This document shows, one piece after another, positions 1-64,000 of a DNA stretch of 64,000 nt. The notes beneath the pieces were generated by a model. It worked only from the letters and a program-made list of their open reading frames with translations. It had not been told where the DNA came from and ran no database searches. The translations under genes and the position numbers were made by a program. The first letter of the stretch is position 1. Each line of letters opens with the position of its first letter. This stretch comes from Octopus sinensis (taxonomy: Eukaryota). Location of the stretch: contig NC_043001.1 in NCBI RefSeq assembly GCF_006345805.1, forward strand, positions 80,724,001 through 80,788,000, given 5' to 3'.

Positions 1-239
1 GGCAAGAGGCTGTTAGTATAAGACAGCCTCTCATTAGGCTTGCAATAGCGTTTGCATAAACCGGTGTCCAAATCGAGCATAACATCTAAAAACATTAGCT
101 ATGATAAGGTTGGTGTCCATGGTAACATTAAGAAGTGTATGAATCAGGTCTTTTTAAGTGGTATATAGAGAGGAAGAGCCAAAGGCGAAGGCGGGGGGAG
201 ACAGGCAGGCTGGCAGAAAGAGAGACAATCTGATAAAGT

Positions 240-370
<131 letters not shown>

Positions 371-371
371 C

Positions 372-471
372 NNNNNNNNNNNNNNNNNNNNNNNNNNNNN
401 NNNNNNNNNNNNNNNNNNNNNNNNNNNNNNNNNNNNNNNNNNNNNNNNNNNNNNNNNNNNNNNNNNNNNNN
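372..471. other. Assembly gap (100 N)
   Basis: Run of exactly 100 N between (GATA)n and (TA)n microsatellites, typical of a scaffolding gap of unknown true size. Confidence 0.98.
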
Positions 472-520
472 CACTCACGTGCGCATATATGTATGTATGT
501 GTGTGTAATATATATATATA

Positions 521-567
<47 letters not shown>

Positions 568-679
568 GCACATACACACGCAACATATATATAGTGAGTG
601 TTGAGAATGAAAAATAAGTGTGATATGCATATCCACGGAGAAATGCTCAGATGAATGAGAACTCAAATTCCAACTCCTT

Positions 680-1005
680 CGTCCCATGAAGTTCCAAGGT
701 TCGATTCCACCGCATGAAATGTTGAACAACTGTCATCTTTTATAACATCGAGTTGACTCATATCTAATGATTGAAATGGGATGGATAGAAACTGGATAGA
801 AACTGGTCGGGTAGATTGTATCTGTAATCCAAGAAGTACAGCCTTGTCACAACGCATTGTGTCATGCTGATTCTACCTAAGTAATAAGGTTAAGAGTACA
901 GGTGCCTATGGAGTACTCAGCCACTTATATGTTAATTCAAGAAGTGATAATCTAGTTGTTCGAACAACTGAATCATCGTCGTCAAACGACGGAGATCCAC
1001 CATCA
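680..1005 (+). mobile_element. Decayed tRNA-derived SINE (family D)
   Basis: B-box-like GGTTCGATTCC near 698 and a 3' end (atcgtcgtcaaacgacggagatcc) resembling the end of the element at 57906-58200. Confidence 0.45.
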
Positions 1006-1289
1006 CCACTGTTATATCTATCAAATCAATTCAAGATACCCCTACTTTGTAAATGTCTGAAATTATGCCAAGCATTGTTATTTGTAGGTGAAAAATATTT
1101 TATATCATCGATACCATTTTCTCTTTCCTCCTTAGATAAAAAGGCAAAAAGAAACGAAAACGTCTTCTGCATTTTTATTAAAGACTACACCAGATCACGA
1201 GATCACGTGTAGCTCTTTTCCCTAAGGGATTCATTAGACTCAATAAGCAACGGAACTCGCCATTTTTGCAGTTTTTCGCATTCTCTTTT

Positions 1290-1600
1290 ACAAGTTTACT
1301 TCTTTCAATCATTGGACTGCCATGAAATGTTTATTCCAGTCATGGGCAAACTGCGATCCGCGAAACGTCCTGAATGACACCCTTAACGAAATATTGCCCT
1401 CAAAATTTTTCCAATAGCCATGACTCATGCGGCCCTGCTTCTCGAAAAAGGTTGCTCAGGCCTTATTTAGTGCATTTAATTCATCCCAGCAGCTTCTTTT
1501 TTAAAACTATCTTTAAAGTCTGGTACTTATTCTCTTTTGCCGAACTGCTGGGTGACGGGGATGCAAATAAGCCAACACCAGTTGTCAAGCGATGGTAGTG
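1290..1600 (-). mobile_element. SINE family A, 3' part, interrupted by a hAT MITE
   Basis: Reverse-complement match to the 3' half of the intact copies at 5157 and 18740 (aaagtctggtacttattc, gccgaac, accagttgtcaagcgatgg). Confidence 0.8.
1337..1464. mobile_element. Non-autonomous hAT (Charlie/Tip100-like) MITE
   Basis: Ends CAGTCATGGGCAAAC and AGGTTGCTCAGGCCTT are degenerate inverted repeats. The 8-bp flanks GTTTATTC / ATTTAGTG (5/8 identical, central TA) fit a decayed TSD. Confidence 0.7.
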
Positions 1601-2375
1601 GGGAACATACACAGGTGCACACAAAGTCGTTATTACCGGCAGAAGCAGTATTAGTTCAAATTAGCATTCTGTATATTATACTTAACGCAAATATAATGGA
1701 GAAAGTCTGGTGAGTGAGGTATTCGCCTCCAGAAAGCATCTTGTATAGAATCATAATATCAAAAAATGCAGAAATATATCCTCTTTTACCGAAGTGCTGA
1801 GTGACGGGGACGTAAATAAACACCAGTTGTCAAGCGATGGTGGTGAGGAATACACACCCGCACGCGCGCGGACGCAGACACAGAGTCGTTATCACCGACG
1901 GAAGCAGTATTAGCGTCGGCTCCGTATCGATTAGCAGTATTAGCATTCTATATGTTATACTTAGTGCAGAGATACTACAGAAATTCTAGTGAGTGTGGTA
2001 TTCGTCTTCAGAAAGCTTCTTGTATAGACCTATAATGTCAAAAAATGCAGAAATATATCAGTATCACATGAAAAGTGTCTTGCAGCGGTAATAGGATTGC
2101 TAAATAAGTATTTCTACTACTTTGAGCACCATCAGTAGCAAGTATCCAATAGTGACCACGAGCTAAAACAAACTTATCTTCTGTCGATAGAGAAAGGTGG
2201 TAATTAGCAAATCCCTGATGTGGCATTTAGCCGGTAGACTTGGTAAAAATTCCTTATTAGCAATGGAAATCGTATTAGTTCAAATTGGCATTCTGTACAT
2301 CACATTTAACGCAGATATACTGTAGAAAACCTGAAAACTGTGATATTCCTCTCGAGAAAATATCTTATATATAGA
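1535..2375 (+). repeat. Diverged local tandem duplication (two 250-280 bp units plus a partial third)
   Basis: Units about 1535-1779 and 1780-2058 share gaagcagtattag, gcattct, ttatactta, ccagaaagc and tcaaaaaatgcagaaatatatc. The core recurs at about 2272-2375. Confidence 0.85.
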
Positions 2376-2752
2376 TGCTTAGTGTTAAAAAATAACGATA
2401 TGTCAAACCTATGGCGGTATGGTACAAGGACCTTAAATGAAGATGATAATGATGATGATGGTGTTGGTGGTAGTGATGACGACAACGACGATGATGAGTA
2501 TACACAACACCACCGTGACAATGACGACGTTCAGTCCTACAACATATCAGGTCCGCCATTTTACCTTTCTACTGGTTCATATCCCTGTTGTCTATTACAT
2601 CATTAATTTTATTCTTTCACCGATTTCAACGGTTGAACTGTGACCATGTTGGAAGCTTTATGGTTTTCTAGAGTAAACATAACCGGGGGTGGGGGATGGG
2701 GATCGAATTCTGCGTTTGATGGTACTTAGTTTCTCGACTTCGAAATGGAGGT

Positions 2753-2830
<78 letters not shown>

Positions 2831-2940
2831 ATATATATATATCCGTAATAATGAAGGTGAATTAATTATTTGGAAAAATTATCAATTACACCAAGTAGTC
2901 TTCGGCATGTAAAAGCCTCATTCGAGGAAAATTTAAGTAA

Positions 2941-3043
2941 TACTAAGCAATAAGGTAGAAGAAATAGCTATAACCCTTTGACTGCTATTTCTAAATTCGG
3001 TATGTGGTAAGGCAACTCGTTGCTAAACCCTTATTGCTTAGTA
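2941..3043. mobile_element. About 100-bp MITE-like element with perfect 15-bp terminal inverted repeats
   Basis: TACTAAGCAATAAGG (2941-2955) and CCTTATTGCTTAGTA (3029-3043), with TA termini. An internal inverted pair gaaatagc / gctatttc is also present. Confidence 0.65.
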
Positions 3044-3243
3044 TATATATATATATATATATATATTTGTCTTTCATATCTGCTCATTTCTTACCCTAGC
3101 AGCTATTGTTGCTGACACCACCAAACTGAAGAATAGTATCACTGGTGACGAAATTCTGTTGAAATTTGGTTGATAACTAATGAGGGATTTGATCTTGTCT
3201 GCATCTATTATGTGCGTTTACTAATCTGTGTCAGATTGTACAT

Positions 3244-3281
<38 letters not shown>

Positions 3282-3481
3282 ACATATATGTATGTATTTC
3301 TTTCCTTCTCAGAGCGTCTTATTAATACTTTGCATGTACTACGTCCTCGCATTGTTTTTCTTGTCTTTTTCTCTCTTTTTTTTAATTAATTATATATATA
3401 TATAAAGAGAGAGAGAAAGAGAAAGAGAAAGGGAGAGAAAGATAATTACAGATACAGATATATCGAATCGTAATATCATAC

Positions 3482-3565
3482 AATATAAATTCTTGATTTA
3501 TTAAAATTATCTCTGTCCCTGGAGGATGTGTCATAATAACCAAATGGCAATTAAGACCAGCTTCA
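3482..3565 (-). CDS. Candidate 84-nt coding exon (phase 2-2), weakly CUB-domain-like
   Basis: Acceptor attatctccctttctctAG, donor TT|GTATGA. Open frame (Y)EAGLNCHLVIMTHPPGTEIILINQEFI, phase-compatible with the candidate exon at 4350-4429. Splice signals and eyeballed motif only. Confidence 0.3.
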
Positions 3566-3744
3566 CTAGAGAAAGGGAGATAATCTCAAGATTGAAAACT
3601 GACATGCTATCAAAGAAAAGGAAAGGCTTATTGTCTGAAGCTAAGGTATCAGCCCAACCATTGAACCAATGAGGGTTCCTCTAAGTGGTCTCCCCATGTA
3701 CTAGAAATAGCGCCAAACCGAACCCTATCTTCCTGAAACAGAAA

Positions 3745-3910
3745 AGATGTTGGTTTCAAATTTTGGCACTTGGCCAGCAATTTCGAGAGAGGAGTAGGTC
3801 GATTACATCGACCCAAGTGTTCAACTGGTACTTATTTCATCGACCCCGAAAAGATGAAGGCGGAATTTGAACTCAGAATGTAAAGACGGGCGAAATGCCG
3901 ATAAGCATAT
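3745..3910 (-). mobile_element. SINE family B
   Basis: Reverse complement of the family-B core (gatttgaactcagaatgt, gaccccgaaaagatgaagg, tggtactta). Confidence 0.8.
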
Positions 3911-4349
3911 GTACGAAATGGTCATAGCTGAATAGTCAGATTTTCGTCATAGGCTTTGCTCGATCAGGACTGACTTAGGTTGTGCAACAACAACAACAAC
4001 AACAAAAACAACAACATTGGACTTTGATGAAAATCTCGCAAGAAACGAAAATAATATATTTTTAAAATCTCGAGGATTTTATTTCTTTAGGGGAAGAAAT
4101 GTGATAAGAAAGGCGGCTATTTGATGAGTTATTTGTTAAGGTGTGGTGACCACTACATTTTGAAACGCTTTGTTTCATGGAATCGGTTCCGTGATAAACT
4201 ACAACACGATATTATCGAAATTGATAAACCCATAATAAAAATGCACGCAGAAGGCTGAAACGACAGTGAATTTTATTTAAAGACAGGCTGCAGAGATATC
4301 ACTCACTATTCGCTGTTTTGTGTGCTGTCATCGGCTTCGTATCGCTTAC

Positions 4350-4429
4350 TAAATCACCATGTTTCTATTTTTGGTAAATCCCGTTGCACCAGGTGTCATA
4401 TTTGTCATGTTTGAGTATATGTCCTCAGG
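4350..4429 (-). CDS. Candidate 80-nt coding exon (phase 0-2)
   Basis: Acceptor gttagttttagttattctccAG, donor TTA|GTAAGC. Only one frame is open: PEDIYSNMTNMTPGATGFTKNRNMVI. Confidence 0.3.
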
Positions 4430-4647
4430 CTGGAGAATAACTAAAACTAACAATTCATTTCTCATATGGGTTTCTACACTATTTTCTACCATGCCAACAG
4501 TTCTTAAGGATAAACATCTGACATGTTAAATCGTATTTATAACCCCATTTTCTTGCCTTGACAGCCATACTAGGCAGAACTCAGCACTGAATATTTTAAC
4601 TGGGTTCTCGATCGGCAATTTCTACGCTGATTTATTGTTCTTGTAAA

Positions 4648-4855
4648 GGTAGCAAGTTGGCGGAATCGCTAGCACACCGAACAAAATGCTTCGCGGCATC
4701 TTTTTCCACTTAGTACGTTCTGAGTTCGAATTCCGCCGAGGTCAACTTTGCCTTTTATCCTTCCAGGGTCGATAGAATTAGTACCAGTTGAAAATTGGGG
4801 TCGAAATCGACTAGTTCCCGCCCCCAAAATTTCAGGCCTTGTTCCTGTAGTGGCA
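4648..4855 (+). mobile_element. SINE family B
   Basis: Head ggtagcaagttggcggaatcgctagc, B-box gagttcgaattcc, core gtcaactttgccttttatccttccagggtcgata, tail aaatttcaggccttg. Confidence 0.85.
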
Positions 4856-5156
4856 AAAAGAAAAAATATTGTTAAGATGGCGAGCTAGCGCAATGGACAA
4901 AAGGATTCGCGGCATTTCTTCCGACTATGTGCTTTCTAAGTTCAGATACTTCAGATGTCAACTTTCATCTCTCTTGGTCGGTAAAATAAGTACCTGTTGA
5001 GCACTGGAATCGAAGAAATCGACAAGCTCCACTTATATATATATATATATATAAACAAACATATATATATACATATATATATGTATATATATACATATGT
5101 ATATATATATATATATATATATTGCATATATATATAATTCTTCAAATAAATATATA

Positions 5157-5545
5157 GGCGCGGGCGTGGCTGTGTGGTAAGAAGCTTGCTTCCCAACCAC
5201 ATGGTTCCGGTTTCAGTTCCACTGTGTGGCACCTTGGGCAAGTGTCTTCTGCTGTAGCCTCGGGCCGACCAAAGCCTTGTGCAGACGGAAACTGAAAGAA
5301 ACCCATTGTGAATTTATATATGTATATATACGATGGGCTTCTTTCGGTTTCCATCTACACAAGGCTTTATACACGTGTCTCTCTGTCTGTATTTGTCCTC
5401 ACACCACCACTTGAAAACAGGTGTTGGCGTGTTTACGTCCTTGTAGCTTAGCAGTTCGGCAAAAGTGGCCAATAGAATGAGTACTAGGCTGAAAGAAATT
5501 TTGGGGTCAGCATGGCCAGAGTCAAATGACTGAAATTAGTAAATG
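5157..5545 (+). mobile_element. SINE family A, near full length (tRNA head, CORE-like segment, internal microsatellite)
   Basis: Head ggcgcgggcgtggctgtgtggtaagaagc with B-box ggtttcagttcc, then caccttgggcaagtgtcttc (resembles the CORE/MIR segment). More than 20 related copies or fragments occur in the window. Confidence 0.9.
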
Positions 5546-5794
5546 ATAAATGAATGTATGTATTTAAATCATTGTTATGTCCTAGATAAATCTAGGACAT
5601 AACGAAAGACGAACGCGCGTGCACGAACCCACACACGTGTCAGTATGTCATTGCTATATATATATCTTTCACACATTTTCCTTTTTTCTTTGTTTTTTTT
5701 TTCTCAAACTACTACTTTGTTGTACTTCATGACATTAATGAACATATGATTTCATTCATGTACCCAAATATTCACTCGTGCATGCATACACCTT

Positions 5795-5865
<71 letters not shown>

Positions 5866-5899
5866 GCCTGTCTGTCTTCTCTCTCTTTCTATATACATA

Positions 5900-5939
<40 letters not shown>

Positions 5940-5994
5940 CAGAGAGAAGAGGGAGAGAGAGAGAGTGAGAGAATTTACGTAAGCATGCATGTTT

Positions 5995-6352
5995 TATCCT
6001 CTATTTGCTTCAGAGGTTAGACTGCGGCCATACTGGGGCACCGCTTTGAAAGGTTTTGTCAAACAAATCGACACCAGCAGACTTTGTTAAAGCCTGGAAC
6101 TTAAGTACTTATCTATCGGATTCTTTTTGCCGAACCGCGAAATCACGTAGACCAACAACCAGTTATCAGGCAGTCAGGGGACAAATACAAAGCATACACG
6201 CGGGGGGGGGGGTTCTTTCAGTTTCCGTCTACGAGGAACTTCTTTCAGCTTCCGTCTTACACAGTGTTGGTTTGCTTAAAGCTATTGTTGAAGACACTTG
6301 CCCAAGGTGCCATGCATTGGGACTGAACCCAGAACCATAAGGCTGGGAAGCA
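5995..6352 (-). mobile_element. SINE family A, inverted relative to the 5157 copy
   Basis: Reverse complement of the head (ggactgaacccagaacc, acacttgcccaaggtgcc) and the tail (actgcggccatactggggcaccgc). Confidence 0.85.
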
Positions 6353-6371
6353 TATGGCCATATATATATAC

Positions 6372-6430
<59 letters not shown>

Positions 6431-6431
<1 letters not shown>

Positions 6432-6625
6432 GTATTCATTCACACATGTACATACGTACCTACATATGCATATAAAGAGATGGGATGAAGGAATGAATAT
6501 GTGTATGTGTGTGTGTGCGTAAATTGGAGGGAAGAATTTTGCTCATAAACCTAAGAACGTGAAGAGATTTCGAACGACTTTCAGGCATTAAATAGAGGAA
6601 TGGTAACTGCTGGGTGACAGAAGGA
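6431..6625 (+). repeat. Left arm of long inverted repeat
   Basis: Reverse complement of 9333-9550, with identical blocks gtaaattggagggaagaattttgctcataaa (31 nt) and gagatttcgaacgactttcaggcattaa (28 nt). Confidence 0.93.
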
Positions 6626-6629
6626 ATGT

Positions 6630-6673
<44 letters not shown>

Positions 6674-7209
6674 TCATGCACGTTCTTCTTCGCATCATCT
6701 TGCCCTACGGTTAGAATGCTTTCCATGATGTGACCATCTCTCTTGTTTAGGATACGTAAAACTTCATTCTTCAAATGCAGATGGTAGGGTATGATTCAAA
6801 GGAGATTTAGTTGCTATTTCAAGCGGCTGCGCGTCTAACATAGAGGTCTCCTTTGTAGACTCGTCTTACGGTGGAATTCAATAAATAAACGCTTTTAGGG
6901 GACTGAATTAAATACGCAAATAAATTCTTAATTAATTGAAATATTCCCCAGAGAAAGGAAATAGACACCTGGCGGTAAATATTAGCGACTTTCATAAAAG
7001 AAGGGAGATAATTTCATGAAATTAAGAATTAATTTTACAAAATTACTTTATATGCCTTCTGGGAAAGAAATCTGATCTTTGTGTTAATTGAGATTGTGGT
7101 GTTACTTGTGTATGTATATGTGAGTCTGTGTCTGTGTGAATATATACGAATATGTATACACAGCACACACACCAAACATACACACGCTACACACGCACAC
7201 ACACACACA

Positions 7210-7323
<114 letters not shown>

Positions 7324-7773
7324 ATATATATCTATATATCGCGCTATATATATGTACATAGTACAATATATATGTATGTGAGTGGAGTGTGTGTGTGTGT
7401 GTGCAAATATTTTAGGTTAATGACTGAAGAAGAATTAGGGTCCTTCTGTGTCTGTCCTATGTGTACGCTTTTTAGTAATTAAGACATTTTCCATTTATTA
7501 TATACATATATATTTATTTTACGAATTTGTATAAATGTGTCTAGAATAATACATCAGTTGAATAAAGTTGAAACATGGTCTCGTTTTCAAGTTTTTTTTT
7601 ATTATGGTATTTTAAAAAATATTTTTTTTTACAATGTTAAACATTAAAAAAAAATATTTTGTAATGTTCATAAAGTTCAAGTAGCGCTTTCATACGTTCA
7701 TAGTAATCATCAGATTTCAAAATGTAACTAACTGAAAATTGAGCTCTTTGACAACTGGAGTAAAATAACTAAC

Positions 7774-7903
7774 TTCTTCCTTTTTGTACGTCTTAGAAGG
7801 TTCCAACAAGCCGAATTTTTGGAATACGGTTTTGACCAATCCGCATGCAGTTAAACGCCAGGGTTTGCCGAGCGTCACCGTTTGCAGGGCTGGTAAATGG
7901 TAA
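7774..7903 (-). CDS. Candidate 130-nt coding exon (phase 2-0); strand ambiguous
   Basis: GC-balanced island. Acceptor cttgattcctctcAG, donor GAA|GTTAGT, open frame YHLPALQTVTLGKPWRLTACGLVKTVFQKFGLLEPSKTYKKEE, phase-compatible with 4350-4429. A competing + strand exon model overlaps it. Confidence 0.25.
7797..7892 (+). CDS. Alternative reading of the same island: 96-nt phase 1-1 exon
   Basis: Strong acceptor aacttcttcctttttgtacgtcttAG, donor CTG|GTAAAT, open frame GSNKPNFWNTVLTNPHAVKRQGLPSVTVCRA. Cannot be distinguished from the minus model without RNA data. Confidence 0.22.
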
Positions 7904-8369
7904 CTGAGAGGAATCAAGCTGTGTGTGTGTGTGTATGAGTGTGTGTGTGCATGTGCGTGTGCGTGCGTGCGTACGTGCGTGAGTGTGTGCAACATTGTGA
8001 AGTATACTTGTATATCATTCAATTTTGACGCTCAGAATCTCACATAATTTACTTGTTTCCAACTCTAAACAACGTAAATACGAAACTCATAATAAATTTC
8101 GATATGTGGCCAGCTTCAGAACCTGTGTGTGTATATGCGCATGGTTCTGTGCATGTACGTGTGTGTGTGTATATGAACGTAGGGGGATACGACATTTACA
8201 GTCATGCTGAAATGCTAAGGAGGCATCTTGTATGTGCTCATTCGACTCGATCTGCTGGAAATAACTATGAATTTTCTCTCAAATCTCTGTCAACACTTAG
8301 AAGTGCACACACACTAGTGTGTTTACTGCACAAAGAAAAAATATGAAGAAAAAAATGGTGATCAGGACT

Positions 8370-9070
8370 AGAACGTGTTGTTGCTGCGTGGTAAGAAGTT
8401 TGCTTCCCAACCACGTGACACCTTGAGCGAATATCTTCTACTACATTCTCGGGCCAACCAAAACCTTGAGAGTCGATTTGGTAGGCAGAAACTTGAAGAA
8501 GCCCGTCGTGTGTGTGTGTGTGTGTGTTTGTCTTTGCGTTTGTCTCCCACCGCAGCATGACAGTTGAAGGTTTGCGTATGTCCTGCAACTTTGCGGTTCG
8601 GCACAAGGATTCGATAGAATAAGTACTTAGAAAATAAAATCAAGTACAGGTTTCGATTTTTTTTGCCCAAACCAGTGGTTCTCAACCGTGGACCGTATGG
8701 TCCTTAAGGGTCCATAAAAGATTTTTAGGGGTCCACATAACAAAATAATAAATTTCAGATCCACAATAATATTTTAAGGCCCCCTGAAAAAATTCTACTT
8801 TAGATGTATGTATTGGTCTGTATTGCAAGAAACAGGTTTCTTTCTCTAACATTTTACATAGTTCAACCTTACACAAGTTAATGTGTGAAGAAAAGAAAAT
8901 AGGAATTTTGAAAGAAGTTTCTATAAAACTAGTTTTTAAACATCGAATGGCAATGGGTGTCCTCCAGAATAAAATAGAAATCATAGGTGAAAATGGCTGA
9001 GAACCCCTGGTCTAAATCCTTCAAAGCGGTGCCCCAGCATAGCCGCAGTCGAGTGACTGAATCAAAAAGA
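8370..9070 (+). mobile_element. SINE family A split by a hAT MITE
   Basis: Head and body at 8370-8672. The tail resumes at 9010 (ccttcaaagcggtgccccagcatagccgcagtc). Confidence 0.85.
8673..9009. mobile_element. Non-autonomous hAT MITE, 337 bp
   Basis: TIRs CAGTGGTTCTCAACC and GGCTGAGAACCCCTG. The 8-bp TSD GCCCAAAC / GTCTAAAT are both derivable from the SINE-A consensus site GACTAAAC. Confidence 0.88.
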
Positions 9071-9332
9071 TAAAAAATACTCGATCTCAGCTTCTGAGCT
9101 GACCTGGGACTAAACAACAAGGTATAACTACTGTAAACGTGTTAGTTCTCAATCTCACATGTACAAGCTATCGCACACACACACACACACACAACATACC
9201 TAACGTTGACCTCTTTCACCGATCGTCCCATCTTAGCCTCTTTCTTACTACATTCCATCACATTTTACTCTACTCCCTCCCCCTCTCTCTTTCTCTCTCT
9301 CTCTCTCTCGTCATGTTATGTCCTCTTCCTAC

Positions 9333-9550
9333 TCCTTCTGTCACCCACCAGTTGCTTTCTCGTCACCGTCGTTACCATTCCTCTACTTAATGCCTGAAAG
9401 TCGTTCGAAATCTCTCTTAACGTTCTTAGCTTTATGAGCAAAATTCTTCCCTCCAATTTACACACACACACACACACACATATATGCATTCTTTCATCCC
9501 GTCTCTTTATATGCATATGTAGGTACGTATGAACATGTGTAAATAAATAC
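9333..9550 (-). repeat. Right arm of long inverted repeat
   Basis: Reverse complement of 6431-6625, with one extra 20-nt segment (gttgctttctcgtcaccgtc) relative to the left arm. Confidence 0.93.
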
Positions 9551-9758
9551 ATATATATGTATTCGTACATATATATATTCCTCTGTGTGAGTGTGTGTAT
9601 GTGTGTATGTATGTGTGTACTTTACTCCTCTCCCCAGCCATCTTTTTTCTCTTTTTTTTTTTTAAACTCTGCTTTCTTTGTTTCGTCTGTTTGATGAATT
9701 TAATGTATCCATCTTTATCTTTCAGTCTTTGTATGTCTTTCTAACTTATTCCAAACAC

Positions 9759-9831
<73 letters not shown>

Positions 9832-10571
9832 AATCTATCTATCTATCTTTATTTGTCTGACTATCTATCTATCTTTCTATCTATTTGTATATCTATCTAT
9901 CCGCCTGCCTGTCTATCTGTCTCATCGTTCTGTATACGTGTTTGTTTGCGTGCGCGCGTGTATGGGAATCAATTAAATGCTAAGATTTTCAACGTAAAAC
10001 GATACTAGACATTATTAAAAACACCAATTTGGCATTAAAAAAAATTAGCAACAGGCGTACTGACGTCGTTAACTGAACATTTTTCAGTGCCAGGGCCAAC
10101 GTTTCTGTATTAAATTCTTGTCTATAAGCTTTTCTTTATCCATATCAAAAAGGGTTGTGTGTATGTGTGTACACGCGAACAAAGTAACTAAATATTTTTT
10201 AAAATACACGATTGAGAGAATATACTTTACGAGTAGATGAGAGCAGCGTTTACATACATACCAAAATTATATACATGCATATCTATATCTATCTATGTCT
10301 GGTTGTATATCTATCTATCTATTGTATATATTGTGAAGACGCATGCTCAGACTTGCGACGCGTTGTATTGTTGAGAAAAACACCTTGTTTCACGCCGCAC
10401 CAGTCCACTCTGTCGTAAATGAGTAAGCCTAACGACGGACTTGCATCCCGTTTAGGAGTCAATATTCGCTTTCCTCGCTTAGCCAGTGGGATGGAATCAA
10501 TTGAAAGCTACCAGAATGTAAGAAGGCGCATTGTGACTAACGGTGTATAACAACAACCGATAGTAAGACTG

Positions 10572-10818
10572 ATAGCTCCTTCCCGAGTCACATAAACTCA
10601 CAGGGCCGGTTTCCCGGTTTCTGCGGCGTATATATTCCTCTACTGGACGGGACGCCAGACCGTTGCGGGATTATTCACTTTTGCCAGCCGAGAGAACTGG
10701 AGCAACATGAAATGGAGTGTTTTACCCAAGAACACAACGCGTCGCTCGGTCTAGAAATCGAAACCACAATCTTACGATCACGAGTCCAACACCCCTAACC
10801 ACTAAACCACGTCACTCC
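10572..10818 (-). mobile_element. tRNA-derived SINE family C with V-domain-like core
   Basis: Minus strand reads ggagtgacgtggtttagtggttagggtgttggactc (A box), tggtttcgatttc (B box) and gcaacggtctggcgtcccgtccag, which resembles the V-SINE core from memory. Confidence 0.7.
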
Positions 10819-12329
10819 AGTATGACCGATACAGTTATATATGCAGTGAGTGGGTAGAATTGATAAAAGTTGAACAAATGATGTGCGATATTTTTTCTAG
10901 AATCAATTTTGCTTTTTATCTTTTGGGGCTCGATAATATCAATTAATCCCACCCCATCAAAATTATTGGATTTGTGCCTAAGTTAATAACCATTATTATA
11001 ATTTCTATTAATCAGCAGAAGTTACTAAGTAACTCGGAGCTGACTGGTTCTTGACACTTTCGGACGGTAGTCGTGTTGGGGCAACTTTAAAACGACCAGC
11101 TTAGCAGCTTTGCGCTTTGTGAGTCCTGAGGTGGTTTATTGGCATAAAATCCACGGTTACAGAAGGCATCAGAACTTGGTGGTATTCTTGCTTCCCAAAA
11201 AGCCATCATTTCTAAGGCTTTTCTAAAAAATCATTTCTGATTCTGAGTTCTGTACCCGGTGTACACAACACTACGCTACAGTGAGTGATCTTGAGCAAAA
11301 TGTTTCCAAGTAGAATCATTTAAGTTTGTCTTTTTCAAGGTTGTCTTGAGAGTGTCTTTCTCTCCTTTAGTCCACCACGTGACTGCGAGCCAACTGTTAA
11401 TTCACTGAATAAAATCTTTTAGGGAATCTGAAGCCACGCATGCACACTACATGTCCACTCTATCACTGCTGGTTGTATTTTTTCGTTTATGTATATATCT
11501 ACCAACTTATGTACCTACCTACCTACCTACCCACCTACCTACCTACCTATTTATGCTGTGTTTGTGAGTGTGTTGATGTCTTATTGTTCGTGTGCGCGTG
11601 CGAATTATTGTTTTCAGTAAAGTACCCGGAGCAAATGAAAGACTTAACGTCTGAAGACAGAATTAACTATATAAATTTATTATTGACGATTAGCTTACAG
11701 AGTTTGAATTATGTTTCAATTTTCGAGATGAATTTAATTAATTAGCTTTGAAAATTCAAAAATTTAAAACAGCATTATGTCACACACACACACACCTACG
11801 CACAAATGTCTCAGATTGTGATGTGTTTTAAACATGACTATGTTTTAGTTTAATCTTTTAATGAAGGTTATTTTTTCAGTATGAATTCTGTGCCGTTTGT
11901 TTTGAACAGCATAGAATCTAAATCCATTACCATCGTTTCTAGACTTTCAGTGCCTGATCTTCAGGATGAAGCGATGCTGTAGTGTTGCTTTTTTTTTTTT
12001 TCATGGAAGACAGGACAAACATAACTGACGTAGAAATTTCCCTGCCAAAATTTAGAATTTCATAGTTAGATAAACACGTCATCCATCACGTGTTTATATA
12101 TGTTAGTGACTAATATATCTTATTTATGTATGTGTCTTATTTAAGCAGTACGTTGGGTATGAGTTTTTTTTTCTTACACCATTAAAAGTCTATTTATGTG
12201 GCGAAAATCTGTAGATTATAGATGAGTTATTCATTAATGCTTTCCTTGATGTAATACATAGCAATAGCTCCCAGTTGTAAATGCATAGAGAGTCAGCGGG
12301 AGTGTATAGTCGTTATATGGCCAATATAA

Positions 12330-12850
12330 CGGTATCACGATGCTTGCAAACACGTTTGCTCTCGAATTTATAAACCACATTTGGTAGACATTAGTGACTT
12401 ATTCGCAGTTTTACATGCCCGCGGCTTGTTATTGATAAAGTTTTTTAATGTTAGTGTTTTCCTAGTATATTATTAGTCGTATCAATTCATGTTTTAGTGC
12501 ATTGCAGTTTGAGTTGCTTTACGCTGTTTATGATCATGCATCATCTATTCTTTAGTTACTACGCAGTTGATTCTTGTATATTACATTTCATGTGTTGTTG
12601 GAGTAGTTTTAATAGGACAGCGTCTTATATATTTGCGTTTATATTGTTATATAGCCAAGTTCTTGGTTAGTGGTTGCTTCATTCTGAGGCTTTATATTTA
12701 TTTATCGAGAGTTTAATTTGTAGAGACATAAATCTAAATACTCTACCTTTAAGTAGAGATTTTTGCCAGATACATTTTTTATTTGTGTCGACATTCACGG
12801 GGACTTTAAGTCTCGCTTCAACTTGTTGAATATTCTGTTAAAGGCGAAAT
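12330..12850 (-). mobile_element. Highly degraded Penelope-like RT/GIY-YIG remnant
   Basis: Scattered motifs in the expected order across frameshifts: KVEYLDL, KPQNE, CPIK..NVIYK, INSR..CKHRD. The spacing implies internal deletions. Confidence 0.35.
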
Positions 12851-12943
12851 TTCCAGTCCCAGTGAAATCGACCTTAACATTGTCTATATCTCAAAAGAAT
12901 AGAATGAATAATGTTCTTCTGTAGCTGTATGTGCGTTTGTCTG

Positions 12944-13041
<98 letters not shown>

Positions 13042-13235
13042 CATCCATCCATCCATCTATCTATCTATCAATCTATCTATCTAACTACATACGGGTAAAC
13101 ACTTCTTTACAGAAGAAAACCATTTCTTCGATTAGTAAATGTCGTCAAGAGATTTCAGGTGATTAGCAAGTCTGACTTTATACAAAAGTTATATGTATAT
13201 ATGTGAGTGTGTGTGTGTGTGTGTTTTGCGTTATA

Positions 13236-13314
<79 letters not shown>

Positions 13315-13316
<2 letters not shown>

Positions 13317-13879
13317 GGGTGCGATGGGTAAATTGTCATTTTATACATTTTATTTCACGCATGCGCTTCTCCAAAACATGTACCCAGAGTGATAAAAATC
13401 AAGCCTTCAGTCAACACCATGGTGCTTGGAGTGATCACTAGTGATGGCGACGTCATGCCTCCATTCATTTCCCCCACACAGCCTCAGACTCAACACGGAG
13501 GCCTACATCAAGTACCTGGAGTAAGTAGCGTTGCCCTGGGTCAAGAGGGTGGCTGCTCGAAGGCCCTATGTCTGGCAACAGGACTCTGCTCCATGTCACA
13601 CAAACAGGAGAACCCAGACATGACTGTCAGACAATTTCTGCGACCACATCACCCCTAACTCCCCTTGATTATTTTGTGTGGTGCGCAAGTTAAGCGAGAG
13701 ACCAACAAAACTCCTTGTAACAACAAAGATAAACTGAAGGCAAGAATTATGGCAGCATTCACCAACTTAAACAAGGAGACCATCCAGAAGAATTGCAGGA
13801 CAATCCGAAGTTGTCTGGAGGCCGTTGTTGAAGCCAATGGCGATTTTATTGAATAAATGTTCTCTTTAGTATTTCAATA

Positions 13880-13880
<1 letters not shown>
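13315..13880 (+). mobile_element. IS630-Tc1-mariner DD37D (maT-like) internally deleted, frameshifted copy
   Basis: TA then TIR TAGGGTGCGATGGGTAAATTGTC. Pseudo-ORF pieces MVLGVITSDGDVMPPF, YVWQQDSAPCH and [34 protein letters not shown]. The 3' TIR is lost in a (TA)n block. Confidence 0.9.
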
Positions 13881-15440
<1,560 letters not shown>

Positions 15441-16507
15441 GCCGGCATAGAGAGCGGCGGTAAATTGCAAAGTATAAGCCGTAGCTATGTTTAGCCTCAA
15501 CAGTCAGTCGCACTTACTACTCTGACTACTACAACCATCGCTACTACTACGACTACTACTACTACTACCATTATTACTACAATAACTATCACTACTACTA
15601 CATTTAGGTCTTGAAGTTAAACAGTTGTCACTGAGTAAAGTCACCGACAGTTGTGTAGACCCTCAGTAAGAGAAGCTAGTCTTTAAAAGAAGGCGACGAG
15701 AGAAAGTTCGTTTCAAAACTTTGGACGCCCACTATACCAGACTAGGGCTGGCTTTCTCTTTACTTGTTCTTTGATTTATAAATAATTTATTCAATTAATG
15801 AAATCCGAAGGAAAAATCTCCGAACAAAGCAAGAATCGAAACCCTGCCAAACAGGAGGAGAGGATATTATATTAATATATATAATTATATATTTTGTATC
15901 TTTTAATTTTCGTGGGATTTACCGCGTTGCTGATGTGTTTTTTGTGTAAGTAGAAAAGAAAAAAAGTTATCGTTTTCTTTTTCTTTTTATTATTATTATC
16001 TTTATTTAAGCAGAAATTAATCAAATTTATATATATTAAATTTATGTATGGTCGAGTGCGCTTTACGAAATTCTTTAGTCGAGCATATATATACACACAC
16101 ACACACGTGTGTGTGTGTATAATCGTTGTTTTAATCCCATTATTAGTGAAATGAGGCATTGTTTTAAAGTGAATAAAAAGCTTTATCTTAAATATTATAC
16201 GTAAGTACTCTTAAATTACTCTGCCTTCGGTCAAAATTTATTAGTTGTAGAAGAAAAAAGAGAAAGTGTTTAAAATCCATCGAACGTGTAACAAGTACTA
16301 AGTTATGTGTAAATATATCTAGCAAAACATATATACAGATAGGTAGATGCTACAGGTCCTGTAAGAAGTACTTCATCTCAAGGTACAATGCTTCTTTCGG
16401 GTCTCCTTCCTAAAGTATGAGTCTTTAAATGTATGCAAATATTTTCTGATTTCTCTGGAAATTAACCAACCACAGATAGATACTCCTGTCTTTCGTAGGA
16501 CCTATAC

Positions 16508-16711
16508 CAGCGATCCTTAACTGCGGCTCCTAAGGCCTCATGCAACCCTTCAAACACCCATCCGGCGGCCCCCGATTATCTTCTCTCTATAAATTTGATA
16601 TATTTTTCTTTAATTGACTTGTGTTTTATTATTTTTTTTTTTGTGCGGATTCCCCAAAAGAAATCTAGGGTTAGGATCTGACCTGGATAATAAAAAGGTC
16701 GAAAACCACTG
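16508..16711. mobile_element. Decayed hAT MITE
   Basis: Ends CAGCGATCCTTAACT and AGGTCGAAAACCACTG resemble the CAGTGGTTCTCAACC TIR. The flanks ACCTATAC / CCATATCA share the central TA but match only 4/8. Confidence 0.6.
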
Positions 16712-18739
16712 CCATATCACACATACCTATTTACTTACGTACCTTCCCATCAGTCTATCTATCTATCCAGTGTTGTACGCAAATATATCTAGCAAAATAA
16801 CTGCAGAACCACATATACACACACACACAGGTCCTTCATCTCTGGGGACGAGGCTTTCTTAAAGTATGAATGAGTTTTAAATATATGCAAACATTTTCTG
16901 TGGTTTCTAGAAATTCGTAAACCCCACCCTACAGGTACCCCGTACACAGTCTCTTGTAGATCCTACACACATACATATATATCTAGTTGTCCAGAAAGTT
17001 TTCGTAAGTCGGCACTCGTATTTTAAGTAATAGAGAGGGTATATTATTTATATAGCATTTCTTGCAAGTGTAGAAGGGCAATGCACACACACACACACAC
17101 ATAATGCCTATACACAAACATAAAGTCGTTTGGTGCCGCTACGACTGGGGTGTGTTAAATGACTTTTGGATGTTGAATTATTGATATTTTTGTCTTTATA
17201 TGTTTTAATATACTTCGATATATTTAACACTTTTTCTTTCTCTACTTGGTAAACCGAAATGCAATCACAAATAAAACGAAAGAAAGAAAAAAAAAACTCA
17301 GAAATATTCGCAATTCTTTCCCGAAAGAACAAGAGATTCACGGTAGTAGAAGGGGAGGAGGCGAATCCGAAACTCCGCCGGGGAGGAATTTAGCATTTCA
17401 TTTAAATACCATAAATAATAAACTAATTAAGCCATGTTTAATTGGCATTCTTAACTAGATAAAATATAACGACAAACTACTCGTTATATACCGAGCATTA
17501 TACAAGTCTCTGGAAAAAAATTTGTAAAATCAAGTTTTACTTAATATATTAATTAAAACAAATTAAACGCAGCAGTCATTAAATCATTTGAGATCCTCCT
17601 GTTGATTTTGCTTTCCTAAATTATTTTCCTTCTCTCTCTTTCCATCTATCTTGCTTTTAATCTAAATGGGGGTGGTGGGTTGCTTTTGTTGGAGCACCGT
17701 GCGTCATCATAGTTAAACAAAATGTGTCTACTTGCTGGACACCTTGGTCTTAATAAAACGAGTATGTTTCTACACAGGTATCTGTTCGTTCACGTTTTAT
17801 AATGTATATGTAAGCTGGTCACTGTGCATGCACTCACAAACAACGCTATAAGCAGTAGTTGTTGTTTAGCCCCAGGTCAGTCTTAATCAAGCTAGCCTAT
17901 GATCAAAAGGTATTTCTGCTGCGGTTATTTACTATTTTAGTATAATCGCTTAGATATTGTCCATTGTGTCCTTCCATAGCTTATATTTTTCTCTTTCATA
18001 AATTTTTTTTTTCAAGATCGTAGGCTGTGTAAGTTTAGGAAATTTGGTTGCTATTTCTTGCGCGCCGAACGACCGATCAGAAGTTCCCTCGTTGGTTCGT
18101 ATAAATGCATGTACAGACATACACACTTGCACTGATTTTGTTAGATATGCTAATACAGACGCAGCACACACGGTTCTTTGCATATTTAAAACTGTTGCTC
18201 GTATTCTCAAACTATGAAACCAATTCTTACACACAAGTAGGTGTGTGTGTATTATACGCACACACTTGTTTCTCTTGACCCTTACACCCGCATAGAAGGA
18301 CCAGTCATTCCATTCACACACATACACATATACTGCTATTTAGATCTGCATTCATACAGAGGGCTCACTTATTCAACACATACTATTTCTTTGCATACAC
18401 ATTTTGTGTATGCGCTCGCTGTTATTAACTTTAACCCGCGTACACGAAGTATTCACTCAATACATGCACGTACACCTATTTCTTTGACCCACAACTAATG
18501 AGGGATCACTCTACTCGGACAGACATACGAATACCGAAATATATACTCACATAGTCTGACATAAACACATGTTCATAACCTGATATCAAGACATAGGAAA
18601 CTTATTTCGTTATAAAGATAGTACTAGATTTTCATTGTGTGTATGTGTATACATTATCATTTTATGCGTTTCAGCCCAAGAGCATATATATATGTGTGTG
18701 TATGTGAGTGTGTATACATATATAAAGTATATATGTATA

Positions 18740-18901
18740 GGCGCAGGAGTGGCTGTGTGATACGTAAGCTTGCTTACCAACCACATGGTTCCGGGTTCAG
18801 TCCCACTGCGTGGCACCTTGGGCAAATGTCTTCTACTATAGCCTCGGACCGACCAAAGTTTTGAGTGGATTTGCTGGACGGAATCTGAAAGAAACCCGTC
18901 G

Positions 18902-18938
<37 letters not shown>

Positions 18939-19125
18939 ATGTGTTGGTCCACCACCATCGCTTGACAACCGATGCTGGTGTGTTTACGTCTCCATAACTT
19001 AGCGGTTTGACAAAAGTGAACCATAGATTAAGTACTAGGTTTATAAAGAATGAGTCCTGGAGTCGATTTGTTCGACTACAGGCTGTGCTCCAGCATGGTC
19101 GCAGTCAAATGACTGAAACAAATAG
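18740..19125 (+). mobile_element. SINE family A, full-length and CpG-intact (useful local consensus)
   Basis: Runs from ggcgcaggagtggctgtgtgatacgtaagc to gctccagcatggtcgcagtcaaatgactgaaac, with an internal (TA)n(TG)n. Confidence 0.92.
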
Positions 19126-19235
19126 AGTAATATGTGTGTGCATGACATAAAGAGGCTAGGCTGAAAAAGGGTGAATGACGTCGTCTCTTCTAAGCGAAGG
19201 ACCGCCTGTGTGTGTATATATACATGTGTGTATGC

Positions 19236-19310
<75 letters not shown>

Positions 19311-20272
19311 ATATATATTGTATGTATATGTAAACCTGTGCTATCATCTCAGGGTAGTAGATTGGCATAATTGTTGTGTTGGGGGTAAGGGTGACAGGAA
19401 TTCCATCTTGTTACCGATGAATAAGGTTATATATACCACCCGAGTACGTTATAGTAGTACCCCAGCGGTCCATAATCACTATGACTATAGTTAGATAAGC
19501 CGGTATTGGCTGGCGACTTTTCAACCCAAATTGTTTCGCTACAACTGTTGAATAGGTCGGAAAATTATATTTTTTCATGCTTCGCTTAAGCAAAATAATA
19601 CTAATAACCTGGTATTACAAACTCGATATGCATATATGCTTCAGAATAGTGTTAGGTGAGTTCAGAGCTTGTAACATGAAGCCCTAGGAAGCTATAAAGT
19701 AATGCACAAGTATTCAGTTCTTGAGTTCATTGCATAATTTTCTGTTCGTTTGTCAATTTATTTAACAGATGCATGCAAGCGTGTGTGTCAAGGGAAATAA
19801 TTCAAATGTGCCAATTGCTTGAATTTGGCTAATTAAGTTAAAAGATGTCTAAATGTTGTACACTATAAATTCTTAATTTATTTTAAATTTTCCTCTTAGT
19901 TGGAACTGCACATACTTCCAATGAACACGCAGATGCACACACATACATATATTCTTTTATTCTCATATATAGATATAAAACGTACGTTTTGGTACTTTCG
20001 GCCCTGGCCATGTCTAACTTAATGTATCGTATATGCGTGTTAGTTATGTGTGTTTCTATCTATCTATCTATCATGTTGATGTGATTCAGTGTCGGCTCGC
20101 TTTCTACCAGTCCAACGAAGGCTGAGCAAGCCGAAGTCACCCACTAATTTTATTAAAGGTTAGTAAATATGTACTGTACAAAATATCTTGAGTAATTCTT
20201 CAGTTTATTGGAAAATTATTCTAGCAGTGATACCGATAACGAAACGTGCCTTTTTTCTTCTTTTTATTTTAT

Positions 20273-20527
20273 TATAACGACATTAAAACAAACGTTAATA
20301 AGCATGTATGAATGGATGTTGAAAACTGGGAACAGGTGACAGTAAATCGATCGGCTTGGAAAGTGATCTACGATAGTTGTAAAACATACGAAACACAGAG
20401 TCGGGCACTCCACCTTGAAAACTAACACTTCCTAAACTTATCTTAACTTGAATCCCAAACATTTTTCTGCTGTAGGACCACTCCGTCCAAAGCCGGTAAT
20501 GCTGGTCATATGAGATTTCACGATGAC
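20273..20527 (+). mobile_element. RTE-clade LINE 3' remnant (ORF2 C-terminus)
   Basis: Translates MDVENWEQVTVNRSAWKVIYDSCKTYE and later CRTTPSKAGNAGHMRFH. This matches the RTE C-terminal W..DR..WR motif and zinc-finger-like C..SK.GL..H.R.H. Confidence 0.7.
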
Positions 20528-21129
20528 ATTTACAAACTGAAGTGATCGTCTTCAGTAAAGTAGCATCAATTACCGTGTGTGTGTGTGTATATGTATGTAT
20601 ATGTACTATGCCTGCCTTTAATCACAGATCTGTCGAACAGATTTGACCTGGGAACTAAAGGACAGTAATATGCTATGATGATGGTGCTAGTGGTGGGGGT
20701 GTTACAAAGTCAACTGTGTTATTGGTCCATTCAGTTGTCTATAATTACGAACAAGAGTAGCCACCAGACTATAGTTTGAAATTGAATGAGGGTTAGGGTG
20801 TCATAGCTGTTTTCTTAGTTTTAAGTGCTGATGACACAGTTGTTGTTTAACCCGGGGTAAGAAGCACTGATGAAGAAATTCCAACTATTGCTCGCGTCCG
20901 CCGCAAACTTTTTACTTGTTTCAGTCACTGGACTGTAGCTATGCTGGTGCACCGCCTTGGTGGATTTAGTCGAACGAATCAACCTCATTACAATTTTTTG
21001 TTTTCTGTTTTAAAGTCTGATAGTCTTCTGCCGGACCGCTAGGTTACGGAGATGTGAACAAACCAGCACCGGTTGTCAGATGGTGGTGAACACACACACA
21101 CACGTGTGTGTGTGTGTGTTACTGTTTTC

Positions 21130-21346
21130 TGGCCTTGACAGTTCGTGGTAGTTGTAAATTGGAGCCACCGTCATGCAAGCAGTATCCTCTGCAATCTTCC
21201 GGGAAAAACATGTCTGGTTATGGGGAAATATTTCCTTACTTGGAAACAGATGAGGGTCGGCAATAGGAAGAAAATCCGCCTCAACACATTCCTTCTGATC
21301 CATGAGAGCATGAAAAGGTGGACGCTAAAAAGATAATGATGATGAT
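21130..21346 (+). mobile_element. Interspersed repeat family E with (GAT)n tail
   Basis: Sequence acatgtctgg..tttccttacttggaaacag..ggacgctaa..gatgatgat. Related copies at about 38330-38545, 45440-45630, 49480-49610, 53950-54165 and 56910-57010. Confidence 0.7.
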
Positions 21347-22567
21347 ATCCTTTCTCCTTTACGGACATTCCCCGCCAGGATTAAGAAGCATTAAGGAAAA
21401 ATATATTATTCTCAATATTTTCTTGTCTTCGTGTAGCATTTCGTCTTTTATCTTTTACTTGTTTCAGGCATTAAACTACGCTTAACCTGGGGCACCGCCA
21501 CGAAGAATTTCAGTACTTATCTTTTAAAACTGGTATTTGCTAAACCGCTAAGTTACGCTGACGTAAACCCACCAACATCAGCTGTGAAGTCGTAGTGGAA
21601 CGCACACATGTATATATTAAACTTCTTTCAGTTTCCGTCTACCAAATCCGCTCGCAAGGCTTTGTTTGGCCTGATGCTATAGTAAAAAACACTTGTCCAA
21701 GGTACTAAGCAGTGGGACTGAACCCGTAACCATGTGTTTGGGAAGATAATTTCTTATTACACAGCCACGCCTGCCCCTGTTGGGAGTGATACAAAAATTT
21801 CTCGTGCCCTTCACATGGTAACTAAAAGAATAAAGTTAAGCCTAATTTAAAAAATGTAATTATATAATTATTGCTGGCCTTGTTTTATTAATTATACTTG
21901 TGTAAAAATTATGAATAGTATATTTTTTCAAGAAACTCAAACATTAATGTAAATTAGCTAAATCCTTTAATTTATAAAAAATAACTTGTCGCGCACAGTT
22001 TGAAAGAAAGCGGATTAAAGTCACTTATTCACTTCCTGGGGCTAATTTATTATCTTAACAACTCCTATCTAGGGGTACAAGGTCAAAAACATTTTGAGAA
22101 AAGGATTGACAGATACGCTAAGTCAACATCCATGTCATTTGAACTCAGACCACGAAGCTTTTTTTCTGATACTTAGAGTAACAGCCACTGAAGTTTGAGA
22201 AGAGGAACTTAGGAGATTATATCTGTGATACTAATAATCTCAGATTATAACTGAGATACTAATAACGTTCGACAACTTTAATTACCTGCTACAGAATTAA
22301 TGTAATTTGTAGCTGGCTAGGTATTCCACAGACACCTGTAATCCTTAACAGAATTCTCCGGCAGAATCAGCATTAATTTTGATTTACATGTACAATCCAT
22401 CCGACAATCTTCATTATTGTTTTCGTCCACCCGATTCTACTTACAAGATAAGGACCATCCCCAAGTTATAACAAATGGCGTTTGCTTGCTGCCTTTTCCG
22501 GCATACAAGTCGAATTTTTCTTTTCAGTCTAAAATTTATTGCTAAACGAAAGCTAAGTCGTCTTATA

Positions 22568-23312
22568 TAGAAAGTGCGGTAAATAAATTGTCATCTAAAT
22601 TACGCAAAAAATGAAAATTACACTGACACCTCATTTTAACAGATACATTTACCAAAATTACATAAAAATATCTTGAAATACTAAAGAGTAAATATATTCA
22701 ATTAAATCGCTATTGTCTTCAACCACGGCCTCCAGACAACTTTGGAATCTCCTGCAACTCTTCTGGACAATCTCCTTGTTTAAGTTGGTGAATGCTGCCT
22801 TAATTGTTGCTTTCAGTTCATCTTTGGTGTTACAAGCTCTCGCTCAGCTGCATCTCACGCATAATAAATCAAGGGGTTCGCAGTCCGAAGAGTTAGGTGG
22901 CGAGATGTTAGGGATGATGTGGTCGCAGAAATTGTCTGACAGTCATGACTGGGTTCTCCTGCTTGAGTGATATGATGCAGAGTCCTGTTGCCAGACATAG
23001 GGTCTTCGAGTAGCCATCCTCTTGACCCAGAGCAGCTCTACCTCATTCAGACACTTGATTTAGACCTCTGTGTTGAGTCTGAGGCCGTGTGGGAAGATGA
23101 ATGGAGCCATAACGTCGTCATCACTCCATGATGTTGATTGGATGTTTGATTGCTATCACTCTCAGTACAGGTCCTCAGATTGACACCTAAACAATCTGAA
23201 ATTTCTGGCAGAGTTAACTGCGTCATGGTGCTGTTTTTCTCACAGACAGTGCCCAACTGATCCTACCATACTGTGTCATCGACAATGTCGGCAATTTACG
23301 TATCGCATCCTG
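22568..23312 (-). mobile_element. DD37D Tc1/mariner deletion derivative with both TIRs (about 745 bp)
   Basis: TA-flanked TIRs TAGAAAGTGCGGTAAATAAATTGTC and (reverse complement) CAGGATGCGATACGTAAATTGCC. Retains the N-terminal start MTQLTLPEISDCLGVNLRT and the catalytic half (YVWQQDSA). Clearly the same family as 13315. Confidence 0.9.
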
Positions 23313-23720
23313 TATATACGCTACGTCTAGTTAATAGGACTAAAAATTCCGTATGAAATATTGCAGAATTTGGAAAGATAGCAACAATGTTTAAATGATT
23401 AATGTTTACACTATATACATCGACTTGTATTCTGGAAAATACAGTAAGATGTCACATAGTGTGATTCGAACTTAGTATCTCGTGATCTCGTAGCCGAACT
23501 TCTTAACCGACCGACTACATTCCACCTACAAATAGCCTATGGTACAAAATGGTTAAAACGCCAGGAATTCAATGATTTGAGGTCGTGAAAGAAAACCATT
23601 TCCTTCATCATTCGTCTGTAATCTAAAAGTCATATAATAGAAGAGAAAATTAGAAGCGTGACGTTTGCCTCTCCGTTACAATTTAGTCTGCATTGATTTG
23701 CTACTATGCGTCTGTACACT

Positions 23721-23751
<31 letters not shown>

Positions 23752-26700
23752 ATGTAACTTGTACATAGACATACGTGTGTGTGCCAGCTTTGGATAAATG
23801 AATAAGCTCTACTACATATACATGGGCGCATATTGTGTGTGTGTTCTAGCTCCGAATAAATATGTTTTCCTGCATTAAATACGTCGTTTTAATTCTTTCG
23901 ATTTTAAACTCAAACGTATATAGGAGTGTATGTGCACATAAATCTTTTACTAGTTTCTCGTTGAACTGAGGCTATGCTGGGAACGACTGGCATGGCGAGA
24001 ACGTCTGATTATAAAGTCTTCTGGATTAATCATGAACTGGAGCTAAACAGCAACAACAAACAGCAAGCTCTGATAAAGTACGTTTAAATATGATAGTGCC
24101 ATATCGTATTGTCTACTCCCACACTAGTCTACCTACTTTGTTTAATGTTATCGGTGTAGTATTAACCGTGTAGGTTTATTAATATGTGAAACTAGTGCTG
24201 TGTAAATATGTCGTGAGTACTTACTATATCGTATGTTGTAGTGAATAAAAATGTGGGTTAATCATAGACGAAGTCTGAAGGAGTAAGACAAAAAGTTTGT
24301 TTACAAAAAGTCTGTTATCTGCTATGTGTGTGTAAGAGCTGTGTGTCACCTGATCGGGCCGTCGGTGACTAAACCGGCAATCATTCCCTACCCAGCTTGC
24401 TTGGTTTGGAGCGTGGTTTTCGTTTAACACACTTGCAGGACGAAAAGCAAAACCCGTGAAAGAGGTAGATGAACTCAGTCAACGACCGTCTAACAGCTAG
24501 GAGTGAGAAACTCTTAATTTTTCTTTTTGCATCTCTCTAAGGAGAAGGAAAATTCTGATGTAACACATGTGACTTCTGTTTGGATCCAATGATTGTAGAT
24601 TAGTTCGAGGTGGGATGCATACGTTGTTCTGAAAGTGGAACCTGGCTCTGTGTTAGGCCTTTCCACATTAAAAAAAAAATGCAAAACTATTTAAGGTACA
24701 AGCATCGCTTTTTGACATCTCAATTGTGTTAAACGCTTAAGGCGACGAGCTGGCAGAACCGTTAAGCACGACGGACAACGTGTTTGGTGGCATTTCGTCC
24801 TTACGTTTCGAGTTCAAATTCCCCTGAAATCGACTTTGCCTTTCTTCGATAAAACTTGCTGACCTTTTTGATTATGTATTTCAAACTAGATAAATGGGTC
24901 TACGCTGATCTATAGGCTTAGATCTGTAATGATTTCATTCACATATATGATTTTTCATATGAACATTAAATCAACCCCTGAACTTTCTATCTGCTTAAGA
25001 TGAAAGGCAAAATTTACCTCGGCGGGATTTGAATCCATGACATGAAAGTTCGGAACTAATTCGGTATATTGATAATTCTGATTTGGTCTGCTACTTTTAT
25101 CCATTTATATATAGACGAAAGAAAGGGGGCAGAGGTCTAGACCTTGCCAATGAACTCCATTTCGCTCTACATCACTCAAGATGCTTAAATTGTAAGCGGT
25201 TGTTAAAACGGCTCCAGTACTTGAACTAGTGTTTAATTTTATGGACCCTAGAAGAATAATGGTATATTAGCATCAGAACCGTAGTGGTGTGGTAAGAAGC
25301 TTGTTTTCCAGCCACATGGTTCCGGTTCTATCGGTGTCCTTTTGCCGAACCACTAAGTTACAGGGACGCAAACACCAACACCAGTGGTCACGTGGTCGCG
25401 CGCGCGCGCACACACACACACACACCGGGTTCTTTTGGGGATCTTTTCTGTTTGGCTGCACTTTTTGAAATTTTAGAATCATGTGAAAATGTTCAAATTT
25501 GGTATATCGATGTAATTTTCAACGCTGAATCTCATTTTGTTTCCGTCAACTGAATCCACTCACAACGTTTTAATCAGCTCATGGCTATAGAAAATAGATT
25601 TGCGCAAGGTGCCACACAGTGGAACTGAACCCGAAACCATGGGGTTAAGAAGCAGCCAGGACGACGGCCTTCTCCTGTTTCCGTCTACCAAATTCACTCA
25701 TAAAGCATTGGTCTGCCTAGGGCTATAATAAAAGAAGATGAAAAAAAAAAAAACCACAAGCCCAATGTGTTGAGCAAGTGGAACCGACTGAACCTGAAAC
25801 TGCGTGGCTGCAAAAGCTTAACCACACAGCCATGCCTGCTCCTACTTCTCTTACCAAAAAAAAAAATGTATATATTTGAGCTTGTGCCAAGAGTTAATTA
25901 ATTATTCAAACTTCTGCAAAATCGTTCGTCATATTTTCCTTTCTCTCAGCTATCACTAAGGTCGTGGTATGTCTAGTTGTTGTACTTAATCAGTGCTGGA
26001 TCAGTCACTTAAAAGTCGATGCATATCACTGAAAATATATTAGAAAGCCGAGTAATTTGACGAGCGACTGACTCCATTAAGTCGAAGCAGGTTATCCCCT
26101 TCTCTTCTTCACTCCACCGCCAACAACAGTTCCCGACTTTCTACTTTCTTTCAATTATATATATTTTGCTCACTTCACCAGTTTTTGTATTTATTCTGCG
26201 CTTGAATGTTTTAAGCATATAAATCACGCGCGCGCGAGCACAAGCCCCTCACACACACACACACACTCGCATATCTTAGGCAATTTCGGTTCTGATTAGC
26301 AAGGAGGGCTGAACCTGGTCACAGTGATATTAAAAAGGCCAGTAAAAGTAAGCATGCGAGTGTGTGTGTGTGTGAAGTATATAAACATAGTACTTACTCA
26401 CACACAAATGCATAAGCGATTCAGCTGAAAACAAAAAAAAAATTAATTTAAAATTTTGTACGGAAATTGCCGAACAATCACTTTCGTTATCCCACTACTT
26501 TGATCGAAAGATAATCAAATAAACCTCAACTTTAGTCGATTTATCCGGCTTTACGTCGATCTCGACAAACATAATTAAAAGCATAAAATATTTTAGACAC
26601 ACTGAGGTGGAAGATTTAAAAAATGTCTTCGAAAATATGTGCAAATAATTGAAACATTATAGAAACTAATGAGTAAAAAATACTTTTCGAGTTACGTTGC

Positions 26701-27109
26701 TTTTCGAATTAAATTGCACGTCCTGGATCCGATTACAGCTGTAGTTAAGGTACGCCACAGTGTCTGTGTTTATATATATATGTATATACACATACACACA
26801 CATGACACAGATAAAAGGCTAAATTTTATTTATATGCTCTAGGTTTTCTCAGTAAACAATAAATATGAACCTCAAACTAGATGACACACGCATAAGAACA
26901 CATTCATACTCTCTATGAATAAATTATAATAGAACTTGTTTCATCCGTGGATTCGTAGTGTATTTCTCTCTCTTTCTCTTTATGACAGATATATATTGTC
27001 TCGCTGTTTATGGTTGACAGAATGAGAAGATCAGTGGATAAAATTCGTCACAGTTTTTAGACATGTTCTTTGCGTTGAGTTCAACGTTAACGCTGTTGAA
27101 CTATTAACG

Positions 27110-27465
27110 GGCGCAAGCGTGGGTTGTATGATGAAAACTTTTGATTCCCAACCTGGTTTTGGATTCCGTTCCACTGCGCGACACCTTGGGCAAGTGTTTT
27201 CCACTGCATACAGCTTTGGACCGACCTTGTAAGTGGATCTGGTAGTCAGAAACTGAAAGAAGCCCATCGTGTGTGTATGTGTCCGTGTTTGTTCTTCATC
27301 TCCGCTTGACAACCGGTGCTGGTTTATTTACGTCCCCGTAACCTTGTGGTTCGGCAAAAGATACTGATAGAATAAGTACCAAGTTTTGGGATGGATTTGT
27401 TCGACTAAACGCCTTATGGCGGTGCCCCAGCATGGCCGTGGCCCAATAACTGAAAGAAGTAAAAC
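27110..27465 (+). mobile_element. SINE family A, near full length, CpG retained
   Basis: Sequence gggcgcaagcgtgggttg..caccttgggcaagtg..ggcggtgccccagcatggccgtggc. Confidence 0.85.
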
Positions 27466-27565
27466 CACATACATACACACGATTTTGAACTTTTAACGCT
27501 CGAACGATTTTGGCGCTGGATAACAGTTTAATTTTTATTTACTGGTTTATCAGGACAGTGTAGGT

Positions 27566-27601
<36 letters not shown>

Positions 27602-30051
27602 CACACACACACAATATTCCATGAATTGTGGATAATATATTTACTATTTAGTTGTCAGACTGAAATGAGTGGACTGTTTGCGCCGTCATTTTTCTGTACT
27701 TCACGCGCGTACGAATGCACGTCATTTTATTCAGTTATCCTGTGTGTTCCATGGTATAAAGTGTAGTAAAAATAAAGCTGGATTCAGAGAAGAAAAAAAA
27801 GCGACTTATTTATACATTTGAATCGTAGATATGGTATTCTGGTGATCTGACGAGTTAACTTTGTTTGCATCAATTTGTGACTATACGATTGTATTGTATG
27901 ATGCTGAACACACATACGTACGTGTAATTTTGAATACTGTAATTAATATTACACACAGCGTTATGTAGGTTACGAAACGGCTGTAATCATATGAGAGTCA
28001 TATGGAATAAATAAAATCTATATTTACCTTTCACGCCTCTTCAAGCTTATATATGGGCCCACGTGAGACACAGCAACTCAACTCTCTCTCGCTTTGTATA
28101 ACTCTCAGTTTTTGAAGACCAAGTACCTTCTTCCGTATGCCCTTCTCCAGTCGAAGGAAGAACACATCTTACCCAACTACGCCCAAATCTATTGCTATCT
28201 TCTCTTTCGTCTTTCGAGAATATATGAAAGTTACCTTCATTTTGTTTTAATTTAATTTTGGAAAAAGAGTATATCATCTGCTTCGCACTTTCCCTGGTAA
28301 ATTTGTCGGGTAAAGAATCATTGCCATTTGTAATCTATTTCGTTCATTCATCCTTTAGTTTCAGCTAGCAGCTCAAATTATTTGCTCCTTTTGACCCACA
28401 GCCTTTGCAAAATATGGGGTGCTGTTGGTGGTGTTGGCTCGTAGGTTTTTTACAATTTCCATTCTAATTGTTTCTAACTCGATTTTCTTCTTTCATTGTT
28501 GATACTAGTTTCTGCTTGGAGCTCTGACCCGGATGTCTGACCCTCCACTCCACCCCCAAGGTGTCGCTAAACACCTGAAACGATTTTGAGCATTAAGGGT
28601 ACTGAATTATTAACAAACTGAATTACTGAAAAAGTGCGATAATTCAAGGCTTAAACTAGTTATTAATTTCCAGCCAAAGATCGATGCAAAAACGACTATT
28701 CACCAAACCTATTTCACATTAAATATGCTGACAATATCAATATAATATGACTGAATTTTTTTTATTTATCAATTTATCTTAGTATTTTCGTTAAATTTCT
28801 TTAAATATTTCTTATTAGAAAGCAATAATGACTCAAAGGAACGAAGGAATTATTGTTTTAAAATGAAGAAATGTTTTTACTTTTAGAAATTTGATGTCAG
28901 TTAGAATTGGGGTCAATTAGTTATCATTGACATGGAGCGATCACTGGTATAAGAAGTTTGCCGACTCCTAAGATATTCATCCTCGCTATTGTCGTACTTA
29001 GCTGCTTAAATAGAATGGTAGGGTAACTGCGCCGCTGTTATTATTCAATAGGAGCCTACTCTTTGTTCTTACAATATGCACAACGAAAAAAATAGCTAAT
29101 GAAGATCTCTATTTTTACACTAGCAGCTCTCAACATATCAGGCATGATGGTAATTCTGTGAGTGTCATAAAGAAATACTTTATAAAAATGCTAATGAGTA
29201 TCTTGTCTTTTACTTGCTTCAGCCAGCTGCCATGCTGGAGCAACAACTTGAAGAATTTTAGTCGAACGAAATCGACCTCACTACCTTTTTTTTTTTCTTT
29301 TTAAGCCTGGTACTTGTTCTGCCGGTCACTTTTGCCGAACCACTAAATGTAAACACACAAGCGGTGGGCGTGGGGTAGACACACACAAAGATCTATAATA
29401 TGCGACGGGTTTCTTTCAGTTTCTGTTTACCAAAGGCTTTGGTTGGGCTCAATGATCAAGGGTATAGTAGGAAACACTTGCCCAAGGTCCAACGCAGTGG
29501 AACAGAATCCGGAACCATGTGGCTAGGAAGCAAACTTATTACACACAGTCACGTCTATGCAAAAAAACACCCAAAACATGAAGGCTACAGGGCTAAAACA
29601 ACGTAACTCTCCACCACCACCGCCAATCAAAATCACACTAAACTGGGAAATATTTCAAATATTAACACTATTAATTTTTGGTTGCTTTTCTAAAAATATT
29701 AATAAATGGGAATACTAATTAGATGGGTCATGGTGTGCGACGGTTCAGCACTCCTAGTTTATACATTTTATCCCCGCTTTCTTGAGCTATGTGCAACTCC
29801 TCATTGTGTGTTTATGTGACTAACTGGTTATATCTGATTACTTTATAGTATGCTTGCTTTCATTTAGATGGCTGTCATTTCTGTTGGGTGTGGTTTATTC
29901 TCTTGCATGAGTGAATGTGTGCGTATACAGACACACACACACCGTACCCGCTCACCTTTCTCTTTTATAAACCTGACACTGCAACGGGTTTCACGTTATA
30001 CGAAAACATAACAGTCGCATAACTTGTCAAATGTTAAACGTAAACACACAC

Positions 30052-30100
<49 letters not shown>

Positions 30101-32087
30101 ATATATATATATTCATTTATTTATTTCTAAATAGTTTAGTGTTAACATATTTAATGTTGTGAGCATCGAATATCTAATTGGAAATAATTATGTTTTGGGG
30201 AAAGATAACGTTAGCTCAATTACTAATAATATTTTTATCATTTTCCGTAAGTAGGCAATGGCATGTTTTGTATAATTACCTCGCTTTGTAACTCTTTGGT
30301 TTTGGGTTTAGTACCACTGCGCAAGCACCTTGGGCAAATGTCTTCTATAGCCTCGGACCAACCAGTGCCTAGTGAATGAAGTTGTATGATGAAAACTGTG
30401 TATGTCTGTCGTGTGGTGGGTGTCTTTTCTGTTTGGTTGCACCTGTAGAAATTGTAAAGTTTAGTGAAAATTTTAAAATTTGGTGTATTGTAATTTTCCA
30501 TACTGAATGTCAAGGGCTAATTCACTTCTTACCAAATGTGTTTTGAGCATTTAACAAGCGCAAAATAACATTGTGGGTAAGCAGCTTGGCTTGTTATTAA
30601 GGAAACAGGCACTTATATATCTGTGGCTTTCGACTGGCTAAAATTATCCAAAATTTGCAAACTTTAACAGTATTAATTTATGTCGAAAATAAATTTCATG
30701 TCAATGATTATCATACAAAACTACATCAATACATCAAATATGAAATCAAAAGGAACAAAAACTGAATAAATTGAAAAGTGGCAGCCAAACAGAAAAGATC
30801 TTCTGCGTGTATGTAATCTTTGTGTGTCTGTTTATCCTCTCACACACACATACACACAAACCAAACCGCTTAATTTGTACCATTTTTTCTTCTACCGCTT
30901 TACAAGTAGCAGCCTACTTTTTACAACAAGACTTAGAACCGGTTTAGTAAAAGCACTCAAACTCGTATGTTTAGCCTATATCTACACTTTTATTTTATTT
31001 ATCCAAACTCTGAGATGCTAACGATAGCGCTGTTGTGAAAATTTGGACAGAGCAGTCTAATCTGAAACAGACTGAGCTGATCATCGTCATCGTTTTAACA
31101 TCTACGTTTACATGCATGGGTCTTTTCCTAAATACATAATTATTTCCCTCATTTTCCTTCCACTTTCACCCTCATCTTCCTCCCACATCATATATATATG
31201 TGTGTGTGTGTGCACGTATGTTTATATTTTACGTGTTTCTGTTATTGGACTACTGGTGTACTGCTTTGAAGGGTTTGGTTCACTAAATCTATCCCAGTAC
31301 TTAGTTCTGTCGGTCTCTTTTCTCCCGAAGTGCTAAGTTACTCGGACGTAAACAAACCAACACCAGTTGCCAAACAGTGATGGGGAACAAACGCATATAC
31401 ACTCATACTCCACATATATATATGTGTGTGTGTGTAGCACCTTGGGCAAGTGTCTTCTGCCATAATCTCGGATTGATCAAAGCTTTGTGAGTGAATTTGG
31501 CAGACGGCAACGGAAAGAAACCAGTCGCGTTTGCTCCCCACCACCGCTTGACTTGTGGTGGTGTGTACACATCCCAGTAACTTAGCGAATTGGCAAAAAA
31601 ATGCCAATAGAATAAGTACAAGAGTCGATGCGTTCGACTAAAACTTTTTAAGGCATTGCTGCAATCTAAATGATTAAAACAAGTAAAAGAGAAAATACAC
31701 CCACACGCAAACACACAACAGGCGTCTTTCAGTTTGCTAAATCCACTCACAAGGCTTTCTTTGACTCGGGGCTATAGTAGAAGCCACTTGCCCAAGATGC
31801 TACACAGTGGGACTGAACCCAAGAACCGTATGGCTGGTAAATTTTTTACCACGCAATCACACCCTCATCTCCCACATTTTCCTTTCCTCCCGCCTCATTC
31901 TCAATTTCCACCCTAATCCTTGTCTTCCTCCCATTTCGTCCTTCATTTTCATACTTATCTTTACCTTAAGTCTCTCTCATCATCATTTTGTTTTTTTCCA
32001 TGCTGTCAATCGATATATATTTAAAAGAAAAGACTCGCTGTGTACATGGCTGGATGAATTCAGTCTGATTTCATTAGCTTTACTTAC

Positions 32088-32330
32088 TGGAAGACGGCGG
32101 TGGATTGTGGCTGACGACGGGTGATGGGAGAGGACTGTTTTCTGAACGACACAGGCTCTGTCTGTGTCCACTTAATTATGCAAGTCTATCTTCGTTTCTT
32201 TCGGATGGCACCGCTCTCTTTCTCTCTCCTCCATTTCTTTCTTTTTCGTTATCTTCTTTCATTCTTTCTCTTTTTGCCCTCCATTAACCTTTTTCTCCAC
32301 ATACACTTACTCCAATCATGTCACTGATAA
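32088..32330 (-). other. Candidate non-coding first exon of a minus-strand gene (5' end uncertain)
   Basis: CpG-rich unique sequence ending in the consensus donor CCA|GTAAGT (intron starts at 32087). No upstream acceptor is evident and no in-frame ATG. Confidence 0.4.
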
Positions 32331-32469
32331 ACCGAAAGCCCTTATTAAACTAACGACTGTTGCTTGAGATTTGAGTCCTGTGATTTTTATCCACTCTCCT
32401 CTCACTGTTCTAAGTCTATGTTTCTGTCTCCCTCTCTCTGTTATTCCATCCTTCTCTCTTTCTCTCTCT

Positions 32470-32500
32470 AAACGCCGAGCGCGCGCTCAATATTGGTTCA
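32470..32500 (-). promoter_or_regulatory. Candidate promoter motifs: GAGCGCGCGCTC palindrome and CCAAT box
   Basis: 12-bp palindrome at 32477-32488 (NRF1-like GCGC core) and ATTGG at 32492-32496, embedded in (CT)n tracts upstream of the candidate minus-strand exon. Confidence 0.35.
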
Positions 32501-35079
32501 GATTTCTGTATCAAACACGACGCTTTTCTGTCTCTCTCTCACACTCTCTTTGTCTTTCATACACTTTTCCTCTCTCTCTCACATACTCTATCTCTCTTTG
32601 TCTCTCACACACATTCAAACACACACGTACACAAATATAAACAGCATAGGTTTAGATATTAAGTATTAACACTAATTTTGTTTGTGTAGCAGGTCGGACA
32701 ACCTTTATGAAGTCATTTGACTTGCTAGAAATATCAGCTAAACATTCCTCTATTTGATAGCGTAGTCGTGGCCCTAATAAATAACCATAGAAGTGCTCTC
32801 CTAGGGGTAATTTGACGCTTGACTACATCAGAGCTCTGACTCGAAAATAGCTTTATCTGTTAGCTCTGTCATATCTCCATGAAGATGGGCCACTGCGTTC
32901 TGGGTTCTAATCCAACCAATGTCAACGTTATCCTATATTTCTCCGTGGGGGCGGGTGTCGATTAAGATAAAATAAGATACGAAGAACTGTAATTGATAAT
33001 AATAAGCAAACCTTCCTCCCTTCAAAGTTTCTGGCATTGCACCAATGTTAGAAGCAGTAGATTAGTAGAATCGTTAAAGCGTTGAATAAAAGGCTTAGTG
33101 GTATTTATTTCCATTCTTTACATTCTGAGTTCAAGTCCTACCAAGGCCAGCTTTGCTGACATCCTTCTGGTTTCAGTAAAACAAAGCACCAGTTAATTAA
33201 CTTTCCTCCTACCTCAATAGTGTTTTTTTTTTTTTACCTCCATTTAAAAAAAAATTAATTGGCAGTACTTGAGCTGAACTACGCTCGAGAAATGATGTTC
33301 AGGACTTCATTATCCTGAATAGCTTCACGAAATTTGAGGATCATTTGCCTGTTGTTTCTGCCAAGTTAAGCAACCATATAAGATCCAGATTTTCCCTACC
33401 TATTTGCATTGAAAAGGCCCGAAAAAGTTTCTAGACGTTACCACTTGGCTTGCATTTTTTTTTATCGTGTGGACTAATTTGAGAAAATTTGGTAGCTATA
33501 TCTAACAGATCGAGTTACCACGTAAATCTTCATTATTTAGTCCCGTGAAAGTTCTAACTGAATAAAATGGAGGGTCAAACGGCATTCCTGCTTTGATTGC
33601 CTATCTTTTTTGGTAATATCTATATTCCCTTATCAAGACGGCAGGTGTGTGACTGGGAGGTTATTTTTATTTGGTTGGCATTTCTAGCCGGTCGGACGAC
33701 CGCATAGGGGATCCTCCTGGTTGCCATCCGAAGTATCAGCTATTTCATATTGTTTGGTGCCTTATATGTAACGAAATGTGAGTGTATATTATAGTAGTGT
33801 GTGAATGTTTACGCGCGCGTGTATTTATATATACACACACACACACACACACACTTCCCCTTCATTACTTTCTTCGAGCATCAAGCATATATATTCACCG
33901 TGAACGTCCTTTGGATTTCTGTTGTTTTTTGTGTTTGAATTCGTCGTTCGTTATCGATTATCCTGTGTGTGTGTGCCCTCACACACAGTGAACAACAAGC
34001 ATAGTTACATGTATGACACATGGTGTGTTTTACACAATCGTAAACCAAAACCCTTTTATATTACTCACTCGACATATTCTTAAAAGAAAGAAATATTCCC
34101 AAAGAATTCCCTCAATTGATAAGCATCTGTCCTTCCTATCAGCCAGTTCCAAACCACAAACCTTCAAAGCTTTCTTCTGCATTCAAGCCTGAAAACACAG
34201 CATCAAGAGAGGTTCAAGCAGATGCCTGTATATAAGCAGTATCTATCTATATCGTATATCGACTCTGTTTGCGTGACATGTCACCTTCTATTATTACTAC
34301 CACCACAACCTCTTCTTAATGGGGTATTTTCGCTATTTTTACGTCCATGCTTCCATGAAAATGGTTTTTCCTTGGAGCAATCGTTTTTTTCTTCTTTTTT
34401 TTATCATTATTATTACTTCAAGACCTTTTGCTGCTTGCTAAGTCATTCAAGTGTGAAGTTTGCAGTTTGTTTTTAGAAAGGCAAGTAGATTTAATATGCC
34501 TTTATTTCCCACGATAATAATACAGAGGGCGTATAAAGATTTAGACTTGCGATTTGTATTTGGTTAATAATCCGGCACCTTAAATACACCTACCTCTTAA
34601 CACCTCCTATACATCATATGTATGTAATGTACGAATACACTAGCTTTGGATTTTTTTCTCATTTGATTCGCAAAGCCCGATTTACTTTTCTTTCTTTTAT
34701 ACAAAAGGTAGAAGAAAATTAATAGGATCTGATTATCTAAAATTACTTGAAATGTTAATCTGTAGTGGTTAGCAATTTTTTTGTTATTATTGATTTTTCC
34801 AAAAATTCATGTGATTTGGGTAATTAACTTGCAAGATCACATCTCATTTTATCTATTTCATTGTTTGTCATTGTACTGTGGCTGTGCTGGGGCCACTGCA
34901 CTGAAAGGTTTTAGTTTGAAGGCATATTAACTCCAGTACACGACTGCAGTGCTTTTTTTTTTAAAGTCTGTTACTTATTGTATTGAAAACATCAGCCGAA
35001 CTGCGTAGCTACGGGTACGTAAACAAACCACCACCGGTTGTCAAATGGTTGTGGTGGCAAACATCAAGATGCATACATC

Positions 35080-35119
<40 letters not shown>

Positions 35120-35659
35120 TATATATATATAATTTCAGCAAAACAATTAAGATTCAAATGAATTCAAATGAATATGGTACTTAACTTAGATGCATCAGAA
35201 TTCTTTATGGTATTAACCATAAAATTATGTGGGGTGATTATAACCAAGAATGGATCATTCTTGTTACTTTTTTCTTGGTTATATATAATGAGAATCTGGG
35301 GCTTTTGAAAATGTACCCGAATCTCAAAACATACAGTCGTTTTTACATTTTGTTATAGATTTATTAAAATATTAAACCGGTTTCGACATTCGGTCTGTTT
35401 GGAGCTATAGTAGAAAGACACTTAAGTCAGAAACTACACGGCTGCAAAGCGAGCTCCTTAACCACGCACGAGTTCTGTGAAGAACACGGAAAAGATGTCT
35501 AGATTTATAGTTTGTGAGGATCTCTGCCAACAATGAAAACTATTTTAGATCACGATGGGGGTCCTCTCAACCAACTAGAAATAACATCGAATCTTCAAAT
35601 CTCACCTTTTATCTTTTTTTTTTCTTCTCTTCTCTCGGTCTTGTTATGTCTGTACTTTA

Positions 35660-35800
35660 CATTTGATAACGTGATGCTGTGTCGTCTACGCTTTCCTTTT
35701 GATCACACGATTGTGTATCGTCTGGTATTTCCATTTGATCACGTGATGCTGTGACGTCTACTCTTTCCATTTGATCACGTGATACGTGTCGTCTGCTAGG
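35660..35800. promoter_or_regulatory. Four 36-bp tandem units carrying (A)TCACGTGA(T) E-boxes
   Basis: Unit CATTTGATCACGTGATGCTGTGTCGTCTAC.CTTTC starts at 35660, 35696, 35732 and 35768. The perfect ATCACGTGAT palindrome is present in units 3 and 4. The repeat is certain; regulatory function is inferred. Confidence 0.6.
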
Positions 35801-36427
35801 TGTGCCTTCGAACAATGTATTTCTCCGTTCTGCCGTTACCCTTGTTTCCCCCTCTCCCCACACAACCTCCAGTTACTCTTTCGTCTCGTTTTCCCCCTTT
35901 CCAGATTTTTACATACATACACGTACGTATACATTCTTTCTAATAAATGTTTCTTGTGTGTCGTCTATTTTGAATTGAAGTTTAATGAGCAGAATAAATG
36001 CGAATTAAAGTATATCTCAAACATACACGCCATTTACTTTTTGTTGGTATCGTCTACATATAAATTACAATATCTGTTTATGCTTCTGTTAGTGTCTATA
36101 TCTATCTATTTCTCAGTACCTCTACTTATTTATCAGTATATCTATTCCTTAGACTGTCTATTTATCTCTCAGTATATTTATCAGTCTCTCTACATCTCTC
36201 AGTATATCCATCCTTCCATCTGTCTGTCTGTCATGTATCTGTCACTCATAATATATACGAATAAGCGCCGTAAAGTTTTAATAAAATATATTTTACAGAC
36301 TGCAAAACTAATCTAACTTTACCGAACTCTCAAGTAAAGTGGATAGATATGTTTATATTAAAAGTTGACTGACTACTCCGAGTTCTTATCCCCCACCCCC
36401 GGGGGTGCTGAACTGGTATCTATCAAC

Positions 36428-36519
36428 ATGGGGTTGTCAATGAAAAGCATAGCCATACAGAGAAAAAGTTTATCTCGGAAAACTAAATCAAAAATGGAGG
36501 AAAAGAGTTTATGTATAAA
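36428..36519 (+). CDS. Candidate first coding exon (MGLSMKSIAIQRKSLSRKTKSKMEEKSLCI-K, phase 2 donor)
   Basis: ATG at 36428 with in-frame ATGs at 36440 and 36494, a strong donor AA|GTGAGT at 36520, TATA-like tatattaaaag at about 36354, and CpG decay starting about 1.7 kb downstream. Product not recognised; could be a uORF in a UTR exon. Confidence 0.4.
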
Positions 36520-38552
36520 GTGAGTATTCTCGTCGACCCTAACGTATAAGACTCTAACAGCTAAATTAATGCCGCTGGACTTCCCATACAAATAATTTAT
36601 TTTTAGTGATGAATGCATGTGTAGGACTAGCTACATATTTTTTTTTTTTATGTGTGTGCACGTGCAAATGTTGACAAGAAAAAATTGCTGCAAATGTTAG
36701 CCACAAACTCAAATCAAGTATTTACGTACCTCACGCTTCTGGATCAGTTACCTTCGCCATCTCTTAACAGTAGAACCCACCTTGGTAGGCGACATGCGCA
36801 CCTTGGCATCAAATTAAATATTTTAAAAACTTCGCATATGCATGCATGGCTGTGTATCGCTTGAAACCGTTGTTTGTGTATGCACGTACCCGTGGCTTAG
36901 CGGTTCGGCAAAAAGGTCAGACAGAATAAGTACTGAGCTTTAGAAAAAATTAAATACTGGGGTCAATTGGTTCGACTAAATTCTTGAAGGCAGTACCCTA
37001 CCATCAGTTTAATGACATGCGTATGTATGTGTTCATACACACGTTTATATGTGTATATATGCATATCTCCGTGTGTCTAATTACCTACACATACACACTC
37101 AAATGAAATGTATTTTCTTTTCCCATTCAGTATTTTCTTCTTTCATTCATTCTCTATATGGAAATATAATTTTTTTTTTCCTGAAACCTTTATAATTCAC
37201 AGCCGCCATTATATAGCAGACGATACATCAAAAAGATATTTTCCTCATGACATATTTCCGTTTCTGTGTATTTTTAACTTCGTATATTTGATTGTTTCTT
37301 TCTTTTTCTTTTTTTCCTTTGTATCATTTCTTTTAAAAATGGTATTTTCTTAAATATCTTGCTTTTTATTTAAACGATTATTTTCGGTACGCTATATTTC
37401 TTTTTCCTTTACATTTTTGCTACTAAATAATTCAGCATGTCATATATACATACAAATATATATGTGTGTGTGTGTATATGTATAAAAGCTTTGAAACCGG
37501 ATTTAAACCTTAATCTTTTCATCAATTGATATTTTTCCCTTTTGTTATTCTAAAGGATTTTTCTATGAGTGTATGTGCATATATATATTGTGCCCAAGGC
37601 TTGCAACAATTTTATGTACTCTTTTATACAATTACAGCATGTATGTGTGTGTTTATATATATAAAGTCAAATCTCTTTTATGCTTTCACAACATAGTTAC
37701 CGTGCTGCGAATATTCAACGTCGATGATATTCATTCAAATTTTGCAGTGATAGAAGGTCCACCATAACCTTCGTACATACTCTAAACTTGGCTCGTAAAT
37801 TTTAGGGTTGTATTTTTTAAAATACAATATATGTAACTTCATAAAATACACTTTTGGAAGCTATCATATTTTTACTTAATTTCGCTGGATATATGTCGAA
37901 CAGAAAACTATGAGGGTGATTGCACAGAGCTACTCTTTATGTAATCCTGTTCACCTTACATTTATTTCATTCGTATAAATGAGACCCTCGGGGGAAACAA
38001 AATATATTGTCAGAATCACGGTTATTAAAACTCTTTGTTCTAAGTAGCCTGATAACCGTGTGTGTGTGTGTGTGTGTGGCTGACGTCATAAAAATTGATA
38101 AGCTTTTCAAGGGAATATGAAATCTCTTTTGGAATAATGGATCTTGAAGCACATATTATAAACGTCTGTATTATATTGGATGTAAAATGCTCTCATGCAA
38201 ACACCCAATGTACATTGTATCTTGTATATTGCATATGTTTATATACCAGAACCTTGTGAATAGATTTGGCAGGGCAAAACTCTAAGCCTATTATATTTAT
38301 AAGTGTATGTGTGTTTGTGTCTCCTTGTCTTGACATTGCTTGGTAGTTTATATATAAGTGGTCACTGCCATGCCCAGCAGTGACATTAGTTTCTTATATT
38401 CTACAAAAACATGTTTGGCCATGCAGAAAAAATATTACCTTGCTTGGAAACAGGTAAAGATTGGCAACAGGTTGGGCATCCTACTGCAAAAAAACTGGCC
38501 TCAATAAACACTATTTGGAAAAGTGGACATAAAAGCAATAATGATGATATTT

Positions 38553-38601
<49 letters not shown>

Positions 38602-38677
38602 TATGCAGGCTGAAACTTCGAAGTCACTGTCAGCACTATTGTTAAAGAATAATAAATATGTAGTCTATAAAAAGTTT

Positions 38678-39003
38678 TGAGTAAGCCTTCTGGAATATAA
38701 GGCATGCTTTTTCTCCAAAAAATTCCTCCTAAAAGTCACTCTGAACCTTGCGAGTGGAAGGTTAGGTTATAAGTTGACTTGGTTAGCGTTATTAATGGTG
38801 GAGGTTAGTGGTGATATTTGGTAGCGTTAAGTAACTTAGCCTACCATAATAGCTTACCAAAGGGCATCAATCTAAATTTTCATGGATCCTATACATTAAA
38901 ATGTCTGAGACATTCTGAGTTAGCTGCAGTTATTTCTTGATTTGACAGATTAGGTCTTCCAAGATTAAGGGGTGCCTTCCTTATATGCTTGAAAATATGA
39001 TTA
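38678..39003. mobile_element. pogo/Tigger-like MITE, CpG-decayed
   Basis: Left end gtaagccttctggaatataaggcatgc and right end gtgccttccttatatgcttgaaaatatga are degenerate inverted repeats of the CCGTATTTTC..ATATAAGGCGCAC type. Confidence 0.5.
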
Positions 39004-39006
39004 TAC

Positions 39007-39196
39007 ATGAGGGGGTGCTGAAAAGCTCCTGGTTTTAAAGGTGTCACAAAATGCCTGCTTGGAGGCCCAACTTTTGAGTTCTTTTACAGGGCTTAGAAAA
39101 GCTGAAGGACTGCTGCAATAAGTGTGTGAATGTAAGAGGAGAATATGTTGAATAAAATCATTAACTGATCCTCCTGTATTTTAGTATCCCCTCGTG
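39007..39196 (+). mobile_element. mariner-derived MITE (about 190 bp)
   Basis: TIRs TGAGGGGGTGCTGAAAA and TTTTAGTATCCCCTCG. Internally retains the transposase C-terminus KDCCNKCVNVRGEYVE*. Confidence 0.75.
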
Positions 39197-40529
39197 TGTT
39201 TGTATGTGTATATATATATATATATATATATACTTGCTTGTTTTTTTCCACCATAATTAGACACAAGATATTCTTTCTTGTAGCTCATTTTTTGATACTG
39301 TCATGTGCCATCCAAATCTTTGAGACTGTCTGTCTGTATGCTAGATACTGCAAAATAAGTTTTAATAATAGATATATATATTCATGTGCATATCTTTCCA
39401 ATCATTTTGCTATCAACTGTTTCTGAATTCATAAACCCTCACTAATCAAGCTGGCTAATTTGTGTTCTCGGTGATAAATCAAAAGTCAGAAAAATGAGAC
39501 AAGATGTCCTTACTGCTGAAAGATACTATATATATCCATGGAGATGTTGGAGACTTGAACCAGCAACAAGGACTACCAAGTTTGACAGTTGTTTTATATT
39601 TTGTATCTTTGCCACATTCTGATTTTACTTGTTTGTTCATCTGCATATATACCCATCTGCTTGCTTGTTATTCTCGTCATTTAAATCACAAATGATTTGA
39701 ACCGACATACTGTCCACTGTGTCTATATGTGCTGTGTATGTATATACATGTGTGTGCATATATACGTGTGTGTATATGTGCACACACACAATGAGTTAGA
39801 ATGTGTCAAATATATATGTACATACATATGCACATAACGAGAAGGTGATAACAGAGGCACACTTTTAAACATATGTGTGTGTGTATATGTACTTCTGTGA
39901 GTGTGTGTGTGTATATTTGTGTGTGCATATAACGGATAAGAATACAGCATATATATATATACACACACACATTCTGGGGAGATGATAACACAGGCACACT
40001 TGTAAACATAGTCACATGTGTTTGTGTGTGCATATACATTTATATATATATATAATGGCTAAGAATGCATCACACACACACACACACACACGCACACACA
40101 TAGAACAAGGTGGAGATAACACACTCACGCAAATGCATAGGAAGTGTGAAAGAGGATGTATATATATGAGTGAGACAGCCAGTAGGTAAAATCTGTCACC
40201 ATAGATTATTAACAAGACATCATAAAACAAAATGCATAGGGGAGAGAGGGAGAGAGAGACCATAAGACAGAGTGAGACCATAAGACGGCAAAAAAAAGAA
40301 GACAAAATAAAGCAAAAAACAAAACGCAAAATCAGATTGACTGACAGTTGAGTAACTATAGGGAGATACACATGAATATATAATTAGGGTTCATTTTTGT
40401 TTCAAGATGTCGTACATGGTGTACAATGTGAAGAACTTTATTAGATTTTTACCATAGAGTAACATCATATACTGATGAAGAGTGGCAATGATATAGGCAT
40501 CCAAATGGTACAGCAATACTGAAGCCTAT

Positions 40530-40829
40530 CTGCCTGCCTGCCTACCGACCTACCTACCTACATTCCTACCTACCTACCTACCTACCTTTCTGCCTACCTA
40601 TCTCTCTGCCTACTTACCTATCTGCCTGCCTACCTATCTATCTACGTACCTTTCTATCTACCTACGTACCTTTCTATCTACCTACATACCTACCTATCTA
40701 TCTACCTACCTATATATCTACCTACCTACCTATCTACATACCTACTTACCTATCTATCTATCTACATACCTACCTACCTATCTACCTACTTATCTACCTA
40801 CCTATCTACCTACCTACCTACCTACCTAC

Positions 40830-40860
<31 letters not shown>

Positions 40861-40885
40861 CCTACCTATCTATCTGCCTACCTAT
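40530..40885. repeat. Compound (CCTA)n/(TCTA)n microsatellite
   Basis: Directly visible. Confidence 0.95.
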
Positions 40886-42509
40886 TTATATGTATATATC
40901 TAATATAGTAGCTAACATTTGAGCTAGCATATGATGATATATCTCCCAGTGAATGATGTATGATTGCTCAGTAATGAGGGACAGAAGCACTGCAGTAAAT
41001 TTGTAGAAATAAGAAAGCAATATTCAAACAAATGCACATTGAAATGAAAAGTCATAAGGTACAAACAAGAGTATTGCATGCACACACACAGACACAGACA
41101 CACACACACACACACACACACACTCACTATCTGCAGGGGAAAAAATCCTACAATGTAGCTATTTTTGTTTTCATTATTTACAATTTAACTATGTACTGAT
41201 AAAAATTCCATAATACAGCTTATTATGGAGTTAATTTGTTTTTGTTATTTACAATTTATGTACAGATAAAAATTTTACAATGTATCTAATTTGTTTCTAG
41301 TATTTACAATTTTAATATGTACAAAGAATTTTATTCAATTTGATGACTATACATATGTATTTTCAGCCCTGAAGATGTTTTACACTGTCAATTATAAGCT
41401 ATACACATCCACACAATCACAACACAACGCACACTCACACAGACAGACAGAGATAGAGGGATAGATAGAGAGAGGTAGAGATAGATAGAGGGATATATAG
41501 AGAGATAGATTCATTCAATCCAGAGACGTGCCATTGAGGTAGGCAAGGTAGGTAGTGCCTACCTTGAATAAAATAGATTGATAGCAACATTTTCCTTTTA
41601 TGGCAAAATATGCACCTAATTCAATAAAACTATGAAGGATAGTCTGATTACTATGCATAAAAGGCAACATGTTTTATTTGTTTGTAGATAGGTAGGCATA
41701 ATTCAGCCCTGCTTTTCAATCTCAGTATTTAAGCTATGCATAGTACTGTTGTAGTACATGCGCTGAGAACATTTCTACAGCACTGTTTTCTTTATGTGCT
41801 ATAAAAGCAGAAAGAGATCTACCTACAACTCAGTCACATGTCTGCGTTTCAGTCATTTTTTTATGCGTTTTACTACATAAAAGTCACCAGCAGTCTACCC
41901 TAAGTAATTACTGATGGTACGTGCCTGATACATTTCAATCATTGGACTGCAGACGTGGACACTACCTTGAAGGATTTTAATTGAACAAATTAACTAAAGT
42001 ACTTTTATTTTTTCTAAAGTCTGGTACTTATTCTGTTGGTCTTGTTTTGCTGAAATGCTAAGTTACAGGGACATAAAGCACTACCAGCTGATGTGCATTT
42101 GGGAAGGGGGCAAAGAAACACAATTGCATGCAAATATACATAATTTATTCAAAAGGTGTCAAAATTATAATGATTTGGGGTTAACTGATGTGGGGTGAGC
42201 ATATCCACAAACATCCATTTTGTGATTTTCCAGTTTTCCATTTGTTCCTTCATCATCCTCATGTGCCACATTTTAGCATCATTTATAAATACACACACAC
42301 ACATGTAAAATTCTTGTTATGTGTGTAATAAACTAGGTGCTCCAGCATGACTGCAGTGACATGATTAAAAAGAGGAAGATAAGTACATATAATTTGTGCT
42401 CATGTTGACTTGCTGCCTAAAAGTCTACTTCTAATGTAAGAATAGAGTGCTACTCTTAATGTTGATTACCGATCATTTGCAAGGAAACGCACTGTCTGCA
42501 ATCTATCCT

Positions 42510-42543
<34 letters not shown>

Positions 42544-42762
42544 ATATATATATGCACGTGCATGCACACACACACACACACACTTGTATGTATGTATGTA
42601 TGTAAATATGTTTTTAAAAATGGTTATATTCTTATGTTTGAAGTCTATACAGTCATCTGACAAGAACAGTTCCTTTCAAATTGATGTAATGTTTTCATTA
42701 ATCAATTAAAGGAATTGCTTGAAACAGCCGTAATGAATTGACACCTGTACATCTTTGTTACT

Positions 42763-42795
<33 letters not shown>

Positions 42796-45162
42796 CATAC
42801 ACACTCACACAGGCTTCTTTCAGTTTCCATCTACCAGATTTACTCACAAGGCATTTCCTTTTTGTACTTCCTCCTCCCACTGACCTTATCTAGTTGGGTG
42901 GTCCCTCTCTCGCAAGAGCTAAGTAAAATTCCATTTCAGAAAGCTAGAGAGAGAAGGCATTTGCTGTTGATATATCAGAAATGCTCAAGCTCTGCTTTTT
43001 GCTAAACACCACCAATAACATTTGTGTGAGTATGTTACCAGTTCTGGGAGTGTGAAAATGGCATCTGTGATGCTCCCTTGTATTAGTGGATCAGAGAGGA
43101 GTGCTTAGTCTGTCTGTATACTTTTCACATAAATAAAAAAGTAAAAACAATCTTGAGTTGACCTGTCTCTGTGTACCTGACTGACTTCTTCTCATACCCC
43201 CACCTTAACATTCATATGAACACACACACACATACATACATGCACCCTCTTACACTACTTCAGATCTTATGTTGTATTCAACCATCCCATCTCCCACTGT
43301 TTTTGGAGTGTGTTTGTCCTCTTCACAACAAGCCTTTCATCTTTTCATCCCTCAGTTTTACAAAACTTCTTTCCCCACTCTATTACTAATTCTTTCTTCA
43401 TCTGTTCCCCCACTAATTCTCCTATCTTCAAAGGCACCACTCCTTCTACACCCCAACCTTACTGCTGCCACCTTCCACTCCAATTTCTCATTCATTTTTG
43501 TGTGCACCTTTTTGCTTTTTTGTTGTGTGTGTGCTTCATTCAAATTAACATCTTAAAAGCTAGTGAACACTCTCCATTGGTTGTTTCATTGGGTCTCATT
43601 TGTTTTTGTTTTTATTGTTCAAATTCTGGATAGCTCTGAACCAGCAGGTATCAATCATAATGATTAAAGACATGCCAGCCATGATCATCAAACCTGAATT
43701 TTTCAGAAATAGGCACTGGCATGTTGTGTGGTTATAAGAAGCTTGCTTTGCAACCACTGATTTCAAGTTCAATTGCCACTACTGCTCAGCGTCATCAAGA
43801 GGTTTCTTTTACTATAGCCTTGAGCTGCTCAATGTCTTGTAAGTGATAGACAAAAAGCTTTGTGGAAGCCTATCATGGTTAGGGTTAGCCTGTATGGTCA
43901 CAGTCCAATGACTAGTAAAAGATTGTGTGTGTTTGTATCATTTAGCTTTTACACCCATGGAAGGCAGATGTTAAACAATGATGATTTTTCAGTCAAAGAA
44001 GGGATTTTGTCACATGAATCAACAACAGCACTTTACTCTTTTAAAGCATAGTATTTGTGCTGAACTGCTAAGTTATGATAACATAAACCAACCAACACTA
44101 GTTGTCAAGTGGTAATGCTGATCAAACACACACACACACACACAATGGGCTTCTTTGTGTCCATTTACAAGGCTTTGATTGGCCTAGAACTATAGAAGAC
44201 ATTTGCCCAAAGTGCCACACAGTAGGACTGAACCTTGAACTATGTGGTTAGAAAGCAAACTTCTTACCACATAGCCATGCTTCAGAAAAGAAATTTATAA
44301 TTTGGCAGTTGAAATAAAGCCACATTTCCTCTCTAAATACCATAATTGGAAAAGACAGAAAGGAGAAAATGACAAAGAGGAAGCAGAACAGCAAAAAAGA
44401 AAAAAGAAAAAAGAGGTAAAAATTTGAAGATAGCTTTAAGCACAAGAAGAGGATGTTTGAAAAAGCTAAGAAAGTGAAGAGAGAGTTTATTAAAAAAATG
44501 AAATAGGGTGGAGCGGAGAAAATTATAAGAGATTATATTGAAGAGAATAAGGCGGTGATTTCGTGTATAAAAACATTAAAGATGTCATAACAGTATGAGT
44601 TTCTGTGTGTGGCGTGTAGAATAGGTACCTTTTCCTTATGTGCCAATGAGTAAATATATATATATATATATATATATATAATGTGTATATGATTGAAAGA
44701 GTGCTCGAATAAATAAGAAAGAATATGTGTGTGTCTGTCTGTTTTCCTTTTTTTTTTTTTTTGGTTGCATAGAAGTGAGTGAATCTGGGAGGAAAAATAC
44801 AAGGAGTAAAAAATCCATCTCTTTGTACGTTCGCACTTGTGTATATATGCATATATGTTTAAGTGAGAAAGATATCACTGAATAAAGAAATAGAGAGAGG
44901 GGGGGAAGAGAATGTAAAGAACCTCTGTGTGTGTGTGTGTGTTATTTCTGTGTCTCCTCGCACACAATGCACTTAATATAACAAGTTTACACTGTGGGTA
45001 GTAAGTCAGCACATTTAAGTGTAGTTCCCAAGTGTCTTCTTCTATAGACACAGGCTGAGCAAAGGCTTGTGAGTGGATCTGGTACACGGAAACCAAATGA
45101 ACCACCTCTCTTTTTCTCTTTCTCGCTCTCTCTCTTGTGTGGTTGGAAAGGAAGCTTCTTAA

Positions 45163-45378
45163 CCCTTTTAGCATTTAAACCAGCGATATCCAGCCAAAAT
45201 ATTCTCTGTTTTATGTTCAAACTGGCCAGATCTGGTCTCTCACACTTACCCTACATTGTCATTCTAAAAAATTAAGTTACTTCATCAAAGTCTCATAGCT
45301 ACAAGATAGTGTATGATTAATTCAAAACAATGGGAATAAACAAGTATTACTATTGACAGTAATGTACACACTAAAAAG
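45163..45378 (+). mobile_element. piggyBac-like MITE with TTAA flanks
   Basis: TTAA-CCCTTTTAGCATT at the left end and ACTAAAAAG-TTAA at the right. The same family recurs at about 48105-48697 (minus, split), 56620-56828 (minus), 59523-59690 (plus) and 60470-60678 (plus). Confidence 0.8.
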
Positions 45379-46014
45379 TTAATCACAGCGATGCGCACAC
45401 TCACACACACACACACACACACTCACATATATTGTGTATACCCTTGATTGTCTATGAGCATCACCATCATTCAAATGATGTCTTCCATGTAAACATGTTT
45501 GGCTATGGTGAAATATTACCTCACTTGGAAATATGTAAAGATTGGCATTCAGCTGCAGAAAATCTGCTTCAACTAATTTCATCTGATCCCCACAATCATG
45601 GAAACATGGATGTTAAAATGATGATGATGAATGAACCGAAGATCCACAAGTCAATACCCTTCCCAGCTTGTGCAAAATTTGGAAGGAATTTCTGTTTAAG
45701 TTTTAATCCTATACTTTCTTTTGTTAGAAATAATTGTTATATTGTAGTCAACCTACTCGAGCTGCAGTTTAACAACTATGTCTTGTCTAAATATAGAGCT
45801 TAACTAAAGGCACTGTAGTTATGACAAATCTACTTAAAGAAGTTCCTGTTGGCAAAGCAGGTTATTTTTGTAGGAGTTAGGTGTTTTCCGCTAACTGTTG
45901 ATTAATAGGAAGCCATGATAACTTCTGTTGAAGTAGGTGGGTAGACAGTGTAAATGTTGGCGTCAGCCTCTATACTAAAGTGTAAAAGAAATCATTATTA
46001 TTCTCAGGGTGACG

Positions 46015-47375
46015 AAGGTGACAAGCTGATAGAATCATTAGCACATGGGTCAAAATACTTAGCAACATTTCTTCTGGTTTTACATTGTGAGTTCAAACTC
46101 CACCAAAGTTGACTTTGCCTTTCATCCTTTCAATAAAATAAAGTGCAAATTGAACACTGGTAGAAGTAATCAAGTAGCTCCCTGCTCCTAAAATTACAGG
46201 CCTTGTTCCTATAGCAGAAAAAATTATCAGAATAGCTGAATGGCAGAAATACTAAAATACTTTAAGTTCTGAGTTCAAATTCTGTTATAGTTGACTTCTT
46301 TATTGATATCTACAAAATATGTACCAGTCAAATTCTAAAATTAACTATACCCTTCTTACCAGATGACAAAATTTGAGAAGCAGTGGATAAAATGCTAGCA
46401 GTATATTTAGCCACAGCTCTTTTACATTTTGAATTCAGATCACTCTAAGGTGGACTTTGCCTTTCATTGTGACTGAACTGGTCACATTTGATTGACTGTC
46501 CTCTTCCTTCACACAGATTCTGGTCATGTTTTCTATTAGAAATTATGAGGCACTGAATTGGTAGAATTGTTAGGATAAAAAGAAAAATGCTTTGTTGTAT
46601 TTGTTCTGGCTCTTGGCATTCTGATTTGAAATCTTGTCTTTCCAGGGTCAACAACAAAAATGTACTTTTTAAGTACTGGGATTGATGTAATGAACTAACT
46701 CCCACCTTCAAAATTTCAGACCTTAAAAGAATTATTGTTGTTGTTATTTTGTTAACATGCTGGACAAAATGATTTGTGGCATTTTGTCTATCTTTACATT
46801 CCAAGGTCAAATTCCACCAAGGTCGACTTTGCCTTTCATCTTTTCAGGGTCAATAGAATAAGAACCAGTCAAGCACTGGAGTCAATGTAATCAATTTAAC
46901 CACTTCCATTAAAATTGCTGGCCTTGTGCTAAAACTTGAAACCATTAGTATTATTATTAAGGCGGCAAGCTGGCAGAAATGTTAGCATGCCAGGCAATTT
47001 ACTTAGCGGTATTTCGGCGGCGAGCTGGCAGAAACGTTAGCACGCCGGGCGAAATGCTTAGCGGTATTTCGTCTGCGTTACGTTGTGAGTTCAAATTCCG
47101 CCGAGGTCGACTTTGCCTTTCATCCTTTCGGGGTCGATAAATTAAGTACCAGTTACGCACTGGGGTCGATGTAATCGACTTAATACCTATGTCTGTCCTT
47201 GTTTGTCCCCTCTGTGTTTAGCCCCTTGTGGGTAATAAAGAAATAGAAATAGGTATTTCGTTTGTTTTTATGTTCATTCCACTTAGGCCAACTTTGCCTT
47301 TCATCCTTTTGAGGTCAATGTAATCGACTAGCCCCTTCCCCCAAAATTTCAGGCCTTGTGCTTATAATAGAAAGG
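46015..47375 (+). mobile_element. Head-to-tail train of about 7 SINE-B copies
   Basis: Successive copies start near 46015, 46235, 46362, 46548, 46760, 46961 and 47016, all in the same orientation. Confidence 0.8.
47016..47251 (+). mobile_element. Very young full-length SINE-B nested in an older SINE-B
   Basis: Intact head ggcggcgagctggcagaaacg, about 18 CpGs, and TSD GGTATTTC at 47008-47015 and 47252-47259. Confidence 0.92.
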
Positions 47376-48237
47376 ATTATTATTATTATTACTGCTACTG
47401 TTGTGCCACTAAAAAATAATTTGTGTTGCTTTCACAGTAATAGCTGCTTTTAAGCTCTGACAGTTGAAATACTTGCTTATACATTCACACACACATTAAG
47501 ACTTTGACATACGCTAACGCATTCATCCTAAATGTAATGGTTCCTCAAAATTTAGAAGATAATATCTAGTTTACATTTCATCATATCTTTTTTTAAATTC
47601 TTTTACTAGCATGGCTACTTAGACAGAAAGAAATCCAGGTTTCACGTTTTCTTTCTGGTCTTTTTTATACTATTTAAAAAAATTTTTGTTTCCACTTGAA
47701 ACAAGAATAAACATAAAATTTCCTGAGATTCCGTTTGCCATTGTCATCTGAAACAGTCTGAATGTCTGTCAAGTTGTTGCTGCCAAGATGACTAGGCATC
47801 GCTGCCAAAGTGGTTATTTCTCTTTTTAATTAGTAAGTGGAAGCTTTATGTCCTGGTTGCATAGTTAATTTGTTATTTGGTCATGTGGAATGGTAAAGCA
47901 TATTAAAGCTACATAGAAAGTAGAGTACAGTAGTTAGCGGGGATATCATTTTCAAATGCATACTTTTAGTATACTTTCTTTTCTTTTTTCTTTTTTAAAT
48001 TATATCTGTTATATGTGAGCTGATCCACATAGGAAAGTTTGTGTAAAATTTCAGTATCATACAATCATGATTATCAACTTTTATTTTAATGTTGACCCCA
48101 ACTTTTATCCTTTACCATTCAGATTATAAATCAATAATAATGCTTATTTATTCACATTGTTTTGAATTAATCATATATTATCTTGTAGCCTTGCAATTTC
48201 AATAACTTTACTGTATATTTTTAGAATGTCATATCTC

Positions 48238-48300
<63 letters not shown>

Positions 48301-49129
48301 CTCTATATATATACACCAACTTTCTCATCTATATATATATATATATATATATATGGGCTTCTTTCAGTTTCTGTCTACTAAATCCACTCACAAGGCTTTG
48401 GTTAGCCCGAGGCTATTGTACAAGACACTTGCCCAAGGTGCCATGCAATAAGACAGAACCTAGAACCATATGGCGGGGAAGCAAGCTTCTTACCACACAG
48501 CCATGCTTGTGCCTTATCCACATTGTTTTGAATTAATCAAGCATTATCTCAATAGCTTCAAGATTTCAATGAACTGATTCTTTAGTTTTACAGTGACATT
48601 ATAGGGTAAGTGTGAGAGTCTGCAACTGGTTGGTTTGAACATAAAACAGGTAGGATATTTTGGCTGGAGGTGCCTGGTTCAAATACTAAAGGGTTAATTT
48701 AGATAAAGAGTGTGGAACCTTTGGTACTATACATTGGTACCAAGTTCAGGTAATGGTATAGTTTTCAGTTTAAAGATGTTAAATTGTGTGATAGTTCTAA
48801 ATGAGTGTCACTGTCATACAAGTTTTCATTCATTTCCAATATTCTGTGAAAACCATGTTTGACCATGGGAAAGTATTACCTTTCATGGGAAATATCTTTT
48901 ATCATTTGCTTGTTTTAATTATTAGACTGGCCATGCTGAGGCATCACCTTGAAAGGTTTTAGTCAAACAAGTCAAGTCCAGTACTTATAGTTTTTATTAT
49001 TCTACCAGTCGCTTTCTGCCAAACTGCTAGCTTACAGAGATGTAAACAAACCAACACTAAGTCGTCAAGCAATAGTGGGGCTAAATACAAGCACAAAGAT
49101 ACACAAACATGTAGATACATACATATATA

Positions 49130-49360
49130 TATTTCTTTACTACCCACAAGGGGCTAAACATAGAAGGGACAAACAAGGACAGACAAAGAGATTAAGTCTA
49201 TTACATCGACCCCAGTGCGTAACTGGTACTTAATTTATCAACCCTGAAAGGATGAAAGGCAAAGTCAACCTTGGCGGAATTTGAACCCAGAACGTAACGA
49301 CAGACGAAATACGGCTACGCATTTCGCCCGGAGTGCTAACGTTTCTGCCAGCTCGCCGCC
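49130..49360 (-). mobile_element. Young full-length SINE-B inserted in SINE-A
   Basis: Reverse complement of the 47016 copy with partial CpG decay (about 13 CpGs). Confidence 0.9.
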
Positions 49361-52014
49361 TTGATTGGCTTATTTCAGTTTCCATCTACCAAATTTGCTC
49401 CCAAGGCTTCTGTTGGCCCAGGGCTGGGACTGAACCCAGAACCATGTGGTTAGGGTGCAAGCTTCTTTCCACAGAGCTATGCCTGGTGAAATATTACCAA
49501 ATGGAGGGTAGGTGGCAGGAAGTGCATCTGGCAGTAAAAATTCTGCCTCAATAAAACTCCATCCAACTCCTACAAACTAGGAAAAGTAGGTGTTATAATG
49601 ATGATGATCATCATCATATACTTAACATTTCATCTAGCCGACTTATGTTAAGTAGCTATATGAAGTATGTGCAAACTCTTGCCATGAGGCTACAAAGTTT
49701 AGGTACCAGAATAGAACCTTTGTGTCTGTACTTCAGTCTAAGGAACCAGCAGGCGCTATTCTTTATCTCTGTTTTCCACTCTCTGAACTTTCTTTGTTTG
49801 TATGCACACTTATAAACACAGACACAAATACAGGGACAATCGGTTTCTTCTCATTCTGCTACTTATTTAAGTATCAAATTTTAATACTTAAGTGGTATAT
49901 TTTGGCTGGTACCTAGTTTTGGGTTTCAATTCTGAAGGGGTGAGTGTGTGATGTGAAGGTTGTACTAGAATTTCGTCACTCATCTGTTCATTCGTTCATT
50001 TATTCATTTTATCTTTTACTTGTTTCTGTCATTGGACTGCGACCATGCTGGCACCATACCTTAAAGTGTTTAGTTGCACAAATCAGCCCCAGTACTCATT
50101 TTTATATTTTTAAAGTCTGGTGTTTACTCTATCACTCTCTTTTGTTGAACTGCTAAGTTACAGAGATGTAGACAAGGTGACAATGGTTGTCAAGCAATGG
50201 TGGTGGTGATGGGGGTGGGGAACAGAATGCAAAGATATACACGCATATATACAATACTACATGATACTGACTTATAAAAGTGTTTAGTATACTTTGTAGC
50301 ATATTGTGGTTGCATAACGAAATACTGTGTACCAACAAGTCATTAATATTGACATATCAGCTTCAAGGAATGTGTTTAATATGTAAATTGGTATGTCCAA
50401 TAACGAGGACTATAGTAGACACTTGCCCAAAGTGCCATGAGGTGAGACTGAACCTGGAACTGTGTTTAGAGTCTATAGTGATGAGGGAGGAGATATCAGT
50501 TGGATGTCTCTTTTACTTGTTTCAATCACTGAACTGTGGCCATGCTGAGCACCACTTAAAAGGATTTAGTTGAACTTATCAACCCAGGACATATCTTTAA
50601 GCCTGTTACTTATTATTTTATCAGTCTCTTTTGCTGAATCACTAAGTTACAGGGGACATAAACAGATGAACAACAGCAGTGTTCAGCTGTACTAAACTGG
50701 AGCCCAGTGCAGCCCTGCGACTTACTGGTTCCAGTCAAACCATCTAATCCATTCCAGCATGGAAAACAGATGCTAAATAATGATGATGATTGTCAAGTGT
50801 TGGTGAAGAACAAACACAATGACAGACACACACATATATGGTGGGCTTCCACACAGTTTCCATCTGTCAAATTCACTCTCATGGCATTTGTTGGCCTAGA
50901 GCTTTAGTAGTAGACACTTATCCTAGGTGCCGTGCAGTGTGGCTGAACCTGAAACCACACAGTTTCAAGTTCAAAATGAGCTTCTTAACCATAGAGCCAA
51001 TTTTATTTTTGTTTTGTTTTTATTTTAATTATATCATCAAAATTATTTTGTTACGGATAACTTAACAACTGTGTTAACACCCTGTAGCCATAACAAAAAC
51101 ACTTGCGTAACATCCTGTATTTTGATGGTCTTTTGACAAAAAACAATCAAAAAAATATTAACACGCAATGAATGCCATGATGTCATATCATGTGTGATAA
51201 AAAATATACCACACCTTCTGTTCTCATTTATTTTTATATTTATTGCGCAGAAAAATTTTGTTCATCTTTCTCGCTTCTCTTTCAAATAAAATAAAAATTT
51301 ACTGCTCCAGCATCACCACCACCACCTAAAAACAATATAATTTGGTAAAATGATACCAAAAAAATCATTTGATATTTTCATCAGTGAACTGTTATGATTT
51401 TCAACAAAAGATTCGAACAAGTGTTTATTTTCTATAATAATAATAAATAATAATAATAATAATTGTATTATTAATTGTAATAATAATAATGATAATAACA
51501 GTAAATGTTAATAAAATTTTATATTATTATATCATTATAATTTTACTTGTTTTGTGATTGCTGTTTGTTTTGTCTTTTTACATACTGTTTATTATTATAT
51601 AACATTATTATTATTATTACCATTATTATTTTCATCATTATTATTATTAGTTTTATTGTTTAGTCTTTGAAGATATCATTGTCACCTTGTTATTGCTTTA
51701 CTGTATAGAACAATGGCTGGGAAATTTAAATTGAAAGATAATTGAAAAAGTAAAAAGAAAGACAAGTAAAAAAATTAAAGGAAAAGAATAAAAAGTCCAA
51801 AGTCAGCTACTTCTCGAAGACTTTGATATAAACACTTGATAGATCTTGTTACTGGTAGTGATGATAGTGATGAAGATAATTAAAAGCAAGATTTTTATTT
51901 CATAATTTTTGAGCCAATCTATTCTAGAAGTTTATTATTTTGAATTAAAATTTTTTCTTTTTCGGCTGAAGTAACGCTGTATTCCATTCCTGATGACGAT
52001 GATGATGATAGTAA

Positions 52015-53150
52015 TAATTCCTTTCTAATATAGGCACAGGGTCTGAAATTTTGAGGTAGTTAGTTAGTTGATTACCTTGACCTCAGTGCTTGATTGATTC
52101 TTATTTTATCAGCCGTGGAAGATGAAAGGCAAAGTTGACCTCAGTAGAATTTTAACTCAAAATGTAACACCAGAGGAAATACTGTTGAGCATTTCATGTG
52201 GTGAGCTTAATGGTTCTGCCAGCTCACTTCCTTAATTCTTTCTGTGATTGGCATGAGGCCTGAAATTTAGTGAGAGGGACTAGTTAGTTACATCGACCCC
52301 TGCACTCAACTGGTATTTTATCAACCCAGAAAGGAAGAAAGGTGAAGTAGACTCAACAGGATTAGAACTCAGAACATAAGGAGTCGGAATAAATGCCACT
52401 AAGCATTTGGTCCTATGTGCAAATGATTCTGCCAGGTTGCCACTTTTTAAATAATAAAAATAATAATTTCAAATTTTGGTACAAGGCCAGTAATTTCAGG
52501 GGAGGAGTATGTTGATTACAGCAACCCCAGTGTTCAACTAGTACATACTTTATCAACTCCGAAAGGATGAAAGGCCAAGTCGACCTTGGTAGCATTTGAC
52601 AGACAAAACACCATGCTAGCAATTCTGCCAGCTTGCCATCTTTTTAATGATAATAATAATGGTTTCAAATTTTAGCATGAAGCCAGCAATTTTAGGGGCA
52701 ATGGGTTAGTTGATTATATAGACTGGTACTTTTTATTGATTCCAGAAGGATGAAAGGCAAAGTTAACCCTGGCTGAATTTGAATTCAGAATTTGAAAAAA
52801 TATCAGAAGTTTCAAATAGCCATTTTGTGACTTGCTAACAATTCTGCCAGCTTGTTGCCCTAATAATGATGGAAGGCAAAGTTGAACTCAAAACAAGAAG
52901 TCAGTCAAAATGCTGCTAAACAGTTTGCCCAGCATGCCACCTTGACTAATAATAAGGATAATAATGTTTCTAATTGAGGCACAAGGCCAGCATCTTTGGC
53001 ATAAGTGTTTACTTATTACCAATAGATCTGGTACTTTATTTTATTGATCTCAGGGGAATGAAAGACAATGTTGATTTCAGCAGGGTTTGAACTCAGAGTG
53101 TAAAAACCTGGATTGAAATAATGCTCAAATGATTCTGCCAGCTTGCAACC
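52015..53150 (-). mobile_element. Head-to-tail train of about 6 decayed SINE-B copies
   Basis: Repeated order aggcc..aaattt / atgaaaggcaaagt / ttgaactcag / ttctgccagc, all on the minus strand and separated by (TAA)n. Confidence 0.8.
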
Positions 53151-53198
53151 TATACTACTACTACTGCTACTACTATTGCTGCTACCACCACCACCACC

Positions 53199-53207
<9 letters not shown>

Positions 53208-53253
<46 letters not shown>

Positions 53254-53297
53254 GTAGTAGTAGTAGTAGTAGTAGTAGCAGTAGTAGTAGTAGTAGT
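53208..53297. repeat. (CTA)n(TAG)n near-perfect 90-bp palindrome
   Basis: 45-bp arms centred on CT|AG at 53252/53253, with one mismatch at 53279. Confidence 0.92.
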
Positions 53298-53689
53298 ATT
53301 GGCAAAAAAAAAAACAGGCGAAAATAAGTGATATGTTTGCATATAGGAATTCAAGCATGTGTACGTTTATATTTTGGTGGGGCCAGAAGGGTTTTATTGT
53401 GGTCATGGGGTGAGTGAATAAACTCTTTGGACTGTGAGATTGGTGTCTGCTGCTGTAGTCTTTTTGTATTGGGGTGAATGACACGGAGTTGTAATGTTCC
53501 TGTTGCATGAAATGATGATGAAGGAATATACCTGCACAGATGTGTGGTTAGAAGTTTGCTTCCAAACCACATTGTCTTGGGTCCAGTCCCACTCTAAGAC
53601 ACCTTGGGCTGGACAAGTGTTTTCTACTTCATCCCCAGGCTGACCAAAGCCTTGTGAGTGGATTTGGTTGGCAGAAACTGAAAGAAGTC

Positions 53690-53888
53690 AGCGAGCGGGT
53701 GAAATACTTAGTGGTATTTCATCTGCCACTGAGTTCAAATTCCGTTGAGGTCGACTTTGCCTTTCATCCTTTTGGGGTCAATAAATTAAGTACCAGTTAC
53801 ATACTGGGTCGATGTAATTGACTTAATCCCTTTCTCTGTCCTTATTTGTTCCCTCTGTGTTTAGCCCGATATGGGCAATAAAGAAATA
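53690..53888 (+). mobile_element. 5'-truncated SINE-B inserted in SINE-A with 17-bp TSD
   Basis: AGAAACTGAAAGAAGTC at 53673-53689 and 53889-53905. About 6 CpGs remain. Confidence 0.92.
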
Positions 53889-54529
53889 AGAAACTGAAAG
53901 AAGTCTATATATATATGTGTGTGTGTGTGTGTTACTATTCCCTTGCCTTGACTTTATGTGTTAGTTATAAGTGTATATCAACAACATGCAATTTGTATTC
54001 TTGATTTCCAATCTTTTGTGGAAACAGCTGTTCATGGGGAATACTACGTTATTTGAAAACAACTGAGGGTTGGTGACAGAAAGGACATCCAGCTATGGAA
54101 AATCTAACTTGAAATATTCTATCTTACCTATTGCAAAAAAGTGGATGTTAAACAATAGTGATATGTATAACCCTAAATCACTGGAGCTGTTAGGTTCCTT
54201 GAGGTTATCATTGCTCTGCAAAAATAAACTGTAAAAAAAAATCCAAGACAGTCCTGAAAAGGATAAATATATTTACTAGACTCATGAAATATGTCTTTTT
54301 TGGTTGAAAAAAAACAATAAGTACAATTTGAGCACTGGGTTGATGTAATTGACTTACCTGTTCCCCTTAAAATTGCTGGCCTTGTGCAAACATTTGAAAC
54401 CAATATTCTTACTGCAGTGATAGTTATAATGATGATAGTGATGACATAAATACCAAAGTTGTTATTAAATAGAATTACATTATGCATTTAATTTTGTTAT
54501 GAATAAATTATCTATTATAATTCTTTAAA

Positions 54530-54900
54530 TACTCTCCCCCATGTATCCCTCTCCTCCTCCTTTTTTTCTTCTCCACCTCCTCTGTTTCATGTACATTTTC
54601 CTCTTCATCTCACCACCATACCTCTCCCTTTCTTTTTCTTTTTCATTCCTTCCCTCATTATTCCTCTATCCTTCTCTCTTTCGCTCTCTCTTTTCATTCC
54701 TTTCCCCCATTATTTCTCTACCCTTCTCTCTCTCTGTCTACCTCTCCGTCTCTCTTTCTCTTTGCTCCTGTCTATTCATATCTCCCTCTCTGTTTCTCTT
54801 TCATATATACACTTTCCACTTCCATCATAGTCTTCTTTATTCATCCTTCCCTCGTCCTCCTCATTCCCACCCCATTACTACCATTTTTCACTCTCTCTTG
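54530..54900. repeat. Long polypyrimidine (CT-rich) low-complexity tract
   Basis: About 370 bp almost entirely C/T, followed by degenerate (CCA)n at about 55080-55320. Confidence 0.9.
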
Positions 54901-55497
54901 TTTTGGGCATGTTTTAATTCCAGGAACAAGTGTTATTCGTAATGGAGAAGGTTTTTATCACCAAGTTGCATCATACCCAAACACATTGCATCTCTTTGTA
55001 TATCTCTTTTACTCCTCCTATTTTTGTTACTTTATACCTTTATTATTTTTTGTTCATATTTCCCATACCATTCTGTTGCCATTCCACCCAAACCACCACC
55101 TAGACCTCCACCATCACAACCATCTCAAATACCATTAGCACCACCACCACATCCAACACCATCAACACTACTGCCTCCAACATTATCGGCATCACCTCTA
55201 CTTTCACCACTGTTGCCAATGCCTCTACCATCATGTCCACTGCCACAGCCATCACTACCACTGTGTCTACCACCATCACTTCCAATACCATCACCACCTC
55301 CAATACCACCACCCCTTTTATACTCAACCCTGACACAGCTGAAACTTTGTGACAAGATTTCTATTTATTTATTTATTTAAAAAAAAAACAGCAACATATT
55401 AAAGGCAAAGAATAGAGAAACAAGGAACTGATATTAAAAGCAAGACCTCATGAAGATCCAAGAAGCAATTTTATTATTGTTATTATTATTATTATTA

Positions 55498-55529
<32 letters not shown>

Positions 55530-56063
55530 TTCATTATTATTATTATACATTAAAACTTAGATACCCTAACAACATCCTTGGAGAGATATATCCTTGCTGG
55601 AATTTAATCCCAAAACATTAGCCTTTGGGAATCTAAAATTACTGGAGAGGCACTGCATGAATTGAATGGAATAGAAATGGCAACGTTTGGGAGGGTGTAG
55701 AGGAGGATGGTGGGAATTATTATAAGTAAATTTTTGTTTTCCTTTTTATCTTTTTAAAAGTGAGCTCTTTCATAATTGTTTGATAAACGATGCCATTTAG
55801 AAATAAATTTCTCTACCCCACTCTCACTAATAATAAATAAGGCATGGTTTAAATGGAGTTTCTTCAGATAAAATAAAATTTTTTCCTGGAAAAGTAAATA
55901 ACAAAAACAAAAACAACAACAACAGTAATACATCAAATGAATAAGATTTCCTTTTCATATTTTGTTTTTGCCATAGTCATTCCAGAGTATGAATTGCACA
56001 TTGTGTATGTATGTACATATGAATATACATTCTTCTAAATGAGCTGTTAAAATGATAATGACG

Positions 56064-56121
<58 letters not shown>

Positions 56122-56302
56122 ATGTGTGTGTGTGTAATTTTTAATAGTGGAACTTGAAGTAGATAAAGCTAGAAATGATAACATGTGGAATGTTGATTGA
56201 GAAAAGAAACTTTGGATAAAGTATAAAGATATCCATTGGACTTCATATTTCTCAAAATCTCTGAATCCTAATAATATATGTGTATCATAATGTGTGTCTC
56301 CT

Positions 56303-56372
<70 letters not shown>

Positions 56373-57905
56373 TACATGTATGTAAACATGTAGTAGGTAA
56401 ACAAACATGGCAAAGTTAACTATTTCTTTATAGATTGAAAAATAAATGATTGAACAGTCTTAATCAATTTTGAAACCTTATTGGGTTCTTGTCAAAGGTG
56501 TCTTCATCACTTAACCAATCTCAGAGAATTAAGCTGTCAATACCCTGCTGATATCAACAGCAAATCCAGTAGCTTTAGAGAATTGAAGCTAGTAATTTGC
56601 ATGCTATAAGTATTTAACACTTAATTTAACGCTTCAGCATTCAGATTATTCTGCCTTAAGTAATGCTTATTTACTTAACATTGTTTTGAATTAATCATAC
56701 ATGATGTGATTGTATATTTTTAGTATGTCATTGTCGGTTAGATGTGAGAGGTCAAATCAGGCCAGTTTGAGTTTAAAGCAAATTGAATATTTGGGCCAGA
56801 TATGGCTGGTTTAAATGCTAAGGGTCAATATCAGTGGCCTTTCAATAGGGATCTCAGTCTACACAGAATCATTCCAATACCTACTTTTCTATGCATGGGT
56901 CTGATGAAATTTTGTTGAAGCATTTTCTACCGTTGACACCAACCCTCTCCTATTTCCAAGCAGGAAACATTTTCACAGAAGATGGGAAGCAAATGGTTTC
57001 ACTTGTATGAAGGTGTATGTGTGGGCTTCTTTCTGTTTACCATATCATCTCATAAAGCTTTTGTCAGCATAGGACTATAGTGGTAGACAGTAAGATTTCT
57101 AAGCTTTCCTATGTACACAAGTTGCACAGATTTTAGCTTCTGGAGCAGGATCTAGCTCTGTAGAGATATTCCACTGGTGGTCAGTTGTACTGTATTCTAT
57201 TGTATGAACTTTTCTTTACTAGTTTGAGGATATGGCTAGCTAGATAGATTCTAATTGACCTATGGGGTGAGCAAAAGGAGTGTGAGAATTGTATTCCAAT
57301 GTAAAAAGTTTAGAGGTTACATATCTGTAAGCTTTACACAATGTCTTTTATCACATAGTAGTTTCTGTTTAGTGAACAGTTAATAGGGTTGGTGAAATTG
57401 CAATATTTGGTGAGAGATTGTTCAGTTGATTTATTTAGTTCAGATTTCATTTGTATGTTAGTCTATAATGTATGAATACACACATATTTATAACAAGTCG
57501 TAGCAGTACATTTAAATTCATATATATTTATAAACATGTATACATATACAACAGCCACACACACAAATGCACATATTGTTGTTGATGTCATAAGGATTTA
57601 TTTATAAACTTCTAAAGAATATGAAATAATTCTTTTCTGAATGGTGAAGCTCAAAGCAGATAAAATATTGACAATGGCATCTTTTATATTTTACTTGTTT
57701 CAGTCAGTTGACTGTGGCCATACTGGGGCACTGCTTTGAAGAACTTTTATTTGAATGAATAACCCCAGTACTTCTTTTTTTTAACACTGTTACTTATTCT
57801 ATCAGTCTCTTTTGCTGAACCACTAAGTTAGTGGGATATAAATACACCAACACCAGTTGTCAAGGAACAGTGGGGGACAAACACAGACACATACACACAC
57901 ATACA

Positions 57906-58200
57906 TGAGGGCATATGGCTTAGTGGTTAGAGTGTTGCACTGATGATTGCTAGATTGATTTGTATTCCTAGATAGGGCTGTGTATTGTGTTCTTGGGCAA
58001 AACACTTCATCTCGCATTGCTCTGCGATCACTTTGACACCTGATGCATGGCACACTGTGCACCTATTCAGACAACATCAATTTGAAGAAGAGAGTGAGCT
58101 AATGTGTGGCACAAACATTTGATCACTATAAACCAATCATTTGTGCAAGTCATTTGGCAAAAAGCTGAACACTCATACGTCGTCTTTGATGGGAGAGTCC
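57906..58200 (+). mobile_element. tRNA-derived SINE family D, CpG-decayed
   Basis: Head gggcatatggcttagtggttagagtgttg, CORE-like gtgttcttgggcaaaacactt, 3' end tacgtcgtctttgatgggagagtcc. Confidence 0.7.
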
Positions 58201-59680
58201 ATCATATACACATGCATGACAGGCTTCTTTCAGTTTCCATCTACCAAATCCAATCACAAAGTTTTGATCAGCCTAATGCTACAGTAGAAGACACTTGCCC
58301 AAGGTGTCATGCAATGGGACTGAACCTGGAACTACGTGATTGGGAAAGCAAGCTTCTTACCACACAGCCATGCCTGCACCTATAATAATAATATGGAGTG
58401 CTTGTACATATTTGGTTAATAAAACCTTTTGAATTGAAAAAGAGTTGAAGGCTGCTTGTAGGATGTGAACCTACATCTCCTATTGACTTGACTAGCATGC
58501 TATCAGTGGTAGACTACCTTGTCAGGTTTATAGGATATGTGGCTTTGGGTCCCAAATCCAGACTTCAACTCTTCGATCCATACGGTTATTTAACTCGATT
58601 TTTGTATGCACACATGTATGCTTGTACATATACATATGCACACACGCACACATACTTTGCATTTTTTTCTGCTGCTGTCACAATAAAGCCTCCATGTTTT
58701 TGCTGATTTTTACGTCTTTTTCCACTTAGACTCTCTTATTTCCACATAATGAAATTTGAGAGAAACGTATATTTCTTTTGGTGTCTATTTTATATATACA
58801 TAATATATGTTTTTCTCCCTATTTTTTTATGCTTTATTTTGTTCTCTTTCTACCCCATTCCTTCCACTTCCTTTCTCTCTAGATACTTGTTATATTTTAA
58901 CTTAGTTGCCTGCCTGACCTTGAAATGACAAGAAAACACCCGCCATATTTATTTCTCTTCATTCTCTTTGGCTGTTATTCAATAGTCAGTCATTCAAGTC
59001 TTTAGGAAAAAAAAGAGAAAAAAAAAGCGCAAGAAAAAAATTCACACACATATACACACTGTTATCAGCTGAAGCAGTTTTTGCCAACCAACTAATTGAA
59101 CCAGTCTCCCCTCCCTCCACTCTGAGAAAAAAAAAAAGCAAAAAGAAGAAAAAAAAAAAAGCAGACCATGCAAACAGAAGAGATAAGAGTGAATATATAT
59201 TTTAATGTCACTGATATACCTCCACTAATAATTTTTCTTTCTATATTATTATCATTATTATTTAATATTTTGTGTATTTAGTTAGCATCAAGTTTCCTTT
59301 TGTGTAAGATTATTATTATTACTGTTATTATAATAAAATATCTTTATATTATTCCTTGTACCTGATAATTTTTTTAGTATGATGGATTAGTTTAGCCTGT
59401 GTGTTTGGGGTTGGCATGAATATGAGAAAATTAAGCTATATCATAATAATAATAATAATAATATTAATAATAAGCTTCCTGTTTCTTTTCACTTTTATTA
59501 CTAAGTCTTCTCTGCTTTCTATTTTACCCTTTTGCATTTAAACTGGCTTTATCCAGCTCAGATGTTCTATCCTATGTTCAAACAGCCTCTCACACCTACT
59601 CTACAATGTTATTCTAAAAATAGCCACATCATGGAAATCTTGAAGCTACAAGATGCTGCATGGTTAATTTGAAAAATGTG

Positions 59681-59723
<43 letters not shown>

Positions 59724-60753
59724 TTAAATTGGATATGTAATCTATGTAGGTGTCTTTTCAAAACATTGTTTGCTTTAAAAAGCCACATCAGATGCCATGA
59801 TGGTTCTAAAGTGTAGGTACAGGAGGTGGTCAAACTCTGCATAAGGAGTAGACAACTACCATATATGATATATATATGTATGTGTATTGTGTGTATGTAT
59901 GTATGTATGTATGTATGTATGTGTATTGTGTGTATGTATGTATGTATGTATGTGTATTGTGTGTATGTATGTATGTATATATAGATGTATATATATATGT
60001 GTGTATGTATATATGTATACGTGTGTATATAAGCATGTATGTGCATAGACACAGATATATATGCATATATACACATACACATAATTCGTGGTGGCCTTAT
60101 GCCAATGTAAGAAATTATTACTGGAGATGATGAATTGGCAGAAAGAGTAGAACACAGACTAAAATGCTTTACATTTAGTTTCAGCACTCAAAAAATCTGT
60201 GACCTTGCACTAGTAATGGATGATGTGTTTAGCTATGACCTGCTGCAACTTGAGTTCAAATCCTACTGGAGTCAGCTTTTCCTTTGATCCTTCTAGCACC
60301 AGTTCAGTATTAGATGTGATTTAAATATTTTTAAATAATTAGCATATTCCTCTCAGTTTGTAGTAAAGATCGATGTGCCATCTTCTTTTAGCTGGGAAAG
60401 GGTGAAAAATCTTTCTCTGCTTTGTGGTTGTGGTGGAAGTAGTTGTGTGGTAGACCTTTTCAGAAAGTTTATTCCCTTAGTATTTAAACCCACCATAACC
60501 AGCTCAGATATTCTATCTGTTCTGTGTTCAAACAGGCCTGATCTGTTCTCTCATATATACTCTACTATATCATTCAAAAAATACACAGTTACATAAGTGA
60601 AGTTCTGAGCTACAAGATAATGCATGATTAGTCAATTAAAAACGATGTGTTTAAGTAATTTGAATGGTAAAGGGTTAACTGTTGAAATTGGCATCTTTTA
60701 TTCTGGCCAAGCTCTCAATTTCTTCAAGTATATTTTCGAAAGAAAGGTAAAAG

Positions 60754-60877
60754 TAGAGAGTGAGATACTGCCATCTAGTGTGTTTATTGGAAAAAAAAGA
60801 TGGATGTCAGTGGCCTAGAGAGTGAGATACTGCCATCTAGTGTGTTTATTGGAAAAAAAAGATGGATGTCAGTGGCC
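60754..60877 (+). repeat. Perfect 62-bp tandem duplication, each unit with a CTCF-like motif
   Basis: 60754-60815 is identical to 60816-60877. TACTGCCATCTAGTGT occurs at 60766 and 60828 (reverse complement ACACTAGATGGCAGTA). Confidence 0.9.
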
Positions 60878-61690
60878 TGATTGATGAGTTAGCATGGGCC
60901 TACTCTCAGTATCGTTTTCTAAGTAAGAGGAAAGAAACTGGTAGAGGGCACTTTTGATACCTTTCTTTTTGTGTAGGATTTCTTCTTCAAATTTTCTGAA
61001 TTGTAATATCTTTTATTATACCCTTGTTGTTTCTTTTTTCACTCAACATTTTTTTTTGTGCTCAGTATCTTGGGCTTTTCTAGCCAGTAATAGAAAGCAT
61101 CAGCATCAGCATCATCATCACCGATATCATTGTTCAGTAAATATTTATATAGGACACTGTAAATCAGAATGCATTAATTATCATTATTATTAAGGTAGCA
61201 AGCTAGCAGAATTGTTTGCATACTAGACAAAATGCTTTTAAGCATTACCTATTGCTCTTTACATTCTGAGTTCAAGTGCCACCAAGGTTGACTTGGCTTT
61301 TCATCTTTGCAGGGTCAATAAAAATAAGTACCAGAATTATTATTATTAGATAAATATTTATACGTAGAACGCGTAATTCAGAATACTTTATTGTTATTAT
61401 TATTATTATTGTTACTATTATTATTATTATTAAGGCAGAGAGCTGGCAGAATTGTTAGCGTGCCCAGTAAAATGCTTAGCAGCATTTTGTCCACCTTTAC
61501 ATTCTGTGTTCAAATTCTGCTGTGATTGACTTTGCCTTTCATTCTTTCAGGATCGATCAATAGAGTAAGTACCAGTTAAGTATAGGAGTCAATATAGTTG
61601 ACATTCCCACTCCTCAGAATTGTTGGCCTTGTGTCTTATAGTAGAAAGGATTATTATCATCATTATTATTATTGTATTATCATGAATATT

Positions 61691-61722
61691 AATTAAATGT
61701 TTCTTTTTCTTTGCAGGTAAGT
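61691..61722 (+). other. Recursive splice site (ratchet point) motif: 3' splice site immediately regenerating a 5' splice site
   Basis: Sequence attaaatgtttctttttctttgCAG|GTAAGT: branch-like TTAAT, about 14-nt pyrimidine tract, no other AG for about 65 nt upstream, and a perfect donor at 61717-61722. Confidence 0.6.
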
Positions 61723-61748
61723 ATGGAACAAGTTGAAGTTAAAAACCA
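61717..61748 (+). CDS. Candidate 32-nt RS-exon / alternative start exon (MEQVEVKN-, phase 2 donor)
   Basis: Bounded by the 61715-16 AG and a second donor CCA|GTAAGC at 61749. ATG at 61723, frame open to the donor. Confidence 0.4.
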
Positions 61749-64000
61749 GTAAGCAATGAATTTCTGTTACAATATTTATTTTCTTTCATGATGCAGTGGA
61801 GGGTTTTTTCTTTTTTTTATTATGCTATTAATTTCCTTCAAATGTGTGTACATGTATGCATATATATATATAGTTTACATCCAAAATTTGACAAGTTATG
61901 TGACCATTATATTTCCACATTACTTGAAACTTACCAGTATCACATTTATAAAAGGAAAAAGTGAGTAGGTACTGTATGTATGTGTGTGTAATATTGCTAT
62001 TTTACAACATTTTCGTGGATTAAGAAGTGAATGAATGGTGGTTTTACTTTACAACATGTTGAATTGTATTACATTTTGATATATTGATATCTCTGACAAG
62101 TGAATTGTATCACATTCTCATATATTGATATCTCTTGAGAGCCAACATTCCACCAGTCATATCACACCCAAAGCAACCACATAATGTTGGAGACACCCAC
62201 ACAAGACACCATACACCATCAATGGTACTTTTATGTGTTTACTTGACTTGCTAGAAATAAGTCATATCTTCATCTCATGCCTTGTCAATTTTAAAGATGG
62301 AAAACCACATTGGTATTTGTAATCCTGGATACACTATGCTTATGGTGATTGAATAAAAGGTCATAGCTGGAATGCCTCTGATCATGAATTTACTGTTTCC
62401 TGGTGGACCTTGGCTAAGCTACCAAAACTCTCAATTAAACCCACTACCACCACCATCTCTTGATAATGGTACCATTGAACACACAGTACTATTATACAGC
62501 ATAGAATTTCATCATTACCATACAAGCACTGCAATATCAGTTATCTTTTATTTATGTCAGTACTTGGACTGTGACCATGCTGGGGAACCATATTGAAGGT
62601 TTCTGTTGAATAAACTGCGTCCAGTACTTGTTTGTTTTGTAAGTCTGGTACTTATTCAATGGGTATCTTTTGCCAAACTGCTGAATTATAGGGATGTAAA
62701 CAAACCAACACTAGTTAAGTGGAGGTGGGAAAACACACACACGCACACATATGATAGATGAGGTTCTGTAATTTCTTGCTGAAGAACCTGATCAGATGGT
62801 TTGTTTATATTCAAATGTTTGTGCTGTATGTTAGCTAACTAAGTTCATCAAATCCCCTGCCTGTACAAGTGTAGGGTGTGCCACAGGTCAGATGTTGAAG
62901 TGATAGCAATGTAGCATGAAATGAAGTATTTTGATCAAGAACACAATAGTCTACTTATCCTGGGAATCAAAACCATGATCTGAAGACTGTGAATCCAACA
63001 TCCTTAACCCCTAGGCCATATACCATTTCTCTCTGTCTTTCACATGCACACACACACACTGAGGATCCACAGGTTTTGTCTACCAAATTCACTCACAAGG
63101 TATTAGTTAGCCTGGGGCTATAATAGAAGGCACTTACCCAAAGGTATCGCACTGTGGTACTGAACCCAAAACCATGTGGTTCCAAAGCAAGCTTCTTAGC
63201 CACACAGCCATGCTTGCACCTATTAGCAATATACAATCAATTACACCATGGGACACAACACTTGCAAACCACTTCTCCATGACTATAACTATTTGGAATC
63301 TTCTACACCACATTTTTATTTTGGACACCTACATTTTAATGATATCCATCTATCCATCACTATTCACTATTCCTGTGAGGGCTGTTTGGGCTAGAGTCCT
63401 CAGGCACCTCCTCTGTAGGGTCCTATCAGAAGCAGCTATCATTGGACCTTTCTACTGGACTACCAAGTGTGACCAACTGGAACTATGGATATTATCCAAC
63501 CATTTACTATGGATATAATAGTCCCACCCATGCTAGCATGGAAGACAGACGTTAAACGATGATGATGATGGTAATGTTACTTTCTTCATCTACTCCTTGG
63601 TTGGCTCAGGTTGAAGAATACATCTTGGAAATCTTGCCTGTAACCACAAGCTTGTAGCACCAAAGCTATGATCTCTCAATGCAGGAGAATTAGTAGGCTC
63701 AACTTGGACAGACTCTCTGATCCCAGAGCTGTGTACCCTGTGAAGTAACACTTAGGTAACTTCAGATATCTTTTTGAGGAATCTCCAGTTTTGCCGCTTG
63801 TACTTGCCATTGTATTCTTTAATGATGCATGCTATGTAAAATATTTTAAACCTATCTTTCTATCATTGTTTTCTTCCACCAAGAATTTACAAGAAAAAAT
63901 AATTGTGAGAAAAAGGAAAGAAATCAAAATTCTATTGAAATCCATTGTTCAGTGGTAAAGTAGGAAAAATTTAAACAAACAAGGCTATTTGATTGAGATT

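What the first reader, a model, noticed from the sequence alone, without database searches (positions are those of the whole stretch)
37500..38700. Sharp CpG-depletion boundary at about 38.2 kb: a fossil edge of germline gene-body methylation
Seen: from 1 to about 38.1 kb CpGs are common and SINEs keep them (gccgaaccgc, gtcgatttg, cccgtcgtat). From about 38.2 kb to the end the same motifs read gctgaactgc, gtcaatgt and cctattatat, and CpGs are rare outside young insertions. Established: 5mC deamination gives CG>TG/CA, and mollusc methylation is mosaic, concentrated in gene bodies and starting downstream of the TSS. Inference: the boundary predicts a plus-strand gene starting 1-2 kb upstream and shows that identical repeats are methylated according to location rather than family.
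Basis: partly seen in the sequence, partly recalled or inferred. Interest (0 to 1): 0.7.

Follow-up and report, generated by a model that had tools for sequence, protein, structure and literature searches.

The report
Edge of an anciently methylated domain
At 38.16 kb this octopus-type sequence switches within a few hundred bases from CpG-rich to CpG-poor DNA, the mutational footprint of a germline DNA-methylation domain edge; the step is real, but this kind of feature is already known in invertebrate genomes.

Summary
CpG observed/expected is 0.85 for 1-38,165 and 0.22 for 38,166-64,000. There is one change point, at 38,163 (support 38,057-38,269). A pure step fits best, and the transition is at most about 0.6 kb wide. 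G+C and GpC o/e barely change, while TpG and CpA rise on the depleted side.

Two SINE families have copies on both sides, with the same non-CpG divergence and the same non-CpG C/G transition rate. They keep 38-47% of ancestral CpG sites on the left and 6-14% on the right (p about 1e-7). The only N gap is at 372-471. The boundary lies in unique DNA, and both sides share repeat families, one of which is also found in Octopus vulgaris.

The best explanation is the edge of a long-standing, positionally stable germline-methylated domain in a mosaic cephalopod methylome.

No coding exon, Pfam domain, tRNA or Rfam RNA was detectable anywhere in the window, so gene, strand and TSS remain unknown.

Sharp methylated-domain borders, CpG depletion as their fossil record, and methylation of repeats by location are already documented in Ciona, oyster and octopus. 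It is a clean example of a known phenomenon, and interest is low.

The parts
1..38163 (.). CpG-replete domain (CpG o/e 0.85), inferred to be unmethylated in the germline over evolutionary time
   Evidence: SINE copies here keep 38-47% of ancestral CpG sites.
38057..38269 (.). Support interval of the CpG change point (ML 38,163). The last clustered CpGs are at 38,019, 38,057, 38,084 and 38,163; the next is at 38,619.
   Evidence: likelihood scan and CpG positions. (step is the best fit; width <= about 0.6 kb). (no other copy in the window matches the stretch between the last left-side match, ending 37,663, and the first right-side SINE fragment, from 38,217, so the change point lies in unique DNA).
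38166..64000 (.). CpG-depleted domain (CpG o/e 0.22; 0.19 without three young SINE-B copies). It runs to the window end and is inferred to have been heavily methylated in the germline for a long time.
   Evidence: CpG-context transitions are 0.41-0.49 per base against 0.14-0.16 for non-CpG C/G.
38081..38088 (.). TGACGTCA, a full CRE/ATF palindrome. It occurs once in the window, about 80 bp left of the change point. It could be a promoter-proximal or barrier element, but this is untested.
38217..38548 (+). Decayed composite SINE (SINE-A 3' part plus downstream module) lying wholly on the depleted side.
18739..18900 (+). Reference SINE-A copy on the CpG-replete side: 6 of 9 ancestral CpG sites retained, non-CpG divergence 0.084
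58218..58381 (-). SINE-A copy of similar age on the depleted side: 0 of 9 CpG sites retained (5 TG, 3 CA), non-CpG divergence 0.076
47020..47249 (+). Young SINE-B subfamily copy inside the depleted domain that still keeps 13 of 16 CpG sites. It causes most of the local CpG bump at 46-49 kb.
   Evidence: 92% identical to the copy at 49,126-49,356; distinct shared 3' tail.
372..471 (.). The only assembly gap (100 N), about 37.7 kb from the boundary

Best explanation
Position 38,163 (+/- about 100 bp) is the edge of a chromatin domain that has been heavily CpG-methylated in the germline for a long time. The domain runs from 38.2 kb to at least 64 kb. It abuts at least 38 kb that has stayed unmethylated, in the mosaic methylome of an octopod cephalopod.

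Mechanism:
- Established chemistry: 5-methylcytosine deaminates to thymine, so methylated CpGs are lost as TpG/CpA several times faster than other sites.
- Shown here: everything inside the domain has drifted to a vertebrate-like CpG o/e of about 0.2. This includes unique DNA and SINE copies that landed there. The same SINE families outside the domain, at the same age, keep about 40-47% of their CpGs.
- Shown here: younger SINE-B copies inside the domain are only partly decayed.
- Inferred: methylation therefore continued into the recent past.
- Inferred: because the transition is a step at most about 0.6 kb wide with no gradient, the edge has stayed in essentially the same place during the whole time needed to erase about 95% of the CpG sites of SINEs that are about 15% diverged.
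- Inferred from what is known of Ciona, oyster and octopus methylomes, not shown here: the methylated domain is most likely the body (intron or UTR) of a constitutively expressed gene whose coding exons lie outside this window. The sharpness of the step mildly favours its 5' side, which would mean a plus-strand gene.
For: - Size, uniqueness and significance of the step. Sharpness.
- Unchanged GpC o/e and near-equal GC, with a reciprocal rise of TpG and CpA.
- The depletion is equal in unique DNA and in repeats.
- SINE-A CpG retention 39/102 vs 4/72 at non-CpG divergence 0.171 vs 0.150. SINE-B 34/73 vs 34/245.
- The non-CpG C/G transition rate is the same on both sides (0.139-0.157), while CpG-context transitions are 0.22-0.28 left and 0.41-0.49 right.
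- Graded decay of the younger SINE-B copies: 13/16, 6/16 and 5/15 sites kept.
- The same repeat families occur on both sides, and one is shared with Octopus vulgaris.
- Literature: Ciona sperm DNA consists of domains that are about 100% or 0% methylated, with sharp boundaries; 83% of methylated DNA overlaps genes, and transposons are often unmethylated (PMC3827831). The Octopus bimaculoides methylome is binary and enriched in the bodies of about 14,000 genes, with low TE and intergenic methylation (PMC9476566). In oyster, methylation rises sharply after the TSS and declines slowly after the TTS (PMC4378273).
Against: - No methylation data were available, so the methylation state is inferred only from its mutational footprint.
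- No exon, promoter or transcript evidence links the depleted domain to a gene.
- 26 kb without any detectable coding exon is compatible with a large octopus intron, but also with a non-genic methylated domain.
- The right side is richer in interspersed repeats (28% vs 17% of bases) and holds two same-orientation SINE-B clusters. Repeat-nucleated methylation is therefore not excluded.
- The ORF packs left out repeat-derived, low-complexity and lower-scoring ORFs, ORFs under 24 aa everywhere, and ORFs under 45 aa left of 36 kb. The packed queries are also insensitive to remote homologues, so tiny or fast-evolving exons could have been missed.
- Read-level support for the assembly across 38.0-38.3 kb could not be checked.
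Confidence: 0.85

Rival explanations
1. The edge is the 3' end of a minus-strand gene, or an internal edge within a transcription unit that spans both sides. It is then not a 5' edge just downstream of a plus-strand TSS. The methylation-footprint reading is the same; only the gene geometry differs.
For: - No TSS, first exon or CpG-dense promoter peak is detectable within several kb upstream of the boundary.
- A mild TpG>CpA skew on the plus strand is present from about 20 kb to 64 kb, on both sides of the boundary. If it is transcription-linked, it would suggest a unit that crosses the edge.
Against: - Oyster meta-gene profiles show a sharp rise after the TSS and only a slow decline after the TTS (PMC4378273). 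A step at most 0.6 kb wide fits a 5' edge somewhat better.
- SINE-A orientation on the right is 10 minus to 3 plus, against 8:8 on the left. This is a weak hint of antisense bias relative to a plus-strand gene.
- A CRE palindrome, TATAAA and CCAAT lie at 38,081-38,210, but these are common motifs noticed after the fact.
Confidence: 0.35
2. The depleted domain is not a gene body. It is a non-genic methylated block, for example one nucleated by SINE-B clusters or satellite-like arrays, a long non-coding RNA unit or a piRNA-type locus.
For: - No coding exon is detectable in 26 kb.
- Interspersed-repeat content is higher on the right (28% vs 17%).
- There are two same-orientation SINE-B clusters, at 46.0-47.4 and 52.0-53.15 kb.
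- Octopus satellites and intergenic repeats carry somewhat more methylation than repeat-free intergenic DNA (PMC9476566). In oyster, SINEs and young repeats are themselves methylation targets (PMC4378273).
Against: - The depletion is uniform over the whole 26 kb and is as deep in unique DNA (0.22) as in repeats (0.23). No internal change points surround the repeat clusters.
- The same SINE families are barely affected on the left.
- In Ciona and octopus most methylated DNA lies in genes (PMC3827831, PMC9476566).
Confidence: 0.15
3. The step is an assembly artefact. Two regions of the same genome that are not really adjacent, one methylated and one not, were misjoined at about 38.1-38.2 kb.
For: - The step is extremely abrupt.
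- A (GT)9 run lies at 38,058-38,078 and a (TG)22 run at 38,556-38,599. Assemblers can misjoin at such repeats.
Against: - There is no N run at the site; the only gap is at 372-471.
- Clustered CpGs continue about 85 bp past the (GT)9 run, so the switch is not at the microsatellite.
- The change point itself lies in unique sequence.
- Abrupt methylated/unmethylated borders are the documented norm in such genomes (PMC3827831).
- Both sides carry the same repeat families at the same divergence, which rules out a cross-species chimera.
Confidence: 0.05
4. The CpG difference has a cause other than methylation, such as different age or origin of the two segments, a GC-content (isochore) boundary, or biased gene conversion.
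For: None found beyond the step itself.
Against: - GC differs by only 1.5 points, and GpC o/e is 1.01 vs 1.03.
- Age-matched SINE copies have equal non-CpG divergence and equal non-CpG C/G transition rates on both sides. Only CpG-context transitions differ.
- The losses appear as TpG/CpA.
Confidence: 0.02

Closest known systems
Methylated/unmethylated domain borders of the mosaic Ciona intestinalis genome (Suzuki et al. 2007, as cited in Suzuki et al. 2013, PMC3827831; Simmen et al. 1999, as cited there)
   Same: Ciona sperm DNA is either about 100% or 0% methylated, with sharp boundaries. Methylated domains mostly cover gene bodies. Transposons are methylated or not according to where they lie. 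The pattern found here is the sequence footprint expected of such a border.
   Different: This case is a cephalopod and rests on sequence only. No bisulfite data and no gene model are attached. The unmethylated flank is very long (at least 38 kb), and the methylated flank holds no detectable exon in 26 kb, reflecting the much larger octopus genome.
Gene-body methylation in molluscs: Crassostrea gigas (PMC4378273, PMC2996979) and Octopus bimaculoides (PMC9476566)
   Same: The methylome is binary and mosaic, with methylation concentrated in the bodies of a subset of genes. In oyster, methylation rises sharply after the TSS. In octopus, TEs are largely unmethylated outside genes. CpG o/e is a standard proxy for historical germline methylation.
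   Different: Those papers give genome-wide averages, whereas this is a single locus resolved to about +/-100 bp. In oyster, SINEs and young repeats are reported as methylation targets in their own right. Here the location effect dominates, and left-side SINEs show only a 1.6-1.8-fold CpG excess.
Vertebrate CpG-island edge ('shore')
   Same: It is a junction between CpG-replete unmethylated DNA and CpG-depleted methylated DNA (o/e about 0.2), produced by the same deamination process.
   Different: The polarity of default and exception is reversed. Here the unmethylated state extends for at least 38 kb at 36.6% GC, which is not an island: it fails the usual GC >= 50% and length criteria. The methylated state is the bounded domain.

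Membership tests
Fossil (mutational) footprint of a germline-methylated domain edge in a mosaic invertebrate methylome | Abrupt, statistically significant step in CpG o/e without a comparable step in G+C or GpC o/e | tested here: met
   CpG o/e 0.85 vs 0.22, GC 0.366 vs 0.351, GpC o/e 1.01 vs 1.03. LLR 208, single change point, permutation maximum 56.
Fossil (mutational) footprint of a germline-methylated domain edge in a mosaic invertebrate methylome | Lost CpGs reappear as TpG/CpA (deamination products) | tested here: met
   In unique DNA, TpG o/e rises 1.13 to 1.35 and CpA o/e 1.13 to 1.27. At ancestral SINE-A CpG sites on the right, 52 of 72 are TG or CA.
Fossil (mutational) footprint of a germline-methylated domain edge in a mosaic invertebrate methylome | The effect is CpG-specific in age-matched sequence (same repeat family, same background divergence) | tested here: met
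   Non-CpG C/G transitions are 0.139-0.157 on both sides. CpG-context transitions are 0.22-0.28 on the left and 0.41-0.49 on the right. Retention tests give p=2.8e-7 and 2e-8.
Fossil (mutational) footprint of a germline-methylated domain edge in a mosaic invertebrate methylome | The organism belongs to a lineage with a mosaic, gene-body-type methylome | tested here: met
   A SINE-derived ORF matches 'Hypothetical predicted protein [Octopus vulgaris]' at 62% identity. The Octopus bimaculoides methylome is mosaic (PMC9476566). The exact species of the window was not determined.
Fossil (mutational) footprint of a germline-methylated domain edge in a mosaic invertebrate methylome | A present-day 5mC difference across the edge in germ cells | not testable with these tools
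   No bisulfite or nanopore data were accessible.
Gene-body methylation (methylated domain = transcription unit) | The depleted domain coincides with an annotated or expressed gene, with a TSS just outside the domain | tested here: inconclusive
   Three packed-ORF searches gave no hit at E<=0.01. Ten ORFs checked individually have no significant Pfam match, and there is no tRNA or Rfam match in the window. Exon-free introns of 26 kb are plausible in octopus, so absence of exons neither confirms nor refutes. No RNA data were available.
Gene-body methylation (methylated domain = transcription unit) | Co-location with H3K36me3 and exclusion of H3K4me3 | not testable with these tools
   No chromatin data.
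Vertebrate-type CpG island | Short (0.2-3 kb) GC-rich (>=50%) CpG-replete island in a depleted background | tested here: not met
   The CpG-replete side is at least 38 kb long at 36.6% GC. There is no distinct CpG-dense peak near the edge.
Isochore / GC-content boundary | A step in G+C content that explains the dinucleotide change | tested here: not met
   The GC difference is 1.5 points, no larger than expected from the CpG loss itself (about 2.2 CpGs lost per 100 bp).
Scaffold misjoin | A gap, repeat or clipped-read signature at the junction | tested here: inconclusive
   There is no N run at the site, and the junction is in unique DNA. Read support is not testable here.

The most novel reading that the evidence does not exclude
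The methylated block may not be an ordinary gene body. It would then be an exon-free, non-coding methylated domain of at least 26 kb, with its edge pinned for a very long time to within a few hundred bp by a sequence-specific barrier. One candidate barrier is the only CRE palindrome in the window, 80 bp from the change point. If so, single-genome CpG-decay 'clocks' in SINEs could be used to measure how stable methylation-domain borders are in cephalopods, and which elements anchor them.
Probability: 0.12. Interest if true: 0.45.

Novelty: already known. Interest (0 to 1): 0.2.

Why it matters
The locus is a clean, well-resolved illustration that CpG o/e profiles can place a methylated-domain edge to within about 100 bp from sequence alone. 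It also shows that interspersed repeats work as internal, age-matched controls.

It could serve two practical purposes:
- a calibration case for predicting methylated domains in cephalopod assemblies;
- a starting point for asking how stable such borders are between Octopus species.

It does not change what is known. Mosaic methylation, sharp borders, CpG depletion as their footprint, and location-dependent repeat methylation are all established for Ciona, oyster and octopus.

Tried and rejected
1. Finding the predicted gene by homology.
   - I packed stop-to-stop ORFs, filtered for repeats and low complexity, into three queries against the 5.8-billion-protein collection.
   - The queries were: ORFs >=45 aa from 37.9-64 kb, ORFs of 24-44 aa from 36-64 kb, and left-side ORFs >=45 aa including everything non-repeat from 35.8-37.95 kb.
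   - None gave a hit at E<=0.01.
   - Caveat: such long concatenated queries are weak for remote homologues, and the packs left out some ORFs.
2. Pfam on ten individual ORFs gave nothing significant. The set included the repeated element with ORF remnants at 13.3-13.9 and 22.6-23.1 kb, which I had guessed to be a transposase relic. That guess is unconfirmed.
3. tRNA scan and Rfam: no hits.
4. An amino-acid-composition score found no protein-like ORF anywhere in the window.
5. Strand of transcription from the TpG-vs-CpA asymmetry. The right side has a +0.048 skew (p=0.007), but the same sign is seen over 20-37.5 kb on the left. It is therefore not boundary-specific, and I rejected it as evidence. 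TG vs CA at SINE-A sites in genomic orientation is 22:30, not significant.
6. SINE orientation bias. SINE-A is 3 plus to 10 minus on the right, but SINE-B is mixed and clustered. This is too weak to use.
7. A CpG-island-like promoter peak near the edge: none.
8. Identifying the SINE by full-text sequence search in the paper library: no match.
9. Poly(A) hexamers near the edge were considered and rejected as uninformative. In DNA this AT-rich, about one AATAAA per kb per strand is expected by chance (my estimate from base composition).
Full report
OBSERVATION

- CpG o/e is 0.85 (1,085 CpGs) for 1-38,100 and 0.22 (177 CpGs) for 38,200-64,000.
- G+C is 0.366 vs 0.351, GpC o/e is 1.01 vs 1.03, and (TpG+CpA) o/e rises from 1.17 to 1.32.

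A two-rate likelihood scan over all cytosines puts the change point at 38,163-38,165. The log-likelihood ratio is 208, and the 2-log-unit support interval is 38,057-38,269. CpGs are dense up to 38,163, and the next one is at 38,619.

Recursive segmentation finds no further change point in either flank. In 2,000 shuffles of 500-bp blocks the largest LLR was 56, against 202 observed.

Fitting a sigmoid instead of a step shows that a pure step fits best. The 95% support limit for the 10-90% transition width is about 0.6 kb.

The window's only N run is at 372-471.

IS IT REPEAT-DRIVEN, AGE-DRIVEN OR COMPOSITIONAL?

No. After masking, unique sequence goes from 0.88 to 0.22 and interspersed repeats from 0.78 to 0.23. 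TpG and CpA o/e both rise on the right. The 1.5-point GC drop is no more than the loss of about 2.2 CpGs per 100 bp would produce.

Self-comparison shows the same repeat families on both sides.

For a tRNA-derived SINE (SINE-A), a profile search recovered 29 copies.
- At nine ancestral CpG sites, left copies retain 39/102 and right copies 4/72 (Fisher p=2.8e-7).
- Non-CpG divergence is comparable, 0.171 vs 0.150.
- 52 of the 72 right-side sites read TG or CA.

A second family (SINE-B, 27 copies) gives 34/73 vs 34/245 (p=2e-8).

The non-CpG C/G transition rate is the same on both sides (0.139-0.157). CpG-context transitions are 0.22-0.28 per base on the left and 0.41-0.49 on the right, which is near saturation. 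Age and background mutation are therefore matched, and only CpG-context decay differs.

Left copies still show 1.6-1.8 times the background rate at CpGs. Three causes are possible: ascertainment of the consensus, a context effect, or some family-directed or transient methylation as reported for oyster SINEs (PMC4378273). Location is the dominant determinant but not demonstrably the only one.

YOUNG INSERTIONS

The CpG bump at 46-49 kb comes mainly from SINE-B copies at 47,020-47,249 (13/16 CpG sites kept) and 49,126-49,356 (6/16). A third copy of the same kind lies at 53,667-53,892 (5/15).
- The three share a distinct 3' tail absent from the left-side copies compared.
- The first two are 92% identical to each other, so this is a younger subfamily.
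- Without these copies the right side is at 0.19.
- Their graded decay implies that methylation of the domain continued into the recent past.

WHAT LIES AT THE EDGE

- The change point lies in unique DNA, in the stretch between the last left-side repeat match (ending 37,663) and the first right-side SINE fragment (from 38,217).
- A decayed composite SINE (38,217-38,548) lies entirely on the depleted side.
- A (GT)9 run ends at 38,078.
- The only TGACGTCA (CRE/ATF palindrome) in the window is at 38,081-38,088. TATAAA (about 38,158) and CCAAT (about 38,205) follow it. These are common motifs noticed after the fact, so I record them as a lead, not a finding.
- There is no CpG-island-like peak near the edge.

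GENE CONTENT

I could find no gene.
- The window contains no tRNA and no Rfam family at gathering score.
- By composition, no ORF looks protein-like.
- Three searches of the 5.8-billion-protein collection with packed ORFs gave no hit at E<=0.01. They covered ORFs >=45 aa from 37.9-64 kb, ORFs of 24-44 aa from 36-64 kb, and left-side ORFs >=45 aa including 35.8-37.95 kb.
- Pfam on ten individual ORFs gave nothing significant.

An exhaustive search of the representative library with a SINE-derived ORF did find relatives. One is 'Hypothetical predicted protein [Octopus vulgaris]' at 62% identity. This establishes two things.
- The window comes from an octopod cephalopod.
- The underlying protein set holds at least one Octopus vulgaris protein, so near-identical exons of an annotated octopus protein should have been caught if that proteome is covered.

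Within this window, then, the depleted domain appears to be non-coding DNA. Such a stretch fits a large octopus intron or UTR, but it also fits a non-genic methylated block.

The ORF packs had limits. They left out:
- repeat-derived, low-complexity and lower-scoring ORFs;
- ORFs under 24 aa everywhere;
- ORFs under 45 aa left of 36 kb.

Tiny exons could therefore have been missed.

STRAND

The plus-strand TpG>CpA skew on the right (+0.048, p=0.007) is also present over 20-37.5 kb on the left. SINE-A orientation is 10 minus to 3 plus on the right and 8:8 on the left, but SINE-B is mixed and clustered. Neither result settles the direction.

The only argument for a 5' edge comes from the literature. 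In oyster, methylation rises sharply after the TSS and falls slowly after the TTS (PMC4378273).

MECHANISM

- Established: 5mC deaminates to T, so methylated CpGs decay to TpG/CpA.
- Shown here: the decay is CpG-specific, location-specific, independent of repeat family and age, and ends at a step.
- Inferred: the right-hand domain has been almost fully methylated in the germline for long enough to erase about 95% of the CpG sites of SINEs that are about 15% diverged.
- Inferred: the edge has not wandered by more than a few hundred bp in that time, since otherwise a gradient of intermediate CpG o/e would be seen.
- Inferred from other species: the domain is probably a gene body. In Ciona, 83% of methylated DNA overlaps genes (PMC3827831), and octopus methylated CpGs are enriched in introns and exons (PMC9476566).

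COMPARISON WITH WHAT IS KNOWN

- Ciona sperm DNA consists of about 100% or 0% methylated domains with sharp boundaries. Transposons are methylated or not according to location (PMC3827831 and its references 11 and 24).
- CpG o/e is the standard proxy for historical germline methylation in oyster and other invertebrates (PMC2996979, PMC4378273).
- The Octopus bimaculoides methylome is binary, gene-body-centred and TE-poor (PMC9476566).

This locus is a clear instance of that phenomenon. It is not a CpG island, an isochore edge or a cross-species chimera. A same-genome misjoin cannot be excluded without reads, but nothing points to one.

VERDICT

- The 'fossil methylation edge' reading is strongly supported by sequence evidence (confidence about 0.85).
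- The gene-body label is plausible but unproven.
- The specific gene, strand and TSS prediction is untested.
- Novelty: already known.
- Interest: low (0.2).
- The most novel reading still open has a probability of about 0.12. It is a non-genic, barrier-anchored methylated domain whose stability could be measured from SINE CpG clocks.

Noticed in passing
window 38081-38088 (with 38158-38163 and about 38205): The only TGACGTCA (CRE/ATF palindrome) in the 64 kb sits about 80 bp left of the CpG change point, followed by TATAAA and CCAAT. It could be a promoter-proximal or barrier element. About 0.7 occurrences per window are expected by chance (my estimate from base composition), so only its position is notable.
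   Followed up: partly
window 46023-47376 (+) and 52052-53145 (-): SINE-B fragments form two clusters of 5-8 partial copies in the same orientation, like satellite arrays derived from a SINE. A younger SINE-B copy (47,020-47,249) is nested in the first cluster. SINE-B is about four times denser on the depleted side (20 copies in 26 kb vs 7 in 38 kb).
   Followed up: partly
window 38166-64000 vs 1-38165: SINE-A copies are 10 minus to 3 plus on the depleted side and 8:8 on the CpG-rich side. This may be an orientation bias relative to an unseen transcription unit, but the numbers are too small to say.
   Followed up: partly
window 13332-13853 and 22661-23128: Two copies of a repeated element carry ORF remnants (for example ...KARIMAAFTNLNKETIQKNCR...). 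By eye I took them for a transposase relic, but neither Pfam nor the protein collection gave a significant match.
   Followed up: partly
window 35641-35794: A CpG-rich tandem repeat (36/72-bp unit, about 4 copies, containing TGACGTC) lies 2.4 kb upstream of the boundary, in one of the more CpG-dense stretches of the left side (o/e 1.25). Its function is unknown.
   Followed up: no
window about 20000-64000: A mild but fairly consistent plus-strand excess of TpG over CpA extends across both sides of the methylation edge. It may reflect strand-asymmetric mutation over a unit larger than the depleted domain, or relics of (TG)n microsatellites.
   Followed up: partly
window 1-38165, SINE-A and SINE-B copies: Even on the CpG-rich side, CpG-context transitions in SINE copies run 1.6-1.8 times the non-CpG C/G transition rate (p=6e-5 for SINE-A). 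This could be low-level or transient methylation of SINEs, as reported for oyster, or a bias in how the consensus was inferred.
   Followed up: partly
whole window: Microsatellites are extremely dense (88 TRF rows; (TCTA)n, (TA)n, (AC)n, (CCTA)90 at 40,525-40,884, and about 400 bp of (AT)n at 13,877-14,276). There is no detectable coding exon in 64 kb.
   Followed up: no

What the first reader, a model, noticed from the sequence alone, without database searches (positions are those of the whole stretch)
61650..61754. Recursive splice site with a 32-nt RS-exon that could switch the protein N-terminus
Seen: an AG-free zone of about 65 nt, branch-like TTAAT, pyrimidine tract tttctttttctttg, then CAG|GTAAGT. 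32 nt later there is a second donor, CCA|GTAAGC. This is the only such juxtaposition I found on either strand, about 25 kb into the putative first intron. Established: AG|GT ratchet points remove long introns stepwise in Drosophila and long vertebrate neuronal genes, and are defined through short RS-exons with a competing downstream donor. I am not aware of this being described in cephalopods. Inference: the candidate exon 1 ORF ends in phase 2 (..ATA AA|). Using the regenerated donor keeps the long N-terminus (MGLSMKS../MEEKSLCIK). Including the 32-nt exon gives AAG TAA, terminating that ORF, and 2 nt later ATG GAA CAA GTT GAA GTT AAA AAC CA|, which also ends in phase 2. Both outcomes feed the same downstream frame, so the ratchet point may act as an N-terminal isoform or uORF switch rather than a silent intermediate.
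Basis: partly seen in the sequence, partly recalled or inferred. Interest (0 to 1): 0.85.

Follow-up and report, generated by a model that had tools for sequence, protein, structure and literature searches.

The report
Ratchet-point-like splice motif, function untested
A near-perfect acceptor-next-to-donor splice motif really sits at 61716|61717, inside what looks like a long exon-free stretch of a methylated gene body. Whether it is ever spliced cannot be shown here, and the proposed N-terminus switch rests on an upstream "exon 1" that has no support.

Summary
The letters are exactly as described: a 66-nt AG-free zone, TTAAT, a pyrimidine tract, CAG|GTAAGT at 61716|61717, and a second donor CCA|GTAAGC 32 nt later.

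**How unusual it is.** GTAAGT is the best donor of 3896 GTs on the + strand. The acceptor ranks 3rd of 3287 AGs. The combined score is 26.8 bits against 18.2 for the next site on either strand. Chance gives this in about 0.4% of windows of this composition.

**New context.**
- CpG observed/expected falls from about 0.85 to about 0.2 at about 38.2 kb. So 38–64 kb looks like a germline-methylated gene body.
- That stretch holds no recognisable coding exon on either strand, which fits a long intron.
- The strand is unresolved. T>A on the + strand is only a weak hint.

**Weak points.**
- Most of the AG-free zone is the (ATT)n tail of an old SINE.
- The 32-nt exon donor is weak (6.6 bits), so skipping is predicted.
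- "Exon 1" is one of 33 equivalent ORF-plus-donor coincidences and has no homologue.
- The TAA stop follows automatically from GTAAGT.

**Rival.** A 166-nt SINE-derived exon (61551–61716) would use GTAAGT as a plain donor. It is the best-defined exon-like unit in the window.

**Verdict.** This is a credible but unproven recursive splice site (about 0.4). The isoform switch is unsupported (about 0.03).

The parts
61648..61714 (+). AG-free zone upstream of the acceptor. About 61650-61690 is the degenerate (ATT)n tail of the SINE copy that ends near 61648. The rest is unique sequence.
61689..61693 (+). Branch-point-like TTAAT, the only yUnAy match in 61660-61712. The candidate branch A at 61692 lies 24 nt before the AG.
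   Evidence: function inferred
61700..61716 (+). Pyrimidine tract TTTCTTTTTCTTTG plus CAG acceptor. It scores 13.9 bits, rank 3 of 3287 AGs on the + strand.
61717..61722 (+). GTAAGT, the donor that would be regenerated after splicing to 61717. With the CAG before it, it scores 12.9 bits, rank 1 of 3896 GTs on the + strand.
61717..61748 (+). Candidate cryptic 32-nt RS-exon. It is open only in frame 0 (VSMEQVEVKN). The other two phases give TAA or TGA stops. It contains ATG 61723 in a good Kozak context (A at -3, G at +4).
61749..61754 (+). Second donor CCA|GTAAGC. It is weak: 6.6 bits, rank 97.
61961..61966 (+). Alternative, stronger RS-exon donor AAA|GTGAGT (8.3 bits). It would define a 244-nt RS-exon, 61717-61960.
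61431..61648 (+). Old SINE-like repeat copy. It is 76% identical to a young copy at non-CpG sites and keeps 1 of 21 CpGs. It is preceded by a second copy at about 61190-61345.
61551..61716 (+). Rival unit: a 166-nt exon-like segment. It runs from a SINE-borne acceptor (tttgcctttcattctttcag|G, 13.7 bits) to the CAG|GTAAGT donor. It is the best acceptor-donor pair in the window (26.6 bits) and has stops in all three frames.
38201..64000 (.). CpG-depleted domain (o/e about 0.2, TpG/CpA raised). It holds no recognisable coding exon on either strand and is inferred to be a germline-methylated gene body or long intron.
   Evidence: interpretation from PMC9476566
38160..38250 (.). Sharp CpG o/e step: 0.87 at 37751-38000 and 0 at 38251-38500.
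36428..36519 (+). It is unsupported.

Best explanation
The site is a genuine, consensus-grade composite 3'/5' splice site of the (Y)nNCAG|GTAAGT ratchet-point type. It lies in a long intron of a germline-methylated gene transcribed on the + strand.

Proposed mechanism (inferred, not shown):
1. The acceptor at 61716 is recognised by exon definition, together with a weak downstream donor at 61749 (32 nt) or 61961 (244 nt).
2. The upstream exon is spliced to 61717, which removes the first intron segment as a lariat.
3. The junction regenerates a strong GTAAGT donor. That donor outcompetes the weak RS-exon donor, so the cryptic exon leaves with the rest of the intron. This is a '0-nt' recursive step that is invisible in mRNA.
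4. Occasional inclusion would introduce a stop or frameshift and act as a poison exon, not as a productive N-terminal isoform.

Shown: the motif, its rarity, the relative donor strengths, the CpG-depleted exon-free setting.
Inferred: + strand transcription, intron status, any splicing at all.
For: - **Motif strength.** The motif is letter-perfect. It combines the best donor and the 3rd-best acceptor on the + strand. The composite is 26.8 bits against 18.2 for the runner-up on either strand.
- **Chance.** P is about 0.004 per window for a composite this strong. Explicit criteria give an expectation of 0.02-0.05 per window.
- **Methylated setting.** CpG o/e steps from about 0.85 to about 0.2 at 38.2 kb. 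SINE copies of equal divergence keep 8/21 CpGs left of the step and 0-1/21 right of it. That is the signature of long-term germline methylation. In Octopus bimaculoides such methylation marks the bodies of constitutively expressed genes (PMC9476566).
- **No exons nearby.** ORFs of at least 50 aa in 37-64 kb match no Pfam family. No splice-flanked ORF looks like a coding exon. So a long intron is plausible.
- **Donor competition.** The RP donor at 12.9 bits against the RS-exon donor at 6.6-8.3 bits matches the published competition rule. A 32-nt, out-of-frame exon matches the described cryptic RS-exons (PMC8605326).
[quoted passage not shown] Fly recursive sites are enriched in first introns and cut introns into 9-15 kb pieces (PMC6110457).
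- **Strand hint.** T>A on the + strand across the window: S_TA 0.045, p=0.0002. This agrees with sense-strand intron skew (PMC5786239).
Against: - There is no RNA evidence of any kind, and no comparative sequence.
- The strand is not established. S_TA in the 38-64 kb domain alone gives p=0.12, and the same skew is present in the unmethylated domain.
- A few hundred sites of this quality are expected by chance in a genome of 2-3 Gb, and the site was picked by eye.
- Vertebrate-like, repeat-rich genomes show no RP-site enrichment. This SINE-rich genome may behave that way.
- Most of the AG-free zone is a SINE tail, not a selected feature.
- Strong SINE-borne acceptors at 61313 and 61551 would compete with the site. 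With GTAAGT they define an ordinary exon at least as well.
- No other RP-like site lies in 38-61 kb. The upstream segment would therefore be at least 23.5 kb, the stretch from the CpG step to the site.
- The window's taxon could not be verified.
Confidence: 0.4

Rival explanations
1. Chance motif with no splicing role. The region is not transcribed on the + strand, or the site is ignored. The juxtaposition arose by drift next to the AT-rich tail of a SINE.
For: - At P of about 0.004 per 64-kb window, a large genome holds some hundreds of such sites.
- The AG-free zone is largely a SINE (ATT)n tail.
- The second donor is no better than about 100 other GTs on the strand. Since about 100 GTs on the 64-kb strand score as well, I estimate roughly a 12% chance of one falling 20-100 nt downstream.
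- The strand is unresolved.
- + oriented SINE copies with strong acceptor-like sites are not depleted in the domain. That argues against strong selection on + strand splice signals.
Against: - The site is an 8.6-bit outlier above every other AG|GT on both strands.
- The rest of the window is, if anything, poor in composite sites: the runner-up scores 18.2 against a simulated mean maximum of about 21.
- It sits in a gene-body-like, exon-free domain, where such sites are used in other animals.
Confidence: 0.35
2. Ordinary exon boundary rather than a ratchet point. Two versions are possible.

- GTAAGT at 61717 is simply the donor of an upstream exon. The best candidate is a 166-nt SINE-exonised, non-coding or poison cassette exon at 61551-61716. 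An unannotated first or UTR exon ending at 61716 is another option.
- The AG at 61716 is the acceptor of an expressed exon, 61717-61748 or 61717-61960.
For: - 61551-61716 is the best acceptor-donor pair in the whole window when no ORF is required: 13.7 + 12.9 = 26.6 bits against 22.2 for the next pair.
- The SINE consensus CTTTCGGGG decays by CG>CA to CTTTCAG|G. That gives strong acceptors in several copies.
- 61717-61960 pairs the 13.9-bit acceptor with an 8.3-bit donor.
Against: - The 166-nt segment has stops in all three frames.
- The pyrimidine tract right before the CAG has no role in this reading, so its presence would be a coincidence.
- 32 nt is not a multiple of 3, and only one frame is open.
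- There is no transcript evidence either way.
Confidence: 0.17
3. The ratchet point is an N-terminal isoform or uORF switch between MGLSMKS.../MEEKSLCIK (36428-36519) and MEQVEVKN (61723-61748), with both feeding the same downstream frame.
For: - The frame arithmetic is correct.
- ATG 61723 has A at -3 and G at +4.
- The candidate exon lies 1.7 kb upstream of the CpG step, a plausible place for a promoter-proximal exon of a methylated gene.
- A 'binary switch' by RS-exon donor competition is a published idea (PMC5126111).
Against: - Exon 1 is one of 33 equivalent coincidences in the window.
- It has no homologue and no Pfam match. Its donor is mediocre.
- The TAA on inclusion is automatic for GTAAGT.
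- The in-phase ATG is about a 1-in-8 event by my rough composition estimate.
- The donor strengths (12.9 against 6.6 bits) predict skipping.
- The next exon, and therefore its phase, is outside the window.
Confidence: 0.03

Closest known systems
Drosophila intronic ratchet points / '0-nt' recursive splice sites (Hatton 1998; Burnette 2005; Duff 2015; Joseph 2018, 2021; Pai 2018)
   Same: - Tandem (Y)nNCAG|GTAAGT.
- A short, out-of-frame cryptic RS-exon with a weaker downstream donor.
- A setting that looks like a long, possibly first, intron.
- Predicted skipping of the RS-exon by donor competition.
   Different: - No sawtooth, junction, lariat or conservation evidence.
- The organism is not an insect.
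- The pyrimidine tract is short (about 14 nt), and the zone upstream of it is a SINE tail.
- The upstream segment (at least 23.5 kb, or 25 kb from the putative exon) is longer than the typical 9-15 kb fly segments.
Vertebrate RS-exons and the 'binary splicing switch' (Sibley 2015; Blazquez 2018)
   Same: - YAG|GT site with an RS-exon.
- Competition between the regenerated donor and the RS-exon donor.
- Inclusion would introduce a premature stop.
- A repeat-rich large genome.
   Different: - In vertebrates, inclusion mainly marks aberrant upstream exons for decay.
- There is no expression evidence here.
Zero-length exon / pseudo-exon of rat tropomyosin (Grellscheid and Smith 2006, as cited)
   Same: An acceptor immediately followed by a donor. 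It can behave either as an NMD-inducing alternative exon or as a zero-length exon.
   Different: That case was shown experimentally. This one is sequence only.
SINE (Alu-type) exonisation
   Same: A decayed SINE supplies a pyrimidine tract plus CAG acceptor (61551). A nearby strong donor (61717) completes an exon-like unit.
   Different: - Here the donor lies outside the SINE, in unique sequence.
- The acceptor arises by CpG decay in the sense orientation of the repeat.
- Inclusion is untested.

Membership tests
Intronic ratchet point (Drosophila-type recursive splice site) | Juxtaposed splice acceptor and donor matching (Y)nNCAG|GTAAGT | tested here: met
   Exact CAG|GTAAGT after TTTCTTTTTCTTTG. 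Acceptor 13.9 bits (rank 3), donor 12.9 bits (rank 1). P is about 0.004 per window.
Intronic ratchet point (Drosophila-type recursive splice site) | Located inside a long intron, on the sense strand | tested here: inconclusive
   The site lies in a CpG-depleted, exon-free stretch of at least 25.8 kb, consistent with a methylated gene body. The strand is unresolved: S_TA favours + over the whole window (p=0.0002), but p=0.12 within the domain.
Intronic ratchet point (Drosophila-type recursive splice site) | Short cryptic RS-exon with a downstream donor weaker than the ratchet-point donor | tested here: met
   A 32-nt exon with a 6.6-bit donor, or a 244-nt exon with an 8.3-bit donor, against 12.9 bits for the ratchet-point donor. 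The rule is from PMC8605326.
Intronic ratchet point (Drosophila-type recursive splice site) | RS-exon content generally out of frame or carrying stops | tested here: met
   32 nt is not a multiple of 3. Two of three entry phases hit TAA or TGA (and direct reading).
Intronic ratchet point (Drosophila-type recursive splice site) | Splicing intermediates: sawtooth nascent-RNA profile, upstream-exon>RP junction reads, lariats starting at the RP | not testable with these tools
   No RNA data for this organism can be reached. Exact-ORF look-ups found no contigs.
Intronic ratchet point (Drosophila-type recursive splice site) | Strong evolutionary conservation of the acceptor|donor motif | not testable with these tools
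   No related genomes are available. Exact 26-mer scans of metagenome and prokaryote genome contigs found nothing.
Vertebrate RS-exon binary switch | RS-exon inclusion set by donor competition, giving a PTC-containing transcript | tested here: inconclusive
   The sequence allows it, with stops in two phases. The donor strengths predict skipping. Inclusion itself cannot be tested.
Expressed coding RS-exon (Ubx m1/m2 type) | Frame-preserving exon present in mRNA isoforms | tested here: not met
   32 nt is not a multiple of 3, and only one frame is open (direct reading). Presence in mRNA is not testable.
SINE exonisation | Repeat-borne acceptor paired with a donor at exon-like distance | tested here: met
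   Acceptor at 61551 (13.7 bits), created by CG>CA decay of the SINE. Donor at 61717, 166 nt away. This is the top-scoring pair in the window. Use in transcripts is not testable.

The most novel reading that the evidence does not exclude
The site is a working recursive splice site in a cephalopod long first intron, which I believe would be the first outside insects and vertebrates. Its RS-exon is sometimes retained, which ends a short upstream ORF at the automatic TAA. Translation then restarts 2 nt later at ATG 61723. The ratchet point would thus toggle between two N-termini, or a uORF-controlled state, feeding one downstream frame.
Probability: 0.03. Interest if true: 0.75.

Novelty: new member of a known kind. 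Interest (0 to 1): 0.33.

Why it matters
**If the site is used.** Documented recursive splicing would extend from insects and vertebrates to a lophotrochozoan with very long introns. That would support an old, bilaterian-wide origin, already hinted at by RP-site enrichment in sea urchin. It would also give one concrete locus to test.

**The practical value now.** A single motif proves little, but the test is cheap. Count RP-sites on the sense and antisense strands of long introns in annotated cephalopod genomes, and look for junction and lariat reads at this site.

**Side observations.** The sharp CpG step, and SINE decay that creates acceptor sites in a methylated gene body, show how methylation-driven mutation could seed cryptic exons.

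Tried and rejected
- **Homology for 'exon 1'.** No candidate in the 5.8-billion word-indexed library, no hit in the 1.84-billion HMMER library, no Pfam match. Two peptides from abundant repeat families of the same window, used as positive controls, also found nothing. The word-indexed negative therefore says little, and the library could not be used to name the organism.
- **The 10-aa peptide of the 32-nt exon.** Dropped. E-values are capped at 10, and 7-mer matches are expected by chance.
- **Contigs of the same or related species through exact ORFs.** Four look-ups, none on record.
- **Exact 26-mer scans.** Nothing in metagenome or prokaryote genome contigs.
- **Rfam and tRNA scans of the window.** Nothing.
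- **Search for real coding exons, to fix gene and strand.** No ORF of at least 110 aa looks coding. Pfam on all unique ORFs of at least 50 aa in 37-64 kb gave 0 families. Splice-flanked open segments gave nothing convincing. A transposase-like ORF at 13332-13853 that I suspected to be mariner-like has no Pfam match, so that label is withdrawn.
- **Strand from composition and motifs.**
  - GC skew is about 0.
  - AATAAA and GTRAGT counts are symmetric.
  - The CTAAC asymmetry (9 against 32) probably comes from a GTTAG inside the SINE.
  - SINE orientation is mixed.
  - Only T>A gives a weak + strand signal.
- **Is the motif part of a repeat?** No. 61676-61800 is unique in the window.
Full report
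**The observation.**
- The last upstream AG is at 61647-48. A 66-nt AG-free zone follows.
- TTAAT at 61689-93 is the only yUnAy match in the zone. Its A lies 24 nt before the AG.
- The pyrimidine tract TTTCTTTTTCTTTG is at 61700-13, then CAG|GTAAGT with the junction at 61716|61717.
- CCA|GTAAGC has its GT at 61749, so the segment between the two donors is 32 nt.

The frame arithmetic is also right.
- ATG 36428 to 36519 is 30 codons plus AA, followed by AAA|GTGAGT.
- Adding the 32-nt segment reads AAG TAA.
- ATG 61723 to 61748 is 8 codons plus CA.

One correction applies. AGGTAAGT occurs three more times, on the minus strand. None has a pyrimidine tract, and two lie inside a (TAGG/TAGA)n microsatellite.

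**Is it more than chance?** I scored every GT and AG with generic metazoan donor and acceptor matrices. The frequencies came from memory, so the bit values are approximate.
- GTAAGT at 61717 is the best of 3896 GTs on the + strand (12.9 bits).
- The acceptor is 3rd of 3287 AGs (13.9 bits).
- The composite is 26.8 bits. The next best AG|GT on either strand scores 18.2.
- In 250 windows simulated under each of two Markov models, the window maximum reached 26.8 bits once (P about 0.004).
- With explicit criteria (YAG|GTAAGT, at least 12/17 pyrimidines, AG-free zone of at least 30 nt) the expectation is 0.02-0.05 per window. It is about 0.003 when a second GTRAG is required 20-100 nt downstream.

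This is an outlier for a single window. A 2-3 Gb genome would still carry a few hundred such sites by chance, and the number of windows read in the first stage is unknown.

**What surrounds it.** Two copies of a SINE-like repeat lie directly upstream, at about 61190-61345 and 61431-61648. The window holds roughly 15 fragments of this family.
- Each of the two copies is followed by an (ATT)n tail.
- The tail of the second copy supplies about 40 of the 66 AG-free nucleotides. That feature is therefore not evidence of selection.
- The pyrimidine tract, the CAG|GTAAGT and the 32-nt segment are unique sequence.

**The gene-body signal.** This is the most informative new result.
- CpG observed/expected is about 0.85 from 1 to 38 kb and about 0.2 from 38 to 64 kb. 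The step is sharp, at 38.16-38.25 kb, and TpG/CpA rises on the depleted side.
- The difference is not a matter of repeat age. SINE copies with similar non-CpG divergence keep 8 of 21 CpGs left of the step and 0-1 of 21 right of it, mostly as TG/CA.
- This is what long-term germline methylation produces.
- In Octopus bimaculoides, methylation clusters on the bodies of a subset of constitutively expressed genes. One class is unmethylated at the TSS. [quoted passage not shown]
- If the window is from a cephalopod or a similar invertebrate, which I could not verify, then 38-64 kb is most simply a gene body.

That domain shows no recognisable coding exon on either strand.
- No ORF of at least 110 aa looks coding.
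- ORFs of at least 50 aa of unique sequence match no Pfam family.
- No splice-flanked open segment looks coding.

The site therefore plausibly lies in an intron of more than 25 kb.

**Strand.** It remains unresolved.
- GC skew, poly(A)-signal counts and donor-motif counts are symmetric.
- SINE orientation is mixed.
- T exceeds A on the + strand across the whole window (S_TA 0.045, p=0.0002). This is the direction seen on the sense strand of introns in flies and humans (PMC5786239).
- Within the depleted domain alone p is 0.12, and the skew is equally present in the unmethylated domain.

I take this as weak support for + strand transcription, at about 60-70%.

**The proposed exon 1.** It has no independent support.
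- The window holds 33 cases of 'ATG, at least 25 open codons, then GTRAGT'. Of these, 19 are on the + strand and 8 of those are in phase 2.
- Its donor ranks 35th.
- Its peptide has no relative in either protein library and no Pfam match.
- The word-indexed negative is weak, because two abundant repeat peptides from this same window also found nothing. That library evidently holds little from this organism.
- In its favour, the exon lies 1.7 kb upstream of the CpG step, a sensible distance for a promoter-proximal exon.
- The step would equally fit a + strand gene that starts further upstream, or the 3' end of a minus-strand gene.

**The switch idea.**
- The stop on inclusion is automatic. Any phase-2 exon joined to GTAAGT reads xxG TAA.
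- By my rough composition estimate, an ATG in the one useful frame of the remaining 26 nt, open to the end, has about a 1-in-8 chance.
- In both flies and mammals the outcome at a ratchet point is set largely by donor competition. Intronic ratchet points have the stronger donor, and their cryptic exons are skipped (PMC8605326).
- Here the donors score 12.9 and 6.6 bits. The prediction is a silent '0-nt' step with rare poison-exon inclusion, not a balanced isoform switch.
- A stronger RS-exon donor exists at 61961 (AAA|GTGAGT, 8.3 bits, a 244-nt exon). It could serve for exon definition.

- The SINE consensus CTTTCGGGGTC decays by CG>CA into CTTTCAG|G. That creates strong acceptor-like sites in several copies, which make up 4 of the 12 best + strand acceptors. 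A fifth copy gives a top minus-strand acceptor at 49243.
- The one at 61551 (13.7 bits) pairs with GTAAGT at 61717 to define a 166-nt unit. This is the best acceptor-donor pair in the whole window: 26.6 bits against 22.2 for the next.
- It has stops in all frames, so it would be a non-coding or poison exon.

**Comparison with known systems.**
- The anatomy meets every sequence-level criterion of a Drosophila-type ratchet point. It is also compatible with the vertebrate RS-exon model.
- The defining functional criteria could not be tested: intermediates, lariats, sawtooth coverage and conservation.
[quoted passage not shown] No mollusc was examined.
- If this genome behaves like those invertebrates, a site of this quality in a long intron is probably real. 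If it behaves like vertebrates, it is probably chance.
- The searchable literature holds no paper that links recursive splicing with cephalopods or octopus.

**Verdict.** My estimates:

| Reading | Probability |
|---|---|
| Functional + strand recursive site whose cryptic exon is normally skipped | about 0.40 |
| Chance motif | about 0.35 |
| Ordinary exon boundary, notably the SINE-derived 166-nt exon | about 0.17 |

The finding is a reasonable candidate for a cheap RNA-seq and comparative check. It is not a discovery as it stands.

Noticed in passing
window 38160-38250 (domains 1-38200 and 38201-64000): Abrupt step in CpG observed/expected, from about 0.85 to about 0.2, with raised TpG/CpA on the depleted side. 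It looks like the edge of a germline-methylated gene body. SINE copies of equal divergence keep 8/21 CpGs on the left and 0-1/21 on the right.
   Followed up: yes
window 4767, 46848, 61313, 61551 (+) and 49243 (-): The SINE consensus CTTTCGGGGTC turns into CTTTCAG|G by CpG decay. This gives some of the strongest acceptor-like sites in the window, so methylation-driven mutation creates cryptic 3' splice sites.
   Followed up: partly
window 46940-47200 (+) and 49180-49385 (-): Two young, CpG-rich SINE copies (21 and 11 of the 21 reference CpGs intact) sit inside the CpG-depleted domain. They appear as local CpG spikes at 47 and 49 kb.
   Followed up: partly
window 35655-35794: A 36-nt tandem repeat in 3.9 copies carries TCACGTGA (E-box palindrome) at 35739 and 35775. 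It could be a promoter or enhancer element.
   Followed up: no
window 38081-38088: A perfect CRE palindrome TGACGTCA, flanked by (TG)n, lies exactly at the CpG step. It is the only copy in the window.
   Followed up: no
If it is real, the 36.4-kb exon would not be a first exon.
   Followed up: no
window 60754-60877: A perfect tandem duplication of a 62-nt unit (2 copies, 100% identical), 0.8 kb upstream of the site. It is either very recent or an assembly artefact.
   Followed up: no
window 13332-13853 (+): A decayed ORF (108 + 65 aa, one internal stop) looks transposase-like by eye. It has no Pfam match at E<=0.01.
   Followed up: partly
window 54127 (-): The second-best ratchet-like site: caatag|GTAAGA on the minus strand, with 12/17 pyrimidines, an AG-free zone of 45 nt and a composite of 16.5 bits. 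It is far weaker than the + strand site.
   Followed up: partly
window 372-471: A run of 100 N, a scaffold gap. The window therefore comes from a scaffolded assembly.
   Followed up: no
whole window: T>A (S_TA 0.045, p=0.0002) and a 3.5% pyrimidine excess on the + strand in unique sequence. About one third of the window is repeat or microsatellite.
   Followed up: partly
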